Of a stretch of 64,000 bases of DNA, positions 1 to 64,000 are shown one piece after another. The stretch is taken from positions 480,001-544,000 of the forward strand of contig OZ223209.1 of assembly GCA_965140415.1 (NCBI GenBank), in the 5' to 3' direction. The DNA is from Myxococcota bacterium. GTDB taxonomy: Bacteria > Myxococcota_A > SURF-8. Below the pieces are notes generated by a model. It worked only from the letters and a program-made list of their open reading frames with translations. It ran no database searches and had not been told where the DNA came from. A program made the translations under genes and the position numbers. The stretch's first letter is position 1. Each line of letters opens with the position of its first letter.

Positions 1-89
1 TTAGCGTGAATTTCATCCACCGCAAGGAGTTGGAGGGATTCGATTTCGACAACGATGTGATTATTGCAACCACGCAGATCAGCCTGTGA
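1..89 (+). CDS. 3' end of an upstream gene (partial), possibly an outer-membrane porin C-terminus
   Basis: Frame from base 3 is open from the window edge: SVNFIHRKELEGFDFDNDVIIATTQISL*, stop TGA at 87-89, followed by the next gene's RBS. Alternating terminal beta-strand pattern. Confidence 0.5.
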   Translation, partial: SVNFIHRKELEGFDFDNDVIIATTQISL

Positions 90-115
90 TCTTTCTCAAC
101 AAGGAGTAATTCGTT

Positions 116-1549
116 ATGAAACTGAAATCGTTGCTTCTATTCTCCGCAACGTTCGTGATTTTCACCCTCTATTCAGCAAGTTGCGAAAAATTTGAACCCA
201 GACTCGGCAATATCGATGGCGATGATGACATTGCAATAGACGGTGACGAGGAAACAGAATCCATCACCAGTAAGATCGTCTGGCTCAGTGAACTGGATAC
301 TCCGGTTACGAATGAGGCGCGCCGACCGCGCAATATCCATTTAACCTACCAGCAAGATCCGTCCACCACGATTACGATGCAATGGGCCATCGACGATTCC
401 GACATCGGGGGAAAATACAATCCTCGTATCTGGGTCGTGAAAAAGGAAGATCTGGACGAGGGGGCCGCAGTCCCGATGCCTTTCGCCGTACAATATACCG
501 CCGATGGACAATGTGAACCGTATCGCGAGGAAATTTCCTTTAAAAAGAAGAAGCTTACCTTTAAGGAAGTGGAAGGCGATAACGACGTTTTCGTGTTCTG
601 CGATGCGGAAATCACCGGTCTGGAACCCTACACCGAATATGTTTATCGCGTCGGTGGCTGGGAAGATTTCGATTTCGAAGCCGAAGCATTCGTCAATCCC
701 GATTTGAGCGAGATGCACAGCTTTAAAACGGGTCGCAGTAAAGGCGACTCCGAAGGCTTCACCTTTATCGCAGCCGGAGACAGTCGTGGCGGGTATGCGG
801 GTATTGCAGAGAATATCGACACCATGGTCGCATTGGGAGTGGATTTCTGGGTGTTTAACGGCGACATGAACAGCTATGGAACGCAGGAAGAGTGGAACTC
901 CTGGTTCGAGGCGATGTCACCGGTCGCTCTCAATACACCGATCATGACGGTGCAGGGCAATCACGAAATTTACGCGGACATGTACTATCAGCAATTTTCC
1001 CTGCCGCGTGTCGAAGCGCTGGGGGACTTTGAGGAACATGGCTGGACCTTCGATTACGGTAACACTCGCTTCATCGGCTTGAACTCCAACACGGAAGACG
1101 TAGTCGAAGCGCAAGCCGCCTGGATGGAAAATGAACTCAAAGAAGCCAGCGAAGATGAGGATATCATCTGGAAAGTTGTCATGTTCCACCATCCGGCGTA
1201 CTCGGCCTGCAAGCACGGTTCGACTTCGCGCGTTCAGGACATCTGGCTACCGATATTCGAAAAGTACAACGTAGATCTGACCTTCAGCGGGCACGATCAC
1301 AACTATGAACGCACCTACCCGATTCGCGGCGATCAGGTCGTGGAAGCTGGTGAAGGAGTCGTTCATGTTGTAGCGGGAGGCTTCTTTTCTCCCGGTTACA
1401 GCAACGGTTCCGACTGGTGGACCGCCAGTTCCTCCCATGGCGATTTGAACAACTACGTTGTAATTAGTATCGATGACACCACCTTGACCGCCACTGCTTA
1501 CACCGGTGACGGAGTGGACATCGTAGACGAATTCACCTTGACCAAATAA
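116..1549 (+). CDS. Purple acid phosphatase-like metallophosphoesterase, probable lipoprotein with FN3-like N-terminal domain
   Basis: Motifs GDSRG, FNGD, GNHE, FHHP, SGHDHNYERT. Lipobox-like SAS-C. RBS aaggag upstream. Confidence 0.9.
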   Translation: MKLKSLLLFSATFVIFTLYSASCEKFEPRLGNIDGDDDIAIDGDEETESITSKIVWLSELDTPVTNEARRPRNIHLTYQQDPSTTITMQWAIDDSDIGGKYNPRIWVVKKEDLDEGAAVPMPFAVQYTADGQCEPYREEISFKKKKLTFKEVEGDNDVFVFCDAEITGLEPYTEYVYRVGGWEDFDFEAEAFVNPDLSEMHSFKTGRSKGDSEGFTFIAAGDSRGGYAGIAENIDTMVALGVDFWVFNGDMNSYGTQEEWNSWFEAMSPVALNTPIMTVQGNHEIYADMYYQQFSLPRVEALGDFEEHGWTFDYGNTRFIGLNSNTEDVVEAQAAWMENELKEASEDEDIIWKVVMFHHPAYSACKHGSTSRVQDIWLPIFEKYNVDLTFSGHDHNYERTYPIRGDQVVEAGEGVVHVVAGGFFSPGYSNGSDWWTASSSHGDLNNYVVISIDDTTLTATAYTGDGVDIVDEFTLTK

Positions 1550-1577
1550 GCGCGTTTCAGCACTCGCTGATTATTCG

Positions 1578-1608
1578 GCGCGGCGGAAGATTCCGTCGCG
1601 CTATTTTC
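1578..1608 (+). terminator. Intrinsic terminator
   Basis: gcgcggcggaa-ga-ttccgtcgcgc hairpin followed by tatttt, downstream of the phosphoesterase stop. Confidence 0.65.
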
Positions 1609-1759
1609 GTTTATGTTGAAATTAAGCTCTATGGTGTGCTTTGTTGTAGCATCGTCACCTTTCACTACCCCTTACAGTTGCCCGAAACCTCAAAGGGCGC
1701 TATAGTAGATAAAGAGGTATTAGGGGATCGGCGTTCGTAAATGGCAGGGGTAGATCAGT

Positions 1760-4480
1760 ATGAGATGGAAGCAGTGCTTCACACTCGGTATGGCATGGTT
1801 GCTTGTGCTGTCATGCTTTTTTTTGATAGGCGAGCGACATTCGCTGGCCGCGCCGGGTTCCCAGCAAACGGCGTGGGGCTTGAGCTGGGTGGCGGATTTC
1901 AACAATCTGACTCCCGTGGCCGATCAACCTGCCCTCTACGATCTGATTCTGCTGGAAACCGCTTATTCGGTAGCACGTGACGGCTGGCGGCTGGTGGCGC
2001 TGAATCGTAATGACGGTCAGATTCGCTGGAGCTATCAACCCGGAAAATCCACTCGCAGCAGTAATCTGCTGGCCTATCGAAACGGCATCGCGCTGGCGCT
2101 GAACGATCAGCGAGTCGTCGTGCTCAATCCAAAAACAGGTGAAATCAAAGAACAAATAGAGCTTCCCGAGCGTAACGCAGGTCTGTTGAACCGCTGCGGG
2201 GATAATCTGTGCATGGTAATGGGCGACTTCAAAGCGCCTCACGACAGCGCCATACGCAGCCTGTTTATGCGTTCCTCGCCGCGCAAGGTCTGGGAACCGG
2301 AACTGGCTATTTACAGTCCGGCCAGTAAATCACTGATCAAGCGCTTTCCCTTTCATCGTCATGAAATCCTGCCGGCAGGAATCGCGTTAGAGGGCAATCT
2401 GGTTACGCTGGTTATGCCGGGAGGACCGATTGAAATCTACAATCTGGCCTCCAATTCTTTCATGCCCAGTGGTCGTTATGAAATCATGCGCGCCGATTGG
2501 ATGATCCAGGATAACCGTGTGGTATGGCTGGAAGCGGGCCAGGTTTTCCGCGTCGATCTAAGCAATTCCTCTGTAGCGCTGCCCAGTATGCTTCCCGCAG
2601 GGTCGAGAGAGTTGATTGCGTTACGTTATCCGAACGTGTTTTTCGCCCGACAGCAGAAAGATGGTTATGCGGTCTGGCGGATCGATGTCAAGACCGGAGA
2701 ATCACAACAGATATTTTCCAGCCCGCAATTGTCCGCTCCAACTCATGTGGAACAGGGCAACAGCCTGCTGTTTCTCTCGCGCAACGAAGCGCTGGCCTTC
2801 GACATGCAGAACCAGCAGATTCTGGCGCGTCGCCGCCTGCCCTGGCTGGAAGATACCCTGGCGCGTCCGGTGGCGGTTTCGGCAAACGATGCTCTTGCCG
2901 TAGTGGAGCTGGCGCAAGGCTATCAGATCTTCCGACTGGCCCCCATGGACAAACTTCCGGATTCGGGTCCGCCTCCGACCTTTGGAGAACCGCTGGATGC
3001 AGTCAGTGGCTACAGACTGCTTCAAAATTTGAGCGTCGAGCGACAGTGGGAGGCGGCGCGTACGGCGCTGTCCAATCAAATTCGCAAGCAGGATACCTTT
3101 CCTGCGCGTTGCCATTGCATGGCCGATTACGGCGGGGAGGAAGTCGCCCGGATACGCGCGCACCGCATGCTGCTAAGCCGCAACCGGTATTTCGTACCCT
3201 TGGCGATGGGCGAGTTGGAGCTACTTGAAATGGGGGATGCGTCGCAACTGTTGCAGGATTTGTACTTCGCCACCCAAACCGCGCTGGGGCGCGAACTGGC
3301 GGAATTGAATCCGGCAGCGGAACGCATGGGAAAAAACTGGCCGAAGGACTGGAAACGAGAGGACATTCTGCGTTTCAGTGCCTGGACCCTGCAAAAACTG
3401 GAAGCCTTCGGCTACGAGCAGGTCGCCCCGATTTACCGGAAACAACTGCAAAGCGATAGCTTCGGCTATGCCGAGCAACTCGATTCCTTCCGCTATCTGC
3501 TCGGCCATTACGAGCAGGAAAAGAGCTTATTGAACGACTGGTTTAAGAAACGCTTTCACTGGCAAAACGAGCAGCCGTCACTTGACCGCAGCGTTATCTC
3601 GCCCGATCCGGTACGCTTTCTGGCCACCGCCCGCGATAAACGCCGTGAACTGGGCTTGTTCTTCATGGATTTCCCGGTACGTCACTCCTTGTGGCTGTTC
3701 TTGAAAAAACGTGGAAAATCGAAGGGAAACATCTACTTCACCGGTTATCAGCTTTCTCCCGCGCGCTATCAGTGGCTGATGAAAGAACGGGAGCGACTGG
3801 CCGCGTTGACTCCCAAAAAAGCTGGCAAAAGTACACCGCCCATTAAACTGATTTTAAAAGGAGCCCATGCCATCATCACCTTGAATCGCAGCAAGGGAGA
3901 ACGTTATTTCAAGGTCAAGCTCACAGAAATGACGAGCGATGTGGATCATGACGGCTGGACCGATTTGGAAGAATCGATTATCGGGTTGAACAACAACAAA
4001 GCCGATAGCGATCAAGATGGCATTCCCGATGGTCGGGATGCCAATCCATTGGTGGCATCGCTGGCACAAGAGCGTTTGACCGATGCGCAGCAGATCGCGC
4101 AGGCGGTGATGTTCCATGGTTGTCAGGTAGATCCATTGCCGCCAGAAGATTCCTGGTTGGGTGGAAGACGTTTCCTGCGCAGTATCTGGCTGGATTTCGA
4201 ATCCCTGCCGCCAGTGGAGTTGCCCGGTTGCGGACAGGTATTCATGCCTCCTCGTAAAGGTCTGAAAGCACTGGATATCTGTCGTTTCAAGCCCGTTCTG
4301 GACGACGGTAAAAGCCTGCCGAAATCGCTTACGAAAAAGGGACCGGTGAGTTATTCCGAAGATGGCCAACAGGCCTGGATCGGTTTGCAATGTGGGAATA
4401 AATTCGTTCAGCAACCACAAAAAAACTATAACCTGCAACGTCTGCTTGACCGCTGGATCGTAATCGAACAGTTGCAATAG
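1760..4480 (+). CDS. Secreted protein with PQQ-like beta-propeller N-terminal region and C-terminal TSP3-like Ca-binding motif
   Basis: Signal peptide (..SLA-A), propeller motifs (LVALNRNDGQIRW, VVLNPKTGE, IDVKTGE), DVDHDGWTDLEE..DSDQDGIPDGRDANP. Confidence 0.75.
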   Translation: MRWKQCFTLGMAWLLVLSCFFLIGERHSLAAPGSQQTAWGLSWVADFNNLTPVADQPALYDLILLETAYSVARDGWRLVALNRNDGQIRWSYQPGKSTRSSNLLAYRNGIALALNDQRVVVLNPKTGEIKEQIELPERNAGLLNRCGDNLCMVMGDFKAPHDSAIRSLFMRSSPRKVWEPELAIYSPASKSLIKRFPFHRHEILPAGIALEGNLVTLVMPGGPIEIYNLASNSFMPSGRYEIMRADWMIQDNRVVWLEAGQVFRVDLSNSSVALPSMLPAGSRELIALRYPNVFFARQQKDGYAVWRIDVKTGESQQIFSSPQLSAPTHVEQGNSLLFLSRNEALAFDMQNQQILARRRLPWLEDTLARPVAVSANDALAVVELAQGYQIFRLAPMDKLPDSGPPPTFGEPLDAVSGYRLLQNLSVERQWEAARTALSNQIRKQDTFPARCHCMADYGGEEVARIRAHRMLLSRNRYFVPLAMGELELLEMGDASQLLQDLYFATQTALGRELAELNPAAERMGKNWPKDWKREDILRFSAWTLQKLEAFGYEQVAPIYRKQLQSDSFGYAEQLDSFRYLLGHYEQEKSLLNDWFKKRFHWQNEQPSLDRSVISPDPVRFLATARDKRRELGLFFMDFPVRHSLWLFLKKRGKSKGNIYFTGYQLSPARYQWLMKERERLAALTPKKAGKSTPPIKLILKGAHAIITLNRSKGERYFKVKLTEMTSDVDHDGWTDLEESIIGLNNNKADSDQDGIPDGRDANPLVASLAQERLTDAQQIAQAVMFHGCQVDPLPPEDSWLGGRRFLRSIWLDFESLPPVELPGCGQVFMPPRKGLKALDICRFKPVLDDGKSLPKSLTKKGPVSYSEDGQQAWIGLQCGNKFVQQPQKNYNLQRLLDRWIVIEQLQ

Positions 4481-4521
4481 CTACAAGATCAGGTCATCTG
4501 ACCCTACACCATAAACACAAA

Positions 4522-4549
4522 CGGCGCGAGAGGAGATCCTCCCGCGCCG
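4522..4549. terminator. Terminator hairpin between convergent genes
   Basis: cggcgcgagagga-ga-tcctcccgcgccg, A-rich on the left and T-rich on the right. Confidence 0.6.
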
Positions 4550-4581
4550 CTTCGTTTCTAACTAAACCGTAGGGCGTCGGA

Positions 4582-6444
4582 TTACAGGGTGACGTCCATG
4601 TGGCTGATGTCTTCGCTCATTGCGACCTTGGCCGTACCTTCGGTGCGCGGCAGAATCGTGTTGATGAAGAAGCTGGCGCTCATCAGTTTGCCGTGATAGA
4701 AGGCCGAATCTTCGCTGGAGCGGACGTGTGCCAGAAGCGCCGCATTGTCGGAGGCGTCCACGCCGGCGTCTTTCAGGCGTCCGTTCAATTTGGCATCGGC
4801 TACGATACCGGCACGCAGCAGCTCACCGGCCATGACCACATCGCCCATCAGTTCCAGGAAGGCAGTGGCGCGGCTGGTGGCCAGTTCCAAGCGGCCAGCC
4901 ATACCCCAGCTACCCAGATTCATCGCCACGGAAACCATGCGGTCCTTGGCGGCCAGGAAGGTGTCTACCAAACCCGCCAGCGAGGCGCATTCTTTGGCCT
5001 GTCCGGCGATGGCGTCCAGTTCGGCGACGTAAGACATGAAGACCATGCCCTTTTTCATGCCCAGCTTGCGGCCCATCAGATCCATGGCCTGAATGCTGTT
5101 GGTGCCTTCGTAGATACAACCGATTTTGGAATCGCGCATGTGCTGTTCCACCGGATAATCCGCCGTGTAGCCGTAGCCGCCGTAAACCTGAATCGCCATG
5201 GAGGTCATTTCCACGCCGCGGTCGGTGCAGTAGGCTTTGCAGATCGGGGTCAGCAGTTCCACGAAGCCCTGGTACTTGGCCAGTTCTTCATCGGATTGCG
5301 CGGTGTGAACGCGGTCGTGGCAGTAGGCTGTGAACAGCAGCAGCGAACGCATACCTTCGCCCCAGGCTTTCATGGTCAGCAGTTGACGGCGAACGTCGGG
5401 ATGATCGATGATGGCCACGCGCGGCGCGTCGGGGTTTTTGAATTCCTTGATCGAGGAACCCTGCACACGGTCACGGGAATAGCTCAGCGCGTTCTGATAG
5501 GCGGCGTTGGAGAGCGAGCAGCCCTGCAAACCGACTTCGATACGGGCTTCGTTCATCATGTGGAACATCTGGCGGATGCCGTCGCCTTCGTTGCCCAGCA
5601 GCCAACCGCGGCACTGGCCGTTTTCGCCGAAGGCCAACTGGCAGGTGGCGCTACCCTTGATGCCCATTTTGTGTTCGATGCCCACGCAGGAGACATCGTT
5701 GAATTCGCCGTTGTTGCCGTTTTCGTCGATGCGCAGCTTGGGAACCACGAACAGCGACAGGCCCTTGGTGCCTTTAGGAGCGCCGGGCGTACGAGCCAGC
5801 ACGAGGTGGATGATGTTGTCGGACAGATCGTGATCGCCGCCGGTGATGAAGATCTTGGTGCCTTCGATCATGTAGTAGTCTTCGCCCTCGACCTTTTCGG
5901 CCTTGGTTTTGGCGTTACCCACATCGCTGCCTGCGCCCGGTTCGGTCAGCACCATGGTGCCGCCCCATTCGCCGCTATACAGCTTGGGAATGATCGTTTG
6001 TTTCATGTAGTCGTTGCCGAATTTTTCCAGCACGTGCGCCACGCCGACGGCCAGCAGGGTGTACAGGTAGAAGGAACAGTTGGCGCCGGTGAAGATGTCG
6101 CCCAGTGCGGTGCCCATCGCTGCGGGCAGGCCCTGGCCTTCGTATTCCTGAGCGCCGGTAGCCGCCATCCAGCCGCCTTCGCCGAAGGCTTTCCAGGCTG
6201 CCGGGAAGGGAGCCGGGGTGATGACTTTGCCGTTTTCCAGTTTCGCACCGGTGCGGTCGCCTTCGACGTTGCTGCTTGCCAATTCGCTTTTTGCAAACTT
6301 GACCGCTTCATTGACGATCATTTCGAAATCTTCGCGAGCAAAATCCGTGAACGGTTCTTTGTCGCACAGATCCTGAATTTTCAAAATTTCGAACAGACGA
6401 AAAGCAAGATCTCGTTCGTCGTAAACATAATCGGTAGCAGACAT
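4582..6444 (-). CDS. Acyl-CoA dehydrogenase (long, C-terminal-domain type)
   Basis: GTMVLTEPGAGSDV, GTKIFITGG, EHKMGIKGSAT, MFHMMNEAR, IQVYGGYGY, IYEGTNSIQ. RBS aggag. Confidence 0.95.
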   Translation of the reverse strand: MSATDYVYDERDLAFRLFEILKIQDLCDKEPFTDFAREDFEMIVNEAVKFAKSELASSNVEGDRTGAKLENGKVITPAPFPAAWKAFGEGGWMAATGAQEYEGQGLPAAMGTALGDIFTGANCSFYLYTLLAVGVAHVLEKFGNDYMKQTIIPKLYSGEWGGTMVLTEPGAGSDVGNAKTKAEKVEGEDYYMIEGTKIFITGGDHDLSDNIIHLVLARTPGAPKGTKGLSLFVVPKLRIDENGNNGEFNDVSCVGIEHKMGIKGSATCQLAFGENGQCRGWLLGNEGDGIRQMFHMMNEARIEVGLQGCSLSNAAYQNALSYSRDRVQGSSIKEFKNPDAPRVAIIDHPDVRRQLLTMKAWGEGMRSLLLFTAYCHDRVHTAQSDEELAKYQGFVELLTPICKAYCTDRGVEMTSMAIQVYGGYGYTADYPVEQHMRDSKIGCIYEGTNSIQAMDLMGRKLGMKKGMVFMSYVAELDAIAGQAKECASLAGLVDTFLAAKDRMVSVAMNLGSWGMAGRLELATSRATAFLELMGDVVMAGELLRAGIVADAKLNGRLKDAGVDASDNAALLAHVRSSEDSAFYHGKLMSASFFINTILPRTEGTAKVAMSEDISHMDVTL

Positions 6445-6482
6445 CGTCGACCTCCTGGTTGGGAAACATGAATTTTATTAAA

Positions 6483-6500
6483 TGAATGACCGCTCATTCG
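6483..6500. promoter_or_regulatory. Palindromic operator, TetR/FadR(YsiA)-like box
   Basis: TGAATGA-CCGC-TCATTCG about 40 bp upstream of the acyl-CoA dehydrogenase start. Resembles the B. subtilis FadR box TGAATGAnnnnTCATTCA. Confidence 0.55.
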
Positions 6501-6680
6501 AAAGCCAGCACTACCATTAATCGAATAAACTGGCAACTACTAATCCAATTTTTTACAAAAGGGAGGAGAATCACAAGGATTTGCAAACCTGGCTGATTTC
6601 AGGGCAGGGTGGCGCGGGCCAGGCCGCAGGCTTGCCCGTGCTCAAGAGCAACATGAGCTCCGATTCTCTTGACGGAAAAA

Positions 6681-7877
6681 TCAGCGGGTTTGGTTGCGAT
6701 AGCTTACCACGCGCGGGCATTCAGGATCGGGGGCGCGATCCTCCCCGCAAAGATAGCGCGTCACCGCGCGGCAACCGCCATTGCATAAGTCCAGATAGTC
6801 GCAACTCGCGCAGGGTTCGGGGGCATTGTCACGCCAGTTTCGCAAAGCTTGCAATTCCGGGCTGTCGGTCCAATTTTCGGGCAGCGAACGCGCCTGCACG
6901 CCGAAAGGTTCCAAAAAGCTGCATCCGGCGACTTGTCCATTGGGTTGTACGCCGATCAGATGATTCCCCGCTTCGCAGCCCAATACCCCGAAAAACTCCA
7001 TGGTGTTTCGATCCGGAGCATGACTGGCGATCATGGGCACGAAGGAGCAATCCACCTTGATCGAAACTCCCAATCGTTTGGCAAGCTTGCGAATGGTCGG
7101 GTAAAAGTCTCTGGCCTGTTGCGGCGTAAGCGCGTGTTCTTCGTATTTTGTGCGACCCCTGCCGAAAGGCTTGAAACGCAGCAGTTCCACATCGTGAAGT
7201 TTCAATTTTCGCGCCAACCGGACCATCTCGCCGATGCCGTCATAGCTTCGCCGACTGACTACCATGTTGATGCCGCAGCGCACCCGAGCGGCTCTCAAGC
7301 GCTTTAATGCTGCGATGGCCTGTTCGGGACGGATGCCGCGCCCGGTTACGGATACCGGGCTGAGATCGTCGAGTGAAACGTTGACCTGTCCGAATATGCG
7401 GCAGGCGCGAGCAACTTTTTCCGTAACGAACAAACCGTTGGTCGTCAGATTCGGAACGACGCCACGTGAGCGCGCATAGGCAGCCAACTCGAAAAGATCC
7501 TCGCGCTCCAGCGACTCACCCCCGCCCATCGCCACGTGAAACACGCCGAATTCCGCTAGCTTATCAATCGCTTCCTTCCAGCCCGCCGTGTCCAGCTCAT
7601 CCGCATCCGGCTTGGGGGTCGCCGCCACATAGCAATTTGCGCAACCTGCCGAGCAGCGCCGGGTGACTGTCAGATGGGCTTCGATTGGCGCGCTCAAAAT
7701 CCGACTTTCCGTCTGCCAGAGCGGGTGAGCGGGCAGACCCCAGCGAGTCAGCGCGTCTTTGTCGACGTAGACCAGCATGGGTGGGCGAGTGAAGGCGGCT
7801 ATCGCGCCGAATGGTTCGTAGCGAAGTTTCATGGCGCGAGCATACTCGCCGATCGAGAATGGGTCAATGACTATCAA
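6681..7877 (-). CDS. Radical SAM/SPASM domain protein (PqqE/MftC-like)
   Basis: CSAGCANC (CxxxCxxC), GGGE motif, SPASM cysteines GCEAG..GC..CASCDYLDLCNGGC..DPEC. True start may be the downstream MKLRY. Confidence 0.9.
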   Translation of the reverse strand: MIVIDPFSIGEYARAMKLRYEPFGAIAAFTRPPMLVYVDKDALTRWGLPAHPLWQTESRILSAPIEAHLTVTRRCSAGCANCYVAATPKPDADELDTAGWKEAIDKLAEFGVFHVAMGGGESLEREDLFELAAYARSRGVVPNLTTNGLFVTEKVARACRIFGQVNVSLDDLSPVSVTGRGIRPEQAIAALKRLRAARVRCGINMVVSRRSYDGIGEMVRLARKLKLHDVELLRFKPFGRGRTKYEEHALTPQQARDFYPTIRKLAKRLGVSIKVDCSFVPMIASHAPDRNTMEFFGVLGCEAGNHLIGVQPNGQVAGCSFLEPFGVQARSLPENWTDSPELQALRNWRDNAPEPCASCDYLDLCNGGCRAVTRYLCGEDRAPDPECPRVVSYRNQTR

Positions 7878-7936
7878 GCATTTCCCGAATTTGTCTCCCT
7901 ATGAAAATAAGGAAACCGTTTGGTGCAATTTATTGC

Positions 7937-7964
7937 TTGACGACGAAAAGCAGGAAGCTACAAT
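7937..7964 (+). promoter_or_regulatory. Sigma70-like promoter
   Basis: TTGACG-16 nt-TACAAT upstream of the 8090 gene. Confidence 0.45.
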
Positions 7965-8089
7965 CAATGTAGATCAATTGGCCGCTTTACGTTGAGAATG
8001 GATTTCTTTCCGGAATACCCAAATCGATACGGCCATCGAACGTGTTTGGAATACATCGTTTTTCTGGAACATCACCAAAGGAGATTCGC

Positions 8090-9112
8090 ATGACGATTCG
8101 CTGGATTTCGCTGTTCCTGCTTGCCGCGCTAATGCTTGTACCCGCTGGATTGTACGCGCAAACCGAGGCAGAAGCACTGGCTGCCGATCAGGCGGCGTCC
8201 CCGGAAGCAGAAAGTGGTGCTGAAATTGAAGCCGAGCCGCAAACATCCGCAATCGAACCGGTAAATGACACCGAAACCGACACTACCGAAGCTGAATCAA
8301 GCACCAAAGATCCGGACAAAGTAGAGGCGCAACCGCAAAAGACCGTAAACGACACCGAAACGACCGCAAAAGACACGCAAAATGCGGTACATGATGAAAT
8401 GGAAATCGAAAAAGAGGCCGTCGAAGCCGACACCGAAATACAGCGCGAACAGGCTCAGCAGAACCTCGCCGCTGAAGCCGAAAAAACGGAAATGCCTGTC
8501 GAACCAGAAATGCCTCACGTCAACAAACACGAAGGATTTTTCGTGCGCTTCGGCTTGGGGCTCGGGTTCGGCTATGCGCATGGAATTGGTGAAGCCCGGG
8601 TTCGTCCTTATGAAGACGACTACCGCAGCGACTACTACTATCGCATCGTTCTCGACGATCCGCGCCACGCCGGGTTAACCTCCGGCATGCAACTTGCGCT
8701 GGGGCATAGCCTGAAGGAAAATCTCATCCTGCATTTCGATGCGTCCTTGAACGGTATTCTGTGGGAGAAGAAAGATCCTACCAGCCAGATTTTCCTGTTC
8801 GGGCAGGCAGGAATCGGTGTGACCTATTACTTCATGCCGGATAATGTGTTTGTTTCCGCGTCGTTTGGAGCGGCCTGGATGCTGATGTATCTGGATGATG
8901 AATACAAAGAAAGCCAACGCGCTGACGAAATCGCCGTGGGTCCGGGACTCTCACTGATGGTCGGCAAGGAATGGTGGGTGGCCAAGAATACCGCCGTAGG
9001 CATTGCGTTACAGGCCAATTACAGCTATACGCGCAAAGACCATCCTAGCCGAGAGGATCTGGAATTCCATCAGGTCAGCGGATTGGCGCTGGTAACGGTA
9101 ACTTACAATTAA
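8090..9112 (+). CDS. Outer-membrane beta-barrel protein with acidic low-complexity N-terminal linker
   Basis: RBS aaggag before ATG 8090, signal peptide, HEGFFVRFGLGLG, GVTYYFMPDNV, VGKEWWV, terminal strand VTVTYN. Confidence 0.75.
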   Translation: MTIRWISLFLLAALMLVPAGLYAQTEAEALAADQAASPEAESGAEIEAEPQTSAIEPVNDTETDTTEAESSTKDPDKVEAQPQKTVNDTETTAKDTQNAVHDEMEIEKEAVEADTEIQREQAQQNLAAEAEKTEMPVEPEMPHVNKHEGFFVRFGLGLGFGYAHGIGEARVRPYEDDYRSDYYYRIVLDDPRHAGLTSGMQLALGHSLKENLILHFDASLNGILWEKKDPTSQIFLFGQAGIGVTYYFMPDNVFVSASFGAAWMLMYLDDEYKESQRADEIAVGPGLSLMVGKEWWVAKNTAVGIALQANYSYTRKDHPSREDLEFHQVSGLALVTVTYN

Positions 9113-9178
9113 TGAATGGTGCGCCGCGTTTTTAAAAAGAGCGCCACGCCATCGAATACATCAGGAAGAGGTGAGAAC

Positions 9179-9814
9179 ATGACTCGTTGGATATTGCTAA
9201 TCGTGCTTTCGATTTCAGTTTATTCCTGCGCCCTGGAAGGCAGCGGCATTTACGGCGTGGAACAGCGCGAGGTGGACCCTTTTAGCGAAGTGGAAGTTGA
9301 AGGCTACGACATGGTTCTCGATCTGACGCTGGCGGATGAATTTTCGGTAAAGATCACCGGCGACGACAACCTGCTGGACGATATCAAGGTCGATGTAGAC
9401 GACGACTGCCTGAAGATCGAACAGAAACGCTGGTTGAGCCCGGATCTGCCTTTGGTGGTCTACGTCGAAACCCCGGCGTTAGACAAGCTGGTCAGTTCCG
9501 GCGATGTCAAGTCCTACCTGCGTGAAATCGAAGCGGAAGAATTGCTGTTGAAAGTTCGCGACGACAGCGAAATCGAAGCAGACGGCAAGATAGAGAATCT
9601 TTCGCTGTTGGCCGAGGATTCCGGCGATCTCGACGCGCATCGCCTGGTTGCCACCGAAGCGCATGTGCGCGCCTGGGATTCGGGCGACGTGCGGGTCTGT
9701 GTTAAAGAAGAGTTGACTATCAACGTCAGCGATAACGGCGATGTCTACTACTACTGCGACCCGCAGGAAGTGCTGGCCGAAACCGAAGATTCCGGCGACG
9801 TTCACAAGCGTTAG
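9179..9814 (+). CDS. GIN/DUF2807 (auto-transporter adhesin head-like) lipoprotein
   Basis: Lipobox VYS-C, EGSG..EQREV.PF, ITGDDNLL, repeated DSGD beta-helix motifs. Confidence 0.85.
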   Translation: MTRWILLIVLSISVYSCALEGSGIYGVEQREVDPFSEVEVEGYDMVLDLTLADEFSVKITGDDNLLDDIKVDVDDDCLKIEQKRWLSPDLPLVVYVETPALDKLVSSGDVKSYLREIEAEELLLKVRDDSEIEADGKIENLSLLAEDSGDLDAHRLVATEAHVRAWDSGDVRVCVKEELTINVSDNGDVYYYCDPQEVLAETEDSGDVHKR

Positions 9815-9871
9815 ACTGTTTTAATGACTTTATCAATGCCAACCACGATGTCATTGTCCGCGCAGTCGCGT

Positions 9872-9946
9872 TCGGGCAGATTCTGCCCGACAATTGGATG
9901 TCTACAGTAGATACAGTCCAATGTCGGATTAAATTTTAATCCGACA
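9872..9946. repeat. Cluster of REP-like palindromes
   Basis: tcgggcaga-t-tctgcccga (9872-9890) and tgtcggattaaa-t-tttaatccgaca (9922-9946), both ending in ccgacaat. Confidence 0.6.
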
Positions 9947-9967
9947 ATCTTCTTATTTTCCGCCCAC

Positions 9968-9999
9968 AAAAAAGCCCTCGGGGATTTCCCCGAGGGCTT
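9968..9999 (-). terminator. Intrinsic terminator of the porin gene
   Basis: aaaaaagccctcgggga-tt-tccccgagggctt. U-tract on the minus strand. Confidence 0.85.
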
Positions 10000-10026
10000 C
10001 GTGTTGCTGCATGAAGCAACTTGAAC

Positions 10027-11634
10027 TTAGAAAGCGTACATGAAGTACACGTGCGAACGATGGTTGACGGCAGAGTAGGTCTTGACGTTCAGAGCGGTCA
10101 GATCGTCTTCCACTACGCTGTCGGCGTATTTGTAATCGGTGGTCATGTACATGTACTGCACGCCAACGGAGAAACCGGAACCGAAGTAGAACTGGCTGTT
10201 CACGTAGATGTTCTGGTTCTTGTAGCGCGTGGCTTCCATCAGTTTGTAGTTGCTGCCATCAGGCAGGGTGTCTTCGTCCGGCTTGTCCATCTGGAAACCG
10301 ACGGTCAACGCCCAGACGTCCCACGGCTGAATCGTGGTTTCCGCCCAGAAGCCCAGACCCTTGACGGCTTCGGGTTTTTCGCCGGTGAGCGACTGCTTGT
10401 TGATGTCCTGGTAGATGCCACCCCAGATCGACTTCAGGTTTTCACCGTAGAAGAATTCACCGTTGATTGCCCACCAGTCCAACAGCGGAACAGACAGTTC
10501 GGCGCAGATGGAGTAACCGCGCATCAGCCAGTCGCGCTTGTTGTAGGCATTGGCGGTGCTGTCCCACAGGTGGCTGCGGACTTTGTAATGCTCCAAGTGA
10601 CCACCGACGCCGACTTTGAAGGGCTTGTTGGTCCACAGGGGGCTTTCGAAGCCGACGTGCCAGGAGAACTGCGGAATGCCGGAGTCTTCGCCGTCGTTTT
10701 TACCGTTGCCGATTTCGCTGCTGCTGATGACGCCGTCTTTGTTGGCGTCGATCATGTCATAGTCCGCACCGTCCACGGTACCCGGACGACCGATACCCAG
10801 ATCGACGTGGAACACGCTGCTTTCGCCGACCTTCGGCTTGAATTTCAACTGCAACTGCGGACGACGGCCACCGACGTTACCGATTGCCCAGCTTCCGCCG
10901 TTGTAATCGATGCGGGGGATCATCGGCGAGAAGAAGTCCCAGGCCTGACCGGCGACGATCTCCATGAAACCCCAGTCCAACGACAGATAGGCCAGGCGGA
11001 AGCGCGGCACCGCGGCCCAGTCTTTCTTGGTGACATCGCCACCGTAGAAATCGATTTCCAGTTTTCCACCCAGATCCGCGTTGAGCATTTCGATCTTGGT
11101 GCCCGCAAATTTCAAGCCCAAGCGAGTCAAACGCGGGTTGATCGTCAATTGGCCGCCGTTTTGCGGATCGACATCCTGCACGCCGATGTTCTTGCCGGTT
11201 TTGTCGAACATCTGACGGGTGAAGGTTTTGTTGGGGTTGATCCACAGCGCCCAGTTACCCAGGTTGCTGCGGCTGGTGTCGTAGTTGATGTCCAGGCGTA
11301 AGAAACCGTAGAACGTCAACTTGTTGCCCAGCGAGGAAAGCACGTTTTCATTTTTCTTTTTCGGGGCCTCTGCCTTGGGCGGCTCGATTTTGACTTCTTC
11401 GGCCTTCGCCGGAGCCGGTTCGACTTTCGCCGGGGCAGGTTCGGCTTTTACCGGAGCGGGTTCCGCTTTCGCCGGGGCCGGTTCTGTTTTTGCTGGAGCC
11501 GGAGCAGGTTCGACGGCGGCTTTTTCCGCAGCGGGTTGCGCGTCGGTTGTGGCCGGAGCTGCATCCTGCGCCATCACGGGCAGGCTGAGCATGAAGAAAA
11601 GAAGAACGACAATTGCACAGGTCATGTTCCGCAT
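10027..11634 (-). CDS. DcaP-like outer-membrane porin with Pro/Ala-rich N-terminal linker
   Basis: Signal peptide, LTFYGFLRLD, TRLGLK, PRFRLAY, AGQAWDFFSP, C-terminal YAF. Confidence 0.8.
   Translation of the reverse strand: MRNMTCAIVVLLFFMLSLPVMAQDAAPATTDAQPAAEKAAVEPAPAPAKTEPAPAKAEPAPVKAEPAPAKVEPAPAKAEEVKIEPPKAEAPKKKNENVLSSLGNKLTFYGFLRLDINYDTSRSNLGNWALWINPNKTFTRQMFDKTGKNIGVQDVDPQNGGQLTINPRLTRLGLKFAGTKIEMLNADLGGKLEIDFYGGDVTKKDWAAVPRFRLAYLSLDWGFMEIVAGQAWDFFSPMIPRIDYNGGSWAIGNVGGRRPQLQLKFKPKVGESSVFHVDLGIGRPGTVDGADYDMIDANKDGVISSSEIGNGKNDGEDSGIPQFSWHVGFESPLWTNKPFKVGVGGHLEHYKVRSHLWDSTANAYNKRDWLMRGYSICAELSVPLLDWWAINGEFFYGENLKSIWGGIYQDINKQSLTGEKPEAVKGLGFWAETTIQPWDVWALTVGFQMDKPDEDTLPDGSNYKLMEATRYKNQNIYVNSQFYFGSGFSVGVQYMYMTTDYKYADSVVEDDLTALNVKTYSAVNHRSHVYFMYAF
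11398..11511 (-). repeat. Coding tandem repeat (about 21 bp unit, EPAPAKx, about 5 copies)
   Basis: EPAPAPAKTEPAPAKAEPAPVKAEPAPAKVEPAPAKAE in the porin N-terminus. Confidence 0.8.
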
Positions 11635-11905
11635 AGTGGATTTCTCCCTTCGATTAAGTAAATCATTCTTGCTCTAGTGGTTGACTTGCTCTTTTGTACA
11701 TACGCGATTGCCACAGAGCGTTATCACATCCAGGGCAATGAGGCAACTGAAAATCCGACAATTTTCACAAAATACTAATCGGGGGGTATAGCCAGGATAG
11801 CTAAATAAACGGTATTGTTCCCAAATCTTTTCCCCGAATCGATTTATACACGCTGCGCCATTTTGCGAAATGGCCGGTAGTTAACTGAAATAGCTATAGA
11901 AATTC

Positions 11906-11935
11906 TTGACAAGCTGCGGCATTGTCGAGTAGATT
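11906..11935 (+). promoter_or_regulatory. Sigma70-like promoter
   Basis: TTGACA-18 nt-TAGATT upstream of the AsnC-domain gene. Confidence 0.4.
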
Positions 11936-12073
11936 ATACGTGCAGTTGTTACCAATGTGTCGAGTATGTGTCCAGCCGAACAAGAGCCCTGTCCCCGGGC
12001 AGGATCAAGCCAGGTATTCGGTATGGATTCGTGTTGTTGGGGCGCGACAATTAAGGGTTCAATGGAGGAAAAC

Positions 12074-12307
12074 ATGACGCGTGCGTACGTATTAATGGAA
12101 GTGGAACAGAGCAAAGTGCAAAAAGTACTGAATTCCTTGACCAAATTCGATTCGGTGAAAGAATTCGACGCCATTGTGGGGAACTTCGATGTGATTGCGA
12201 TTGTGGAAGGTTTGGATCAGAACGATGTCGGTATGATCTGCGCCAAAGAGCTGGCTAAACTGGAAGGCGTACGCCGCACCGTTACGTATACCGCCGTAAG
12301 TTTCTGA
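12074..12307 (+). CDS. Stand-alone Lrp/AsnC ligand-binding (RAM) domain protein
   Basis: RBS ggagg. MTRAYVLM..VGNFDVIAIVE..LEGVRRTVT, 77 aa with no HTH. Confidence 0.85.
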   Translation: MTRAYVLMEVEQSKVQKVLNSLTKFDSVKEFDAIVGNFDVIAIVEGLDQNDVGMICAKELAKLEGVRRTVTYTAVSF

Positions 12308-12439
12308 TTTCTCAGGTTAAAAACATATAGAGCAGGATAAGATCCTGACACATCGCTAACATGGCTTTGAAGGGAGAGGGGCATTGTTCCTCTTATGGGG
12401 TAAGGGAACTTCTTCGCTTATAGTTAGAGCAGATATTAC

Positions 12440-12533
12440 TCATTGCTGTCCATCGAGTGTGCCACGATCTTCGATCGCGTAAGACGATGGCACAACTTCT
12501 TGGAATCAGTGGCTGAATATGACGAATACCTAG
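12440..12533. mobile_element. MITE/REP-like dispersed repeat, short (internally deleted) copy
   Basis: Shares tcatt.ctgtccatcga, ccacgatcttcgatcgcgtaagac.atggcac, ttcttggaatc and atgac.aatacctag with 31352-31514. Confidence 0.6.
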
Positions 12534-12534
12534 T

Positions 12535-13032
12535 CTAAAGCAGGGCCATTGTTGCTGCCGCAATGATAAGACCCAGCGTGCCGCCGACGGAAATATCGTA
12601 TTTATCATGCCTTAGCAGCACCACCCGCGACCAGGCAATCAGCGCCGCAAAGGCCAGCACCGCCGCACCGATGAGCGGATTTCCCAGTTTCAATGCAATC
12701 AACAGCGCGAGATTGAACGAGCGCGCCGAATGAATCGAAGGCATCGAGCCGGAATCGACGTATTTGAAAAAGGCGATGGCGGTTACGGGGTTAAGTAGTT
12801 GATAATACTTTAATCCTTGGATAGGTCGAGGCGGACGGTACCCCTCCGGATTGTCCGGGCGGGGTTTGAAGCGAAAGGCTTTGTACGTGTTGGCGATAAT
12901 GGTAATCACCACAAAATCCGCCAGCATTGCCAGGCCGAAGCTTAGATCCTGGGTCATGGCCGCAATACAGACCACCAAACCGCCCGCTAACGTTCCCCAA
13001 AAACTCACTGCTTTCCAGAAAAATCGAATCAC
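12535..13032 (-). CDS. PAP2-family membrane phosphatase
   Basis: K......RP, SMPSIHS, SRVVLLRH...DI motifs. Hydrophobic helices. Confidence 0.85.
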   Translation of the reverse strand: MIRFFWKAVSFWGTLAGGLVVCIAAMTQDLSFGLAMLADFVVITIIANTYKAFRFKPRPDNPEGYRPPRPIQGLKYYQLLNPVTAIAFFKYVDSGSMPSIHSARSFNLALLIALKLGNPLIGAAVLAFAALIAWSRVVLLRHDKYDISVGGTLGLIIAAATMALL

Positions 13033-13046
13033 GTTGCTTTTCCTTA

Positions 13047-13961
13047 CTAAACCCGAGGTCGAAAGCCTTCACCGAGTACCTCATGTACTTGAGAAACCAC
13101 AATAAAGGCGTTTTTGTCAATGCGCCGAATGGCTTTTGTGAAATCCGCGATTTCTTTTCGCGTAACCACACAGAAAATCAGTTCCCGTTCTCGATTGGTA
13201 TACAGACCGCGTCCCTTCAATGCAGTGCCGCTGCGGTCCATGTTGTGCAAAATCATATAGGAAATTTCGTTTACCTTGTTGGTGATGATGAATACGCCGC
13301 GCGCGTAATCCATGCCTTCCACAATCATGTCGATCACGGCGGAGGAAATCCACAGGGATAACAGACCGTACATCGCGAGATCCGCGCTGCGGAAAACGAA
13401 ACCGGCCACACCGATAATGCTGCCGTTGATGATCATGATGGCGGTGCCGTGCGTGAAGTTGGTAAAGCGGGCCAGGATGCGCGCCACGGTGCCGCTGCCA
13501 CTGGTTGCGCCGCCCATTTTGATGATCAGTCCCAAGCCGATGCCCATCACCACGCCACCGAAAACCGGCGCCAGGATGGCGTCGTCGATTGTCATGCGCA
13601 AATGCAGCACTTCGTTGGTTATGTCGGTGAAGACGGAGATCATGATGGTGCCGTAGAGACTCTTGAAGCCAAAGCCGCTTCCCAGAAAACGAATTCCTAA
13701 AAGAAAGATCGGGATATTGAACGCCAGCATGACCATACCGGCGGGCCACTCGTACACATGATTTAGGATAACCACGATACCCGAAACGCCGCCCGGTGCG
13801 ATTTTATAGGGTAACATAAACAAGGTGATGGCCGCACCGAAAATCGCGGCACCGATTGTGATGATGATGTATTGCAGCGCCAGTTCACGCGGTGTGCCGT
13901 GAAACAGATTCTGCACGCTGTGACTTTGCCCCCGTCTACCGGCGGGCCTTTCTACGTTCAT
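13047..13961 (-). CDS. YitT family membrane protein
   Basis: IAPGGVSG, NIPIF, GGATSG, C-terminal DUF2179-like D..AF...V.EV.GEGF. Start overlaps the upstream stop (ATGA). Confidence 0.92.
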   Translation of the reverse strand: MNVERPAGRRGQSHSVQNLFHGTPRELALQYIIITIGAAIFGAAITLFMLPYKIAPGGVSGIVVILNHVYEWPAGMVMLAFNIPIFLLGIRFLGSGFGFKSLYGTIMISVFTDITNEVLHLRMTIDDAILAPVFGGVVMGIGLGLIIKMGGATSGSGTVARILARFTNFTHGTAIMIINGSIIGVAGFVFRSADLAMYGLLSLWISSAVIDMIVEGMDYARGVFIITNKVNEISYMILHNMDRSGTALKGRGLYTNRERELIFCVVTRKEIADFTKAIRRIDKNAFIVVSQVHEVLGEGFRPRV

Positions 13962-14827
13962 TCCTCTTTCCCCTTTGCCGGCCACCCCAGCCAGATCAAC
14001 ACAACCAGAAAGAACAGGGTCCAGGGCGCAGATACCAGAACGATGCGCCGCAATAATAAATCCTTAATCAACCGGCGTTCGTTTTCCGGCATGTTCAAGC
14101 ACACGGTGACAGCCCGCTGGCCGCTAAAGGTATTGAAGGCCACCAGCCGCTGCATTGGAGAATCCGATTTGATCTGTTCGGTGTCTGCACCCGTTTGCAC
14201 GCAGGACAAGTCCACCCCGCGCCGCATGGCGAGATTGTTAAAGTCGCGCCTGGAAATCGGGGTTTTAGTCAGCAGCCAGAGTTTGCCTTCGGCCATGGGA
14301 GCGGCCATGGCGACGAATAGCACCGGAGTGTCTTCCGATGCTTCGTGAGGTTTCGTGTTCTGTTGCACAGGAACCGCAACGAAGACCGAGGACGCGCTGC
14401 CCGCCTGCTTGGCGAGTTCCAGACTTTGCAGATCGCGTAACCCGATTTTCGCTTCATCCGGCGTCAAAGTGCGGCAGATGCCGTTGGCATCCAATACGAT
14501 CAGGTTGGGCAGGCCGACTTTCTGGGCCAGTCGATGAGCCAGGTCGACATGCTTTGCCAGCTCTTCGACCTGCACTTCCGTTTGCCTGGAAAGTTCCAAT
14601 AGTTCCGCCTCGGATTGCAGACGCTCCAAGGCTTTTCGATTCGCCTCGGCCAAGCGGGCGACATCCTCCGGATATTGTTTTACCACTTGTTGCAGGGAAG
14701 ACTGCGCCTCGCGCCGCAAGAGTTCTTCCGCCCCGTCGGGCAGCCACAGCAGCAGGATGACGGTCAATCCCACCAATGCGATTATGGCGGCCAGTGTCAG
14801 CCATGTCAGGCGAGTGCGCAGGGTCAC
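13958..14827 (-). CDS. Two-TM membrane protein with extracytoplasmic sensor-like domain
   Basis: MTLRTRL plus N-terminal TM, about 230-aa loop, C-terminal TM. Coupled to both neighbours. Confidence 0.7.
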   Translation of the reverse strand: MTLRTRLTWLTLAAIIALVGLTVILLLWLPDGAEELLRREAQSSLQQVVKQYPEDVARLAEANRKALERLQSEAELLELSRQTEVQVEELAKHVDLAHRLAQKVGLPNLIVLDANGICRTLTPDEAKIGLRDLQSLELAKQAGSASSVFVAVPVQQNTKPHEASEDTPVLFVAMAAPMAEGKLWLLTKTPISRRDFNNLAMRRGVDLSCVQTGADTEQIKSDSPMQRLVAFNTFSGQRAVTVCLNMPENERRLIKDLLLRRIVLVSAPWTLFFLVVLIWLGWPAKGKEE

Positions 14828-16263
14828 GGCTGTCTCCTATAAAGCGAGGCCAGATCCAACACGCCCCAGACATCAAAGGCAGTGGAACTCCATTTTCGAG
14901 ATTGCCAGAGCATTTGCGGCAGCAGGTGATACAGCACAACGTCTGCTTTGGCGCTGCGATCGTCCGGGAAGTGAAAGGCCGGGCGAATGCTGAGCGTGGC
15001 GGACCAGTCTTTGCCTGCGCGAGCCTGGGCAAGTTGCATAGCTGGCAAGGCGTTGACATGAATCTCGATTCCGGCCTCCGCCGCCTGCAAGGCCACACGC
15101 TGGGCCATGCGTTTCAATTCCGTTTGGTCTTCGCGCACCAACAGCACCAGCGGTTTCTTTCCGCTTTCTTCATAGAGCTTTTTCGCGCGTTTCAGATCCG
15201 GAGAAAAGCCGCTGCAACTCTGCCCCACCGTTTGTCGTATTTTCTGCGACAGGGCTTGCAGCGCCGGATTCTGCGCGATTACAGGTTGTTTGGATGGTGC
15301 CGACTTGCCGGCAAAGGGAGCCGTCCGGCGCGATTCGAACAGCGTTACAAGCGCCTTGCAATCCACCAGCGACCACCAGAAGTCTTGTGAAATCGCCGAT
15401 TTATCCGATGCTGACAGCAGTACTTCGGAGCCCATCGCACCCAGCGTGAGTTGATAGTCGGGGCGGCTTTTCACCCGCCCACCGAAACTGGCCTGCGCCG
15501 AAGCGCTTCGAAGCAGATTGCCTTCCCGTTTTTCATCGGAAGCGACGACGAAGGCGAGTCGATCCATGAAGGGGCGTCCGCTGTGGCAGTCATCAAACGC
15601 AATCAGAGCGGCGCTGTTCGCACTGAAATTGTTCAGACGGAAAGGACCGGTGCCGATTGGCTGCGCGATCAAGTTTTCCTGTTTCGCCTGTCTTTCCGGC
15701 AGGATGGCGGTCGCCGGATCGGAGAGCCAAAGGGGAAAATCCGTTTGTGCACGTGTCAGTCGAATGCGCAATTCCACCGGAGAGACGATCTCGATGCCGT
15801 CCAGTTGTGTCGTGTCTCCTTTGCGAAACGAGTCGCTTCCCGCAATGGCGTGCAGTTGTTGTGCGCTCATATGGCCAAGCGTGGGCGAGAGCAGGCGTTG
15901 CAGGCTGGCTTTGACATCCTCTGCCGTCAGGCGTTGCCCGTCGTGAAATAAAACGTCGGGTTTAAGCCAGAGGTGCAGGCAGCGCCCTTGATCTTCCATT
16001 TGATATCGAAGCACCAGCCGACCGTTGACCTGTTTGCCGTTCGTCGCGAATAGCGGTTCTGTAATCAGAGCCGCGACTTGACGTTCGCCGGGCGTTTCCA
16101 CTAGCGCCGGGTCCAGTGTGGCCAGTGGTTGTGCAAGAATTACGGTTAGTTGTCCACCCGTTGCCGGTGGCAGCGCGGCCTGGGAATGGCCCGACCACAC
16201 TGTCAGCAACAAGCCGCACAGCGCAAAGAATAGCGGCCATACTTGATTCGTTGTTTTTTGCAT
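14824..16263 (-). CDS. ABC-type substrate-binding protein, family 5
   Basis: TLDPA, FHDG..LTAEDVKASL, PIGTGPF. Signal peptide. Confidence 0.88.
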   Translation of the reverse strand: MQKTTNQVWPLFFALCGLLLTVWSGHSQAALPPATGGQLTVILAQPLATLDPALVETPGERQVAALITEPLFATNGKQVNGRLVLRYQMEDQGRCLHLWLKPDVLFHDGQRLTAEDVKASLQRLLSPTLGHMSAQQLHAIAGSDSFRKGDTTQLDGIEIVSPVELRIRLTRAQTDFPLWLSDPATAILPERQAKQENLIAQPIGTGPFRLNNFSANSAALIAFDDCHSGRPFMDRLAFVVASDEKREGNLLRSASAQASFGGRVKSRPDYQLTLGAMGSEVLLSASDKSAISQDFWWSLVDCKALVTLFESRRTAPFAGKSAPSKQPVIAQNPALQALSQKIRQTVGQSCSGFSPDLKRAKKLYEESGKKPLVLLVREDQTELKRMAQRVALQAAEAGIEIHVNALPAMQLAQARAGKDWSATLSIRPAFHFPDDRSAKADVVLYHLLPQMLWQSRKWSSTAFDVWGVLDLASLYRRQP

Positions 16264-16279
16264 CTTACCCGCCTCCCTG

Positions 16280-17701
16280 CTAACGCCTGTAGCGGTCGAT
16301 GTAGGTTTTATCGCTTCCCTGTACGTAACGCGCAGAAAAGATCAGATCTCCCGCCAAAGAGCGCTGACCGTCCAGCCCGACGATCTCTCCTGGCTGTTTC
16401 TCCTGCTCGCTCTCTTCCTCCGCGCCATCGGCTGTCAACCGCCAGATGATCACGCGATCCCGCGCGGGTTGCACTTCCGCCAACGAGCAGGCCAGTAAAG
16501 GCGAAGGAGAGCCGTCTAACAGCGCCGGATGCTGCCCGCATTGCAGGGCCGCCGAACCGAGCGGAATTCCATGCGCCGTTACGTTTCCGCGTTCGCCTAC
16601 TAGCAGATAATTGCCGTTTGGAAGAAATGCCGCACTGACAAAAGGAGCCGCAACGGTTCGCCCGTGCATGACACCTTCACCGATTTTACTGATATTGATT
16701 TCCGGTGAAAAACGCGCCTGACCGGCTTCGTACTGCCCAAGCGCTGCGCCGCTTTTCGTGCAACCGAGCGGAACGCCAAGAAATTCACCGCGATGGACGA
16801 GTTTTCGCCCGTTCCACTGAAAGATTTGACCGCTGGCCATGTTGTTTCTGCTCAGATAAATCTGGGGCCGGGCTTCACCTTCCATGCGACAGGCCGCCAT
16901 GGAGCCGGTGACATAGCGGGCGCTACGCAGCCGCAAGTCCAGCGAGTCGAGGGCAAAGGCATGGCGGAAAACGAAGTGATTTTCCTCCTGTAGCCAGATT
17001 TCCACACGATCTTCAAATAACAGCGCCACATCCGCCTGACGGTCGTTGTCCAGATCGGTAACGGTTAAATCCAGTGCACGTCCCGAACTGGTGGCGACGG
17101 TGTCCATGCGCCAGGCAATGTGTGACGGCTGAATCTCATCCGCCGATTGCGCCAGAATCGACCACTGCGCCGATTCTTTTACTTCGATTCGGGTGCGTTC
17201 TTCGGGGAAGAGGGGCGGATCTTGCAGCATGGCCGCCCAACTGCGTCCTTCCAGCCAGATGCTTCTGGCGCGCAATAAAAGCCGTCCACCGGTGACGGTT
17301 GCGGAGACATCCAGCACACAGGCAATGCCCAGCCTATCCAGCCGGTCGAGAGTTTCTTCGTTTAAAGAGAGAATGGGAAAGGGGACATCGGCGGGGGTCA
17401 TGACCTGCTTGAAGCGTCCCGATTGCACCAGCGCCCGGCGACCGTCCCGTTGTAACAGCGCCGCCAAAGGCGATTGCGCTACGCCGGTGACATCCGCATA
17501 GAAGAGCAAACGATCCTGCGGGGCCAAAAAAGGCCGGTCGGATCGATCCAACTCGGTTCCCAATTTGGTAAATGCTTCCACTAAAGATGCGGCGGGAGCA
17601 TCGCTCTCCGTTTGAGCCATAGCCGGAAGACTGACAAAAAACAGTGTCACTATTGCCAGCCAAGTAAAAAGATGGATGTCGTTCGTTTTCCACATCGTCA
17701 T
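16280..17701 (-). CDS. Secreted protein with FG-GAP/VCBS-like motif
   Basis: Signal peptide (..AMA-Q), LTVTDLDNDRQADVAL. First gene of a coupled operon. Confidence 0.7.
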   Translation of the reverse strand: MTMWKTNDIHLFTWLAIVTLFFVSLPAMAQTESDAPAASLVEAFTKLGTELDRSDRPFLAPQDRLLFYADVTGVAQSPLAALLQRDGRRALVQSGRFKQVMTPADVPFPILSLNEETLDRLDRLGIACVLDVSATVTGGRLLLRARSIWLEGRSWAAMLQDPPLFPEERTRIEVKESAQWSILAQSADEIQPSHIAWRMDTVATSSGRALDLTVTDLDNDRQADVALLFEDRVEIWLQEENHFVFRHAFALDSLDLRLRSARYVTGSMAACRMEGEARPQIYLSRNNMASGQIFQWNGRKLVHRGEFLGVPLGCTKSGAALGQYEAGQARFSPEINISKIGEGVMHGRTVAAPFVSAAFLPNGNYLLVGERGNVTAHGIPLGSAALQCGQHPALLDGSPSPLLACSLAEVQPARDRVIIWRLTADGAEEESEQEKQPGEIVGLDGQRSLAGDLIFSARYVQGSDKTYIDRYRR

Positions 17702-17843
17702 GGTGGTTCACCCTTTTCGATCCGGTCCCTCATCGCATGATTTGCTGCCGCCGACCGGAAGCCGAACACGTTCTAGTATCATTTATCTATAGATGCAAGT
17801 CTCTTTTCGCAATTTGTATGACACCACGGAAGTGAGCCCTCTT

Positions 17844-20288
17844 TCAAGGAGAAACTCTCATTCCCGGGTTGCTGTCGCTCGTTTTTTCAGGTGGCAGCGT
17901 TCCCGGTAAAAACACTTCCTCCAGCGCTCCCGGCGCATCTCCGCTAACCCGTTCACCGCTTTCCGGGTCGATATAGGCATGTAGTAAACCTGCCGCTACC
18001 GGGAAGGGCTGCACGGCTTCGTTCTGCAAGGCCGTTTTCATAAACGCCACCCAGCCGGGTAATGCCGCCCGTGCACCGGTTTCGCCGCGCCCCAAAGGCC
18101 GGTGATCGTCGTAGCCGACCCAGATTCCTGCTGCCAGTTTGGCGCTGTAACCCACGAACCAGGCGTCGCGCTGATCGTTTGCGGTGCCGGTTTTTCCCGC
18201 CACCGGTCGTTTGAGCGCCAGTGCCCGGCGCGAGGTGCCTTCTTTGACTACCGATTCCATTAAGGAAACCATTATTGCGGCTTCTTCCGGCGCGATGGCC
18301 TGACGCAGATTGGGCGTGCGCCGATACAAAATCCGGCCCGAAGAGGAAATCACCTGCCGAATCAGGTAGTCATCGTCGTATTGGCCGCGATTGGCGAAGG
18401 TGGCGTAGGCGTTGACTTGCTCTTCCAATCGAACTTCCGATGCACCCAACGAAAGGCTCAGCATCGGATGCAGCTTGGAGTGGATGCCGAAGGCGCGAGC
18501 GGTTTCGATGACCGCTGCCGGGCCGATATCGTTGATGATTTTCGCAGCGACGACATTGACGGAATTCGCCAGCGCCACCCGCAGACGAATCGGACCCCGG
18601 AATTTGCCGCTGAAATTCTGCGGCGACCAGGGCCTGGAGCCGGGAATGGGAAACGTGACCGCTTCGTCTTTTACGATGCTGGCCGGGGTGTAGCGATGGG
18701 TTTTTAACGCGGTCAGATAGACGTAAGGTTTGAAGCTGGAACCGGGCTGACGAAGCGCCTGGGTGGCGCGGTTAAACGGACTTAACGCCGCGCTGAATCC
18801 GCCCATCATGGCAACGATGGCGCGGCTTGGAACGTCGATAGCCAGCATGGCCGACTGCGCTTCGGGAACCTGCATCAATTTCAAGGCGATGGCTTCAGCG
18901 TTCTTCTCACCTGGCGGGTGTGTGCCGTCCAGCGCCACAACGATCGCCTGATTGAGTTGGAAAATCGAAGACAATTTCGTCTGGCGTTTCTTTTTTTTGT
19001 AGAAAGTCCAGGATGCGGCAGGCTGCTCGATGAAACCTCGTGTCGCTCCAAGTTGCACCGTTAGCCGGGGTGGCGAGTCCTGAATTTGGGTGATGTAAGC
19101 GTAATAAAGCTTTTCCGCTCTGACCACGCGAATCATCGTGCGCCAGAAGGAAGATGACGTTTCGTTCTGGGCGTTTTCCTGCATGTCGTCATTAACGGAT
19201 TTTTCCGTCATCGGCAGATGTTCGGCAGAGAAGGCCAGAACTTCGGCTTGGCCTCCGTTTCTCGTGAAGCGTTCCGAAAATTGACGAATCTGCTCGTTCC
19301 AGTCGTCGGTTTGCTGTTTCGGTAGGACCGGCAAGGCCCGATAGGCATGGCGTCGTTCATAATCGAACAGATTTTCCCGCAGTTCTTTCGCCATGGCGCG
19401 TTGCAACTCGGGCCGGATGTCGGTCATGATCTTCAAACCGCTTTTCGTCACATCCTGTTCGGGCAGTAACTCCGACAATCGGCGGCGGACTTCCTCCACG
19501 ACGTAGGCGGCTTCTTCGCCCATCTGTTCCGGCGGTGTGAAAACAAGCGGTGCATCGATGAAACGGGCGTAGTCGGCTTCGGAAATGTAGGCCAATTCCT
19601 TCAATCGTCTCAGGACGTATTGCTGACGTGTTTTGGCGCGTTCGGGATGGCGGTTCAACGCCAGAATTCCCGGCCCCTTGGGAAGACCGGCCACGTAGGC
19701 GATCTGGCCGATGTCGAGTTGTTTCAAGGGTTTATTGAAATAGAAATGTGAGGCTTCGGCCACGCCGTAACAGCCGTTTCCGAAATAGATTTCATTGGCG
19801 TACAGATACAGAATTTCCTGTTTGCTTAACCGGTTTTCCAGGCGATAGGCTAAAATGGCTTCCTTGATCTTGCGTACAAAGGAACGTTCGTGCGTAAGCA
19901 GCAGATTTTTACAAACCTGTTGCGTGATGGTGCTGGCACCCTGCCGGACGCGCAAGGCCAGCAGGTTGGCGATCATGGCGCGCGCAATACCGAGAAAATC
20001 GACGCCGTCGTGCTGATAAAATCCGGCGTCTTCGGCGCTGACCAGGGCATCGAGCAACAGCGGCGGGATCTCTTCTACGGGAACCAGGCTGCGGCGCTGT
20101 TCCCCGAATTCACCCAGAATGCTTCCATCGTGGGCGAAGATGCGGTTGATCTGGGCGGGGTGATAGTCCTCAACCGTGCGGATATCGGGTAGATCCTGGC
20201 TGTAGTACCAGAAAAGCGCGAAGATCGCGAGTACCCCGCAGAATCCCGCTACAAGCGACCCGAGTAATGCCAATCGCAGCCAGCGCAT
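17844..20288 (-). CDS. mrcA: Penicillin-binding protein 1A (class A PBP)
   Basis: Transglycosylase motifs EDAGFYQH, GASTITQQ, RKIKE. Transpeptidase motifs SSFK, SVN, KTG. OB-like insert. RBS ggagg before MRWLRL. Confidence 0.95.
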   Translation of the reverse strand: MRWLRLALLGSLVAGFCGVLAIFALFWYYSQDLPDIRTVEDYHPAQINRIFAHDGSILGEFGEQRRSLVPVEEIPPLLLDALVSAEDAGFYQHDGVDFLGIARAMIANLLALRVRQGASTITQQVCKNLLLTHERSFVRKIKEAILAYRLENRLSKQEILYLYANEIYFGNGCYGVAEASHFYFNKPLKQLDIGQIAYVAGLPKGPGILALNRHPERAKTRQQYVLRRLKELAYISEADYARFIDAPLVFTPPEQMGEEAAYVVEEVRRRLSELLPEQDVTKSGLKIMTDIRPELQRAMAKELRENLFDYERRHAYRALPVLPKQQTDDWNEQIRQFSERFTRNGGQAEVLAFSAEHLPMTEKSVNDDMQENAQNETSSSFWRTMIRVVRAEKLYYAYITQIQDSPPRLTVQLGATRGFIEQPAASWTFYKKKKRQTKLSSIFQLNQAIVVALDGTHPPGEKNAEAIALKLMQVPEAQSAMLAIDVPSRAIVAMMGGFSAALSPFNRATQALRQPGSSFKPYVYLTALKTHRYTPASIVKDEAVTFPIPGSRPWSPQNFSGKFRGPIRLRVALANSVNVVAAKIINDIGPAAVIETARAFGIHSKLHPMLSLSLGASEVRLEEQVNAYATFANRGQYDDDYLIRQVISSSGRILYRRTPNLRQAIAPEEAAIMVSLMESVVKEGTSRRALALKRPVAGKTGTANDQRDAWFVGYSAKLAAGIWVGYDDHRPLGRGETGARAALPGWVAFMKTALQNEAVQPFPVAAGLLHAYIDPESGERVSGDAPGALEEVFLPGTLPPEKTSDSNPGMRVSP

Positions 20289-20511
20289 AAAACAACCTCC
20301 AAAATTTCCAAATAATATCATATCGTTCTGTAATAATCAACTGAATGTAATAGTCTCCATTGCGGCAAACCGGTACTTCTGCTTTAACAAACCACAAAAT
20401 ACAGACCAATCAAGCATGAAAGATGAGGTAGAATAGGTTGCTAAACTAAAAAAGAAAATCAAATAACTAAATAATATCAATCATTTTCGAGATTATAATT
20501 TAAAATAGGCA

Positions 20512-20540
20512 TTGACTTTTACACCGAGTCAGTTTATTGT
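20512..20540 (+). promoter_or_regulatory. Sigma70-like promoter
   Basis: TTGACT-17 nt-TATTGT in the AT-rich intergenic region upstream of 20610. Confidence 0.45.
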
Positions 20541-20609
20541 TTTAGTGTTATTGCTGTTTTGCTGGTATGCCACCTGGTGGTAGTAGCTGAAGCTGAAAGA
20601 TAGATTGTT

Positions 20610-21329
20610 TTGAAGATTGGATCATCGTTGGCTGTAGCGTTCATCTTAGGGTACTTCATTGTAACGACTGTTTCTATGGCAGAAGTTCAACATACCTGGA
20701 TTCTCGATGAGAATTCGACCAATCAACTCTTTTCCTCGGTAAAACAAACTGTCGGTCATTTTCCCGGTTATGAAATCACGTCTTTTTCCACCGATCAAGG
20801 CTTGGCCAAGCTGTTACTGAAAACCTCCTCCGGTAGCGTGGGTGCAAATCTGTACCGCGTAGGTGATCAGGTTACAATCGATTTCGATCCCTCATTAGCT
20901 ACGGAAGATCAACGCAGGTTAAAACGCGAACTAATGAAGACAATTGACTCTTCTCTATGGACTGTCAAGCCTGTTGCCTGGCGGGGGCATCAGCAGGAGC
21001 AGTTGGAGTTGGTGAATCTGGCCTTGGCGGAGTCGACTCTTTTCGCTGTAACAATTAACCGACTCTCCCACATGACGGTCTATCATTTCCTTGGATTGAT
21101 CATGGGAGTGTTGCTGGCGGTGATGCGTCCGTGGTTGAGGAGAAACAACAAACGACGCTACGAACGCTCTTTCGGAATCTGGGTGTTGATTATGCTGCTG
21201 ATTGGGATGATCTGGGCGCTACGCGGGTCCATTCAATTAGTGGCAATGCCTCTTGCGGTACTGCCGATTGGGCTTGGTTGGTTGATTGGTGGAATCCCGA
21301 AAACAAAGCACACCCGAAACGACATTTAG
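20610..21329 (+). CDS. Hypothetical membrane protein (paralog A)
   Basis: Signal peptide, soluble domain, 3 C-terminal TMs ending ERS..IWALRG..LGWLIGG. Similar to 21565-22362. Start (TTG) uncertain. Confidence 0.7.
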   Translation: MKIGSSLAVAFILGYFIVTTVSMAEVQHTWILDENSTNQLFSSVKQTVGHFPGYEITSFSTDQGLAKLLLKTSSGSVGANLYRVGDQVTIDFDPSLATEDQRRLKRELMKTIDSSLWTVKPVAWRGHQQEQLELVNLALAESTLFAVTINRLSHMTVYHFLGLIMGVLLAVMRPWLRRNNKRRYERSFGIWVLIMLLIGMIWALRGSIQLVAMPLAVLPIGLGWLIGGIPKTKHTRNDI

Positions 21330-21564
21330 CAGTGGTTATTTCTTGTTGGTATTGATTCCAGAGTGACAGTTTTCTCGCTTTTCTTCTATTCCGTATTCTA
21401 GCCTGTTGTACGTAACTTTAAGTCAAAAAAGGGGAGACATTTCGGGCGAATTCCGAAATTTGAAGAATTGTTCGTTTGATATTGACAATTACTGACATTT
21501 TGTTAAAAATACGACATCTAGTTGAATTGGACCGCCAAAGAATACAAAGACAAAACATGAACAG

Positions 21565-22362
21565 TTGAAGTTGAGGCTGATTCGTATGGTGCATATGTTC
21601 GAAAGTATGCGGAGCAAGGAATTATTGTTCGCGGCTGTTATGATTGCTGTTTTTCCAATAATAGCTGGGCAAGAGCAGATTGCCTATTGTGACAATTCGA
21701 CTCCACAGTCCATGAACCAGACCCGCCAGTGGGTGCTGAAAGCCGAGGTCGTTCAAGAAATTTTCGGCAGGCTCGACCAGTCGTTCAAGTCGGTTGATGG
21801 GGTTCGGATGGTGCGATTTCAGGCAGAGCAAGGGAGTCTTTTGCTTCAGCTTTCCGTTTCGGGTGCTCCGTTAGATGTGAAGGTGACAAGAGAATCCGCC
21901 GGAAAGATCGCGATTGATATCACTTCGAGCCTTTCCCAAAGGCAACAGGATCGAATTGCTTCCATCATTCGCGGGCAGTTGTCGCCCTCTTATTGGGAAA
22001 TGGTTTCAAAGCCGAATTCATTAAAGAAAGGCTGGCTCAGTTCTAAATCCATTGTGGAGAAAGCCACACCGGAACTGGAAGCGATTCTGGCTAACCACCT
22101 AAAACTGTCAAGCCAGAACGTTGCAATCTCGATTTCATTGGCATTGCTGGTTGGCCTGCTTCGATTGATGCTTCAATTGCGCCAAGTGCCTACGGTGGAA
22201 CGTTCCGGTTCAATATTCGTTTTAACGATATGCATTCTGGCCATTTGCTGGGCCTTGCGCGGCATACCGGAATTTGCCTTTTTTTCGTTTGTGGTGAGTT
22301 TCATCGCTTTGGGCTGGTTACTTGGTGGAGTGAGGCTTCGCCGCCGGGAGGCAAAGCCATGA
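21565..22362 (+). CDS. Hypothetical membrane protein (paralog B)
   Basis: Same architecture, ERS..CWALRG..LGWLLGG. Stop overlaps the next ATG. Exact start uncertain. Confidence 0.7.
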   Translation: MKLRLIRMVHMFESMRSKELLFAAVMIAVFPIIAGQEQIAYCDNSTPQSMNQTRQWVLKAEVVQEIFGRLDQSFKSVDGVRMVRFQAEQGSLLLQLSVSGAPLDVKVTRESAGKIAIDITSSLSQRQQDRIASIIRGQLSPSYWEMVSKPNSLKKGWLSSKSIVEKATPELEAILANHLKLSSQNVAISISLALLVGLLRLMLQLRQVPTVERSGSIFVLTICILAICWALRGIPEFAFFSFVVSFIALGWLLGGVRLRRREAKP

Positions 22363-23618
22363 AGTCGATGCACTTGCGCAGTACACGCGGGATCTGTCCA
22401 CAATGTGGAGAAATGGTCCGCGCCGAAGTCATTCACGAGGGTGACCGGATCGTGCTGCATAAACATTGCCCGCAGCATGGTGCGTCGGAAGCGTTGATCA
22501 GCAAACATCCGGATTTCTACCGGGCTATCGACAAGCACCTGACTCCGCCGTTTTCTTCTGCCCTGCGTTTTGCTTCGGATGCTCCTCACCTGAATGGGGT
22601 GTTTGTGGATGTCACCGGGCGCTGCAACCTTCGTTGCACCTGCTGTCTGGCCAGCGTTGGCCACGACGAACGCTCGGAGCCGAAGCTGGCCGATTTCCTG
22701 CACTTTCTGAAAACCCTCAAACAGCGTCCCTTGATTTATCTTTCCGGCGGAGAACCCACCTTGCGTTCGGATCTGCCGGAATGGATTCAAACGCTCACGG
22801 AACACGGGTACACGGTCAAGCTGTTGACCAACGGGTTGACTTTGACGGATTTTGCCTACGTGCAGCAGTTGAAGGCTGCCGGGCTGCGCTGGGCGATGAT
22901 TCAGTTCGATTCGCTCTCCGATACTGCGCTGCAAACGTTGAGAGGGTGTCCTTTGGCGGAGGTTCGTCGGCAGGCGGTGGAAAACTGTGCCGACGCCGGG
23001 TTGCATATCGTGTTGCCCTGCGTGATCCATCCCGGTGCCAACGATCATGAATTAGGTGATTTGCTGGCCTTTGCGCAGCGAACTCCGGCGGTGCGACAGG
23101 TCTCGTTCTTACCCGCAGCCAATCAGGGAAATTGGTCGTTTAACGAAAATCGGGCCGGATTGGAAGCGGCGGACATCTGCGATCTGCTGTTTCGGCAGAC
23201 AAAGGGGCGTATCGGACGCCGGGATTTCCTGACACAGTTTTCCTGGATGGCGCGCCTGCATCGCAGCAGCCGCTTGGAACATCTGGCACCCCGACGTTGT
23301 TTTCTGCCGTTATTGGCCACCCGAAACGAGCAAGGTGTCTGGCCGATCAATCGCCTGCCGCGTTCGTTGGGGCAGCTATTTTCTCACGTCCACGCGGCCA
23401 AAGACGTTTTGGGAAAACTGCTGCAATGGCAGCCGTTCGAGCAGGACGAGCACCCACACGACAGCCTGTTGTACATCACCATCGAAACCTTTCGCGAACG
23501 CGACTCGCTGGATATCGACGATGCCTGCATGTGCAGCCGCTATTACTGGGCCGACGATCGCCTGACACCGGCCTGTCTGTACAACCTGCTTTATCGGACG
23601 CAGGAGGTGCAGGCATGA
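22359..23618 (+). CDS. Radical SAM protein, tetraether synthase (Tes/GDGT-MAS/MJ0619)-like family
   Basis: N-terminal CPQC..(21)..CPQHG metal site, CNLRCTCC, SGGEPTLR, LTNG, IQFD, C-terminal F...DSLD....MC....PACLYN. RBS ggagg and ATGA overlap. Confidence 0.85.
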   Translation: MKSMHLRSTRGICPQCGEMVRAEVIHEGDRIVLHKHCPQHGASEALISKHPDFYRAIDKHLTPPFSSALRFASDAPHLNGVFVDVTGRCNLRCTCCLASVGHDERSEPKLADFLHFLKTLKQRPLIYLSGGEPTLRSDLPEWIQTLTEHGYTVKLLTNGLTLTDFAYVQQLKAAGLRWAMIQFDSLSDTALQTLRGCPLAEVRRQAVENCADAGLHIVLPCVIHPGANDHELGDLLAFAQRTPAVRQVSFLPAANQGNWSFNENRAGLEAADICDLLFRQTKGRIGRRDFLTQFSWMARLHRSSRLEHLAPRRCFLPLLATRNEQGVWPINRLPRSLGQLFSHVHAAKDVLGKLLQWQPFEQDEHPHDSLLYITIETFRERDSLDIDDACMCSRYYWADDRLTPACLYNLLYRTQEVQA

Positions 23619-25333
23619 ACATGATTGTCAATCAGCTTGTATGCGCCATCTGTTTAAGCGCCGCATTGTATTGCCTGATCGATTACGTGCAGGAACGTGC
23701 GGAAAAGCCGTTGCCTTCGCGTTTCAAGACGATTCTGCTGATGCTGGTCGTGTTGGCCGGTGGATTACTGGCCATTAGACTGTATGCCCCACCGGCTTTT
23801 ATTCATGCGAATCTGCATGGGTATGACCTGCTGGACAACATCTATTCTTTTCCTCAACCTGCCGATTACCGAAGCGCTTACGGTCAGGGATCGTTTTTAC
23901 TGATGGGCGTCTGGGAGTCGCTGTTCGGTTTGCAGTGGCAGGGATTGATTCTGCTGAACAGTCTGGCCAATGTGGGAATTCTGTTGTTGGCCGCTGCGCT
24001 GGCCTATCGGGTTTCCGGTAGTTTTGCAGCGGCTGCGGCAATTGCCATCGGCGCATTGCACCCGCTGTTTGTGCGTGTCGCCGCATCCGAAGATGCCCAT
24101 AATATCGGAGTCTTTTTCGGTATGCTGGCTTTGTATGCGCTGGTGGAGTTTGTTGCTGGAAATAGAAAGCACATTATCTGCCTGGTTCTGCTTTGCTGTA
24201 CAACGATTCTGACTTTGCTCTCGCGTCAGAGTTTGCTGTTCTGGCCCATCATGATTGCGCTTTATCTGGTCTTGACAAACCGCAAAGCGGTTTCTCCGTG
24301 GCGTTTGCAGAAAAAGCACTGGGTGCTCATCGCCTCTTTAGTTGCTGTGATGGGAATTGTTCTTCTGATCATGCTTAACCAGAAGAGCGAGCGGCTTTCG
24401 GTAGTGGCGATGTTTTCCATTCCGTTTTCGAGCTTGAAACTCGTGACGTTCATTTTCAAGAACCATCCGCTCTTTCGCTTGGATGAGTCGCTGCCGTTGC
24501 TGCTGTTGTCGATTTCCGGTGCCATCGTGGCGCTAAAAAGCCGTCAGCCATTGTTGCTTACTTTGCTGGCAGGAGCCGCGATCAGTTTTGTCATGACGCT
24601 GGGAATGTCCGTGCATCCGGGTTACGGCGTTGAATACGGATTCCGCCTGCCATTGTTTGCGTTGTTGTTGCCGTTGGCGGGTGCCGGTGCGGCATTTCAA
24701 CTGGAGGCATTGAAGAAAACCTCTCTCGGTCGCATTGCCGGTTTCGTGGCGCTTGCCCTGGTGCTTTTATGGCCGCTCCCTGCATTGATGCAGACCCTTG
24801 TAGAGTCGGAACCGTTGCAGCAGCAATATGAAATCGTCGAGCGTGCACGAATGAATTACTCCAATGCAAGCCGGGCGCTGGTAGTGAAAAACAAGGCGAA
24901 AGAGTCGCCTAACTTCGATTGGCCGACCTCCTTCCGCAATCCGCCGGGAATGTCCTTCGTTCACGAACGCGATGCAAAGGAAAGCGATAACATCTGCTAC
25001 GTGTTGCAGGACTTGCGCTGTTTTGCCTATTCGCTGGTGGAGCAGACTCCCAGTGGAGAAGCGCTTGAGATGTTTGAAATGGTGATGAATCTGTCACCGG
25101 ATGAACAGGCTCGGTTTCTAGATGGGTTGTGGAATGATGCCAACGAGAGCTTCAGCGTGTTGAATCAGGTGCCGCCCAGCGGTATGCGTAGGGAATGCCG
25201 TCAGGCATTCGCCAAAGCGGTTCGCTTCGATACCTGGGGTGTCGTGAAGATTCCGCACCAGGAGCTTCCTCATGTGTATTACACGAGCGATGAAATTCCG
25301 GTAGGCGTCTGGGTGATGCCGGGGTGCGAGTAG
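23615..25333 (+). CDS. Polytopic membrane protein, GT-C (ArnT/PMT-like) glycosyltransferase-like
   Basis: More than 10 hydrophobic helices, loop HANLHG, LHPLFVRVAASE, TM ending in R, EYGFRL, soluble C-terminal domain. RBS aggagg and ATGA overlap. Confidence 0.7.
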   Translation: MNMIVNQLVCAICLSAALYCLIDYVQERAEKPLPSRFKTILLMLVVLAGGLLAIRLYAPPAFIHANLHGYDLLDNIYSFPQPADYRSAYGQGSFLLMGVWESLFGLQWQGLILLNSLANVGILLLAAALAYRVSGSFAAAAAIAIGALHPLFVRVAASEDAHNIGVFFGMLALYALVEFVAGNRKHIICLVLLCCTTILTLLSRQSLLFWPIMIALYLVLTNRKAVSPWRLQKKHWVLIASLVAVMGIVLLIMLNQKSERLSVVAMFSIPFSSLKLVTFIFKNHPLFRLDESLPLLLLSISGAIVALKSRQPLLLTLLAGAAISFVMTLGMSVHPGYGVEYGFRLPLFALLLPLAGAGAAFQLEALKKTSLGRIAGFVALALVLLWPLPALMQTLVESEPLQQQYEIVERARMNYSNASRALVVKNKAKESPNFDWPTSFRNPPGMSFVHERDAKESDNICYVLQDLRCFAYSLVEQTPSGEALEMFEMVMNLSPDEQARFLDGLWNDANESFSVLNQVPPSGMRRECRQAFAKAVRFDTWGVVKIPHQELPHVYYTSDEIPVGVWVMPGCE

Positions 25334-25335
25334 TC

Positions 25336-26322
25336 ATGCGCCCGACGACCGTTGCCGGCGGATTGGCCAAACTGCTGCTTGCGCGTGCAACAAAGCGCAG
25401 CCTCTGGTCGCATGTCACCGCATTGATCACCATGCGCTGCAATTATCGCTGCGCCTACTGCGATTTTCACCGGCACGAATTCGAGGAATGGCCCAAAGAG
25501 AACTGGCTACGCTTATTACCGCAACTGCGACAGCTAGGGACGATCCGCCTTAGCCTTTCCGGCGGCGAGCCGCTGTTACGTCCCGATTTGCCGGAACTGA
25601 CCGACTGTGCCGCAAAGCAGGGATTCATCACCAGTCTGGTGACCAACGGTGCGTTATTGCAGCAGCGCCTGCATGAAATCCGGCAGGTGGATTATCTGCT
25701 GTGTACGATCGAAGGCGATCGGCAAACTCACGACAAGGTGCGCGGTGAAGGGTCATTCGAGCAGGTCGTTACCGGAATCGAGGCGGTACGGCGCAATAGA
25801 AAATGGAAAATCGGGCTGATCTGTCCCGTCCATAAAGATAATCTTTCGCAGCTGGAAGAACCGCTGAAACTCGGTGAGCAGTTGGGGGCGGGTGTGTTTT
25901 ACCAGCCGGTGCAGATTCGTCAGGGCTGGCAGGGAACCGATTTCGAACGGACCTTGTCCGAAGTGGAGCTTCATGAAGCGCTACGCACCCTGCAACAGTG
26001 GAAGCAACAAGGCCGACCGGTGGGTAATTCCCATGCCTATCTTCGCGGACTGGCGGAAAATCGTCTGTTCGATGCCGAGCAGCCTTGCACGGCAGGAGAA
26101 ACCTTTGTGACCCTGCTCCCCGACGGGCGGGCCTTGCCCTGCTGTATGCTGCCGTTTTCCGACGCAATCTCCGTCGATCCAAACAATCCCGCTCTCGCCA
26201 TGCAGCATCTAAGCGCGGTCTGCTGCCAAGGTTGTTCGATTGCTCCTTATTATGAAAACACACGCTTGCTCAACCTGTCGCCTTCGAGTATTGTGAACGC
26301 TCTGAAATGGAACCGAAAGTGA
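25336..26322 (+). CDS. Radical SAM protein with Twitch/SPASM-like C-terminus
   Basis: CNYRCAYC, SGGEPLLR, VTNG, HDKVRG, CTAG..PDG..PCC..CCQGC. Confidence 0.9.
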   Translation: MRPTTVAGGLAKLLLARATKRSLWSHVTALITMRCNYRCAYCDFHRHEFEEWPKENWLRLLPQLRQLGTIRLSLSGGEPLLRPDLPELTDCAAKQGFITSLVTNGALLQQRLHEIRQVDYLLCTIEGDRQTHDKVRGEGSFEQVVTGIEAVRRNRKWKIGLICPVHKDNLSQLEEPLKLGEQLGAGVFYQPVQIRQGWQGTDFERTLSEVELHEALRTLQQWKQQGRPVGNSHAYLRGLAENRLFDAEQPCTAGETFVTLLPDGRALPCCMLPFSDAISVDPNNPALAMQHLSAVCCQGCSIAPYYENTRLLNLSPSSIVNALKWNRK

Positions 26323-27161
26323 CGTTCATCAATATGTCTCCAATTGCAACAGCATGGTTCAAGTTACTGCGCCCGACGGATTGGCTGCATTTTCTGTTTC
26401 TGCCGCTGATGACTATCTCATTTGCGGAGTTCAATGGCGTCTGTTTGGTTTCCGCCCTGATCGGCGCTGCGATTTATCTGGCGTTTGCCTATGGCTACAA
26501 CGAATACAAAGACAGCGGTCTTTACAAGTGGAACAGGGAAGCGCTAAGGGAATACCTGGGCGTGGGACATGTCGGTATTTGGCTGGCATGGATTGTACTG
26601 ATTGCTCTTGGTTTGGCTGTTACGGGGTTGTGTGGCGCATCCTCACAGATCGCGATGCTTAGTGGAGTGATCGGTAGCTATTTGTACTCTGGCGGTCCCA
26701 GGCTGAAACGCTTTCCCGTGATCGGCACTCTGGCCAATCTGTGGATCTTTCTTCCGGTAGCCCTTTTAGGTGGACAGTTTTCGCTCGTTGCCGCCGCGCC
26801 CTGGCTGTTAGGCGTCTTTTCGTTACTGCTGATACAAAACCAGTTGATCCATGAAGCCACTCACCGCCAAGAAGATCGGCGCGACAACATCCGCACCTCC
26901 GTTGTGGTGTTCGGTAATGAATTCGCCCGATACGGTTCCGCTTCGCTCGGACTTTGTGCGGCGGTGTGCATGGCGGGTTTCGGCTGGATTCACGAAACGT
27001 CGATCCTGTTTGTGCCTGCTCTGATACTTGCGCTATTCAGCGGAATCTATCCGTTCGCCTGCCTCTTTGTCGAAGTCTCCTCTCTTTCGCGGTTGCGCCT
27101 GTTGCAGCGTTATGTCGGTGTCGCCTGTGGAGCGGTTTTCTGGATCGGAACGATTTTCTGA
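26307..27161 (+). CDS. UbiA-superfamily prenyltransferase
   Basis: LLRP..W, first motif YNEYKD, YSGGPRLKRFP, second motif HEATHRQED...IRT. About 8 TMs. Confidence 0.8.
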   Translation: MEPKVTFINMSPIATAWFKLLRPTDWLHFLFLPLMTISFAEFNGVCLVSALIGAAIYLAFAYGYNEYKDSGLYKWNREALREYLGVGHVGIWLAWIVLIALGLAVTGLCGASSQIAMLSGVIGSYLYSGGPRLKRFPVIGTLANLWIFLPVALLGGQFSLVAAAPWLLGVFSLLLIQNQLIHEATHRQEDRRDNIRTSVVVFGNEFARYGSASLGLCAAVCMAGFGWIHETSILFVPALILALFSGIYPFACLFVEVSSLSRLRLLQRYVGVACGAVFWIGTIF

Positions 27162-27267
27162 AGCTCAACATGCCCGACAGGGATGATATGAGCGACTAGC
27201 GACAATCCTGCTCGTTGACTTTCCTGCATTTTTGGGGTATCAGAGGGGCGAGCAAAGGAGGTTTCCC

Positions 27268-28182
27268 GTGAAGATTCAAGCGTATCCCGAATACCTTTTC
27301 GACCCGTCCACCCGGCATATGCTCTCGGTCGCTCATCAGGACGATGAAATCATGTACTGCGGTTTGATCCAGCGCTGGGGCGAGGATTGCCGCTTTTTAT
27401 GGACGACCAACGGCGATGGGCTGGCACCGTTCGTCAATGCGGACCCGAAGGAATATGCCGAAATCCGCAAAGCGGAAACGGATGCCGTATTGACCACGCT
27501 GGGACGTTCGCTGTCGTTGCGCCGCTGCATGGATTACTCTGAAATCGAGATCTACGACAATTTCGTCGACTTGACGCTTGCGCCGCAGCGCACCGAAGAA
27601 ATCATGGATTTCTTTTACAAGATCGGCTGTGAAATCTACCGGGAAATCAAAGAATTCAACCCGGATGTGGTGTGGTCGGGAGCCTTTCAGAACGGGCATC
27701 CCGAACACGATTTGGTACATTTCCTTTCCGGGTATGCCATTCGCCAGATCAATAGCGAACAGGAAAAACAGATCGCTTTTTATCATCTGCCTGAATACGA
27801 GTACACGATCCTGCTGCCGTTCCGTTTTCATCCCCGCTACAAAGGCATCATTCACGCCATCGAACTGACGGAAAAGGAAGTGGAAGTCAAAGCCCAGGCG
27901 TTGCAATGCTATCCCAGCCAGGTGGATTTGTTTACCAAGTTCGAGCGTGTATTCAATGGGTTGGGTAAGTTGTCCGGTTTGCTCGGAAAGCCTTTTACCG
28001 CAGAAGATTTCTTAAAGAAGGAAATCTTCTCGAAGGTGCCGGATGACATCGATTACACGAAATCCACCCATTGGTTCGAGTTCGAGAATTACATCGGCGA
28101 CAAGAACAAGAATATCAAAGTTCGCTTTGACCGTCACGTCGGAGCGATTGCCGCCCGGATGCGCGATCGGCCTTTCGCCTGA
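27268..28182 (+). CDS. PIG-L/LmbE family deacetylase
   Basis: AHQDDE, TNGD, R..E, GHPEHD, K..ALQCYPSQ. RBS aggagg before GTG. Confidence 0.85.
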   Translation: MKIQAYPEYLFDPSTRHMLSVAHQDDEIMYCGLIQRWGEDCRFLWTTNGDGLAPFVNADPKEYAEIRKAETDAVLTTLGRSLSLRRCMDYSEIEIYDNFVDLTLAPQRTEEIMDFFYKIGCEIYREIKEFNPDVVWSGAFQNGHPEHDLVHFLSGYAIRQINSEQEKQIAFYHLPEYEYTILLPFRFHPRYKGIIHAIELTEKEVEVKAQALQCYPSQVDLFTKFERVFNGLGKLSGLLGKPFTAEDFLKKEIFSKVPDDIDYTKSTHWFEFENYIGDKNKNIKVRFDRHVGAIAARMRDRPFA

Positions 28183-28254
28183 TTGGTAGGCGGAGCAAGT
28201 CCCATCTGATTGTACGGGGCGGCGAAATTCCGTGATGTACAGGAGGCACAAGTC

Positions 28255-29619
28255 ATGCGTGCTCGGATAATCAGCATAGTGGCGATCCTGTTGTGTTGGA
28301 TCATGGCGGCGGCAAACGCGCAGGCCGGTGAGATTATCCGCCTGGATCAGGCGCAGCGGCTGGCGCTGGAAAACAATCACGATATCAAGGAACTGGTGGA
28401 GAAAAAACAGCGGGCGGACATTACCCTGATTCGCGCCTGCACGATGCTGCTGCCCAGTATCTACCTGCGCGGGTCGATCACACGCCACGACAAGAGCATC
28501 AAGTTTCCATCCGACAGCGATATGGATCTCTTACAGACCGCCTGCGATCAGGGCGACGTTTCTTCCTGTGCGACCTTGCAGTCCACCGAGCAGATGACGA
28601 TCCAGGATTTGTGGGGTTATTCGACTTCGTTGACTGCGACCATGCCGCTGTTCTACCCACGTTCGATTCCGCTGATCATGAATGCCGATAGTGGTGTGGA
28701 TGTGATGGATTTGATGAAGCGCCACGGCGAGTCAGAACTGTTGTATTCGGTTACGGCGGCTTATTATGCGGTGTTGCAGGCGGATAAGCTGGTTGACGTT
28801 GCCGAGAAAGCCCTGGAACGCTCGCAAGATCATTTAAAGAGCGCACAAAACAAGGTCAAAGCCGGTAAAGGCGTGCGCCTGGAAGTGCTGCGCGCCGAGA
28901 TGCGTATCGCCGAAGCGGAAAAGGCACTGACGGAAACCACCGCCGGACGCGATCTGGCCCGGCAGGGATTGGGGTTCTTGATCGGACGCCCGGAAACGTT
29001 TGGCGTTGTGTTGCCGGAAATCGTGGCCAAGCAACCGGAAGGCAGCGTACCTTCACTGGTGGAAAACGCTCAGCGACAACGTTTGGATTTGCGGGCGATG
29101 CGAGAAAACGTGGTGATTGCAGATCGCAACAACACCGATGCCTGGCTGAAATTCGCACCGGACTTTTCAATTCAAGGAAGCTATAGTTGGGCCAACGCCA
29201 GCGGCTTTTCCAATTCCAATTCAAGCTGGCAGGTGATGTTCATGGCCAATCTGCCGATTCTGGAAGCCGGAACGCAGGTTGCGGATATCATGGAAACCGC
29301 CAGTAAAACCCGTTCCTCGCAGATCGAAGCGGATAAATTGGCCGAGCAGATCGCCAATCAGGTGCGCGAGGCGGAACTGAATTTGAATCAAGCGCGTGCG
29401 AAACTGGACGTTTCGATCAAGCAATCGGAACTGGCCAGGGAAAACTATGAACTGGTCAAGCGTCAGTACGATGTCGGCCTGGTGGACAACCTCACGATGC
29501 TGGATGCCGAAACGGAGTTGTTCCGGGCGGAGCAGTCGCAGGCGCGTGAAGAACTCTCTGAAATTCTGGCGATTCTGACTTTGCGTCAGCGTTCCGGTTT
29601 CATTTTGGGAAGGAAATAG
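28255..29619 (+). CDS. TolC-family outer-membrane efflux protein
   Basis: Signal peptide, ALENNHDI, VTAAYYAVLQA, RQYDVGL..LDAE. RBS aggagg. Confidence 0.9.
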   Translation: MRARIISIVAILLCWIMAAANAQAGEIIRLDQAQRLALENNHDIKELVEKKQRADITLIRACTMLLPSIYLRGSITRHDKSIKFPSDSDMDLLQTACDQGDVSSCATLQSTEQMTIQDLWGYSTSLTATMPLFYPRSIPLIMNADSGVDVMDLMKRHGESELLYSVTAAYYAVLQADKLVDVAEKALERSQDHLKSAQNKVKAGKGVRLEVLRAEMRIAEAEKALTETTAGRDLARQGLGFLIGRPETFGVVLPEIVAKQPEGSVPSLVENAQRQRLDLRAMRENVVIADRNNTDAWLKFAPDFSIQGSYSWANASGFSNSNSSWQVMFMANLPILEAGTQVADIMETASKTRSSQIEADKLAEQIANQVREAELNLNQARAKLDVSIKQSELARENYELVKRQYDVGLVDNLTMLDAETELFRAEQSQAREELSEILAILTLRQRSGFILGRK

Positions 29620-29622
29620 AAC

Positions 29623-30393
29623 ATGCGGTTAAGGGGTTTCTTAGCGGCGATTGTCGTTTGGTTCATGATCTTCCCATGCTGGGCGCAGGATGCGGAACAG
29701 CTACCCGAAAAGGTGGAAACAACAGTCGAACAACCAAGTGGTACTCCTGCGGCTAAAAAAGCGACGAAACCGGAAAAACCGGAAAGCGACACACTGGCGG
29801 GAGTCGATGTTCTATTGAACAACAAAATGCTTTTCGATCCCGTACCGGGAAGTTGGGCGCGTTATCGATTGGAAGAAAAGATCCAGCAGCAGAGTCGGGA
29901 AATTCTGGTCGGTATCGGACCGCGGCGTGGCGCGATTGCCAAAAACAGCTACTGGATCGAAATCATCACTACCAGTAAAAGCGGCACCGAGGTTAAAATC
30001 GGCGTTTTGTATCGAATCGACAAGACCGGTCGGCACGAGGTGGATCGCCTGGTCGTCAAGATGGGAGATCATCCGGCGGTGGAACTGCCGGACAGCTCGA
30101 CCGAATATTCATTGACGCGGGAAAAGCCGGTGCGTTACGCCCAGTTGGGAATGGAAAAAGTCGAAGTTCCCGCCGGGCGGTTCGATGCCGAGCGTGGACG
30201 CTTCCGCTATACGGAAGATGAAGTGATGGAAGTGTGGACTTCCAAAGATGTGCCGCCCTTTGGTATCGTGCGCGCCATGTCGATCACCTACGATCTGCAG
30301 CTGATGGAATACGGCTCCGATTTCGAACCGATGGAGTTGGGCGAGCCGATGATTCTAAAGAGCCCCGAACCCTTCAATGCAAACAAGCCATGA
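29623..30393 (+). CDS. Secreted hypothetical protein (VEVPAGRF beta-rich domain)
   Basis: Signal peptide CWA-Q, PGSWARY, EKVEVPAGRF, VWTSKDVPPFGIV. Coupled to tolC and xerD. Confidence 0.75.
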   Translation: MRLRGFLAAIVVWFMIFPCWAQDAEQLPEKVETTVEQPSGTPAAKKATKPEKPESDTLAGVDVLLNNKMLFDPVPGSWARYRLEEKIQQQSREILVGIGPRRGAIAKNSYWIEIITTSKSGTEVKIGVLYRIDKTGRHEVDRLVVKMGDHPAVELPDSSTEYSLTREKPVRYAQLGMEKVEVPAGRFDAERGRFRYTEDEVMEVWTSKDVPPFGIVRAMSITYDLQLMEYGSDFEPMELGEPMILKSPEPFNANKP

Positions 30394-31328
30394 ATGCCTG
30401 GAACCTGGATCGGGCACTGGACGAATTCAGCGCGTATCTGAAGATCGAGCGTCGCTTGTCTGCCAATACGCTTGCCGCCTATAACCGCGATTTGACACGC
30501 TATCTGGATTTTCTGCAAACACGCGGCATCGAAACGCCTCTTCGCATTCAGCGGGAGGACGTTCGGGATTTTCTGGCGGATTTGAGCGAACAGGGATTGG
30601 GAGCGCGCACCCGTAGCCGCATGACCAGCGCCTTGCGCGGCTTTCATCGTTTTCTGATCAAGCGAAACGTCTGTGAGCACGATCCTAGTGCCGACGTGCA
30701 TTCTCCCAAAGCCGGGCGCAAGCTGCCGCGCGTGCTGTCCGAAGAGGAAATCCGGGCGCTGCTTGCCGCACCGGATGTGGAAACTCCATTGGGACTGCGG
30801 GATCTGGCGATTTTCGAAGTGCTTTACGCTTCGGGGCTGCGCGTGTCGGAATTATGCGATCTGGATGTGAGCGCCGTAAATCTGGAGGCCGGGTTTTTGC
30901 GTGCCTTCGGCAAGGGCAAAAAAGAGCGACTGGTGCCGATGGGTGAAAGCGCCAGGCAGGCGGTGGAACGCTATTTGAAACAGGCGCGATCCTTGCTGCA
31001 AGATCCCCGTAAGCCCTCCCCTGCTCTGTTTGTCAGTCGGCGCGGTAAACGGTTGACACGCGACGCCGTTACGAAGCTGGTCGAGAAATACAGCTTATTA
31101 GCCGGAATTACTCGTAAAATTTCACCGCACGTGCTGCGCCACAGCTTTGCGACTCATTTATTGGAACATGGTGCGGATCTGCGAGCGGTGCAGGCCATGT
31201 TGGGTCATGCCGATATCGGCACCACGGAAATCTACACGCACCTGGATCGGGAAGTGATCCGGCGCACCTATACCAACGCCCATCCGCGAGCCGGGCGCAA
31301 AGCAAAAAACAGCACTTCGGAAGAGTAA
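30390..31328 (+). CDS. xerD: Site-specific tyrosine recombinase XerD
   Basis: ERRLSANTLAAY, LYASGLRVSEL, GKGKKERLVP, HVLRHSFATHLL, LGHADIGTTEIYTH. Confidence 0.93.
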   Translation: MNAWNLDRALDEFSAYLKIERRLSANTLAAYNRDLTRYLDFLQTRGIETPLRIQREDVRDFLADLSEQGLGARTRSRMTSALRGFHRFLIKRNVCEHDPSADVHSPKAGRKLPRVLSEEEIRALLAAPDVETPLGLRDLAIFEVLYASGLRVSELCDLDVSAVNLEAGFLRAFGKGKKERLVPMGESARQAVERYLKQARSLLQDPRKPSPALFVSRRGKRLTRDAVTKLVEKYSLLAGITRKISPHVLRHSFATHLLEHGADLRAVQAMLGHADIGTTEIYTHLDREVIRRTYTNAHPRAGRKAKNSTSEE

Positions 31329-31351
31329 GCTCTGCTATAGCCTTTATTTGA

Positions 31352-31514
31352 TCATTCCTGTCCATCGAATAATAGTGATGTGCCATGGTCTCACGGAATG
31401 GAAATTCCGGGAGGCCGTGTGTAACCTATTGAAGACACACAGCCTTCCACGATCTTCGATCGCGTAAGACTATGGCACACATTCTTGGAATCGGTAAAAA
31501 TGACTAATACCTAG
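31352..31514. mobile_element. MITE/REP-like dispersed repeat, long structured copy
   Basis: Outer stem gtgccatggtct..agactatggcac enclosing three hairpins. Homologous to 12440-12533. Confidence 0.65.
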
Positions 31515-31515
31515 C

Positions 31516-32517
31516 CTAGAGCAGTTTTTCCGCGATCTGTACGGCGTTCAATGCCGCGCCTTTGCGTAAGTTATCGGATACACACCAGAAATTAAGAGCA
31601 TTGGGATTGACTCGATCTTTGCGGGTGCGGCCCACATAAACTGGGTCCGTGCCGCTGGCCGTACTGGCGAGCGGGTAGAGTTTGTTCGCCACATCATCGG
31701 CAACCTGCACGCCATCCATTTTCTCCCACAACGAAATAGCTTCCTGAACTTCTACCGGACGTGCAAACTCGGCGTAAACGCTCTCGCTATGACCGTTTTT
31801 AACCGGTATCCGTACGCAGGTGGCCGTTACACCGATGTTTTCGTCGCCCAGGATTTTGTGGGTTTCCCAGACCATTTTCATCTCTTCCTTGGTCCAACCG
31901 TCCTCTAGGAAGACGTCGATCTGCGGCAGCGCATTGAAGGCGATAGGATGAGCGAACACCTTGTAATCATAGGGTTCTCCCGCCAGATCGGCGCGGGTGC
32001 CTTCCAGCATTTCGCGGGTGGCTTTCCAACCGCCGCCGCTGGTGGCCTGATAAGTGCTGACGATCAAACGGGTCAGACGGGCGGCATCGTGCAGCGGCTT
32101 TAATGCAACAAGCATCTGAATGGTGGAACAGTTCGGATTGGCAATGATTCCGTTATGTTCCGCGATTTTCTCCGGGTTGACTTCCGGTACGACCAGCGGA
32201 ATTTCCGGATCGTAGCGAAACGCGCTGGTGTTATCGACCACCACGCAGCCTTCGCTTGCCGCCTGCGGAGCCGCCGTTTGCGATATGGATGCGCCGGCGG
32301 AAAACAAACCAATATCCACTCCCTTGAAACAACCGGGTTTTATCGTTTGCAATGTAATGGATTCTCCCCTAAACTCGACTTGTTTCCCGGCGGAACGCTC
32401 GGAGGCGAACAGCAGTAAATTCGAGATAGGGAAGTTTCTTTCCTGTAAAATTTGCAGCATGGTGCGTCCGACTGCGCCGGTTGCTCCAACGATTGCGACG
32501 GTTTTGGGGGTAGACAT
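31516..32517 (-). CDS. asd: Aspartate-semialdehyde dehydrogenase
   Basis: GATGAVG, IANPNCST, STYQATSG, DNLRKGAALNAVQIAE. Confidence 0.97.
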   Translation of the reverse strand: MSTPKTVAIVGATGAVGRTMLQILQERNFPISNLLLFASERSAGKQVEFRGESITLQTIKPGCFKGVDIGLFSAGASISQTAAPQAASEGCVVVDNTSAFRYDPEIPLVVPEVNPEKIAEHNGIIANPNCSTIQMLVALKPLHDAARLTRLIVSTYQATSGGGWKATREMLEGTRADLAGEPYDYKVFAHPIAFNALPQIDVFLEDGWTKEEMKMVWETHKILGDENIGVTATCVRIPVKNGHSESVYAEFARPVEVQEAISLWEKMDGVQVADDVANKLYPLASTASGTDPVYVGRTRKDRVNPNALNFWCVSDNLRKGAALNAVQIAEKLL

Positions 32518-32846
32518 GGTACTCCTTTCCTCGGGTGTTGACGCCGTTTGTTGCTCACTGTGAACGGCTTATGCTCGAATTTCAACGAATTCCGATTGTC
32601 ATAGTGATTCCGGTGGAATTCGCGGTTGTCGCCATACAAGCATGGAATAGTACATTGCCGCTTTCATATCATACTTGAGGTGCGGATTTCAAGAGGAATT
32701 GATGCAATGCGTAAAGAGTTCACGGGGTAAATGAAAAGACAACTATCGCAATTCCATAAAGTTCTGGACAAGGTTTTCTCTCTTGGGTAGAATTTCCCAA
32801 CCATTCTATGGTCTTTCTTATGAGTCCTTCTGAAAGTGTAGTAATC

Positions 32847-34877
32847 ATGGATGTTAAATGCCCGCGCTGCCAGGTTTCGTTCGATGGTGGAGATTTTCCT
32901 CCGAGCGGAAAGAAACGTCTGACCTGCCCGATCTGCCGTACCTATTTCGAGGTGGCATACCAGGCCGAGATCCTTACGCCGGATTCCGGTGAATCCAAGC
33001 AGGAAGAAGAAGCCGTGCATGCGGCTCCGATCATCTCGGCCAAATCCAGCGACCAGGAGCAGGAAAAAGAGCAAAAGGAAGAGGCTGAGCGCAAGCGCAA
33101 GGAAGAGGAAGAAAAGAAGCAGAAGGAAGAGGCCGAGCGTAAGCGTAAGGAAGAGGAAGACAAAAAGCAGCAGGAAGAGGCCGAGCGTAAGCGTAAGGAA
33201 GAGGAAGACAAAAAGCAGCAGGAAGAGGCCGAACGCAAGCGCAAGGAAGAAGAAGAGAAGAAGCAGAAGGAAGAGGCCGAGCGCAAGCGCAAGGAAGAGG
33301 AAGAGAAGAAGCAAAAGGAAGAGGCCGAGCGCAAGCGCAAGGAAGAGGAAGACAAAAAGCAGAAGGAAGAAGCCGAGCGCAAGCGCAAGGAAGAAGAAGA
33401 GAAGAAGCAGAAGGAAGAGGCTGAGCGCAAGCGCAAGGAAGAGGAAGAAAAGAAGCAGAAGGACGAGGCCGAGCGCAAGCGCAAGGAAGAAGAAAAAAAG
33501 AAAAAGAATAAAAAGTCGAAGGGTAAAAAAGGGAAAGGCAAAGAACAGGCCATCGTTGAACCGGCCAAACCCAAACCCTCCGACGAGCCCAAAGTCGCTG
33601 CCAAGGAAGAGCCGAAATCGCAACCCAAGGGAAAACCCGGAGGGAAAGAGCACCATCATCTGGTAGGTGAGGAAGATCACGAAGCGGTTGCCGGTTTCTT
33701 CGATTCGAAGCCCAGCCTGGCCGATTACAAAAAAGACGTCGAACCGATTGATTTCTCCGATCTGGACAGCAAAGAGGAAAAGGGAAGTCGACAGCTTTTC
33801 TATATCGGAATCGTGGTCGCTTTGTTCATCGGTGTCGGAGCGACCTTATCGTGGTTTATTCACGACAACATCTCGCGTCGCAAACAGGTGAACGAAGGCG
33901 ACATGCTGTATGTGGAAGATCAGGCTGTCGATCAGCAGGAACAAGAACGTGATGCCATCGGCCTGAAAATCGATGAAACCAATAAGCCGCGTTCGCTGGG
34001 CGATCTGGGCACCGAGCAGCAGGCTGCCGAAGAAAATCAGGTGGCGGTTGTCGAGGCGACTGACGAAGTCGAGGAAACCGAGGCTGAGCGCTTGGCGCGT
34101 GAGAAGGTTGAAGCGATTGTTGCGGCCCAACAGGGAAGTCCTGGTGAAGATCCTGCTGCTGCCAACGCTGAACAGGAGAAGGCTGAACAGGAGCGCTTAG
34201 CTGCGGAAAAGGCCGAACAGGAACGGTTGGCGGCGGAAAAAGCGGAGCAAGATCAAAAAGCCGAGCAGGAACGCCTGGCCGCTGAGCAAGCGGAAAAGGA
34301 ACGCTTGGCAAAGGAAAAAGAAGAAGCCGAGCGCCTGGAGGCGCAACGTCAGCAGGAAGAACAACGTCGAGTAGATGAGGAGCGCAAGCGGCGTCAGCAG
34401 GAAGAGGCGCGTATCGCGAAACTGGAGCAGGAAAAACGCGCGCAACAGCAGCGCGAGCGTGAGCGGCTGGATGCGGAAAAGAAGAAGCGACTAGCCGAGG
34501 AAAAGAGACGGCAAGAAGCGGAGGCCAAGCGCCTTGCCGCTGCAAAACAGAAAAAAGCGAAGCAGAACAAAGCTCCCAAGAAAGTGGCCAAGAATGATTC
34601 CAAGGCATTGTCTCCGGCTGATCGTCGCAAGAAAGCGCTGGAACACTATAACAATGGAAACACGATGGTGCGGCAGAAGAAGTTCGGTCCCGCCATCGAT
34701 GAGTATCGGAAGTCGTTGCAATACAATCCGGGATTTGCCCAGGCGCATCGCGGATTGGGAATTTCGTATGCGTCGTTGGGCAACAGCAAGCAGGCCATTC
34801 AGGAGTATCGCCTGTACCTGAAAATGGCCCCCAATGCGCCGGACGCCGATCAAGTGCGCAAGATCCTTGGCGAGTAA
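32847..34877 (+). CDS. Zinc-ribbon / charged-repeat / TM / TPR protein
   Basis: N-terminal CPRC..CPIC, EK-rich repeats, one TM (LFYIGIVVALFIGVG), C-terminal TPRs (HYNNG, AHRGLG, YRLYLKMAPNAPDA). Confidence 0.85.
   Translation: MDVKCPRCQVSFDGGDFPPSGKKRLTCPICRTYFEVAYQAEILTPDSGESKQEEEAVHAAPIISAKSSDQEQEKEQKEEAERKRKEEEEKKQKEEAERKRKEEEDKKQQEEAERKRKEEEDKKQQEEAERKRKEEEEKKQKEEAERKRKEEEEKKQKEEAERKRKEEEDKKQKEEAERKRKEEEEKKQKEEAERKRKEEEEKKQKDEAERKRKEEEKKKKNKKSKGKKGKGKEQAIVEPAKPKPSDEPKVAAKEEPKSQPKGKPGGKEHHHLVGEEDHEAVAGFFDSKPSLADYKKDVEPIDFSDLDSKEEKGSRQLFYIGIVVALFIGVGATLSWFIHDNISRRKQVNEGDMLYVEDQAVDQQEQERDAIGLKIDETNKPRSLGDLGTEQQAAEENQVAVVEATDEVEETEAERLAREKVEAIVAAQQGSPGEDPAAANAEQEKAEQERLAAEKAEQERLAAEKAEQDQKAEQERLAAEQAEKERLAKEKEEAERLEAQRQQEEQRRVDEERKRRQQEEARIAKLEQEKRAQQQRERERLDAEKKKRLAEEKRRQEAEAKRLAAAKQKKAKQNKAPKKVAKNDSKALSPADRRKKALEHYNNGNTMVRQKKFGPAIDEYRKSLQYNPGFAQAHRGLGISYASLGNSKQAIQEYRLYLKMAPNAPDADQVRKILGE
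33069..33500 (+). repeat. Coding tandem repeat, 9 x 48 bp (KQKEEAERKRKEEEEK)
   Basis: Nine near-identical 16-aa units, read directly from DNA and translation. Confidence 0.92.
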
Positions 34878-34902
34878 GCAAGCCAATCCAATTCGAAAAG
34901 TC

Positions 34903-35655
34903 ATGATGGGAGCCCGAAGTGTGGCTCCCATTTTTCGTTCCGGCATAAGCTGGTTTGGAGACAAAGCCGGAATGTTGTTGTTTCCGACTACCTGTCCAAG
35001 TTGCGGGCGTTTCCTCGTAACCCGACAAGGCTGGCCGGTTTGCGCGGAATGTGAGCGTTTGATCGAGGAACTGACGGAACCGCTTTGTCCGCGTTGCGGT
35101 CGCTCGGTCGTGGAAGAGGGGCTTTGTGAAATCTGCCTGGAAGATCGCACACCTGAACCGTTTTTTCCCATTCGTTCAATGGCTCACTATGCCGGACCAT
35201 TACGGGAAATGATTCTGGCAATCAAAAACGGCGAGCGCGAAGATATCGCTCCAATACTAGGAACGCGTTTGGAACTGCTATGCCGTCCGCTTTTGCAACC
35301 GGGCGAACGGGCAACCGTAGTGCCGGTACCACTATACAGAACCAGGATGTTGCAACGCGGTTTCAATTTGCCGGATATCCTGGCGCATCGGCTGGCCAAG
35401 GCGATTCACGGGCAGTATCGTCCCGGCTGGCTTAGGCGCATTCGGGATACGCCCTCGCAAAAAGGGCGCGGAGTGCAGCAACGCCTGGAGAATGTAAAGG
35501 GTGCCTTTGCTGCGGCTGAGAGCTTGTCCATTGAAGGGAAGTTGATTTTCCTGGTAGATGATGTCGCCACCAGCGGTGCAACCTTGGCCATGGCAGCCAA
35601 GCCGTTGTTGAAAGAAGGGGCGCGCGTGGTGGGTGTGACTTTGGCTCGCGCCTGA
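34903..35655 (+). CDS. comF: ComF family protein (double zinc ribbon + PRTase)
   Basis: LFP..CPSC..CAEC..CPRC..CEIC, VPVPL, RGFN, LVDDVATSGAT. Confidence 0.9.
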   Translation: MMGARSVAPIFRSGISWFGDKAGMLLFPTTCPSCGRFLVTRQGWPVCAECERLIEELTEPLCPRCGRSVVEEGLCEICLEDRTPEPFFPIRSMAHYAGPLREMILAIKNGEREDIAPILGTRLELLCRPLLQPGERATVVPVPLYRTRMLQRGFNLPDILAHRLAKAIHGQYRPGWLRRIRDTPSQKGRGVQQRLENVKGAFAAAESLSIEGKLIFLVDDVATSGATLAMAAKPLLKEGARVVGVTLARA

Positions 35656-35828
35656 TATTGGTGTAACTAAATGATATTACAGAAGAATGAGGGTCAATTG
35701 CATAGGAAGCTACAGGAAAGCTGTCTTTTTCCCTTGACGTGCTTCGGTTCCAGTGATACCAAATTCGCTGTTAGATAGTGTGGATTTCATGTTGGCATGA
35801 ACATTTTTTTCCCTTAAAGGAGGATAAA

Positions 35829-36011
35829 ATGGCAACGGTGGTAGACGCGAGCTTGTGTGAAGGATGTGGATCTTGTGAAGCCGTGTGTCCGGCAGACCCC
35901 AACTGCTACGAAATGCAGGACGACGTTGCCGTCGTGGTGAGCCCGGATAGTTGCACCGAGTGCAGCGAGTGCGTGGACATTTGTCCGGTCGGCGCGATCA
36001 CCCTGGAGTAA
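35829..36011 (+). CDS. 2x[4Fe-4S] ferredoxin
   Basis: CEGCGSCEAVCP and CTECSECVDICP. RBS aggagg. Confidence 0.93.
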   Translation: MATVVDASLCEGCGSCEAVCPADPNCYEMQDDVAVVVSPDSCTECSECVDICPVGAITLE

Positions 36012-36033
36012 ATTCCTCGACGATCCGAAAAAG

Positions 36034-36068
36034 AAAAGCCCGTTTCCGAGCATGGAAGCGGGCTTTTT
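36034..36068. terminator. Bidirectional intrinsic terminator
   Basis: aaaagcccgtttcc-gagcat-ggaagcgggcttttt between convergent genes. Confidence 0.85.
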
Positions 36069-36103
36069 GTGTGTAATGGGGAGATGAACTCCCCAATCGA
36101 TTC

Positions 36104-37597
36104 TTACTGATTTTCGCGCAATCCCTGTTCGATCAGGCTGACCAGATCTCCTGGCATGCACGCATTGTTGTCGCCGAAGTATTCGGTGACCGTCTCTTCG
36201 TCCATCAAACCCTTTTCAACGAAGCTCATCGGGTCCAGGCAAACCTGACCGTCCGCCGTGCGGCAGTCGCAGTCGGTGTCGCAGGGACGCAGGCAAAGCT
36301 TGAATAGTGAGAAGTCCGGACCGATGAAGCCTGCACCGACCGTAAAGCCGCCGACGCTTTCATCGCAGGCACCCAATCGGGAGCAGTAGCCGTTGGGAAC
36401 GACGATACCCGGTCCCAATAGCGGAGTCAGGGTTTCTTCATTCAAACACATGCCCGTTTCACACTCTGCACTTTCCGAACAGGCCGCACCGGCAAAGCCA
36501 TCTTCCGGCTGTGTACCGACGCCCTCGCATTGCAGGCTTTCCAGTTCGTATCCATAGGTGTATTCGCCGCTGGCGTCGCTTTCTTTGCTGTCCAGAATAA
36601 TGAAGTAGTCGCCGCTTTCCGTCGGGCGGAATTCCAACATTTCTTCTTCGCCCACGCCGGTTGCATCCACGATGGTTTCGCAACTGGCTTCGTCGTCACA
36701 ACTGGAGCGTAGCACGTAAATCATGGCATCGAAATTCGTGCCGGTGAAGGAAACCTTTAAGATGTCGCCATCGCCCAAGGGAAGTTTGAGAGCGATATCC
36801 GGTCCCTCGCCGAGATCGAATGGAATCGGCGCTTCGCCATCGGTTTCCGCATCGCCATCCGCGATAACGTCCCCATCCGTGCCGGCATCGCCGTCCACTG
36901 GGGCCGTGTCGCCGTCTGCAATGGCATCCCCGTCAACCTGGGTGTCACCATCGGCGATTGCGTCGCCGTCTACCGAGGAATCACCATCTGCAATGATGTC
37001 ACCATCGGTAATGGCATCGCCATCTACCTGGGTTGTGTCACCATCGGTAATGGCATCACCATCTACCGGGGTGTCACCATCGGCAATGATATCACCATCG
37101 GTGATCGCATCGCCGTCTACCGGAGAGTCGCCATCAGCACTGGCATCGCCATCGGTGATCGCATCGCCGTCAGCCGGAGCATCGCCATCAGCACTGGCAT
37201 CACCATCGGTGATCGCATCGCCATCAGCCGGAGCGTCGCCATCGGCTACTCTGCTTTGCAGGGCCAGCGTTTTCAGCGCGGCAATATTTACGCGGCGAGC
37301 GGCTGCGTTGGCATCCGGGGCGCAACTGGAGCCGGTGACTTCATTTGTTGCATCCCCCAGATCGCCGGTGTAGCTGTAGCTGGCTCCGCGACCATCGCTG
37401 CCATGATAGAACGGATCGGCGCAACTGCCGACGCCCTTGACAACCATGCCTGGATCCACCGTGTCGCCGTCCGATGGGGTTTCTTCGGCGGGAGGATCGG
37501 GAAACTGTCCGTAACCCTGAGAATCGCACCCGAGCATGAGCGAGCCCAAGAGAAAAAGAGCTACGATAATCACTGCTACCATTCGGTACACCTGCAT
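36104..37597 (-). CDS. Lipoprotein with DGD repeats, PPC-like domain and Cys-rich C-terminus
   Basis: Lipobox MLG-C, DGDxxx tract, FDAMIYV..E.LEF..SGDYFIILD, multiple C-terminal Cys. Confidence 0.8.
   Translation of the reverse strand: MQVYRMVAVIIVALFLLGSLMLGCDSQGYGQFPDPPAEETPSDGDTVDPGMVVKGVGSCADPFYHGSDGRGASYSYTGDLGDATNEVTGSSCAPDANAAARRVNIAALKTLALQSRVADGDAPADGDAITDGDASADGDAPADGDAITDGDASADGDSPVDGDAITDGDIIADGDTPVDGDAITDGDTTQVDGDAITDGDIIADGDSSVDGDAIADGDTQVDGDAIADGDTAPVDGDAGTDGDVIADGDAETDGEAPIPFDLGEGPDIALKLPLGDGDILKVSFTGTNFDAMIYVLRSSCDDEASCETIVDATGVGEEEMLEFRPTESGDYFIILDSKESDASGEYTYGYELESLQCEGVGTQPEDGFAGAACSESAECETGMCLNEETLTPLLGPGIVVPNGYCSRLGACDESVGGFTVGAGFIGPDFSLFKLCLRPCDTDCDCRTADGQVCLDPMSFVEKGLMDEETVTEYFGDNNACMPGDLVSLIEQGLRENQ
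36833..37243 (-). repeat. Coding tandem repeat, about 18 bp unit (DGDxxx), 22 copies plus one DGE
   Basis: Counted in translation. Higher-order 3-unit periodicity (..DGDAIT..). Confidence 0.9.
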
Positions 37598-37995
37598 GCT
37601 ATTCTCTCCCAAAACTATCAATACGTGAATGACGGTATGAGGCGGAACGCTCCGCCTAGCACTGCATACCATGCCCTAACGTCCTTGTCCATACCCGGAT
37701 GGAAATAGATGTATTTTTGAAATTCACGAGAATTCGTTGTAACGAGCGTTCGTGGACATTTCATGAATCCTCGATAGCGCAGTATAATAGTTCTTTCTTA
37801 TAGTGAGCAAGAAATTGTTTGCGCAAGCGATGCTATTCGAAAAGGGCGGCAAAGCGGCTATCCTTGACTTCAACGCCATTCAGCCGTAAAAAAGGGTTGA
37901 TCCCAATCTCTTGCTTGGGTAAAACAGAACGTTACTGCTTCGGGCGTTCGAAGCACCATGGGTTTTATCAGATCTTCAACGATTGGAGCATGTTT

Positions 37996-39189
37996 ATGCG
38001 AAATCTTACGATTCTTTTAATGATGTCGTTTTTATTTGTGGTTTACGGTTGCAGCAAAAGCGAAACACCTGCCGCCTCCGATACGGCGAAACCCGTTGTT
38101 GCCGAGCAGGCGCAAGCCAAAGTGGAAGCGCCCAAAGCCATCGAGCCGCCTCCCGCCGGTATGCTCTACCCGGCCAAACTCGACGATAGAAACTGGGGGT
38201 TCATCGATGCCACAGGCAATACGGTTATTGCTGCCAAATACCAGGGTTGTTTCCAGTTTCACGAAGGCTTGGCCATCGTCGTGCTCGCTGGAAAGTGGGG
38301 CTTCGTCAACTTGAAAGGTGAGGAAGTCGTGCCTTTGACCTATCGGCAGGCATTCTCTTTCTCAAACGGTTTGGCTCGCGTACGCACGGAAAGCGACAAA
38401 TGGGGATTCGTGGATAAAAGCGGTAAACTGGTGATTCCGGCCACTTACGACGAGGTGGAGGATTTCCACGATGGTCTGGCGCGGGTGCGCGTTGGCACGC
38501 AGTATGGTTTTATCAACACCAAAGGTGAACTGGCAATCCCAGCCAAGTTTGCGAGCGTGCATTCTTTCTCCGATGGTCTGGCCGTTTTCAAGGGCGGTTC
38601 GAAATGGGGATATATCAATAAAACCGGGAACGTTGCCATTGCGCCGCAGTTCGACTCTGCCGGAGATTTCGGCGAAGGGCTGGCTCCGGTCAATCAGGGT
38701 GCATTGCAGCATATCGGAAAACAAGGGCTTTCCGGCGGTAAGTGGGGATATGTTGATAAAAGCGGCAAACTGGTCGTTGCTGCCCAGTTCGACGAAGCCC
38801 GTTCCTTCAACAGCGGTCGCGCCTTGGTGCGCCAGGATATCGCATGGGGCGCCATCGATAAAACCGGGAAGCTGGTCATTCCGCCGCAATTCGACAAGGC
38901 CAATGATTTCAGCGAGGGAATGGCGGCGGTGCTAATCGGCGCGGAACGCGATGAATACGGAAACATCCGCGACCGTCAGGTCATGAAGAAAGTCGGCGAC
39001 CAGATGGTGCCGATCGTGCGCAGTACCGGTAGCTGGGGTTATACCGATGTCGCTGGAAACGTGGTGGTGCCGCCGCAGTTCGACGCGATCTTCCCCTTCG
39101 AAAACGGTCTTGCGCGCGTACATCTGGAAACCAGTTGGGGATACATCGACAAAGCCGGAACCTTTATCTGGCAGGCGCAAAATCTGTAA
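37996..39189 (+). CDS. WG-repeat (KWG) lipoprotein
   Basis: Lipobox VYG-C, repeated KWGF/YIDK.G..VI...F..GLA.V units. Confidence 0.92.
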   Translation: MRNLTILLMMSFLFVVYGCSKSETPAASDTAKPVVAEQAQAKVEAPKAIEPPPAGMLYPAKLDDRNWGFIDATGNTVIAAKYQGCFQFHEGLAIVVLAGKWGFVNLKGEEVVPLTYRQAFSFSNGLARVRTESDKWGFVDKSGKLVIPATYDEVEDFHDGLARVRVGTQYGFINTKGELAIPAKFASVHSFSDGLAVFKGGSKWGYINKTGNVAIAPQFDSAGDFGEGLAPVNQGALQHIGKQGLSGGKWGYVDKSGKLVVAAQFDEARSFNSGRALVRQDIAWGAIDKTGKLVIPPQFDKANDFSEGMAAVLIGAERDEYGNIRDRQVMKKVGDQMVPIVRSTGSWGYTDVAGNVVVPPQFDAIFPFENGLARVHLETSWGYIDKAGTFIWQAQNL

Positions 39190-39222
39190 TCCGAATCACA
39201 TCTTGTTATCGAGGAGGTCGCA

Positions 39223-40791
39223 ATGACGGATCTACAACGTGAGGTGTTCGATCGTTTGGCCCCGATTTCCTTGCAGGCGGAAATGAATCGACTTTCCGAA
39301 GGCGTGCGCGAGTCCCTGCCTTTTCTGGCTCAGGCGCTCTCCGGTATTGACGTTCTGTTCCGTCGCCAACTCGGTGATCATGTGGTTCAATTGGCCGAGC
39401 AATTTACACAAAACGACGAGTGGAACAGCTTAAACGGGCGCGCTTTCCGCTATTTCAACGGGCCTTACAATCATCTGGCGGGCGGCAAGCCGTTCATCGA
39501 AAACGTTCCACCATTGAAAGCGGGAAAAGCCTTGTATCCAAGCGACCTTACGGAAGCTGAACTGGATACGTACCTGGAAGTGCATCCGGATAAACGCGCC
39601 GAGTTGCTTTCCCCTTACACGGTTGTCAAACGCCAGGGCGAGGATCTGATCGCCGTTGCCTATCACGAGCATTTCGCCTCCGATCTCAAACCGGTGGTTG
39701 CGGCGCTATTGGAAGCGGCGGAAAAGATCGATCACGCGGGATTGCAGCAATTCGTTCGAAATCGTGCGAAAGCGCTAGCGGGTGACTACGACCTGTTGGA
39801 ATCGGATGCCGACTGGGTGCGTTTGACCGATACGCCGCTGGAACTGGTAATCGGTCCCTTTGAAGTCTATGAAGATGGCTTAAAGGGTGTCAAAGCCTTT
39901 TACGAAGCGATGCTGTTGATGGTCGATGTAAAAGCCTGCGAAGCCTTGGCGCAGATCGAAAAATCCTTACCCGAACTGCATAACAGTTTCCCCTGTCCCG
40001 GTGGAGCGCGTCCGGCGGTGGGTGGTATGGCACCGATGATCGTGGCCGATGAGTTGCTTACCGCGGGAGAGGGACGTTCCAGCATCATGGCGGCAGCTTT
40101 CAATTTGCCTAACGACGCCGGTGTGCGGGGACGAGTCGGCTGGAAGCAGATCATGATTCGCAACGTCATGCAGGCCAAGTTCAACGCTTGTACACGCCCG
40201 ATCGCCCAGCGGGTGCTCTCGGCGCAGGACGTGCAGTATGCTTCTTTCGAGTCGTTCTTTTTCCACGTTCTATTACACGAAATCAGTCATGGCCTGGGAC
40301 CGGCCTATCGCGCAGACGGTCGGGGGGTCAACGAAGCCTGCGGCAAGCACTACACTCCCTTGGAAGAAGCCAAAGCCGATACCGGGGCACTGTATCTGCT
40401 GCTGAAACACTCCGGCAAGTTCGGCCTGCCCGACTTCGATACGCGCACTATCGGTGTCTCCTACTTTGCGGGATTGCATCGTTCCGTCCGTTTCGGGCTG
40501 CATGAAGCGCACGGAAAAGCCAACGTGATCCAGTATGCCTACCTGCGGGAAAAGGGAGCGTTTGTGGAAAAAGGCGATGGCCTGGGCGTGTCGCCGGAGA
40601 GGCTGCTGGGAGCCACGGAGCAACTGTTACAGGAACTGACACTGTTACAAGCCACGGGCAGCGATCAGCAACTTGCGGACTTCCTGGAGCGCTATGGTCG
40701 CCCGCCGGTGGAATTGGAAAACAGCATTGCCCGACTGGCGGATCTTCCGATTGATATTCTGCCGACATTTCCGTTGAAGCCGGTGTCGTAA
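39223..40791 (+). CDS. Peptidase family M49 (dipeptidyl-peptidase III-like, HEXXH type)
   Basis: IGPFEVYED, AFNLPND, HEISHGLG, LEEAKAD, RFGLHEAHG. RBS ggagg. Confidence 0.9.
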   Translation: MTDLQREVFDRLAPISLQAEMNRLSEGVRESLPFLAQALSGIDVLFRRQLGDHVVQLAEQFTQNDEWNSLNGRAFRYFNGPYNHLAGGKPFIENVPPLKAGKALYPSDLTEAELDTYLEVHPDKRAELLSPYTVVKRQGEDLIAVAYHEHFASDLKPVVAALLEAAEKIDHAGLQQFVRNRAKALAGDYDLLESDADWVRLTDTPLELVIGPFEVYEDGLKGVKAFYEAMLLMVDVKACEALAQIEKSLPELHNSFPCPGGARPAVGGMAPMIVADELLTAGEGRSSIMAAAFNLPNDAGVRGRVGWKQIMIRNVMQAKFNACTRPIAQRVLSAQDVQYASFESFFFHVLLHEISHGLGPAYRADGRGVNEACGKHYTPLEEAKADTGALYLLLKHSGKFGLPDFDTRTIGVSYFAGLHRSVRFGLHEAHGKANVIQYAYLREKGAFVEKGDGLGVSPERLLGATEQLLQELTLLQATGSDQQLADFLERYGRPPVELENSIARLADLPIDILPTFPLKPVS

Positions 40792-41228
40792 CATATCGGA
40801 ACTATAAGGGAATCCTGTTTCTGTGGCACTCGACCATTCCGTGGTGTCACAGGTTGCCAATCCGAATTCACATTCCAGACAATCGAGGTGGGATTTTGCA
40901 GCAATCTGCACGTTTGCCACCTTGCTTTTCGATGGCTTTGACCTGTCGTCTTTCACTACCAATTAATTTGACAAACCCCCGATTAATGGTAGCTTATTGG
41001 CTGTTCAACAAGGCTTTCAAAACGACCCAACTCGATTCCGGTAAATGCTCAATGCGCTCTATTTTGGTGCGATTGTCAGTAACAATACAGTGTTCACTTG
41101 CTAAAGTGATCTTTCCGTAAGTGGTTGTCGACGTGGTCAACGATCGAGCAACAGTTTACCGACTTTTCTTTGGGGGCAACCGCAGCCAGTCTGCGGGTAT
41201 GAGTCCCAGGACATGAAAGGGTGGCGGT

Positions 41229-44200
41229 ATGGAGAAGCAAATCCGTAACTATCTGAAAATTCTGGAAACCTCACCGGACAATGTGCCCGCCTTCAAAGCG
41301 CTGGCCAAGATCTACAAAGATCAGGAGCGCTGGGGGGAACTGGCCAATCTGTATGTCGAAAAGGCACAGCGAACCGCAGATGAGACCAAGATTCCGGAAT
41401 TGCTGTTCCAGGCGGCGGAACTATTCGCCGAGCGACTGGCGAAGTTCGACCGCGTGGAGGAATGCTACCAGAAAGTCCTGGATCACGATCCTCAAAACGA
41501 ACGGGCGCTGACCGAACTGAAGGCGCGCTACCGCGACAGCCACCAATGGGATCAGTTGATTCACCTGTTGGAGCAGGAAGCCGAACACAGTGAAGACATC
41601 GACCACAAAGCCGACAGCCTCACCGAGATTGCCGATCTGTGGGAAAAGATGCTCGGCAACGAACAGAAGCAGATCGCTTATCTGGTGCAGGCTCAGCAGG
41701 TCAATCCGAATCACCTGTCTTCGTTGCGGCAATTGAAGACCTATTACCTGAAAAGTTTCCAGGTGGACCGCGCCATCGAATTAGTGGAACGTGAAGAGCA
41801 ACTGCTTGAAGGCAACAAGGAAAAAGCCGACCTGTACAACGAAGTCGGCTTGCTTTTAGCGGAAGATCCCTTCGAAACGCAACGAGCCATCGAGTTTTTG
41901 CGCAAGGCTATTGAAATCGATGGTCGCTTTAAAAACGCCAAGAAAAAGCTGGAAGAACTGGAAAGCCTGGATCAGAAGTGGGAAAAATTCACGCGCAAAT
42001 ACCTGGAAGACGCTATCAACGTTTCCGACAAGCGCGAGGCCAGCACCATTTATCTGAAAATTGCCGGGATTTATTACCTGTACAATCCCGAGGCCGAAGA
42101 AGACATCCTTTCGACCATCGAAAAGAGTCTGATTCTGGATAGTTCCAACCGGCGTGCCTTGCTGTTGGGAGAACGCTATCTCACTGAAAAAGAGCAGTGG
42201 GAGAAATTGACGGAATTCTATCAGAGTATTTACGAGCGCACCCGCGATGAAGCTTTAAAAATCGAAGCGATGGCCAAGTCGGCGGAAGTGCTTAGCGAAC
42301 GTTTGGAGAAACGGGATGAAGCTCTGGCGCTGTTCCGGGAAGTCAATTCCTTGAACCCGGATCATCCAACCGCTTTCGTTCATATCGCCGAAGATCTGGA
42401 AAATCGCGAGGAATTCGACGAGTTGCGCGAATTGCTGTCGGATCGGTTGGAGCGTTGCCATGAAGTATCGGCGCGCATCGAAACGCTGCTTACGCTGGCT
42501 CGTATGGCCAAGCGTGAAGACGATCCGAAACTGGCGATCGAACACCTGGAAAAAATTCTGGAAATCGAACCGGAAAACGAACGGGCTGCCGGTCAACTGG
42601 CCGATTTGTATGAAGAAGTACAAGCCTGGGACAAACTGCTGGAAGTCATGCCGACCGTAATCGCTGCCGCCAAAGACGATCAGCTTTGTTTCGATCTACA
42701 TGCCAAATTCGCCAAGATTCTAAGTGAACAGCTTGGAAAGAGCGAGCAGGCCTTTGAACATTACTCCGCCGCGTTTGCGATAAATCCCCAGGATGAAACC
42801 GTGCTGACCCAGTTGGAAGATCTGACGATCGAACTGGAATGCTGGGAAGAACTGGTAAAGCTGTTCAAGCAGGTTCTGCAACAAGAGGGTGACGCGCAGA
42901 TGCTGCGCAGCATCCGGTTCAAGCTGGCGCAGATCTACGACCGGGAACTGTCGCAGTATCAGGAAGCCGAAAATTGTTATGTTGAATTGCTTGAAGAGCA
43001 ACAGGAACTGGAAGTGCTGGATGCCTTGGGCCGGTTGTACTCCAAGGATTTGAAGTGGGAAAAACTGGTTACGATTTTGGGCCAGAAGGCGGAACTGACC
43101 GACGATCCGGAAGAGCGCCGCGACATCCTGCTGGAGAAAGCGCGCATTTACGAGATGGAATTGAGCGATGCTGCCCTGGCGATCACGGCCTATCAGGAAG
43201 TCGTCGCCATTATGCCGGACGAACTGGAGGCGCTGCATCACCTGTCCGAACTGTACGAAATGGGTGGCGATTACGACGCACTGACGAAGGTGATCGAGCA
43301 GGAATTGGAAGTCATCACTTCGATTCCGGAAAAAGTGAATCGCAACTTCAAGCTGGGAAACCTGTATCGTGACAAGCTACAGAACCCGGAAGCGGCGGGC
43401 GAGGCCTTCTTGCGCGTTTTGGAACTGGACTCCAATCACCTTCCGGCTATCGAAATGCTGGAAGAGTTGTTGAATCAGGGAGTCAGCCCCAACGAGATTT
43501 TCAAGGGGCTGGAAGAATATTACCGCAAGCTGGAACGGTGGGACAAACTCGCCAAGGGTTACGAAGCACTGATTCGCAGCGAAGCGGATTCCGAGCAAAA
43601 GGGTGCGCTGTGCCACAAGCTGGCCGAAGTCTCCCTGGTGCATCGCTCGATGGATGAGGAAGCCTTTACCTGGATCACTGAAGGACTCAAAACCACGTAT
43701 CAGAACGCGGACTTCCTGAAGCTGTCGCTCGATGCGGCGCGTAAAGTCGGCAAACAGTCCGAACTTTTGGAACTACTGGAAAGCAAGTCCGAGTCCGTGG
43801 AGGACGAGGAGCAGAAAATCAGCTTGTCTCTTTCTCTTGGTAGTTTGTATTGGGAAGGAATGCAGGATACCGAGCAGGCCGAACGGCACTATCTGGAAGC
43901 ATCGGAACTGGCTTCGGACCGAGAAGAAGTCATGGAGCAAGTTACCGGATTCTTCAAGGAAACGGAACAGTGGGTTCAGTTCTCCGCTTTCGGTGAGCGG
44001 CTGGCGGAAATCGTCGGCGAGCCGTCACGGAAAAAAGAAGTGTTGTTTGAAGTGGCGGATGTTTACGAAAACCGTTTGAAGAAAAACGATGCTTCCCAGG
44101 TGGTTTTGCGTCGAGTGTTGCAGACGGACGCCGCCGATCTGAAGGCCATCGATGCCTTGCTGCGTTTACAGCAAGAAGCGGAGCAGTGGGAAGACCTGGT

Positions 44201-47200
44201 CTTGACGCTGCTTGAAAAACTGGATCTGGTGGAAGATGAAACCGGACGCATCGCCCTGAAAATGCAACTGGCCGAGATTCAGGAAGACAAGCTGGAAGAC
44301 TACGACGAAGCGGCTCGTTTATACAGTGAAGTGCTTGCAAAAGATCCCAAGCATCCGGATGCCTTTGCGGCGATGGAGCTTTTCCTGGAGCGCAACCTGT
44401 GTGAATCGCTGGTAGCGGAAACCTTGCGCCCGATCTACGAGGAAAAGCGCGACTTCGAGAAACTGATTCATGTCTTAACGCTGCAATACGCCGAAGTGGA
44501 AGGCGAAGCCGCCTACACCCTGGCCGTGAGAATCGCCTCGCTGTATGAAGACGAGCTACAGCGATTCGCCGACGCGCTGGAATGGTATGGACGGGCATTC
44601 GTCGCCGGGGATGGCGTGGTGCTGCTTAAAGAGCTGATGCTCTCGGCCAGTAGCGCCAACAACTACGCGCGCCTTGTAGAAATCTGTGAAGAAAAACTGG
44701 AGCAGGAACTTTCCGACGCTGATCGCACCGAAGTGCTCTTCCATATCGGCGATACGCTGGTTAAAGAACTTCAGAAACCGGATGACGCGCGGCTGCGCTA
44801 TGAAGCCGTGTTGGAAATCGATGCCAACAACGAGCGAGCCATCGATGCATTGATCGAACTGGCGCGCGAGCGCATGGATTACGAAGATCTGGCGCAACTG
44901 CTGGAAAAGAAACGGGATGTGGTGGAAGACAAGAAGGTGCGCCGCGAAGCGACCTTCGAAATCGCACAGTTACGTTTCAAGCGCCTGGAGCAACCGGATG
45001 AAGCCGTTGCGTTGTTGAACGAGTTGCTGGATGAGCGCGAAAACGATCCGCAAGTATTTGAGATGCTTGAAGACGTGTTCATTACGCACGACCGTTGGGA
45101 AGATCAAAAGGAACTACTGGAACGTCGCCTGAAGTATCTGCGCGAAGACGATGAGATTCTGCCTGTCAAGATTCAGATCGGCGCGATTCTGGAAAACAAC
45201 CTGGATCGCCTGGACGAAGGTATGGCCATCTATCGCGAACTGGTGCGCAACTACTGGAACTATCCGGTGGTCGGTGCGCTGGTGGACCGTCTGCTTTCCC
45301 AGGAAAGCACCCAGCTCGAAATCGCCAACGAGATGGAACAGAAGTACATCAAGGTGCAGGACTGGAAACGCCTGGTGCAGGTGTACGAAATCCAGGTACA
45401 TTACACCGAGGGCAGCGAGGAAAAATCGAAGCTGCTTAGTAAGCTGTCCAACGTCTATCAAAACAAACTGCAAGATCCCGAAAAAGCCTTCGACGGCTTC
45501 GCCCGCGTGTTTATCGGCGATCCGAATAACACCGAAGCGCTCGACGAACTGGAAAAACTGGCCGGGGATCTGGGAGCCTGGCGCGAACTGGCTGAAGTCT
45601 ACGAAAAAGCCGGAGAAGCAGCGCCGGATCACGATGAAGCCACCGCGCTGTTTATCAAGGCTGCGCGATTGTACGAAGACATCCTGGCCTACCAGGAAGA
45701 TTCCATCCGCGCCTATCGCAAAGTGTTGGATCGCGATCGCAACAACATGACCGCCATTCAGGCGCTGGAAGGTTTGTGCCGCAAGACCGAGCGTTGGGAG
45801 GAATTGCGCGACATTTACCTGCAACGCATCAACCTGACGGAAGATACGGCGGAGAAGAAAGAGCTCTATACCAACATCTGCATTCTGTACGAACACCAGT
45901 TGGAAGATCCGCTGGGAGCCACGCCGTTCTACGAGGCCACTGTGGAATTGACGCCGCAGGACATCGAAGCGGTGGACAAACTGATGGAACTGTACCAGCT
46001 ACAGGAAGATTGGGAAAAGAAAGCCGGTCTGATGGCGCACAAGCTGGAACTCGTCGATTCGCTTGCGGAGCGTAACGAGTTGATGCTTGCCAAAGCCGAA
46101 CTGCACGAGGTCAAACTCGATCAGGCGGAGATTTCCAAGGATCTGTACAAACACGTTTTAGAGTCGGACGAAAGCGACACCCGCTCACTGGAGAAATTGG
46201 AAGAGTACGTGGAGCGGGAGGAATTCCAGGATGAACTGGCCCGTTTCCTGGAGCCGATGTATCTGCGCTGGGAAAACTGGGAGCGCGTCATCGATATGCA
46301 GGAACATCAGTTCACGCATTCCGAGGATGGCGACGAGCGCATTCGCCTGCTCAAAGCGATTGCAAACAATTACGAGGAGCACCTGGATCAGAACCTGTTG
46401 GCCTACGGCGTACTGACGCGCGCCTTCCGCGAGCGCCCGCTGGATGAATTTATCCAGAACGAGTTGGAGCGACTGGCGGGAGTGCTGGGACAGTACGAAC
46501 AGCTCTGCTCGTTGTATGGCGAGTTGATCGATGGCTACGATCCGGAAACCGAATCCGACACCATGGTCAACCTGTTGATGAATCTGGCGCATCTGTCGGA
46601 ATCCTATCTACGGGAAATCGAACTGGCCGCCGGTCACTACCGCCGCGTGTTGGAGTTGAGCGAGAATCACCCTGAAGCGCTGGGACATCTGGAGCGTATC
46701 TACTCGTTGCAGAAGAAATGGCCGGAACTCATCGAAGTGTTGGAAAGCAAGAATGCGATCACCGAAGAGCTCGAGCAGAAAAAGGCGATCCTCTTCCAGG
46801 TCTGCAACATTTTCGAAGAGGAACTGGGCGAGAACCGCCAGGCCATCGATACCTACCGGCGTATGCTGGAACTGGACGGGCGCGACGACGACGTGCTGCG
46901 TTCTCTGGTGCGGCTGACGACCACCGAGGATATGTGGGAGGATCTGATCGAAGTCCGCTACCGGCAATTGGATATTGCCGAAACGGACGATCAGCGTTGG
47001 AATCTGCGTCACGCCATCGGTATGGTGCTGTGGCGCAAGCTGACCCGTAAAGACGAAGCCATCGAGATCTTCAACGGTGTCTTGGAAGAAAACCATGGTT
47101 ATCCGCCTTGTCGCGACGCCATGGAAGGATTGATGGAAGAAGGCGATTCCGAACTGGCAGCCGCCCGTATTCTGGAACCGCTTTACACCGAGGACGAGCG

Positions 47201-50200
47201 CTGGAACGATTTGATCCAGACCCTGTCTATTCAAGCGCGACACGCCGAAGAAGCCGAAGCCAAACGCGACTTCTTCCTGCGCATGGCCGAACTGGCCGAG
47301 TTGAAACTTTCCGCGCCAGAGCGCGCTTTCCCGTTTACGGTTTCGGCCTTTGAGAACGACGCCTTCAACCCGGCGATTCGCGATCAGTTGGAACGACTGG
47401 CCGCCGAAGTTTCCCGCTGGGAAGATCTGGCCGTGGCCTACCGCGACCGCGCCGAAGCGATGGAAGAAGTCGAGCAGCAGGTGGACCTGTACTTGAACGC
47501 TGGTCGCATCAAGCTGCGCGAAGTGGTGGACCCGGAAGGAGCGGAAACCTTCTATCTGGCCGCCAGAGAGCGCCAGGGTGACAACCTGGAAGCCTTGGAT
47601 GCCTTGGATGAAATCTTCAACATCCTGGGCAAGTGGGATGAACTGGTCGATGTGATCTACACCAAAGCCGATTTGGCCGAGCAGGACGAGGCCAAGATCG
47701 ACTTGTACGTTCGTGCCGCCGTGATCCGCGAAGAGAAGACCGAGGATAAAACCGGAGCGGTTTCCTCTTACCTCAAGGCGCTGGCCGTGGATGAAAACCA
47801 CAGCTCTTCACTGGCCGAGTTGGATCGCCTGTACGGGGAACTGTCGCGCTGGGCGGAATTGCGGGATATCATCTCCCGGCGTATCGAGTTGGCCGAGTCC
47901 GACGCAACGCGCAACGATCTGACGTATCGCAAAGGCCAGGTGGTCGAGCAGAAGCTGAATGATAAGGCGGCGGCCATCGAGCTGTACCATACGATTTTGC
48001 AGGCGGACGACGAATACTTCGATGCCATCGAATCGTTGGAAGCCATGGTGTTGGAACCCGAGTATCAACAGGTTTCTCTGGATATTCTGGTGCCGTTGTT
48101 TGAAACCAAGGGTTGGTGGGAACGCCTGACCGAAACCCTGGAAGCTCAATTCGATACCTTAACGGATGTTTCCTCGCGCGTCGAGGTACTGACCCGCATT
48201 AAGGATGTTTACGAAAACGAAATGTCCGATGCTCCTCGCGCCTTCCAGGTGAGTTGCCGCATCTTCCAGGAAGATTTCCACGATGTGGCCGCACGGCAGG
48301 AGATGGAGCGGCTGGCGGTCGTTACCGGCGGTTTCGAAGGTCTGGTGGAAACCTACCACAGCTTCGCCGAGCAGGTGCCGGAACAGGAATTGAAGCTGGA
48401 GATTCTGACCAAAATCGCCCGCATCAACGAAGAGCAGTTGCAAAACGACGAGCAGGCGATGGAGGTTTACCAGCGCGTATTGGAATTGGACGACAAGAAC
48501 TTCACCGCCATGCTGGCGTTGGATCGCTTGTATGAACGGCTGGAACGCTACAGCGATTTGGTCGATTTGATTCCGCTGGAATTCGATTTCTACGATGACC
48601 CGAAGGAACTGGTGGAACTGCGCCTGCGCCTGGGTTCGTTGTGGGAGGAGAAACTGCACGATGCACTGACGGCCATCGAAGTGTACAGCCAGGTGCTCGC
48701 CGAACAGCCGGATAACGTCACGGCGCTAACGGCGTTGGAACGCCTTTACGAGCAAGTGGAAATGTGGCCGGAATTGGTGGAGATCTACAAGGCGGAAGTT
48801 CGTATCGCTCGTGGCGACACCAAAAAAGCGCGGCTCTACGCCAAGATGGCACAGGTTTACAGCGACAAAATGGATAGCGCCGGCGAAGCCATTCCGCTTT
48901 GGAAGCGCGTGTTGCAGTTTGACGAGCAGAACGAAGAAGTCATGGTCAAACTGGAAGCCTTGTACGAACACGAAGAAATGTGGGACGAACTGGTCAACCA
49001 CTACAAGAATCGTCTGCGCGGCGCGCGCGGCGTACAGGAACGGGCCGGAATTACCAGCCAGATGGCCAGATTGTATCTGGAGCGGCTGAACCAGGAAGAC
49101 CAGGCTACGCAGTTATATCTGAAGGTGTTGGAATACACGCCGGACGATCTAGGCGTGATCGACATTCTGGAAGAAATCTACGTTCGCAACCAGGCCTGGC
49201 GCGATCTGGTGGATCTGCTGCACAGGTTGGTGCCGCAGGTGCAGGGCGCGGAGCTTCGCTCGTTGTATCTGCGTCTTGCGAGTTTGCAGGTGGAACGTCT
49301 GGACAACCTGGAAAAAGGGGCAGACTTCGGACGCCAGGTGCTGGATATGGATCCCACGGTGGACGAACTGGCGCGCATGGAACGCATCTTCCGCGATTCG
49401 AAGGCCTACGAGTTGTATCTCAATATCCTGACCCGCCAGTCCGAGCAAACCGAAGAAGCCGCTACCAAGGTGGCGCTTTACTTCCGCATGGCGGAAATCT
49501 GGCTGGAACGACTGGACAAGGAAGTCGAAGCCAAGCATTGCTACGAGAACGTGCTGGAACTGATTCCGGACAACCTGCAAGCAGCGGAAAGTCTGGAACC
49601 GATTTATCGCCGCGACGGTGCCTGGAGCGATTTGATCAAGGTGCTCGATATTCGCCTGACCGAAGCCGATGGCGAGGAGCGGATCGAGTTGATGCGTCAG
49701 AAAGCGGATATCTGCCAGAACAATCTGGGCGATCCTTCCGGTGCTTTCGATGCCCTTTCGCCGGTATTCCAGAACGATCCGGGCGATGCGGAACTGATGG
49801 CACGCATGGAACAATTGGCCGATGCCACCACGCGTCATCTGGATCTGGCTCATCTGCTGCGCGATCTGCTGCCGGAAACCGAACAGGAACAGCGCCTGTT
49901 CCGCAGCCTGACTTTCAAGGTCGCCGAAATTTATGAAAACAAGGCGATCAACGCGGATCTGGCCGCCGAATACTTCAAGATGTTCCTGGAGAGCGGCGAA
50001 TACAGCGAACACGCGGTGGATTTCCTGATCGGATATTACGAGGAAGTCGAAGACTGGGACGAACTGATCAGCGCCTACCAGCAAAAACTTCCGTACATGA
50101 ATACGGAGGAAAAAGTGGTGGTTGGCTGCCGGGTGGCGGATATCTTCGATAGCAAGCTGGGAGAAGCCGAGCGTGCAATCAAGACCTACCATCAGGTATT

Positions 50201-52457
50201 GAAGATGGACGATCGTTGCGAACCCGCCATCGATGCGTTGATCCTGATTTACGATCGTCAACGGGATTGGACGGAACTCGTTGAACAGTTGCGGCACAAG
50301 CTGCACTTGGTGACCGATGCGCAGGACATCAGCGAAATCCGCTTGCGCATCGCGCGTCTGTACCAGGATCAGATCGGCGATCTGGATCAGGCCAAGACCT
50401 TCTACCGGGCGATTATTGCCGTCGATCCCAAACACGGAATTGCGTTGGATGAGTTGGAATGCATTTACGTGGAAGAGGAAAACTACGACGAATTGCTCGA
50501 AGTGCTTTCGCGTCGCATCAACGTGACCGACAGCGACGAGGAGAAACTGGGTATCTACCGCAAGATGGCGGATATCTGGGAGACCAAGTTCGAACAACTC
50601 GATATGGCGGTCAATTATCTGGAAAGAATGCTGGCCATCGATGCCAGCAATCTGGAAGCCATCACGACCTTGGAACGCATCTACCGTGAAGCCTCCGATT
50701 GGCCGTCCTTGGCGCAGACCTATCAGCGTCACATCGATCAGACCATCGACAGCGAAGAGATCGTGCGCCTGTACACCGAAATGGGCAAGATTCACGGCGA
50801 GTATCTCTTCCTGCCCGCCAAGGCGATCGAATACTTCACCAAGGCGCTCAAAATCGATGAGAACAATCTCGATGTCATGGAAGCCTTGTCCGAACTGTAC
50901 ACGGCCAATGAGAAGTGGGAACCGGCCATCGAGACCTTGGAACGCATGGCCGAACTGACCCAGGACAAAGCCCGCAAGGTGGATGTGCTTTCCCGCTTGG
51001 GGAATATCTACCTGGTCAGCTTGGACGATCAGGAGAAGGCCAAGCAGGTCTTCGACCGCATGGTGGCCGAGGATCCAACCTTCGTTCCGGCTCTGCGCGC
51101 GCTGCGTCGTTACTATGCTTCCACCGAGAACTGGCCGGAATTCCTGCGCATGGTCGAGGAAGAAAAACGCTACGTGGAAGATGGTGGCGAGAAAGCCGAG
51201 CTGCTTTACGAGGAAGGCCGCTATTACCATGAGTTGGAACGCGATGTGGATCGCGCAGTGATTCTGTATCGCGAAGCGCTGGAATTGGCCGATGACTTCC
51301 AGCCGGTGCTTAAAGTGCTGGGCAACATCTACTTCGAGCGGCAGGAATGGGAGCAGGCTCGGGTGGTATTGAGCAAGTTGCTGGAAACTCCCGATGCGCT
51401 TGACGAAATGGAGCAGGCGCGGGTCCACTACCAATTGGCGTTCATTGCCGAAAAGGAAGAGGACGACGGCGAGGCGCTCAAGCACTACACGGCCAGCTAT
51501 CGTTTGGACTCCAATACTCTGCCCACCTTGGAAGGTTTGGCCCGCACGCTATTCAAGCGCGGTGATTGGGATCGGGCTTTCCGCGTTTACCAGACCATTC
51601 TGGTTCGTTTCCGCGAGCAGAAGTCGATTCCGGAACTGGTTGAACTGTTCTGTCGCCTGGGCGAAGTGAACGGGAAACTGGAAAAGAACGATGTCGCTGT
51701 TCGCATGTACGAAAAAGCGTTGGAACTGGATTCGGAATCCATCCGCGCATTGAAAGCGATTGTGTTCTTCTACGAGTCGCTGGAAAACTGGAAGAAGGTT
51801 TTGCAGTATCGCAGCCGCTTGATCAAACGACTCACCGGCGATGAACTCTTCGAGCAGTGGAAAGCGGTGGGTGATGTCTACTCGGATCATATGGATGACC
51901 CGGACAAGGGGTTGGAAGCATATCGCTTTGCCTTGGAAGTCAACGCCACGGACATCGTGTTGTTGAAAAAAGTGGCGGATCTGTTGTTGGCGCAGGGAAA
52001 TATCGACGATGCCATCGGCGTGATGCGCAGTTCGCTGATGATGGAAAAAGAGCCTGAGCGCCTGATCGAATTAAACCAGAAGCTGGCGGAACTGCTGCTG
52101 GAGCATCGTAAAGATGTGGTTGGCGCGATCGATTGCTACAATGCCATTCTGGATCTGCAACCCGAACGCTCCGATATGTTCGAGCGGATCGAAGGTATCC
52201 TGACCGAGCGCGAGGATTGGGAATCGCTGGATACGAACTACCGCTTGATGATCCAGCGTTATCCGGCGGAAGATACGGTGAATGCGCTAGCCCTGTGGAG
52301 AAGCTCGGAAATCTGCTGGTGGAGAAAGCCGGGAACCTGGAAGATGGTATCCAGGCCTGGGAAGTCGTCGCTCAGCTCGATGCGGAGAATCCGGATACGC
52401 AGGAAAAAATCGCCGATCTATATGCCATGTCGCCCAAGTACCGGGATAAAGCGGTAG
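41229..52457 (+). CDS. agmK: Giant TPR protein, GltI/AgmK-like (N-terminal part; real frame continues after a 1-nt frameshift near 52300)
   Basis: 3742 aa of A...Y..VL..DP....AL..L..LY.....W..L repeats. The last about 50 codons lose the pattern. Lies directly upstream of a GltJ-like gene. Confidence 0.8.
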   Translation: MEKQIRNYLKILETSPDNVPAFKALAKIYKDQERWGELANLYVEKAQRTADETKIPELLFQAAELFAERLAKFDRVEECYQKVLDHDPQNERALTELKARYRDSHQWDQLIHLLEQEAEHSEDIDHKADSLTEIADLWEKMLGNEQKQIAYLVQAQQVNPNHLSSLRQLKTYYLKSFQVDRAIELVEREEQLLEGNKEKADLYNEVGLLLAEDPFETQRAIEFLRKAIEIDGRFKNAKKKLEELESLDQKWEKFTRKYLEDAINVSDKREASTIYLKIAGIYYLYNPEAEEDILSTIEKSLILDSSNRRALLLGERYLTEKEQWEKLTEFYQSIYERTRDEALKIEAMAKSAEVLSERLEKRDEALALFREVNSLNPDHPTAFVHIAEDLENREEFDELRELLSDRLERCHEVSARIETLLTLARMAKREDDPKLAIEHLEKILEIEPENERAAGQLADLYEEVQAWDKLLEVMPTVIAAAKDDQLCFDLHAKFAKILSEQLGKSEQAFEHYSAAFAINPQDETVLTQLEDLTIELECWEELVKLFKQVLQQEGDAQMLRSIRFKLAQIYDRELSQYQEAENCYVELLEEQQELEVLDALGRLYSKDLKWEKLVTILGQKAELTDDPEERRDILLEKARIYEMELSDAALAITAYQEVVAIMPDELEALHHLSELYEMGGDYDALTKVIEQELEVITSIPEKVNRNFKLGNLYRDKLQNPEAAGEAFLRVLELDSNHLPAIEMLEELLNQGVSPNEIFKGLEEYYRKLERWDKLAKGYEALIRSEADSEQKGALCHKLAEVSLVHRSMDEEAFTWITEGLKTTYQNADFLKLSLDAARKVGKQSELLELLESKSESVEDEEQKISLSLSLGSLYWEGMQDTEQAERHYLEASELASDREEVMEQVTGFFKETEQWVQFSAFGERLAEIVGEPSRKKEVLFEVADVYENRLKKNDASQVVLRRVLQTDAADLKAIDALLRLQQEAEQWEDLVLTLLEKLDLVEDETGRIALKMQLAEIQEDKLEDYDEAARLYSEVLAKDPKHPDAFAAMELFLERNLCESLVAETLRPIYEEKRDFEKLIHVLTLQYAEVEGEAAYTLAVRIASLYEDELQRFADALEWYGRAFVAGDGVVLLKELMLSASSANNYARLVEICEEKLEQELSDADRTEVLFHIGDTLVKELQKPDDARLRYEAVLEIDANNERAIDALIELARERMDYEDLAQLLEKKRDVVEDKKVRREATFEIAQLRFKRLEQPDEAVALLNELLDERENDPQVFEMLEDVFITHDRWEDQKELLERRLKYLREDDEILPVKIQIGAILENNLDRLDEGMAIYRELVRNYWNYPVVGALVDRLLSQESTQLEIANEMEQKYIKVQDWKRLVQVYEIQVHYTEGSEEKSKLLSKLSNVYQNKLQDPEKAFDGFARVFIGDPNNTEALDELEKLAGDLGAWRELAEVYEKAGEAAPDHDEATALFIKAARLYEDILAYQEDSIRAYRKVLDRDRNNMTAIQALEGLCRKTERWEELRDIYLQRINLTEDTAEKKELYTNICILYEHQLEDPLGATPFYEATVELTPQDIEAVDKLMELYQLQEDWEKKAGLMAHKLELVDSLAERNELMLAKAELHEVKLDQAEISKDLYKHVLESDESDTRSLEKLEEYVEREEFQDELARFLEPMYLRWENWERVIDMQEHQFTHSEDGDERIRLLKAIANNYEEHLDQNLLAYGVLTRAFRERPLDEFIQNELERLAGVLGQYEQLCSLYGELIDGYDPETESDTMVNLLMNLAHLSESYLREIELAAGHYRRVLELSENHPEALGHLERIYSLQKKWPELIEVLESKNAITEELEQKKAILFQVCNIFEEELGENRQAIDTYRRMLELDGRDDDVLRSLVRLTTTEDMWEDLIEVRYRQLDIAETDDQRWNLRHAIGMVLWRKLTRKDEAIEIFNGVLEENHGYPPCRDAMEGLMEEGDSELAAARILEPLYTEDERWNDLIQTLSIQARHAEEAEAKRDFFLRMAELAELKLSAPERAFPFTVSAFENDAFNPAIRDQLERLAAEVSRWEDLAVAYRDRAEAMEEVEQQVDLYLNAGRIKLREVVDPEGAETFYLAARERQGDNLEALDALDEIFNILGKWDELVDVIYTKADLAEQDEAKIDLYVRAAVIREEKTEDKTGAVSSYLKALAVDENHSSSLAELDRLYGELSRWAELRDIISRRIELAESDATRNDLTYRKGQVVEQKLNDKAAAIELYHTILQADDEYFDAIESLEAMVLEPEYQQVSLDILVPLFETKGWWERLTETLEAQFDTLTDVSSRVEVLTRIKDVYENEMSDAPRAFQVSCRIFQEDFHDVAARQEMERLAVVTGGFEGLVETYHSFAEQVPEQELKLEILTKIARINEEQLQNDEQAMEVYQRVLELDDKNFTAMLALDRLYERLERYSDLVDLIPLEFDFYDDPKELVELRLRLGSLWEEKLHDALTAIEVYSQVLAEQPDNVTALTALERLYEQVEMWPELVEIYKAEVRIARGDTKKARLYAKMAQVYSDKMDSAGEAIPLWKRVLQFDEQNEEVMVKLEALYEHEEMWDELVNHYKNRLRGARGVQERAGITSQMARLYLERLNQEDQATQLYLKVLEYTPDDLGVIDILEEIYVRNQAWRDLVDLLHRLVPQVQGAELRSLYLRLASLQVERLDNLEKGADFGRQVLDMDPTVDELARMERIFRDSKAYELYLNILTRQSEQTEEAATKVALYFRMAEIWLERLDKEVEAKHCYENVLELIPDNLQAAESLEPIYRRDGAWSDLIKVLDIRLTEADGEERIELMRQKADICQNNLGDPSGAFDALSPVFQNDPGDAELMARMEQLADATTRHLDLAHLLRDLLPETEQEQRLFRSLTFKVAEIYENKAINADLAAEYFKMFLESGEYSEHAVDFLIGYYEEVEDWDELISAYQQKLPYMNTEEKVVVGCRVADIFDSKLGEAERAIKTYHQVLKMDDRCEPAIDALILIYDRQRDWTELVEQLRHKLHLVTDAQDISEIRLRIARLYQDQIGDLDQAKTFYRAIIAVDPKHGIALDELECIYVEEENYDELLEVLSRRINVTDSDEEKLGIYRKMADIWETKFEQLDMAVNYLERMLAIDASNLEAITTLERIYREASDWPSLAQTYQRHIDQTIDSEEIVRLYTEMGKIHGEYLFLPAKAIEYFTKALKIDENNLDVMEALSELYTANEKWEPAIETLERMAELTQDKARKVDVLSRLGNIYLVSLDDQEKAKQVFDRMVAEDPTFVPALRALRRYYASTENWPEFLRMVEEEKRYVEDGGEKAELLYEEGRYYHELERDVDRAVILYREALELADDFQPVLKVLGNIYFERQEWEQARVVLSKLLETPDALDEMEQARVHYQLAFIAEKEEDDGEALKHYTASYRLDSNTLPTLEGLARTLFKRGDWDRAFRVYQTILVRFREQKSIPELVELFCRLGEVNGKLEKNDVAVRMYEKALELDSESIRALKAIVFFYESLENWKKVLQYRSRLIKRLTGDELFEQWKAVGDVYSDHMDDPDKGLEAYRFALEVNATDIVLLKKVADLLLAQGNIDDAIGVMRSSLMMEKEPERLIELNQKLAELLLEHRKDVVGAIDCYNAILDLQPERSDMFERIEGILTEREDWESLDTNYRLMIQRYPAEDTVNALALWRSSEICWWRKPGTWKMVSRPGKSSLSSMRRIRIRRKKSPIYMPCRPSTGIKR

Positions 52458-53455
52458 AGATGCATCGCACGATCCTGCAACGTGATCCCATGCGTGTCAA
52501 TTCGTACCGGGCGTTGTGGAAGATTGCATTCGAAGCCGAAGAATTCGACAAAGCCTTCTGCTACGCTGGCGTAGTCCACTTGCTGGGGCGTTCGGATACT
52601 CCGGCTGCGGCGTTCTATCAGGAAAACCTGAAAGACGTGAAGAATGAGGCGATCAATACCTTGGATCGTCAGCTTTGGGGATCGCTGTTGTTGCATGAAA
52701 GTGCACGGCACAACGTCGGGCAGGTATTGACCATCCTGTTCCACCACGTCCACGGTTTGATGGATTCCGACCTGAAGAAGGAAGGATTGAAGAAGAAAGA
52801 CCGGTTGGATCTGGGCGAGCACGTCAGTTTCGCGACCACCATGACCTATATTCTGAAGACCATGGGATTACCGGAACCGGAAATCTTCATGAAGCAGGGT
52901 TTCGGTCCGGGAATCGAAGTGCTCTCGATGCAACCGGCTTCGATCAAGATCGGCGCGGATGCGTTCGAGAATTATCCAAAGCGGGAACTAATGTTCCTGG
53001 CTACGCGCGCGGCGGTGCTGGCCCGACCGGATTTCCTGATGACGCAAATGTTACCGGAAAACACCGTTCGCGACCTGCTGGATGCATCGGCTCTGATCTT
53101 CGACAACCGATTCAAAACGACGCGCAACCCCAAAGAGTTGAAAGACTTGCAGAAGCGCTTGGAAAAGGGAACGCCCAAGAAAGTTCGCGAACCGCTGGCG
53201 CAGTTCGTTTCCGAGTATGCCCGGTTGGCGGGAGAGTTGGACATCGCGCAGTGGAAAGAAGCACTTATGCTTTCAGCCAACCGCGCGGCTCTGTTGATGT
53301 GCAACGATATATCGATGGCGGTGGAAACCTTGCGTAAGCATCCGGGCGGATTGTCTGAAGAGCAGGTCGAGCAATGCGTGACCGATCTGATTCAGTTCTC
53401 GATTTCGGATCAGTATTTCCATCTGCGCAACTATCTGGGCTTTACCATAATCTAG
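52301..53455 (+). CDS. C-terminal part of the giant TPR protein (frameshifted continuation)
   Basis: Frame resumes KLGNLLVEKAG.. with TPR pattern, then SANRAALLMCND..DLIQFSISDQYFHLR..LG. No own start with RBS at the junction. Confidence 0.8.
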   Translation, partial: KLGNLLVEKAGNLEDGIQAWEVVAQLDAENPDTQEKIADLYAMSPKYRDKAVEMHRTILQRDPMRVNSYRALWKIAFEAEEFDKAFCYAGVVHLLGRSDTPAAAFYQENLKDVKNEAINTLDRQLWGSLLLHESARHNVGQVLTILFHHVHGLMDSDLKKEGLKKKDRLDLGEHVSFATTMTYILKTMGLPEPEIFMKQGFGPGIEVLSMQPASIKIGADAFENYPKRELMFLATRAAVLARPDFLMTQMLPENTVRDLLDASALIFDNRFKTTRNPKELKDLQKRLEKGTPKKVREPLAQFVSEYARLAGELDIAQWKEALMLSANRAALLMCNDISMAVETLRKHPGGLSEEQVEQCVTDLIQFSISDQYFHLRNYLGFTII

Positions 53456-53467
53456 CTTTTCATCTCG

Positions 53468-53520
53468 ATTGCATAAGCCCGGCGGTACTCCATGCGGAAT
53501 GGATGCCGCCGGGTCGCAAT
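53468..53520 (+). terminator. Long hairpin after the TPR gene (terminator or processing stem)
   Basis: cccggcggt..tccat-gcgga-atgga-tgccgccggg flanked by attgc/gcaat. No clear U-tract. Confidence 0.4.
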
Positions 53521-53722
53521 CGGAATGTAAAAAGAGCGCAGCAGGCTAAGATCATTAAAGAAATTGTACTTGGTGCATGAAAGGCAAGACAAGGTTTTCG
53601 GTTGACAGATTCATGGGTTTTCTTGACCTGTTTTGCGTTTTCATGCTATGAAAAACCGTTTTGTGGACCAATCGGATTCTTGCCGGAGAATCCTTTATTC
53701 CTTTGGTGGGAAGTGAAACACC

Positions 53723-55312
53723 ATGAGAGTTCAATGCGATCAATGTGGGGCCTCCTATAATATTCCCGATGAGAAAATTCAGGGAAGGCCGTTTAAGATT
53801 ACGTGCAAACGCTGCAAGAACGTGATTCGCGTCCGTCCGGGTGACGCTGGCGGGCGAAAAACCATGGAAGTTGCCGCTGCCGACGTTCAACCCCGAATGA
53901 CCGGGGAAATGCGAGCCGCTTCATCGGATAATGTCGATGAAATGGCCAGAACGGTATTTCAACCGGGTGGTGTGGCGCAAGTTCGTTCTGAACCTGCCAA
54001 ACCCGTTAAAGCCGAAGTGGCGAACACGCAGTCGGTTGCTGCTCAAGACGATACTCGCAAGCCGCGTCTGACCATCGAAGGCAAGGCGCTGGATGAGCAG
54101 GTCGTTACCGGTCAGGCATTCTGGTATCTGGCCTACAGTCGCAATAAGCGCGGACCCTGGACCTTACAGCAGATCGAGGAACATCTGAAAACTGTTTCTC
54201 TGCAAGGCGATATTTTCGTTTGGAAAGCTGGATTTGATAATTGGAAAAAGATCCAGGACGTTTCCGATTTCGCTGAAATCGTTGCAAGGCTCAATAAACC
54301 CGCGGCGACTCCAGCCGCTCCGGTGCCGCCTCGTGAAGAACCGAAACCGGTTGAAAAGAGCAAACCCAGAAAGACCTTTACCGAACTGATTCAGTCTGAA
54401 CTGAACGGGGAAGAAAAAAAGGCCGACGGCGAGCAGAAAACATCCAAGATCGATCTTGGAGATCTGGTCAAGACGCGGGTGAAAGAACAGGAAAGTGATA
54501 AAACCGCCAAGCAGCAGAAGCAGCCGATGAGCGGTGTGAAACTCGAAGAGTATCGTCCCCCCGAAAAGAAGAAGATTCCCTGGATTCCGATCACGATTCT
54601 TCTGGTTCTGTTCTTGTTGGTAACGGGAACTCCGTTGGTATTGGCCTACAAGCAGATCATCGAAATACCGGGTTTGGATCAGGCCCCGGTGATCGGTCAC
54701 TATTTCAAAAAGGAAGAAGTCGATCACTATGCAGAGTTGCGTGCGCAGTGGGAGATGCTGATCAAAATCGACGAAGCCAAGGTAGCGTTAAAGGCGACCA
54801 AGCAGGAAGAAGAAAAGCAGCGCTTGGAGCAGGAACGCCAGAAGGCGTTGGAAGAACAGCGTGCTCGTCAGCGTCGTGCAGAAGAACGTCGCCGCCAGTA
54901 TGCCTCGCGTGGAGGCAGTGGAGGCGGTTCCAACGGCTCGCAGGGGGTGACGGAATTCGATTTCAGTGAAGGCAGTGACGGAACCGAAATGGATACCATC
55001 GGTGAACTGCGAACCACGGATGTCGATCGCAATGAGCCGCTCACCCAAAGCCAGGTGAATAAAGTCATTCGCGCCAATATGGGACAGATCGCCGCCTGCG
55101 TGAAAGCGCAGAAGAAATACGGTCAGCTAAACGGCAGTATGGAAGTTCGTTTTACGGTCAGTCGGCGTGGTTCGGTCGTGCGTGCGAATATCGTAACACC
55201 GAAATTCAAGGATAGTTATGTCGGTGATTGCGTTTCGGCGACCATCGAGCGGATTCGTTTCCCGCGTTCGGGAGGATCGGTCACGGTCAGTTATCCGTTC
55301 CAAGTGAAATAA
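53723..55312 (+). CDS. agmX: GltJ/AgmX-like protein: zinc ribbon, GYF_2 domain, TM, TonB-C-like (AgmX/PglI) C-terminus
   Basis: MRVQCDQCGASYNIPDEKI..CKRC, WY....GP...VWKAGFDNWKKI, TM, LTQSQV..I..C..G.MEVRFTV..G.V..C..IRFP..YPF. Confidence 0.8.
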   Translation: MRVQCDQCGASYNIPDEKIQGRPFKITCKRCKNVIRVRPGDAGGRKTMEVAAADVQPRMTGEMRAASSDNVDEMARTVFQPGGVAQVRSEPAKPVKAEVANTQSVAAQDDTRKPRLTIEGKALDEQVVTGQAFWYLAYSRNKRGPWTLQQIEEHLKTVSLQGDIFVWKAGFDNWKKIQDVSDFAEIVARLNKPAATPAAPVPPREEPKPVEKSKPRKTFTELIQSELNGEEKKADGEQKTSKIDLGDLVKTRVKEQESDKTAKQQKQPMSGVKLEEYRPPEKKKIPWIPITILLVLFLLVTGTPLVLAYKQIIEIPGLDQAPVIGHYFKKEEVDHYAELRAQWEMLIKIDEAKVALKATKQEEEKQRLEQERQKALEEQRARQRRAEERRRQYASRGGSGGGSNGSQGVTEFDFSEGSDGTEMDTIGELRTTDVDRNEPLTQSQVNKVIRANMGQIAACVKAQKKYGQLNGSMEVRFTVSRRGSVVRANIVTPKFKDSYVGDCVSATIERIRFPRSGGSVTVSYPFQVK

Positions 55313-55335
55313 TCGTAGCAACAATGGATTTTATG

Positions 55336-55361
55336 TCGGCCAGCCTTTTCGGGCTGGCCGA
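55336..55361. terminator. Terminator hairpin between the gltJ-like gene and the convergent tail operon
   Basis: tcggccagcc-ttttcg-ggctggccga, perfect 10-bp stem. Confidence 0.7.
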
Positions 55362-55367
55362 TTGTGT

Positions 55368-55598
55368 TTAGGGCTTATAGGAACGCAGCAGCAGCTTGAT
55401 GTCTTCATGAATAGTGCGCACGTCCTGGCGCAGCAATTGTAAATCCGTGCATACCTGCGCGCGCAATTCCGCCACGCGCTTATCGGTGTATTGTTCGGTA
55501 TTGGCATAAAGGGTAAAGGCGGCTCCAACCTGCGTCACGAACAGAAAAATGGCGATCCAGATCCAACCGCGCCACTCCGCAATGATTTTCACGTTCAT
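55368..55598 (-). CDS. Small single-TM coiled-coil protein, holin-like
   Basis: 76 aa, TM WIWIAIFLFVTQVGAAFTLY then heptads. Last gene of the tail operon. Confidence 0.6.
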   Translation of the reverse strand: MNVKIIAEWRGWIWIAIFLFVTQVGAAFTLYANTEQYTDKRVAELRAQVCTDLQLLRQDVRTIHEDIKLLLRSYKP

Positions 55599-55612
55599 CG
55601 GTTTTTCTTCTT

Positions 55613-56340
55613 TCAACATCGGCTGGACAAGGCCAGGCAGGGACCGGTATTGTCGTCGTCTTGGATTTCAATGCTTGTACCGCTTGGAATCCAGGCGAGG
55701 ACTCCCCAGTACCAAGGACTAACAGGCGTGGTGGTTCTTGAATAGGGAACGTCTTCGTCCAAATTGACGGCCAACTCGACGGTGATGAAACTGCTACTGG
55801 TTACGGAATGGATGCACCGCGCCCGATGGTATTCAGTGCGGCGGATGTGTCGTACACAACTGGAGTGATTGTGGCAGTCTCCGTTCCCGCTGAACGCCTG
55901 ATCTGAACTCGTGTTCGTAATGAAAGAGCGTAGCGGTGTGGGATAAAAGGAACAATCGAACTGCAACGCCAGTTCCAGCCGCAATTTTCCAGCAGTCCGG
56001 TACCGTAATGAAAATCCGGCAGTATGCTGCAAACCGCCTGTTCGTGATCGTCTCCGGTAAGCACGATCGGCAGACTGAAATCGGATACGCTGCGGTAGAG
56101 TCCGCGCATCAGGTTTGTTGTTACCGGTATGGTAGCGCCGCTTCCATTTCCGGTGTGATCGAACAGGATCGGATTGGCGCGCACGCTGTTGCCCGGCGTT
56201 GGGGTATCGAGATAGCCTTCAACCAGCCAACCGGTGTTACTGGCCAACGCCATGATCTTGTCTGCACTGACGGCGCGCGTGTTTTGCAGCGCCTGTGTGG
56301 TCAAACTGCGGAAACTGGTGGATACTCGCATGGTGGACAT
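55613..56340 (-). CDS. Phage tail fibre/tip-like protein 3 (contains a 1-nt frameshift near 55807)
   Basis: ORF 55801-56340 continues in another frame (SVTSSSFITVEL..SSRC, stop 55613). RBS aaggaa. N-terminus resembles the two preceding genes. Confidence 0.6.
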
Positions 56341-56355
56341 GATATTTCCTTTTCG

Positions 56356-57336
56356 TCAGGGCGTTAGCAGGGCGTAGATATGCGGGCGGGGTTCGTGTTG
56401 AAATCCCTTGAACCAGAGACAGGCATCCGAGCGGTCGAACACTGGTTCATAGATCGAGAAGAAGGTGGTGTTTTCCTCGATTTCGATCTTGAAGTCATGG
56501 TCGCTGTTTTTAGCCAGGGAATTACAATCGTAACTCAGATAACGCCAGCGAGGTATCAAATCCTTTTTCGGGTAGAACTTCAACCAATCGCCGGTGTCGC
56601 CGTCGTGCGACAGGCACAAGCGCAGCATCCATTCGAAATCGGGGCTTTCACCCAGTTCGTGGTACTCTTCGCCATCCCCTGTCGACGTGGACAAGGTACA
56701 GGCTGCCGCAAAAAGCAGGTGCAGGCGATTCGCCCAGGCTGGCAAGTAAAGCGTGAACGTAGTGGAACCGATTTGCTGGTATGGATGCACGGCTGCACCG
56801 GATAAGGGCGTTTGGCTCAACGGTGAAAACAGTCGGACAAGCGTCGCCCCACGGCTTTCGTCGTATTCGACATGCTTGATAAAGTACCGCCCCGTATTGC
56901 CGGAATCTTCCAGCGTCAAATGCCTGCAACCGTCGAATAAGGCGGCTACATTGTTGCCGACCCAAAAACGCCACAGGTTGTTGGGCTGGCTGCCATCCAC
57001 AACGGGAAATGGGTATTGCGGTGTATACAGGTAATCCGAATCGGCACAGGAGAAAGCACGAGTTAGTGGAAGGTATTCGTCATTGGCATTGATCGCAGGA
57101 ACGGATGGCATTCCGATTTCGTAGAGAAGATACAAGGGGATTTGTGCTCCGCCCTGTTCGGCGTGATCGTGACCGGAGAGCGAGTTCGTCGATCCGGGAA
57201 GATTTTGATCGGTGGCGATCTTGTACAGGTAATTGATATTCTGACCGATATCCTCCAGGTCCGAGGCAACGATCGGGCGATCCACCTGAATTCGATCCGC
57301 ACTGATCGGTTGAAATTCCGTGTCTTGGAAACTCAC
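56356..57336 (-). CDS. Phage tail fibre/tip-like protein 2
   Basis: FQPISADRIQVDRPI..N..YL..SGHDH..GG. Beta-rich. RBS aggag. Coupled to the upstream gene. Confidence 0.65.
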   Translation of the reverse strand: MSFQDTEFQPISADRIQVDRPIVASDLEDIGQNINYLYKIATDQNLPGSTNSLSGHDHAEQGGAQIPLYLLYEIGMPSVPAINANDEYLPLTRAFSCADSDYLYTPQYPFPVVDGSQPNNLWRFWVGNNVAALFDGCRHLTLEDSGNTGRYFIKHVEYDESRGATLVRLFSPLSQTPLSGAAVHPYQQIGSTTFTLYLPAWANRLHLLFAAACTLSTSTGDGEEYHELGESPDFEWMLRLCLSHDGDTGDWLKFYPKKDLIPRWRYLSYDCNSLAKNSDHDFKIEIEENTTFFSIYEPVFDRSDACLWFKGFQHEPRPHIYALLTP

Positions 57337-57337
57337 G

Positions 57338-58042
57338 CTATTCTCCTTTCAACAAGCCGATTCCGTTGTACAGCGAACCGGAAAACGGTTTGAAGCGGGC
57401 GTCGTCTGAACAGATGTGCGCTGTGGCTTCGGAACTGCTCGATTTCAATTCCAACTTCAACTGCCGCCAGCCGGTAAATGACAGATCGTTAGGCAAGGAG
57501 AGTTTTAATTCCACCATGTTCCAGCCAATCATCCAGCAACTGGCTTCACAGGAAGCAAGGCTTTGCCCGCTATCCAATAAAGACAGCCGTGCCCAGGCCA
57601 GGCCATCGCCACTGACTTTCATCAACACGCGCAGAATCAGTTCTTTGTAGTCTCGGTCGAGCAGGATGCTTGGCGTTAAAAGACTGATCCGCGATCCCGC
57701 CGCTTCTACGCCTGCTGCACTTGGGCCGCCGGTGTTGAATATCTCCCAGTACACCGGTTGGTAAGACGTCTCGGTGGTCTGCTGTGGATAGATGTGACCG
57801 ATATCGAAACTTCCGTGACGTGCAACGTAGGCTCCGTCGCCATCGCGTCCGTGACAATGTCCGGAAACCGTCTGCGTGGAATTTCCGGCAATCGCTTCGT
57901 CGGTAAGGTATTCGCCTAGTGCCGCCTGGTTTCTCATCATCTCGAACAGAAGATCCGCCCCAAGCGGCTGATCCTGTGCGACCTCCTCATCGTACAAGGG
58001 GCGAATCTCGTTCATCGTGTGGTTTGGAATGCGGTTGCTCAT
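57338..58042 (-). CDS. Phage tail fibre/tip-like protein 1
   Basis: IRPLYDEEVAQDQPL..N..AL..SGHCH..G. Directly follows the hub gene. Confidence 0.65.
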   Translation of the reverse strand: MSNRIPNHTMNEIRPLYDEEVAQDQPLGADLLFEMMRNQAALGEYLTDEAIAGNSTQTVSGHCHGRDGDGAYVARHGSFDIGHIYPQQTTETSYQPVYWEIFNTGGPSAAGVEAAGSRISLLTPSILLDRDYKELILRVLMKVSGDGLAWARLSLLDSGQSLASCEASCWMIGWNMVELKLSLPNDLSFTGWRQLKLELKSSSSEATAHICSDDARFKPFSGSLYNGIGLLKGE

Positions 58043-58051
58043 GTGCGTTTC

Positions 58052-61000
58052 CTAAAATGAATATTGATAAGCTGCAGCATCGTTCTGACCCAGGTGGGTA
58101 TCGCTATCAGCCAGATACACGAACAACTGCAACATACCTGTGGAAGATTCATGCTCGTCGTACTCGCAGGGGAGCAGCAGATCCCCGCTTTGTGGCGAGA
58201 AACCGGGAAGTTCATTGAGCGTAAGCGTGGCGATTTGTGCCGATTCCCACAGGCTGTCATCAATGCCGTCGATGGCGACTGTCAGTGGATCGGATACCGT
58301 GTAGCTGCCTGTTTGCAGGCTGATAATCTGCTTGATGCAAAGCTTGTCTCCGGAACTGTAGACCTCGCTTGGCTTTACATCGTCGGGCCAGAAATCGTCG
58401 TAGATGATAGTAAGGTGTTTTTCCGCTTCATCCCAACTGTCGATAGTCGCTGCCGGTGCAATGCCGCCATAGTTCGCCAGGCCACGTTCCAGCAGTCCAA
58501 GGCGAGTTACGTTGTCGGCAAGATCCACCTCCAACTCTACGATGTCGTAAATCACGTTGGAGATGCCGCGTGCGCCGGAGCCGTCGGGTAACAAGGATGA
58601 GCTAAGCTGTACCCGGCCAAAGAGTCCTAGCTGCCATGCGCAGGATGAGAAAACCGCTGCTTGTGCGCTGGTTAAGAAGCGATTGTATTGTCGTATCCAG
58701 CGCCAGGCCAGATCGTAGGCGATTCCTTCTCCGTCGCCGTCGAACAATCCGTTACGGGTAGAGTGCAAACAGTGTGAATCGATGGAAAGGGTATGATCGT
58801 CATCGTTGAAGTAAATCGAATCGGAAGTGGAATCGTCATCGATAATCACCTTGGAGCCGAATTCCTCGCTGGTCGGATCGTAATCGAGTTGCAACTCTAC
58901 ACGGTTGATGCGCAGATCTTCCCGCCATTGAATTTGCGGTGCGTCTACGATTTCCGCATGCGTGATGTCCAGATCGGCGCTTTCGTGGGCCAGTTTCGGA
59001 TAAAAGCGCGAGGCAGCGATTTGTCCGGCGCGATTGGCAAACAGGTGAAAACCGAACGAACGGCAGATATCATCGATCACATCGCGATAGCTTTGTTCGG
59101 GTAACACCAAGGCCCGAAACGATTTTCCCCCGCTAACGGCATAGTCGATTGCCAGTCGTTGCAGACTTTCGGTGTCGATCAGCCCGTCGGGCAGCGTCAA
59201 CCCATACAGGGAGTTCGGGCGGCTGCTATCCAGCAAGTCATGCAAGAACTCGATCGGTTGCGCGTTGAAGATTCGCAACAAGCCGCTGGAGATGTAATAA
59301 AACCGGTCGGAGCTCCACAGCTCTTCTACCAAGCTGCCGCCACTGTGAGCGCAAGCGGTTGTCTGGTAAAGCCCTCGCACGCAATCGTCCAGATAGGGTA
59401 TCGGTGTCAGTGTCACCGTGGCCAGGCTGCTGTGGGAGGCGGCTTCGCTTCCCCATGCGCCTCGATAACAATTTAAAAGGCGGCTGCCATCGCCACTGCT
59501 TTCGTACAGAATCGTTTCCGAATCGATTTGAATGATTCCCCCGCGAGCGGGAAAGCCGCTGCTGTCCGAAAGATAAATCACATCCTCTTCGGCATCGATG
59601 GCCTGTGCCAGTATACTTGTAACGGGAGAATCCGAATCGGCCAGTTGCAGGCAATCGTAGTAGATGTATTCATCATCAACGCGCACCACATGTCCGATTG
59701 AAAGTAGGTGCTGGGTGGAACCCGGCAGTGTTTCCGGCTGGAGGTAGATGCGCCGATTATAAGGGCCGATTCCGGTGGCGATGGCCTGGTTGGCCGTAAT
59801 TTCCGCATAGACCGTATCCGGTTGTTCCGAATAATAATCCTGATTCTGATAGAGTTTGCCCTGTTCGGTCTCGAAACCGAGGCTCGGCCAAATCGAGTCC
59901 CGGCGCTGTTGATCGCTGCCATCCACCACGAGTTGAAAAAGAAAACCAACCATGACTCTAAGCTGAATATTGCCATCGGCGGTGATCGTGAATTCCGCTT
60001 GCAGTTCGGGAGCCTGTTCATAGAAAATGCGTTGCAGCACGGTGGCGATATTTCGCGGATGGCCGATCGAATCGATATCGGAAAGATATGCTCCCGGAGG
60101 CAGAGAAACACTCACGTGGCTCCAGGGCAGGCCGGGAAAGGCGCAGTGCCGGAAATAGATGGTGTCGTTACCGGCGCGGCCAGAACCGTCACGCTGACCA
60201 TGTAGCATCAGCACGGGAAAGATGCTGGAGCGTCCCATGTGACGACCGATGCGGCTGTTCAAACGCGAGAGCGGATCGCTTAAACTGATGGAAAAGGTGG
60301 CCAGGTTATCCGCAGAAGGCGACACCGAATCGATGAATCCGGCAAACAGCACCGGATCTTCCGCGCTGTAATCGGTGCCGAGCGCCTTTTTGACCTGCAT
60401 CAAACGGTTTCGCCAATAGGGATTGCATGGCCAGACCCTTGAGCCGGAAGGATGTGCTTTGGCCTCTGTTCCCAATACGCCGCGCTCGCAGTCGGTCAGA
60501 GTGTTGTCATTCAACCCGGTATAACGAATCGCTTCGTGTCCGACATACGCCACCCCGCTTAGGGCAAAACCTTCGCTGCTATTTAAGACGAGACTGGTTG
60601 CCGACTCAGTGATCTCTTCCGATAATAACTGTGCCAGTGTTTCAGCTCGCCTGGGAGCGAAAGCCGAAGTCAGTGCGCCATCCAGATCCGCGAGATTGAC
60701 CTGAAGGCCGCCGCAGGTGGAAATTCCTGCTTTCGGATCGATATGCTGCGAAAGCGAACTCGGCAGGTTTTGCTGGTCGAGATAATAGGCGGCAATCAGG
60801 TTGGTGCCATTCAGATCCAGTCCTTCAATCGTTAAATATAAAGGCTGCGTTGCGGCATCATGTCGGAAGTAGACGGTATTGTATTCCGAATCAACTTCGG
60901 AATGATCGGTAGAAAGGCTGTAAACTCCGGCCAGCCCGGCAAAGGAGAATTCCAGATAAGAAGTTGTACTGGTGTTTGCTTCGGCTCGAACGGCTAGCAG

Positions 61001-61165
61001 GCGCTCTCCTCTTGTCGGTGTTCCCCATGATCCTTCAGTATAACAGTTCAGGTTCCAACTGGTTGGATCGAGCAGTTCCGCGTCGATGATGGAAGGAGAT
61101 TGCAGGCGCACTCGAATGCGATCCGGGGCGGTGAAAAAACCGCTTCGTTGAAAACGGATGGTCAT
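58052..61165 (-). CDS. Large phage baseplate hub / central tail-tip protein
   Basis: 1037 aa. VLFAGFID..ISLSDPL hub-like motif, three RG..(G)T.A..H motifs, INRVELQLDY. Position after TMP and Dit-like genes. Confidence 0.7.
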   Translation of the reverse strand: MTIRFQRSGFFTAPDRIRVRLQSPSIIDAELLDPTSWNLNCYTEGSWGTPTRGERLLAVRAEANTSTTSYLEFSFAGLAGVYSLSTDHSEVDSEYNTVYFRHDAATQPLYLTIEGLDLNGTNLIAAYYLDQQNLPSSLSQHIDPKAGISTCGGLQVNLADLDGALTSAFAPRRAETLAQLLSEEITESATSLVLNSSEGFALSGVAYVGHEAIRYTGLNDNTLTDCERGVLGTEAKAHPSGSRVWPCNPYWRNRLMQVKKALGTDYSAEDPVLFAGFIDSVSPSADNLATFSISLSDPLSRLNSRIGRHMGRSSIFPVLMLHGQRDGSGRAGNDTIYFRHCAFPGLPWSHVSVSLPPGAYLSDIDSIGHPRNIATVLQRIFYEQAPELQAEFTITADGNIQLRVMVGFLFQLVVDGSDQQRRDSIWPSLGFETEQGKLYQNQDYYSEQPDTVYAEITANQAIATGIGPYNRRIYLQPETLPGSTQHLLSIGHVVRVDDEYIYYDCLQLADSDSPVTSILAQAIDAEEDVIYLSDSSGFPARGGIIQIDSETILYESSGDGSRLLNCYRGAWGSEAASHSSLATVTLTPIPYLDDCVRGLYQTTACAHSGGSLVEELWSSDRFYYISSGLLRIFNAQPIEFLHDLLDSSRPNSLYGLTLPDGLIDTESLQRLAIDYAVSGGKSFRALVLPEQSYRDVIDDICRSFGFHLFANRAGQIAASRFYPKLAHESADLDITHAEIVDAPQIQWREDLRINRVELQLDYDPTSEEFGSKVIIDDDSTSDSIYFNDDDHTLSIDSHCLHSTRNGLFDGDGEGIAYDLAWRWIRQYNRFLTSAQAAVFSSCAWQLGLFGRVQLSSSLLPDGSGARGISNVIYDIVELEVDLADNVTRLGLLERGLANYGGIAPAATIDSWDEAEKHLTIIYDDFWPDDVKPSEVYSSGDKLCIKQIISLQTGSYTVSDPLTVAIDGIDDSLWESAQIATLTLNELPGFSPQSGDLLLPCEYDEHESSTGMLQLFVYLADSDTHLGQNDAAAYQYSF

Positions 61166-61881
61166 TGGCAGTACTCCAATGGTAGTGAAACGTTGTAAAA
61201 AGCCGGATTAGGTAACGACCAGCAACGGCGCGGGCGAAACTCCGTACCGGATTGAACGTTCACATGTACTCGATCTAAAAACAAATAGGCATCGCTGCTT
61301 AACTCGGCGCCCCAATCGGTTTTCAGATAAAGAGGTTGCCGGTCCATAACATTGCCGAGCCAAAGAGACTGTAACCGCGCCAGTTGATCGGGCGATAACG
61401 CAGAAAGTTGCAGGTTTCGGGTTTGTCCCGCAGAGATTCTCTGGCTGTTGCTCACACCTGTCAAAGACATCGCCATGCTTGAACGAGAAGTCGTGAACGG
61501 ACTGTCATCCTGGCTTGGATCGTCGCACAACATGGTATTCGCCGGGTTATTCGGCGAACTCCACAGGGGTTGCGCAGGAGAATGCAAGCCTTGGGAAAAT
61601 CCAAGAACTTCGTGGCAGCCTGTAGCCGGAAAATTGAGCTGCACTGGTTGGGTGTGCCATAGCAACACCTGTGCGCCACAATGATCCGTGCGTTGTTGCA
61701 ATCGAACCTGCATTCCGAAATCGAAAAGTTTTTCGGAAAGATTGGCAAGCAGTTCCTGTAACGTCGGATAGCTTCCCGTGTTCAGCGAGACATCCAGCCA
61801 GATTAAGGAATCCGATGTCTTTACCTGCAAGGATCTGTTTTCAGAATCAATGTTAATCGGTGAAAAAATGGCCAGGGTCAT
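61162..61881 (-). CDS. Distal-tail (Dit)-like protein, paralog 2
   Basis: Coupled by ATGA overlaps. Shares SY..L.EL...LSEK, LGF and later motifs with 61878-62582. Confidence 0.6.
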   Translation of the reverse strand: MTLAIFSPINIDSENRSLQVKTSDSLIWLDVSLNTGSYPTLQELLANLSEKLFDFGMQVRLQQRTDHCGAQVLLWHTQPVQLNFPATGCHEVLGFSQGLHSPAQPLWSSPNNPANTMLCDDPSQDDSPFTTSRSSMAMSLTGVSNSQRISAGQTRNLQLSALSPDQLARLQSLWLGNVMDRQPLYLKTDWGAELSSDAYLFLDRVHVNVQSGTEFRPRRCWSLPNPAFYNVSLPLEYCQ

Positions 61882-62582
61882 GCGGATTCCTTTCGTAAGG
61901 ACAACTGCGCCCGAAAGTAGCCCGACTGCGGCGGTTGCCGTTTAAGCCAGTTTGTGGAATTTTGTATGAAATCCTGATCCAGCGTGCAGGAAAGAAAGTC
62001 TGGCGTGTCATTCGCATACAGGCGCAGGGGACGTCCGTCTGCGGCCAACGCCATCCACTCCTGAAAACGGTGCGCCTCTAAAGTTGTCAGGTAATCAAGT
62101 TTCAGTGACATCCGAGATTGCTGTCGAATCGGAAGCGAAACTATTTGTCCGCTATAGCCCTGGGCCTGGTGTGACTCAACGTGAATTTCTTCAGCCGAAA
62201 TCTCGCCGAAGAACTCCCGAAAAAACAAACCGGTTGGCGTGCGTTCCGAGGTATGAGTGGTTCCTTCGGAAAATTCGATAGCGGTATTGAATCCCAATAA
62301 ATCCAGCAGGGCGCTGTGCGTGGCTGGCTGGATATCGGTCACAAGGCGAAAATATTCGGTTGCACCGATGGTAACGATACCGTTTGTGTCGAGGTTTGCA
62401 TAGCCACCTGAAAATCGTGCGGATATCTTTTCCGAAAGCGCCGCGATGAGTTCATGCAGATCCGTATAGCTACAGGCTGGGATGGCGATTTCGTACAACG
62501 ATGCGCCCTTGGCGGTATAGAAGCGACAATTGCTGTATCCGGCTTGATCAACCAGGATCTGTTGACAATGCAGGCTCGGCAT
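61878..62582 (-). CDS. Distal-tail (Dit)-like protein, paralog 1
   Basis: Immediately after the TMP (TGATG overlap), typical size and position. Confidence 0.6.
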   Translation of the reverse strand: MPSLHCQQILVDQAGYSNCRFYTAKGASLYEIAIPACSYTDLHELIAALSEKISARFSGGYANLDTNGIVTIGATEYFRLVTDIQPATHSALLDLLGFNTAIEFSEGTTHTSERTPTGLFFREFFGEISAEEIHVESHQAQGYSGQIVSLPIRQQSRMSLKLDYLTTLEAHRFQEWMALAADGRPLRLYANDTPDFLSCTLDQDFIQNSTNWLKRQPPQSGYFRAQLSLRKESA

Positions 62583-63310
62583 CAGACTGCCTCCACGGCG
62601 CGGCGGGCGATCAACGGCGCGGTGCGCCCCGAATGACGATTGATCGCTCCTGCGGCAATGCGAGCCAAGCCGCGTTCGTCGTAAACACCACCGGAAAAGT
62701 GGTAGTAGTACACGATCTGTGGCGAGCTTTGAGATTCGCCGCTGTCCAGTGAGTTGGTATTTACAGCCTGAGATGAGGCGGCGGATGAACCGGAGGCCGA
62801 GTAGCTTAGACTACTGCCGGAGCCGCCGTCTCCCTGGCTTTTCAAGGTATCGGAGAAGGCTTTGATCACGCCACCGATCGCGATCAGTGCCAACCCGCCT
62901 GCAAACAGCGCCGCAGGGTTACCGCTGAATAGTGCTGAAAGTACGTTGCTGGCGGCAATCGCCGCAGTACCAAGCATGATGCTGAACTGGGAAAGAATCG
63001 AAAGGAAGTTGGCGAAAAAGCTTTTACCGGAAACTTCGCCACCCGTCAGCAATACGCCGACCATATAGCCGACCAGTTCGGTGGTGCGATTGACAAGCGT
63101 TTCCAATGCACGTGTCATGCTGCCGACTGCGCGCGCCTGGCTCGTGAATTGCAGCGTATGCATTTTTTGAACGTGACGGGTGGTCTCCGTGTACAGCTTT
63201 CGCACCTGCTTATGATAATTCTGTTCAACGACCAAACGCTGTTTGGCGCTAGGAGTGGCGGCTGTTGCAGACTCGCCCGCCTTGGATTGTTGGTTCGTAC
63301 TGCTGAGCAT
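62582..63310 (-). CDS. Very short tape-measure-like protein
   Basis: Follows the G/T chaperone pair. Helical N-terminus, hydrophobic Ala/Gly block (NPAALFAGGLALIAIGG), Ser-rich linker, terminal beta-strand plus helix. RBS aggagg. Confidence 0.7.
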   Translation of the reverse strand: MLSSTNQQSKAGESATAATPSAKQRLVVEQNYHKQVRKLYTETTRHVQKMHTLQFTSQARAVGSMTRALETLVNRTTELVGYMVGVLLTGGEVSGKSFFANFLSILSQFSIMLGTAAIAASNVLSALFSGNPAALFAGGLALIAIGGVIKAFSDTLKSQGDGGSGSSLSYSASGSSAASSQAVNTNSLDSGESQSSPQIVYYYHFSGGVYDERGLARIAAGAINRHSGRTAPLIARRAVEAV

Positions 63311-63321
63311 GAAGATACCTC

Positions 63322-63684
63322 CTAAAAATTTCGGTCTGTCTTTGCGCTGGAATTTTCCGTCGCGCGTTCGTGTAGTAAACGTTGGCGGCGGCGCATCTGG
63401 GTATGCAGATAGCCGAGCAGTTCCATCGTTTCCACAAACAAATGGGGTTGTTCCAACCAGCCACCCCGTTGCGGAAGGATGCCGTGGCTGATTCGTTGCA
63501 GCCAGTTGAACGGATCACCCAGCACAAGAGGATGCTGCATCACGTAATATCGGGGGCAACTTGCTAGCGGGATAGGCGTTTGCTCGTCCACATCCAGAAA
63601 TTCGAAACGGGCCGTAGGCGGATCGGTGCAGCGCCTACCGAAAGGACAATTTTCGCAAGTCAGGCGATCCTGTTCGCGATCCAC
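63322..63684 (-). CDS. Tail assembly chaperone, T (frameshift extension) domain
   Basis: Cys-rich start, GILPQRGGWLEQP. The frame is open back to the slippery site at 63711-63717. Confidence 0.7.
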   Translation of the reverse strand: MDREQDRLTCENCPFGRRCTDPPTARFEFLDVDEQTPIPLASCPRYYVMQHPLVLGDPFNWLQRISHGILPQRGGWLEQPHLFVETMELLGYLHTQMRRRQRLLHERATENSSAKTDRNF

Positions 63685-63707
63685 ATCATCCAGTCGGTAG
63701 GCGACGA

Positions 63708-64000
63708 TCAGTTTTTTCGGTCGCCCTCGCTAAGGCGCGAGCGCGCAAGGATGACAGAGCCGATTTCTACGATGATGTCCACCGGCAACCCGGATTGATC
63801 CAGCCAGCTGCTGCGAATCATCGCCGGATTTCCTTTTTGAATGTGCAGGCGCGGATTGAAGCCTTCGAAGTTTTCGATATCGGTTACACCGTATCGAAAC
63901 GCCAAGAGAGCGGCTTCGTGAACGGATACCTCCACATCGCCATTCTGTCCGCCGCGCATCATGCGATCCAGCAGGCGCACCACCTCGCCGTGTGTCAGCG
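63708..64000 (-). CDS. Tail assembly chaperone G-like protein (5' end outside the window)
   Basis: Frame open to the window edge (..LTHGEVVRLL..). Ends LSEGDRKN* with a slippery heptamer. Confidence 0.7.
   Translation of the reverse strand, partial: LTHGEVVRLLDRMMRGGQNGDVEVSVHEAALLAFRYGVTDIENFEGFNPRLHIQKGNPAMIRSSWLDQSGLPVDIIVEIGSVILARSRLSEGDRKN
63711..63717 (-). other. Programmed -1 ribosomal frameshift site A AAA AAC
   Basis: Minus strand reads GAC CGA AAA AAC TGA. The -1 frame reads CTG ATC GTC GCC TAC CGA CTG GAT GAT GTG GAT CGC into the downstream ORF. Confidence 0.8.

What the first reader, a model, noticed from the sequence alone, without database searches (positions are those of the whole stretch)
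20610..27161. Candidate new lipid pathway: Tes-like radical SAM + GT-C-like protein + second radical SAM + UbiA prenyltransferase
Seen: six co-oriented genes. The last five overlap or abut (ATGA overlaps at 22359 and 23615, a 2-nt gap at 25333/25336, overlap at 26307). They are preceded by AT-rich intergenic DNA and lie between mrcA and the PIG-L/tolC/xerD run. Established: Tes/GDGT-MAS joins lipid tails by C-C coupling in archaea, the UbiA-family enzyme DGGGP synthase forms archaeal ether bonds, and GT-C enzymes use lipid-linked sugar donors. Inference: the operon could make a prenylated, cross-linked and/or glycosylated membrane lipid in a bacterium, or modify a surface glycan or lipid carrier. 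I do not recognise this gene combination as a described pathway.
Basis: partly seen in the sequence, partly recalled or inferred. Interest (0 to 1): 0.85.

Follow-up and report, generated by a model that had tools for sequence, protein, structure and literature searches.

The report
Conserved UbiA, radical-SAM, GT-C envelope cassette
A tightly packed six-gene operon that recurs in several bacterial lineages joins a prenyltransferase-like membrane enzyme, two oxygen-independent radical enzymes and a new family of membrane sugar-transferase, and it probably builds or decorates an unknown lipid-linked molecule of the cell envelope.

Summary
Six co-oriented genes lie at 20610-27161, and the last five are translationally coupled (ATGA overlaps at 22359 and 23615, a 2-nt gap at 25333/25336, a 16-nt overlap at 26307). 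The assignments also hold, with refinements.

- g3 belongs to a third clade of the Tes/TrsS radical-SAM family. It is neither Tes nor TrsS.
- g4 founds a rare family with a confident GT-C glycosyltransferase fold (pLDDT 92.7, Z 26 to STT3).
- g5 is a twitch-type radical SAM enzyme.
- g6 belongs to a rare UbiA clade with altered Asp motifs.
- g1 and g2 are paralogous small membrane proteins.

The invariant core is the g6-g5 pair, adjacent in all 18 loci that hold g6. The g4 family joins it in 8 of those loci and is fused to this UbiA type in one natural protein. A g3-clade enzyme occurs fused to a GT2.

The genome has no GGGP synthase or CarS hit, which argues against an archaeal-type ether-lipid route.

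My best reading (about 0.45) is that a lipid-linked head group is made by g6, tailored by the radical SAM enzymes and transferred by g4 at the periplasmic face. A new cross-linked isoprenoid lipid remains a live rival (about 0.27). I found no described pathway that matches.

The parts
20322..20609 (.). AT-rich (33% GC) intergenic region between the divergent PBP1A gene and g1. It has a sigma-70-like site at 20512-20540 (+).
   Evidence: GC. The promoter-like match is 9 of 12. It is a consensus match only, and the scan found 9 sites against 5.7 expected.
20610..21329 (+). g1: small membrane protein 'X' (239 aa). It has an N-terminal signal-like helix, a soluble domain of about 130 aa and 2-3 C-terminal TM helices with WALRG and LGWLxGG motifs. 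It is a paralog of g2.
   Evidence: ORF. No Pfam family. g1 against g2 by BLASTP gives E 6e-13 and 25% identity over 214 aa. Hydropathy.
21330..21564 (.). AT-rich (36% GC) spacer with the best sigma-70-like site of the region (21482-21510, TTGACA-17-AAAAAT). It may be a second promoter for g2-g6.
   Evidence: Consensus match only.
21565..22362 (+). g2: second copy of membrane protein X (265 aa). Its stop overlaps the g3 start (ATGA).
   Evidence: A homolog sits between g5 and g4 in L009 (E 9e-10), and the same protein lies upstream of g4 in L007 (HMM E 1e-47). L007 and L009 carry an identical X sequence and are one organism. In the model only residues 54-148 are confident, and no fold could be assigned.
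22359..23618 (+). g3: radical SAM enzyme (419 aa) of the Tes/TrsS (MJ0619-like) family, third clade. It has a rubredoxin-like CX2CX20CX2H motif, a CX3CX2C motif and conserved C-terminal Cys314, Cys392 and Cys406.
   Evidence: PF23545 50.6 bits and PF04055 77.4 bits. TrsS 194 of 490 bits and Tes 163 of 450 bits. 7TOL E 8.7e-43 over residues 7-291. Orthologue alignment A3. Tree.
23615..25333 (+). g4: polytopic membrane protein (572 aa; about 12 TM helices plus a C-terminal soluble domain of about 180 aa) with a GT-C glycosyltransferase fold. It founds a rare family with invariant H64, P80, G90, E159 and H162 (the 'SEDAH' loop).
   Evidence: PMT_2 only at E 0.007. 6 relatives among 5.77e9 proteins. 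212 representatives among 1.84e9. Alignment A4. Model pLDDT 92.7 and pTM 0.93. All 27 Foldseek hits at E<=1e-3 are GT-C enzymes. Z 26.3 to STT3 and 22.2 to ArnT.
25336..26322 (+). g5: radical SAM enzyme (328 aa) with a CX3CX2C motif and three invariant C-terminal Cys (C251, C269, C300). This fits a twitch-type single auxiliary cluster. It has no N-terminal peptide-recognition domain.
   Evidence: PF04055 72.9 bits. Best NCBIfam hit TIGR03961 at 114 of 306 bits, then PqqE at 92 bits. Best PDB hits are PqqE at 7e-13 and BlsE at 3e-10. Alignment A8.
26307..27161 (+). g6: UbiA-superfamily membrane transferase (284 aa) of a rare clade. N65 and D69 of motif 1 and E189 and D190 of motif 2 are kept. 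The third Asp of motif 1 is lost and the first Asp of motif 2 is His186. Four relatives share these traits.
   Evidence: PF01040 45.4 bits against a cut-off of 34.2. AfUbiA 4TQ3 at E 4e-9. 12 other clusters. Alignments A2 and A5.
27232..28182 (+). PIG-L family de-N-acetylase, 70 nt downstream of g6. It may be a local add-on and is not part of the conserved cassette.
   Evidence: PF02585 42.6 bits. tblastn found no homolog in the related loci searched with it. Its homologs in three relatives lie in other neighbourhoods.

Best explanation
The locus is one operon-like unit, or two units with promoters before g1 and g2. It encodes an undescribed envelope module. Its invariant core is a UbiA-superfamily membrane transferase (g6) translationally coupled to a twitch-type radical SAM enzyme (g5). 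In this genome the core is joined by a new-family GT-C-fold transferase (g4), a third-clade Tes/TrsS-family radical SAM enzyme (g3) and two copies of a small membrane protein (g1, g2). The most likely mechanism is as follows. On the cytoplasmic face, g6 joins a diphosphate-activated group to a lipid. Either it adds a short prenyl chain from FPP to a polar acceptor, or it adds a phospho-sugar-like group to undecaprenyl phosphate. g5 and g3 then tailor this lipid-linked intermediate without oxygen. After flipping, g4 uses it at the periplasmic face, as donor or as acceptor, to modify an envelope component such as a glycan, a lipid or a protein. What is shown: the gene order and coupling, the family and fold assignments, the conserved linkage, the fusions, and the absence of GGGP synthase and CarS hits. 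What is inferred: every chemical step, the topology, and the identity of donor and acceptor.
For: Tight coupling of g2 to g6. g5 lies next to g6 in the window, in 7 further g4-centred locus groups (L005, L006, L009, L013, L037, L068, L071), and in 10 of 10 further g6 loci (L072-L081) fetched from the phylum. g4 has a confident GT-C fold (pLDDT 92.7). All 27 Foldseek hits at E<=1e-3 are lipid-donor-using GT-C enzymes, and Z is 26.3 to STT3, 22.6 to PglB and 22.2 to ArnT. Distant members of the g4 profile search pass the Pfam PMT_2 cut-off: 12 of 51 scanned, and 21 of 51 at E<=1e-3. ESM-Atlas neighbours are all RgtA-D or PMT_2 types. P0188 (835 aa) is a natural fusion of a g6-type UbiA (30% identity, E 6e-18) with a g4-family domain. 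P0030 (682 aa) fuses an ArnC/DPM1-like GT2 to an rSAM that falls inside the g3 clade. All 7 of the 401 sampled genomes of the phylum that hold a full-length g4 orthologue are among the 18 of 401 that hold a g6-type UbiA. Kin are not independent here, because three of the seven belong to one genus. Sugar-related neighbours occur: PIG-L here; DegT aminotransferase and a YdjC-like deacetylase in L074 and a second PMT_2 GT-C in L073; and a Wzc-like protein in L075. The genome has one short-chain trans-prenyl synthase of IspA type and no other PF00348 hit, so FPP and undecaprenyl phosphate are the obvious lipid substrates (inference). The published precedent for a UbiA-type enzyme, cytoplasmic tailoring of the lipid-linked donor and a GT-C is the three-component pentofuranose system (PMC11127046, passages read).
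Against: g6 is not in the polyprenyl-phosphate phosphoribosyltransferase clade. It has no hit to NF008977 at E<=0.01, whereas another gene of this genome scores 301 bits against a cut-off of 234. The cassette has no flippase (GtrA or MATE), no phosphatase and no nucleotide-sugar gene. The window's g6 lacks two canonical Asp residues. The only characterised relative of g3, Tes/GDGT-MAS, works on lipid tails and not on head groups (PMC9433317). The B12-radical SAM enzymes in related loci are typical of lipid-tail tailoring. None of the 10 further g6-g5 loci held a g4-family gene within about 9 kb at E<=1e-5, so g4 is a frequent partner but not an obligatory one. In genus g49, g4 and g6 lie on different contigs. 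No donor, acceptor or product is known.
Confidence: 0.45

Rival explanations
1. The cassette makes a new isoprenoid membrane lipid. g6 attaches a prenyl chain (from FPP) to a polar backbone. g3 couples chain termini by a Tes-like C-C bond formation. g5 makes a further cross-link or modification through its three-Cys auxiliary cluster. g4 glycosylates the finished lipid on the outer face, as PimE or ArnT do with lipid acceptors.
For: g3's best solved relative is GDGT-MAS (E 8.7e-43). It shares the rubredoxin-like CX2CX20CX2H motif, the CX3CX2C motif and the C-terminal CxC...C motif. g5 has a three-Cys auxiliary site. [quoted passage not shown] Related loci are rich in B12-radical SAM and other rSAM genes (L006, L037, L071, L075, L077), as archaeal tetraether tailoring is. 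Bacterial Tes homologues have been proposed, without test, as makers of membrane-spanning lipids (PMC8941075; PMC11868695).
Against: g3 scores 163 bits against the Tes cut-off of 450. It lacks the C73/C77/C80 auxiliary-cluster motif and the Cys438-Met439 pair of GDGT-MAS. It lies across an SH-aLRT 98 split from Tes and TrsS. A g3-type or other Zn_ribbon_HMPTM rSAM is near the g6-g5 pair in only 4 of the 18 loci with g6 (window, L005, L037, L075). The genome has no GGGP synthase or CarS hit. The only trans-prenyl synthase looks like an FPP synthase, so chains would be C15. A GT-C enzyme is not needed to make a core lipid.
Confidence: 0.27
2. The cassette modifies a protein or peptide. The X proteins (g1, g2) or another envelope protein are the substrates. 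They would be cross-linked or otherwise altered by the radical SAM enzymes, hydroxylated by the JmjC enzymes seen in relatives, prenylated by g6, and glycosylated by g4 acting as an oligosaccharyltransferase-like enzyme.
For: g4's highest structural Z-scores are to protein-glycosylating STT3, AglB and PglB (Z 26.3 to 22.6) and to Pmt (22.6). g5's sequence neighbours include peptide maturases (PqqE, ScmE, WgkB). Cupin_8/JmjC genes recur next to the pair in three organisms (L007, L072, L073). ATP-grasp genes flank the pair in L081. X sits beside g4 in two organisms.
Against: g5 has only 27 residues before its cluster motif, so it has no RiPP-recognition domain. My three-sequence HMM did not find X in L005, L006, L008, L010-L015 or L017-L041, in L037 or L067-L071, or in L072-L081. 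No WWDYG-type motif is among the invariant columns of g4. STT3 and ArnT Z-scores differ by only about 4. UbiA enzymes are not known to prenylate proteins (my knowledge, not tested here).
Confidence: 0.1
3. The cassette makes a prenylated redox cofactor or pigment, quinone-like or tetrapyrrole-like, without oxygen, and g4 is an unrelated passenger.
For: UbiA enzymes commonly prenylate quinone, tocopherol, heme and chlorophyll precursors (established knowledge). g5 has weak hits to the tetrapyrrole-modifying rSAMs NirJ, AhbC and AhbD (E 1e-17 to 1e-22). One source labels two g6 relatives '4-hydroxybenzoate polyprenyltransferase'.
Against: g6 has no hit at E<=0.01 to any NCBIfam model other than PRK12875, and that hit is 23 bits against a cut-off of 205. 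The UbiA-g4 fusion and the translational coupling argue that g4 is not a passenger. No ring-precursor genes lie in the cassette. No long-chain prenyl-diphosphate synthase was found.
Confidence: 0.06

Closest known systems
Three-component extracytoplasmic glycosylation, in particular the pentofuranose system of Citrobacter O antigens (UbiA-type polyprenyl-phosphate phosphoribose synthase, MATE flippase, GT-C GT136, cytoplasmic epimerase). Kelly et al. 2024, PMC11127046 (passages read). The mycobacterial DPA pathway is a related case.
   Same: It also links a UbiA-superfamily membrane enzyme genetically to a GT-C-fold transferase, and cytoplasmic enzymes tailor the lipid-linked donor before export. 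g4 shares the GT-C architecture of many TM helices plus a C-terminal periplasmic domain.
   Different: g6 is not in the phosphoribosyltransferase clade, and the genome has such an enzyme elsewhere. The cassette has no flippase or phosphatase. The tailoring enzymes are radical SAM enzymes and not SDR or DprE-type epimerases. g4 belongs to a family of its own and scores below the PMT_2 cut-off.
Tes / GDGT-MAS (MJ0619, PDB 7TOL/7TOM, NCBIfam NF045702), the archaeal tetraether lipid synthase.
   Same: g3 shares the N-terminal rubredoxin-like CX2CX20CX2H motif, the radical SAM core and a C-terminal Cys motif. Alignment over residues 7-291 gives E 8.7e-43.
   Different: g3 is about 100 residues shorter. 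It lacks the [4Fe-4S]N Cys motif and the Cys438-Met439 pair. It scores 163 of 450 bits. It lies in a clade apart from both Tes and TrsS. No archaeal-type lipid substrate pathway was found in the genome.
ArnT pathway (ArnC GT2, ArnD deformylase, ArnE/F flippase, ArnT GT-C), which modifies lipid A. This comparison is from my own knowledge, not from a paper read here.
   Same: A PMT_2-type GT-C acts at the periplasmic face on a lipid acceptor using an undecaprenyl-phosphate-linked, enzymatically tailored amino sugar. A de-N-acylase acts on the lipid-linked donor, which can be compared with PIG-L here and YdjC in L074. g4 aligns to ArnT at Z 22.2 over 423 residues.
   Different: The cassette has no ArnC-type GT2; a GT2 is only seen fused to a g3-clade enzyme elsewhere (P0030). 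It has no ArnE/F. Radical SAM enzymes are not part of the Arn pathway.
AfUbiA (PDB 4TQ3) and archaeal 'prenyltransferase' models PRK12875 and PRK12884.
   Same: These are the best sequence matches of g6 and its relatives (E 4e-9; 23 to 37 bits).
   Different: All scores are far below the curated cut-offs of 205 to 269 bits. The g6 clade has NxxxD(xxxD) and (D/H)xxED motifs of its own.

Membership tests
Tes / GDGT-MAS (NF045702) | Score at or above the curated equivalog cut-off (450 bits) | tested here: not met
   163.2 bits. Nine g3 orthologues scanned at E<=1e-35 score at most 169 bits, and two more scanned earlier (P0009, P0023) score 146 and 159 bits. True Tes rows in the same scan score 463 to 533 bits.
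Tes / GDGT-MAS (NF045702) | Rubredoxin-like CX2CX20CX2H iron site | tested here: met
   g3 has C13-x2-C16-x20-C37-x2-H40, aligned to the 7TOL motif. The motif is as given in PMC9433317.
Tes / GDGT-MAS (NF045702) | N-terminal auxiliary [4Fe-4S] ligated by C73, C77, C80 and a His | tested here: not met
   The aligned stretch of g3 (residues about 60-82) has no Cys. No Cys in this region is conserved in A3.
Tes / GDGT-MAS (NF045702) | C-terminal auxiliary [4Fe-4S] with labile Met439 | tested here: inconclusive
   The C-terminal CxC...C motif is kept (C390/C392, C406), and C314 is invariant. The positions aligned to Cys438-Met439 are Glu-Thr.
Tes / GDGT-MAS (NF045702) | Placement inside the Tes clade | tested here: not met
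   Quick IQ-TREE of 58 rows. The g3 clade, with P0030 and P0122, is split from Tes plus TrsS with SH-aLRT 98. The careful search did not finish.
TrsS (NF045646) | Score at or above the cut-off (490 bits) | tested here: not met
   193.9 bits, with profile positions 2-305 of 441 only.
GT-C fold glycosyltransferases | GT-C fold: N-terminal multi-helix membrane module plus C-terminal periplasmic domain | tested here: met
   Model pLDDT 92.7. Z 26.3, rmsd 5.4 and 430 residues aligned to STT3 8agb_A. 55 chains have Z>=8. All 50 rows shown are GT-C-fold proteins: 47 glycosyltransferases plus three GPI-transamidase PIG-U chains at ranks 47-49.
GT-C fold glycosyltransferases | Conserved acidic residues in periplasmic loops for catalysis or metal binding | tested here: inconclusive
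   E159 is invariant and D160 nearly invariant in 50 sequences, in the loop between TM4 and TM5. The periplasmic side is inferred from hydropathy and the positive-inside rule only. The first loop has invariant H64 but no invariant acidic residue.
Pfam PMT_2 (PF13231; the ArnT/PMT-like family) | Score at or above the gathering cut-off (26.1 bits) | tested here: not met
   g4 scores 17 bits at E 0.007. 12 of 51 profile-search relatives pass, mostly the distant tail.
UbiA superfamily (PF01040) | Pfam gathering cut-off and two Asp-rich motifs | tested here: met
   45.4 bits against 34.2. The motifs are present but altered: N65xxxD69 without the third Asp, and H186xxE189-D190 in place of DxxxD.
Decaprenyl/polyprenyl-phosphate phosphoribosyltransferase (NF008977) | Score at or above the cut-off (234 bits) | tested here: not met
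   g6 has no hit at E<=0.01. The gene at G000:C1:1355432-1356322 scores 301 bits.
Archaeal-type ether lipid pathway (GGGPS, DGGGPS, CarS) | GGGP synthase (PcrB, PF01884) and CDP-archaeol synthase (PF01864) present in the genome | tested here: not met
   0 matches each in the 5.98-Mb genome (93.7% complete). The control genomes gave the expected hits. G1P dehydrogenase was not searched.
SPASM/twitch radical SAM | CX3CX2C plus C-terminal Cys-rich auxiliary-cluster domain | tested here: met
   CX3CX2C at C35/C39/C42. The C-terminus has CX12GX4C and one further invariant Cys (C251, C269, C300), which makes three ligands and fits the twitch type. Pfam SPASM itself was not hit in g5.
PTO1314 family radical SAM (TIGR03961) | Score at or above the cut-off (306 bits) | tested here: not met
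   114 bits. Three orthologues score 93 to 98 bits.
Three-component periplasmic glycosylation system | Dedicated flippase (GtrA, MATE or ArnE/F type) in the locus | tested here: not met
   None of the six proteins or the flanking genes hits such a family in Pfam or NCBIfam at E<=0.01. A role of X as flippase is untested.

The most novel reading that the evidence does not exclude
The cassette is a bacterial, oxygen-independent route to a cross-linked (macrocyclic or membrane-spanning) isoprenoid glycolipid. The rare UbiA enzyme builds a prenyl lipid from FPP. A third clade of the tetraether-synthase family joins chain ends. The twitch radical SAM enzyme adds a second link. A new GT-C family glycosylates the product on the outer face. 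If so, Tes-type lipid chemistry exists in bacteria on isoprenoid chains, independent of the archaeal G1P/GGGPS pathway.
Probability: 0.2. Interest if true: 0.9.

Novelty: new variant of a known kind. Interest (0 to 1): 0.62.

Why it matters
Five gene families in this locus have no characterised member. They are a third clade of the Tes/TrsS radical SAM family, a new GT-C family, a distinct UbiA clade, its obligate twitch radical SAM partner, and protein X. They are linked by synteny across distant lineages and by two natural fusions.

Bacterial relatives of the tetraether synthase have been proposed, without test, as makers of branched tetraether lipids used in palaeoclimate proxies. This work shows that at least one bacterial clade of that family lies outside both Tes and TrsS and keeps company with a UbiA enzyme and GT-C transferases. 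Counting 'Tes homologues' by BLAST may therefore overstate tetraether potential.

If the best reading is right, the cassette extends periplasmic glycosylation by lipid-linked donors to radical-SAM-tailored donors in anaerobes. If the rival is right, it is a new bacterial lipid class. In both cases the six genes form a compact unit that can be expressed and tested.

Tried and rejected
Structure and complex jobs:
- Complex prediction of g4 (A4) with X (A6) returned 'no answer' with score 0.00. This is no evidence either way.
- The fold of X is unassigned. The model has mean pLDDT 59.8 and only residues 54-148 are confident. The wide VIA search matched only helical bundles on the TM part. Foldseek pdb gave 0 hits at E<=1e-3, the best being a KA1 domain at 6.4e-3.
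- ESM Atlas gave no usable hit for g2.
- PDB profile searches with g4 alignments gave nothing significant by sequence. A1 gave nothing, and for A7 the best hit was PglB at E 0.087.
- hhalign of A4 against the L073 PMT_2 ORF failed to align.

Expression and horizontal transfer:
- The look-up of sequencing runs listed no RNA holder, so nothing was laid.
- I looked for signs of a recent horizontal insertion. Cassette genes have 48-57% GC against a genome mean of 52.4% (sd 4.1% in 1-kb windows), so there is no compositional signal.
- Flank synteny could not be used, because PIG-L homologues in three relatives have none of the window's neighbours.

Conserved components considered and rejected:
- PIG-L is not a conserved component. 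It has no homolog in the related loci searched with it.
- The B12-radical SAM enzymes of related loci are not clear orthologues of each other across loci (22-32% identity), and there is none in the window.

Earlier scan notes and literature:
- Look-ups in the scan's earlier findings by place and by sequence gave nothing for this locus. Look-ups by words gave similar cassettes in other phyla, which I use as leads only.
- Searches for PTO1314/TIGR03961 gave 0 papers.
- For TrsS I found only a table row in one review and no functional data.
- I did not consult supplements. The supplementary lists of bacterial Tes homologues in PMC8941075 and PMC11868695 may include members of the g3 clade.

Not searched:
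Mss and Ger have no family model in the libraries at hand.

Full report
**1. What is in the sequence**

Six co-oriented ORFs occupy 20610-27161 on the + strand. I read the four junctions directly.
- g2/g3 and g3/g4 share ATGA overlaps at 22359 and 23615.
- The g4 stop TAG ends at 25333 and the g5 ATG starts at 25336.
- The g6 ATG at 26307 lies 16 nt inside g5.
- GGAGG-type ribosome-binding sites precede g3 and g4.

g1 and g2 begin at TTG in the listed ORFs, and their true starts are uncertain. The spacers before g1 (33% GC) and before g2 (36% GC) are AT-rich against a genome mean of 52.4%. Each spacer carries a sigma-70-like match, but these are consensus matches only. The coding GC of the six genes (48-57%) lies within the genome's normal spread, so composition gives no sign of recent transfer.

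A PBP1A gene lies on the opposite strand, followed downstream by PIG-L, a TolC-like protein, an unassigned ORF and XerD.

**2. The proteins one by one**

*g3 (419 aa).*
- It has the MJ0619-type zinc ribbon and a radical SAM core.
- Its best solved relative is GDGT-MAS (7TOL, E 8.7e-43), but only over residues 7-291.
- Set against the features given in the GDGT-MAS paper (PMC9433317, passages read), g3 keeps the CX2CX20CX2H iron site, the CX3CX2C motif and the C-terminal CxC...C motif.
- It has no counterpart of the C73/C77/C80 cluster motif, and it carries Glu-Thr where GDGT-MAS has Cys438-Met439.
- It scores 194 bits on the TrsS model (cut-off 490) and 163 bits on the Tes model (cut-off 450).
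- A protein search found 135 relatives at E<=1e-10. The 21 best after the query itself (P0009-P0029) are full-length at 30-50% identity, and three of them carry Myxococcales or Myxococcota labels.
- Nine of these orthologues scanned at E<=1e-35 also fall below both cut-offs, as do two more (P0009, P0023) scanned earlier. Other rows of the same scan pass as TrsS or as Tes.
- In a quick IQ-TREE of 58 rows (the careful search did not finish), the 20 g3-type rows lie on one side of a split with SH-aLRT 98, together with P0030 and a long-branched Nanoarchaeota row. Tes, TrsS and five unclassified rows lie on the other side.

g3 is therefore a member of the Tes/TrsS family but of neither named subfamily. 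I found no functional data on TrsS.

*g4 (572 aa).*
- It has about 12 hydrophobic helices and a C-terminal soluble domain of about 180 residues.
- Pfam sees only a sub-threshold PMT_2 match at E 0.007.
- The family is rare. There are 6 other clusters among 5.77 billion proteins by the word-index search. A full profile scan of 1.84 billion representatives gives 212 at E<=1e-3, of which 96 are at E<=1e-30.
- Of 51 of those representatives that I scanned, 21 hit PMT_2 at E<=1e-3 and 12 pass its cut-off. These are mostly in the weak tail of the list.
- With a 50-sequence alignment the AlphaFold model is confident (mean pLDDT 92.7, pTM 0.93).
- All 27 Foldseek PDB hits at E<=1e-3 are GT-C glycosyltransferases.
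- The VIA second look gives Z 26.3 to yeast STT3 (430 residues aligned, rmsd 5.4), 23.6 to AglB, 22.6 to PglB and Pmt4, 22.2 to ArnT and 22.0 to ALG12.
- The alignments start near residue 30, so the first helix is an addition to the canonical fold.
- In 50 sequences H64, P80, G90, E159 and H162 are invariant and S158, D160 and R204 nearly so. Two Cys in the C-terminal domain (C469, C528) are nearly invariant.
- By hydropathy and the positive-inside rule I place the SEDAH loop on the periplasmic side. This is inference.

*g5 (328 aa).*
- It is a radical SAM enzyme whose closest models are the uncharacterised PTO1314 family (114 of 306 bits) and PqqE.
- Seven orthologues share only three C-terminal Cys (C251, C269, C300), which fits a twitch-type single auxiliary cluster.
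- Only 27 residues precede the cluster motif, so there is no peptide-recognition domain.

*g6 (284 aa).*
- It passes the UbiA Pfam cut-off (45.4 against 34.2 bits) but matches no curated subfamily. Its best hits are PRK12875 at 23 of 205 bits and AfUbiA at E 4e-9.
- Only 12 other clusters were found.
- The clade has NxxxDxxxD and DxxED motifs.
- The window's copy and four relatives (P0277, P0278, P0280, P0281) share loss of the third Asp of motif 1 and a His in place of the first Asp of motif 2. This looks like a subclade trait and not decay.

*g1 and g2.*
- They are paralogues (E 6e-13) with a signal-like N-terminus, a soluble domain of about 130 residues and C-terminal helices.
- A homologue lies between g5 and g4 in metagenome contig L009, and the identical protein lies upstream of g4 in L007. 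L007 and L009 overlap and are one organism.
- My three-sequence HMM found no other copy in the loci fetched.
- Its fold could not be assigned.

**3. Linkage in other genomes**

Scans with the g4 alignment returned 2 genome loci (a Myxococcota MAG and an Elusimicrobia MAG) and 9 metagenome loci. A profile search of 401 sampled genomes of the window's phylum gave 70 genomes with hits at E<=1e-10. Only 7 of them, the window's own included, have full-length strong orthologues: G000, G043, G058, G083, G153, G178 and G378. The other hits cover the membrane module only and look like ordinary PMT_2-type paralogues.

I merged duplicates as follows: L007 with L009; L011 with L012; and the three genomes of genus g49. 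This leaves 14 locus groups with a g4 orthologue.
- A g5 orthologue lies beside g4 in 10 of 14: the window, L005, L006, L009/L007, L010, L013, L015, L037, L068 and L071.
- A g6 orthologue is present in 8 of 14: the window, L005, L006, L009, L013, L037, L068 and L071.
- Several of the remaining groups are contigs of 1.3 to 3.4 kb.
- L008, L014 and L011/L012 carry other radical SAM genes next to g4.
- Only the g49 group shows none.

A profile search with the g6 clade found 24 of 401 genomes at E<=1e-12. Of these, 18 have full-length matches at E<=1e-55, and all 7 g4-orthologue genomes are among the 18. Kin are not independent here, and in genus g49 the two genes lie on different contigs.

I fetched 10 further g6 loci.
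- In 10 of 10 a full-length g5-type gene lies directly beside g6 (262-427 bits).
- None has a g4-family gene within the fetched flanks.

The invariant unit is therefore g6 plus g5. g4 is a frequent third partner. The g3 type, or another Zn-ribbon Tes-like enzyme, is an occasional partner (window, L005, L037, L075).

Other recurrent neighbours:
- further radical SAM genes, some of the B12-binding type;
- Cupin_8/JmjC hydroxylases in three organisms (L007, L072, L073);
- a PMT_2 GT-C in L073;
- DegT aminotransferase and a YdjC-like deacetylase in L074;
- a Wzc-like protein in L075;
- ATP-grasp genes in L081.

For that neighbour survey I scanned only ORFs of at least 130-230 residues in six frames, so small genes were not seen.

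**4. Two natural fusions**

P0188 (835 aa) joins a g6-type UbiA domain (30% identity to g6, E 6e-18, canonical motifs) to a g4-family domain at residues 287-833.

P0030 (682 aa) joins an N-terminal GT2 domain to a radical SAM enzyme that falls within the g3 clade on a long branch. The best NCBIfam hits of the GT2 domain are ArnC, PgfS and PpgS, all far below their cut-offs.

These fusions tie the UbiA enzyme to the GT-C enzyme, and they tie the g3 clade to glycosyl-lipid chemistry.

**5. The rest of the genome**

- There is no PcrB/GGGP synthase hit and no CarS hit in the single-contig genome (93.7% complete). The control genomes responded as expected.
- There is one PF00348 prenyl-diphosphate synthase, whose sequence around the first Asp-rich motif resembles FPP synthases. 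The comparison with FPP synthases is from recall.
- There are three UbiA-family genes. One of them, outside the window, is a bona fide decaprenyl-phosphate phosphoribosyltransferase at 301 bits against a cut-off of 234.
- The Tes profile gives 39 radical-SAM-type matches at E<=1e-3 in the genome, which suggests an anaerobic way of life. This is inference.
- I did not search G1P dehydrogenase, Mss or Ger.

The phylum is not told. Three observations make Myxococcota plausible: the Myxococcota labels of the nearest g3 and g4 relatives, genome sizes up to 11.5 Mb in the sampled phylum, and the many Ser/Thr kinases in neighbouring genes. This too is inference.

**6. Interpretation**

The GT-C fold, the fusions, the obligate UbiA-rSAM pair and the sugar-related neighbours point to chemistry on a lipid-linked head group. 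That head group would end at the periplasmic face, as in three-component glycosylation systems. In those systems a UbiA-type synthase makes a polyprenyl-phosphate-linked pentose, cytoplasmic enzymes tailor it, and a GT-C transfers it (PMC11127046, passages read).

The differences from those systems are real. g6 is not of that synthase clade, no flippase or phosphatase is present, and the tailoring enzymes are radical SAM enzymes. I put this reading at about 0.45.

The rival reading is that the genes make a cross-linked isoprenoid lipid which g4 then glycosylates. It keeps about 0.27, for three reasons:
- the only characterised relative of g3 couples lipid tails;
- g5 has a three-Cys auxiliary site;
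- related loci are rich in B12-radical SAM genes.

Against it stand the failed Tes membership tests, the rarity of g3-type genes beside the pair (4 of 18 loci with g6), and the missing archaeal-type pathway.

A protein-modification reading (0.1) and a cofactor reading (0.06) are weaker.

**7. Literature and earlier notes**

The literature treats bacterial Tes homologues only as untested candidates for membrane-spanning lipids (PMC8941075; PMC11868695; review PMC13459092; passages read in each). Five full-text searches found no paper on this gene combination.

Earlier notes of this scan describe similar Tes-like, UbiA and GT-C clusters in other phyla. They are unverified AI notes and I count them as leads, not as support.

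**8. Verdict**

- The cassette is a real, conserved, undescribed module made of uncharacterised branches of known enzyme superfamilies.
- Its product is unknown.
- It is compact enough for a direct expression test.

Noticed in passing
G000:C1:1355432-1356322 (outside the window): A canonical decaprenyl-phosphate phosphoribosyltransferase (NF008977, 301 bits against a cut-off of 234) is encoded elsewhere in the genome. The organism therefore probably makes a polyprenyl-phospho-pentose donor independently of the cassette.
   Followed up: partly
G000:C1:50024-51499 (outside the window): A third UbiA-family match (45.9 bits) lies in the C-terminal half of a 491-residue open frame with a long hydrophobic N-terminal extension. 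It was not classified.
   Followed up: no
G000:C1:3029947-3030846 (outside the window): This is the only PF00348 polyprenyl-diphosphate synthase hit in the genome, and it is IspA-like. This search found no long-chain synthase, which raises the question of whether the organism makes isoprenoid quinones.
   Followed up: no
window 29623-30393 and 16280-17701: Two sizeable ORFs (256 aa on the + strand, 473 aa on the - strand) have no Pfam family. The listed XerD ORF (30234-31328) overlaps the first by 160 nt, so the XerD start is probably further downstream.
   Followed up: no
P0034 (Pelobacter propionicus protein, 727 aa): A bona fide TrsS (654 bits) is fused to a domain resembling the metal-binding double selenoprotein MbdU (112 bits). 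This hints that TrsS works in metal or organometallic chemistry and not in lipid chemistry.
   Followed up: no
L071 (G043:C71:9000-27942): This is a radical-SAM-dense island. It holds three B12-radical SAM genes, three further radical SAM genes (one of them the g5 orthologue), a g6-type UbiA and a g4 orthologue within about 11 kb. A second g4-like gene lies on the same contig.
   Followed up: partly
L074 (G180:C10:2000-21000): A DegT-family sugar aminotransferase and a YdjC-like deacetylase flank the g6-g5 pair and two extra radical SAM genes. The pairing of a twitch radical SAM enzyme with a DegT aminotransferase recalls BtrN/BtrS of butirosin biosynthesis (my recollection, not tested).
   Followed up: no
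L076 10311-13133 (-) and L077 925-3216, 6457-8400, 8709-10628 (-): Long ORFs with two Radical_SAM stretches each lie next to the g6-g5 pair. They may be tandem-domain radical SAM proteins.
   Followed up: no

Follow-up and report, generated by a model that had tools for sequence, protein, structure and literature searches.

This locus raises the question of whether a compact run of phage tail genes, built around a tape measure protein (TMP) of only 242 aa, belongs to a phage, to the remnant of one, or to a particle maintained by its bacterial host. The window, the whole 64,000-nucleotide stretch that was analysed, ends inside this run. The gene order, gene sizes and tight coupling that the initial annotation had described between 55368 and 64000 were recovered, with all genes on the minus strand; no overlap between adjacent genes exceeds 7 nt (it is 4 nt at three junctions), and no gap exceeds 15 nt apart from one of 23 nt that separates p154 from p120. 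The features are as follows.

63708-64172 (past the window end, to L001:172), minus: tail assembly chaperone G, p154, 154 aa, of a G/GT frameshift pair
63711-63717, minus: slippery heptamer A AAA AAC of the G/GT -1 programmed frameshift
63322-63729, minus: tail assembly chaperone T part, p120; -1 frame open from 63729, annotated 120-aa ORF at 63322-63684
62582-63310, minus: truncated TMP, 242 aa (AGGAGG ribosome-binding site, phrog_30292, homologue alignment)
61878-62582, minus: first gene after the TMP, 234 aa, Dit by position only
61162-61881, minus: second post-TMP protein, 239 aa, Dit by position only, paralogue of the 234-aa gene upstream
58052-61165, minus: baseplate hub or tail-tip protein, 1037 aa, of T5 pb3 / lambda gpJ class by predicted fold
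57338-58042, minus: fibre-like or baseplate-attached protein, 234 aa (p234b), by position only
56356-57336, minus: fibre-like or receptor-binding candidate, 326 aa (p326), by position only
55613-56340, minus: third fibre-like gene, about 241 aa, by position, seen as ORFs 55801-56340 and 55613-56032
55368-55619, minus: last cluster gene, 83 aa, combining a membrane helix at the N-terminus with a coiled coil; called holin-like solely on position and architecture
55335-55362, no strand: GC-rich hairpin with a 12-bp stem (8 GC pairs), between the last cluster gene and a convergent 529-aa host gene

The reading of p154 and p120 as a G/GT chaperone pair holds: relative to p154, p120 is in the -1 frame, and the slippery heptamer lies at 63711-63717. 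Nine of nine genomes have such a heptamer with the -1 frame open (AAAAAAC in seven, AAAAAAA in G008 and AAATTTT in G007). The two post-TMP genes are paralogous (hhalign 96.3%, E 1.5e-9); the 234-aa product has no PDB sequence match, and its closest Atlas clusters are unnamed phage proteins (score 0.97). The 1037-aa protein was correctly called a hub, as judged by fold: its AF2 model (pLDDT 76) has T5 pb3 as best Foldseek PDB match (7zhj_b, E 2.3e-11), with DT57C, the lambda tip and the Rhodobacter capsulatus GTA (RcGTA) chain 6tba_8A (E 3.6e-6) also matched, all at low TM-scores (0.16-0.36). Both p234b and p326 are conserved in seven of eight relatives, the G003 contig stopping short of p326, and neither matches a Pfam or PHROG family; the N-terminus of p326 resembles p234b, and a p326 query also matches the p234b region in G006 and G009. 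The third fibre-like gene appears in the window as two ORFs (179 and 139 aa), both of which match a 240-aa gene that is undivided in G001 and in G004. Contigs from two independent runs (X1 and X2) carry one extra G behind 55804, giving a single ORF collinear with these homologues, and the split is thus due to an assembly error, the loss of that one base. The 83-aa protein has phrog_1027 as its sole family match (E 0.0046), and a 70-113-aa protein of the same kind follows the last fibre gene in seven of eight genomes by hydrophobicity scan, with a BLAST homologue in the eighth, G004.

Siphophage TMPs are usually many hundreds to more than 1000 aa long, with about 0.15 nm of tail per residue. 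The 242-aa TMP is confirmed, as is its strong ribosome-binding site (AGGAGG, 7 nt upstream of the ATG). Its N-terminus is short and helical; a hydrophobic segment rich in Gly and Ala, a Ser/Gly linker and a conserved C-terminal domain follow, and the protein matches positions 510-643 of the 677-position profile of phrog_30292. A search of 1.84 billion proteins gave 952 matches, mostly to long proteins through their C-terminal ends; among the 150 best, 118 reach 450 aa or more, and distant homologues have a median length of 614 aa. The window TMP therefore shares with long phage TMPs the same C-terminal module of about 220 aa (hydrophobic Gly/Ala segment plus terminal domain), which in those proteins lies at the end of 450-1341 aa, and it lacks almost all of their N-terminal length-setting region. 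The initial annotation had conceded that its case would fail if homologous TMPs were long and this one a deletion remnant. The homologues are indeed long, but a local deletion remnant is ruled out, as the short form (229-303 aa) is fixed in eight of nine genomes and is under purifying selection (omega 0.11, G006 versus G009). A tail of about 30-50 nm is inferred; the figure of 35 nm merely applies the rule of thumb and is not a result.

The sequence beyond 64000, which the initial annotation had proposed to read, encodes terminase, scaffold, capsid and a probable portal, and neither integrase nor replication genes are present there. The whole cluster spans 18.9 kb on a single strand (G000:C1:535368-554249), of which 10 kb extend past the window, and is bounded by host genes and an insertion sequence (IS). 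Its order runs from small and large terminase through probable portal, scaffold, capsid, connectors and tube to the tail genes of the window. The genes beyond the window are all on the minus strand and are listed in L001 coordinates, to which 64000 is added to obtain window numbering.

L001 198-1433, minus: tail tube, 411 aa, T5 pb6-like by fold
L001 1457-1909, minus: 150-aa gene
L001 1906-2622, minus: 238-aa gene
L001 2646-4322, minus: variable 558-aa gene
L001 4668-4946, minus: 92-aa gene
L001 5048-5404, minus: 118-aa gene
L001 5420-6328, minus: major capsid protein (PF20911, 4.6e-12; phrog_212, 5.7e-69)
L001 6359-6874, minus: scaffold (PF06810, 1.1e-9)
L001 6961-8400, minus: probable portal, by position and a weak match of the G006 orthologue to phrog_533 (E 0.0012)
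L001 8410-9741, minus: large terminase subunit, TerL (PF04466, 1.6e-14)
L001 9728-10249, minus: TerS-position gene, assigned mainly by position
L001 10384-11697: IS4-family element adjoining the far end, not part of the cluster

The IS lies 135 bp upstream of the first cluster gene in G000, and past its transposase lie the host genes proC, an acylphosphatase and a HAD hydrolase. At the other end the hairpin between the last cluster gene and the convergent 529-aa gene, a putative motility gene whose product carries Zn_ribbon_4 and GYF_2 domains, is a probable bidirectional terminator, as had been proposed for this boundary. Host genes likewise adjoin the cluster in G001, G003, G004, G006, G007, G008 and G009. 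The reported lack of a recognisable endolysin, integrase or att-like repeat extends from the window to the sequence beyond it: no integrase, repressor, replication or endolysin family was found among the cluster ORFs scanned, no regulator was identified, and there are no direct repeats of at least 14 bp at the cluster ends.

Absence from close relatives would have spoken against domestication, and at least part of the locus is present in all ten genomes of this uncultured Myxococcota class. The tube gene occurs in nine, and the tenth, G005 (79% complete), carries TerL. Outside the class the tube gene was found in none of 391 other sampled Myxococcota (E <= 1e-5) and in none of 50,697 phage records, and a search of 5.8 billion proteins returned nine matches. 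The cluster is collinear in eight relatives, with about 20 ORFs open across the class at protein identities down to 20-30%. The cluster has the same surroundings in G001 and G004, members of different genera: one immediately adjacent upstream gene and five downstream genes are orthologous, with identities of 26-79% for element proteins versus 36-73% for flanking proteins. Between G006 and G009, too, gene order is conserved on either side of the cluster. The synteny and dN/dS comparison that had been suggested thus favours maintenance, with omega values of about 0.01-0.2: between G006 and G009, 12 tail genes give 0.055-0.17, the capsid pieces 0.009-0.068 and TerL 0.07-0.22, compared with 0.19 for a flanking host gene. 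These values are rough because dS is saturated (>1). In the element tree (G000, G001, G004) and (G006, G009) have 100% support, deep nodes are unresolved, and host-family monophyly is not rejected (AU p = 0.43). Cluster GC content is host-like: at 54.2% it is close to the genome value of 52.4% and falls at the 79th percentile among windows of the same size.

Lacking integration and replication genes and kept intact across the sampled genomes of one class, the 19-kb set of head and tail genes therefore ranks as a strong candidate for a new GTA-like particle maintained by its host. We put at roughly 0.6 the probability that the cluster is a vertically inherited, domesticated, siphophage-derived particle of GTA type with a short tail. 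The vertical appearance could instead result from host-range restriction and preferred sites of an active temperate phage or helper-dependent element that repeatedly lands in the class. We regard this as unlikely, in that no integrase, excisionase, repressor or replication gene lies in or beside the cluster in the eight host-flanked genomes, att repeats are missing, element and flanks have diverged about equally between two genera that share orthologous genes on both sides, and no relative was found in IMG/VR, JGI metagenome contigs or the 50,697 phage records. Intact genes in G008 are moreover divided between two loci about 128 kb apart, and therefore could not be packaged as one phage genome. 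What would suit an active element is G002, in which the TMP is of the long type (about 625-662 aa), an M15 peptidase, the only endolysin found, follows the fibres two genes beyond the position of the small membrane protein, the flanks have no homologues in G000, and the element branch is far longer than the RpoB distance predicts; this more phage-like version suggests either the existence of phages related to the element or its occasional exchange by horizontal transfer. It would also accommodate the unresolved deep nodes, the capsid gene of another family (PF25209) in G008, and the G000 copy, which lies beside an IS and not at the G001/G004 site, between flanks that are non-adjacent in relatives.

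A non-contractile (F-type) tailocin, whose tail module kills or probes neighbours while its head and packaging genes are vestigial, would be consistent with the tail module being intact in nine of nine genomes where it was seen, with the rearranged head genes and replaced capsid gene of G008, and with G009, where the genes for the TerS-like protein, TerL and the capsid seem frameshifted and all of about nine apparent frameshifts lie within the 7.7-kb head part, leaving the 12-kb tail part free of them. These frameshifts may reflect decay, or may be assembly errors, because the only apparent frameshift of G000 proved to be one. Head genes were not found in G002 either, but that assembly is fragmented and its contig ends where they are expected. 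We consider a tailocin quite improbable: head genes are intact in G000, G001, G003, G004, G006 and G007, the Walker A motif of TerL is invariant and its omega low, and the capsid gene, with 70-82% identity across genera, is the most conserved of the element. Of the two descriptions that the initial annotation had left standing, GTA-like and tailocin-like, the former fits better, since the tail genes come with conserved genes for head and packaging. A prophage remnant in ordinary decay, without current function, is already disfavoured, and we give it very little credence; the IS just upstream, the missing lysis enzyme and several broken gene calls in long-read assemblies would suit it, but not the open, collinear ORFs of the class, omega far below 1, the frameshift signal kept in nine of nine genomes, or the resolution of G000's only break as an assembly error.

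The GTA-like reading draws on results shown here: which genes the cluster contains, the folds of tube and hub, the conserved frameshift signal, class-wide collinearity, a common chromosomal site and low dN/dS. The cluster encodes a set that would suffice for a DNA-filled siphovirus-like particle, without anything needed to be a phage. Particle production, DNA packaging, a cargo of host DNA and transfer are inferred; there are no particle, packaging or transfer data, and all genomes are uncultured MAGs. No support was found for one GTA hallmark, a head too small to hold its own gene set, and this counts against the reading; the closest cultured relatives of the capsid protein (46% identity) are phages with 50-59-kb genomes. 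Most probably a siphophage was captured in the ancestor of this class, then shed its lysogeny, replication and endolysin genes and had its TMP shortened to the C-terminal module, with vertical inheritance and purifying selection ever since. Its most probable role is that of a host-maintained, short-tailed particle that would package DNA by means of the conserved terminase and deliver it to related cells.

Among known systems, PBSX-type defective prophages and F-type tailocins are likewise chromosomally fixed, host-maintained structural clusters of phage origin, and the tube domain has a weak fold match to the monocin tube (8qhs_A, E 9e-3). Tailocins, however, are without the capsid, portal and terminase genes that are present and highly conserved here, and PBSX builds a contractile tail and brings lysis genes of its own, whereas no endolysin was found here outside G002. 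The tails of T5 and P74-26 provide the best fold matches for the tube (9iny_A, E 6e-12, TM 0.52/0.56, and 8ed0_A), and T5 pb3 that for the hub, at only 8-11% sequence identity. Both of these phages have very long TMPs and tails, unlike the TMP cut to 242 aa here, and T5 is virulent and carries a complete phage genome. RcGTA, the alphaproteobacterial type, comes from a different host phylum and has no sequence-level homology to the cluster, in which no Pfam GTA or HK97-protease families were matched; the present cluster has a scaffolding protein in place of a prohead protease, a capsid of the PF20911 / phrog_212 type, and a fused tube of T5 pb6 type rather than a single-domain hexamer. RcGTA nevertheless has a virion chain that the hub model matches (6tba_8A), and it has in common with this cluster a siphovirus-like tail with a miniature TMP (g11, 216 aa with a 49-nm tail according to PMC7296036, versus 242 aa here) and a compact head-to-tail organisation of about 15-19 kb, without integrase or replication genes, that is kept across a whole host lineage.

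The cluster genes that lie in the window are densely packed on one strand only (minus), and the cluster extends 10.2 kb past the window end, so that the whole unit measures 18.9 kb (G000:C1:535368-554249, G000 being the window's own genome and G001 to G009 its relatives in the same uncultured Myxococcota class). The genes of the window part are listed here in order of transcription, with the hairpin that follows them.

63708-64172, minus strand: p154, first of the tail assembly chaperone pair, extending beyond the window end
63322-63684, minus strand: p120, second of the chaperone pair
62582-63310, minus strand: 242-aa tape measure protein (TMP)
61878-62582, minus strand: 234-aa protein (p234a), between TMP and hub
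61162-61881, minus strand: 239-aa protein
58052-61165, minus strand: 1037-aa protein (hub)
57338-58042, minus strand: 234-aa protein (p234b), fibre-like by position only
56356-57336, minus strand: 326-aa protein (p326), fibre-like by position only
55613-56340, minus strand: third fibre-like gene, called as ORFs of 179 and 139 aa
55368-55619, minus strand: 83-aa holin-like protein, last gene in the cluster
55335-55362, no strand: hairpin with 12-bp stem, between the cluster and a convergent 529-aa gene

None of the ten submitted window ORFs had any Pfam family, and most of the tail genes are without a family in either Pfam or PHROGs. In PHROGs the 1037-aa protein gave short matches to tail-protein motifs, the 242-aa protein matched the C-terminal part of phrog_30292 (positions 510-643 of 677), and the 83-aa protein had a marginal match to phrog_1027 (E 0.0046). 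A sequence search of the PDB with profiles of the tube, the chaperone, the TMP, the p234a family (which holds the Dit position) and the portal found nothing significant, and the capsid profile gave weak matches only. p120 lies in the -1 frame relative to p154; the p154 stop codon follows 3 nt after the heptamer A AAA AAC, and no stop interrupts the -1 frame from the heptamer into p120. This slippery-heptamer arrangement recurs in each of the nine class genomes in which the chaperone pair was detected, the heptamer being AAAAAAC in seven of them, AAAAAAA in G008 and AAATTTT in G007. A G/GT programmed frameshift is reportedly what Xu, Hendrix and Duda described in 2004 for the tail assembly chaperone of long-tailed phages, and p154/p120 is identified from its sequence as such a chaperone. 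This agrees with the initial annotation, and the frameshift arrangement fixes the gene that follows as the TMP. The strong ribosome binding site attributed to that gene is also present, as AGGAGG 7 nt ahead of its ATG.

Directly upstream of p154, outside the window, is a 411-aa tube gene. The best PDB match of its model (AF2, 7-sequence alignment, pLDDT 80.8) in Foldseek is the T5 tail tube pb6 (9iny_A, E 6e-12, TM 0.52/0.56), and the DT57C and P74-26 tubes are among its other top matches. Independently, a protein atlas assigned the tube to PF18906 Phage_tube_2 (score 0.98, all 30 matches), a family found on 24-55% of members in the tube's three best atlas clusters and carried by two of its library homologues. 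As modelled, the tube meets the criterion for a fused protein of T5 pb6 type, with two tube domains per chain of ~400 aa. The hub proposed for the 1037-aa protein was borne out at the level of predicted fold: its model (AF2, 8-sequence alignment, pLDDT 76) matches the T5 hub pb3 (7zhj_b, E 2.3e-11) and lambda gpJ tip complexes, with the virion chain 6tba_8A of the Rhodobacter gene transfer agent (RcGTA) lower in the match list (E 3.6e-6). TM-scores are low (0.16-0.36), as is expected of a multidomain model, and each of the best 23 matches listed is a hub, tail-tip or spike protein.

Between TMP and hub lies a pair of paralogous genes, of 234 and 239 aa (hhalign 96.3%, E 1.5e-9). No family was found for any of the three genes after the hub, which are called fibre-like by position only. 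A p326 query also matches the p234b region in G006 and G009, and since the N-termini of the 234-aa and 326-aa proteins (window 56356-58042) resemble each other, a common attachment domain is suggested. The 83-aa protein consists of an N-terminal membrane helix and a coiled coil, and a small protein of this architecture (70-113 aa) closes the cluster in seven of eight scanned genomes, with a BLAST homologue in G004. The label holin-like given in the initial annotation gains support because a membrane protein ends the cluster and because G002 encodes an M15 peptidase two genes further on; this support is positional. The terminator it had described as shared with a host motility gene is upheld to the extent that the 12-bp-stem hairpin lies between the cluster and the convergent 529-aa gene, whose motility role is putative. 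That gene encodes Zn_ribbon_4 and GYF_2 domains, and a ZnR and GYF architecture is that of the Myxococcus gliding protein GltJ. A 3742-aa ORF (window 41229-52457, plus strand) lies a few kb from the cluster.

Reading upstream from p154, the sequence beyond the window contains, in order:

1. Tube, 411 aa
2. 150-aa and 238-aa genes
3. Variable 558-aa gene
4. 92-aa and 118-aa genes
5. Major capsid protein (PF20911, 4.6e-12; phrog_212, 5.7e-69)
6. Scaffold (PF06810, 1.1e-9)
7. 479-aa gene in portal position
8. TerL (PF04466, 1.6e-14)
9. 173-aa gene in TerS position

The portal assignment is weak, as only the G006 orthologue matched a portal family (E 0.0012). It had been proposed to read this adjacent sequence for terminase, portal and capsid genes versus replication and integrase genes; terminase, capsid, scaffold and a gene in portal position are present. 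The initial failure to recognise an endolysin, integrase or att-like repeat held for the whole element, since no integrase, repressor, replication gene or endolysin was found across the 18.9-kb unit and no direct repeat of at least 14 bp was found at its ends. The first cluster gene is preceded, 135 bp upstream, by an IS4-family element with a DUF4372 and DDE_Tnp_1 transposase and 17-bp terminal inverted repeats (G000:C1:554384-555697; L001:10384-11697 in the sequence past the window end), beyond which are the host genes proC, acylphosphatase and HAD hydrolase. This insertion may cut the operon off from its native promoter, or may mark a rearrangement junction; an alignment of the regions ahead of the first gene revealed no conserved promoter-like motif. 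The GC content of the cluster is 54.2%, compared with 52.4% for the genome, which is the 79th percentile among equal-sized windows.

The class, which equals its order, is sampled by 10 species-level genomes, and some part of the element is present in all 10 when TerL is counted. The tube has a match in nine of the 10, as does the hub (including G000, with only a partial match in G007), and a capsid protein of this family is found in seven. The only genome without a tube match (G005) is 79% complete in 520 contigs, and has TerL on a short contig. With four candidates per genome scored, the tube was detected at E <= 1e-5 in eight of 401 sampled Myxococcota genomes, all of this class, and in 0/391 others. 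A tube profile run against 5.8 billion proteins found nine proteins (8000 candidates sharing most words were scored). The tube alignment had no relatives in IMG/VR nor, in one scan with a smaller alignment, in JGI metagenome contigs, and the tube had no match in 50,697 GenBank phage records, where the hub matched only in short repeat-motif stretches (6-15% query coverage). The capsid protein, unlike the tube, has relatives of ~50% identity among Desulfobacterales and Alphaproteobacteria, and it matches 300 phage records (at best 46%, from phages of 50-59 kb); its closest relatives are in MAGs titled 'Myxococcota bacterium' (82, 79, 71 and 70% identity). Outside the class, 19 loci have the capsid gene alone in common with the cluster, five of them adding a weak portal match and two a weak TerL match.

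When 23 G000 ORFs were compared by tblastn with eight relatives, gene order was the same in G001, G004, G003, G006 and G009; the cluster of G002 is divided between two contigs, and in G007, whose family is the most divergent, the cluster spans 16.6 kb. In G001 and G004, members of different genera, the one gene immediately upstream and the five immediately downstream are orthologous (element proteins 26-79% identical, the six flanking proteins 36-73%), and both flanks are collinear in G006 and G009, a pair of species from the same genus. The synteny proposed as a check thus extends to orthologous flanks in two genera. The G000 element is at another site: the genes that flank the element in G001/G004 have their G000 homologues at ~707 kb and ~819 kb, the two sides of the G000 element are widely separated in G001 and G004, and flanking genes of G003, G007 and G008 have homologues elsewhere in G000.

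Comparison of G006 with G009 (NG86, codon alignments derived from tblastn) gave omega values of 0.055-0.172 for 12 tail genes, 0.112 for the TMP, 0.009-0.068 for four capsid pieces and 0.07-0.22 for TerL pieces; values were 0.37 for the portal, 0.38 for the scaffold-like gene, 0.25-0.47 for TerS-like pieces and 0.19 for one flanking host gene. Three mis-called ORFs with omega > 1 were left out, as two overlap real genes in another frame and the third lies outside the cluster. Since dS is mostly above 1 (0.5-3.9, undefined for two pieces), these values are rough; with this proviso, the dN/dS check that had been suggested returned low omega for tail, capsid and TerL genes. A tree of five concatenated element proteins from eight genomes (G005 and G007 excluded) agrees with the RpoB tree in the groups (G000, G001, G004) and (G006, G009). 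Its deep nodes are unresolved, and a constraint that keeps the host family monophyletic lowers the log-likelihood by 1.96 units (AU p = 0.43).

The TMP is short in eight class genomes (242 aa in G000, 240 in G001, 245 in G004, 229 in G007, at most 275, 297 and 303 in G003, G006 and G008 respectively, and in G009 like that of G006); that of G002 is long, at about 625-662 aa, and the short form aligns to its final ~200 aa. Searched with a TMP profile, 1.84 billion representatives yielded 952 proteins at E <= 0.001. Among the best 150 of these, 118 reach 450 aa or more (median 613.5 aa) and align via their C-terminal ends, and 20 are of 310 aa or less, including the class's own proteins and fragments. 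As the distant homologues are long and match by their C-terminal ends, the window TMP is inferred to be a long TMP cut down to its C-terminal module. The initial annotation would have been refuted by long homologues of which this protein was a deletion remnant: long homologues do exist, and a recent remnant is at odds with the short form in eight genomes. As far as sequences can tell, the reduction is old and fixed, with no recent deletion. Tail length follows a rule of 0.15 nm per TMP residue, from which we would estimate a tail of at most ~36 nm; the ~35 nm first proposed is in line with this rule of thumb, and remains an estimate only. By comparison, the RcGTA tail measures 49 nm with a TMP of 216 aa (PMC7296036).

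Several clusters in the class depart from this pattern, and at least one apparent departure stems from assembly. The 179-aa and 139-aa ORFs both align with single 240-aa genes of G001 and G004, and two public runs, made on separate samples within a single study, have contigs over this stretch with one extra G behind 55804, their sole difference from the window there, which restores the third fibre-like gene to one ORF (241-aa gene). A fibre-gene pseudogene in G000 is ruled out, the break being a one-base deletion error in the assembly at 55804, and caution is therefore needed over apparent frameshifts in related long-read MAGs. Such errors seem common in these MAGs, as the G001 homologue of the 529-aa gene likewise reads in two pieces. 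In G009 (contig C73, stretches L046/L047) there are ~9 frame breaks in 7.7 kb, in the TerS-like, TerL and capsid genes, one further break at the end of a 769-aa gene and none in the 12-kb tail part. Some breaks are at homopolymers and others are not; the head genes are possibly broken, and real decay and assembly error cannot be distinguished.

In G002 (stretches L072:1025-3013 and L050:12198-19997) the fibres are followed by a small membrane protein, a 217-aa ORF and the M15 peptidase, with DUF488 and a restriction-modification methylase of type IIG lying beyond these. Neither the peptidase nor the flanks have homologues in G000, and the G002 element branch is much longer than RpoB distance predicts. 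Its head genes were not found, but the contig ends at their expected place; the G002 version may be a relative that is less reduced, or still phage-like. In G008 a scaffold gene precedes the tail module together with a capsid gene that belongs elsewhere by family (PF25209 / Mu gpT-like), and an intact portal, a 152-aa gene and TerL are located ~128 kb away among host-type genes, the reverse of the usual TerL-portal order (the two loci are L044:1437-4311 and L071:7544-10693). As such, G008 is not tail-only, and an apparent TGA inside the portal is the portal gene's own stop codon. In G007:C2, the tail module includes a small ORF of 100 aa (reoriented 25708-26010), placed after the hub and before the last fibre-like gene, that by eye resembles an antitoxin of Phd/YefM type.

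A GTA is encoded by a phage-like structural cluster that the host chromosome carries free of genes for integration, lysogeny or replication, and that is inherited vertically across a host lineage under purifying selection. Its particles carry host DNA at random and not the genome of the element itself, its head capacity is below the size of the encoding gene set, and release is by host-controlled lysis followed by uptake by recipients. Judged on gene content, the cluster satisfies the first of these properties, and it also fits vertical inheritance under purifying selection, with G002 as an outlier. Around 20 structural genes are open, collinear and under purifying selection class-wide, with the programmed-frameshift signal kept. 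Because it is conserved and selected, stands at orthologous sites in different genera and lacks integration, replication and lysogeny genes, the cluster is no decaying prophage, and a reading as an active phage is difficult to sustain. Conservation of the terminase, and exceptional conservation of the capsid gene, argue for a DNA-filled particle over a tailocin. We therefore favour, with a probability of roughly 0.6 and in the absence of functional data, a domesticated GTA-like particle with a short, non-contractile tail of T5 type.

This GTA-like reading is weakened by a capsid family that shows no sign of a reduced head, by the exchange with phages evident in the phage-like version of G002 and the capsid swap of G008, and by the lack of an identified endolysin or regulator, the holin-like gene being the only release candidate in the cluster. 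More tentatively, and at somewhat less than even odds, the cluster could be an independently evolved GTA, fixed since the ancestor of this class and built on a T5-like siphophage tail, with a miniature-TMP short-tail design convergent with that of the Rhodobacter GTA and with genes already dispersed over two loci in some lineages (G008).

Independent GTA families described so far number, to our knowledge, no more than a handful. A full-text literature search, judged by titles and the openings of abstracts, found no GTA described in Myxococcota, as the initial annotation had supposed for this lineage. If true, this would be the first GTA family in the phylum, and could offer a route of gene exchange in uncultured relatives of social, predatory bacteria. 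Phage domestication would gain a new case in this head-tail cluster, maintained by selection throughout the class and carrying a truncated TMP, and tail shortening through TMP truncation would gain a second, convergent instance. The variants within the class would form a natural series for the study of the path from phage to host organelle: a long TMP and endolysin in G002, a split cluster with capsid swap in G008 and head genes that may be broken in G009.

Among known systems, an intact temperate prophage would have an integrase or att sites, a repressor, and replication and lysis genes; the cluster does not fit this description, and an endolysin is present in G002 only, in an unresolved context. 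F-type tailocins consist of a tail only, without capsid, portal or terminase genes, whereas here conserved head and packaging genes adjoin the tail genes. The cluster does not belong by homology to the RcGTA-type (alphaproteobacterial) family: its genes show no sequence homology to the structural genes g1-g15, in that no GTA-associated Pfam families were matched; the sole link is the fold-level match of the hub to 6tba_8A (E 3.6e-6). The Mx-alpha prophage region of M. xanthus appears to be a different and much larger element.
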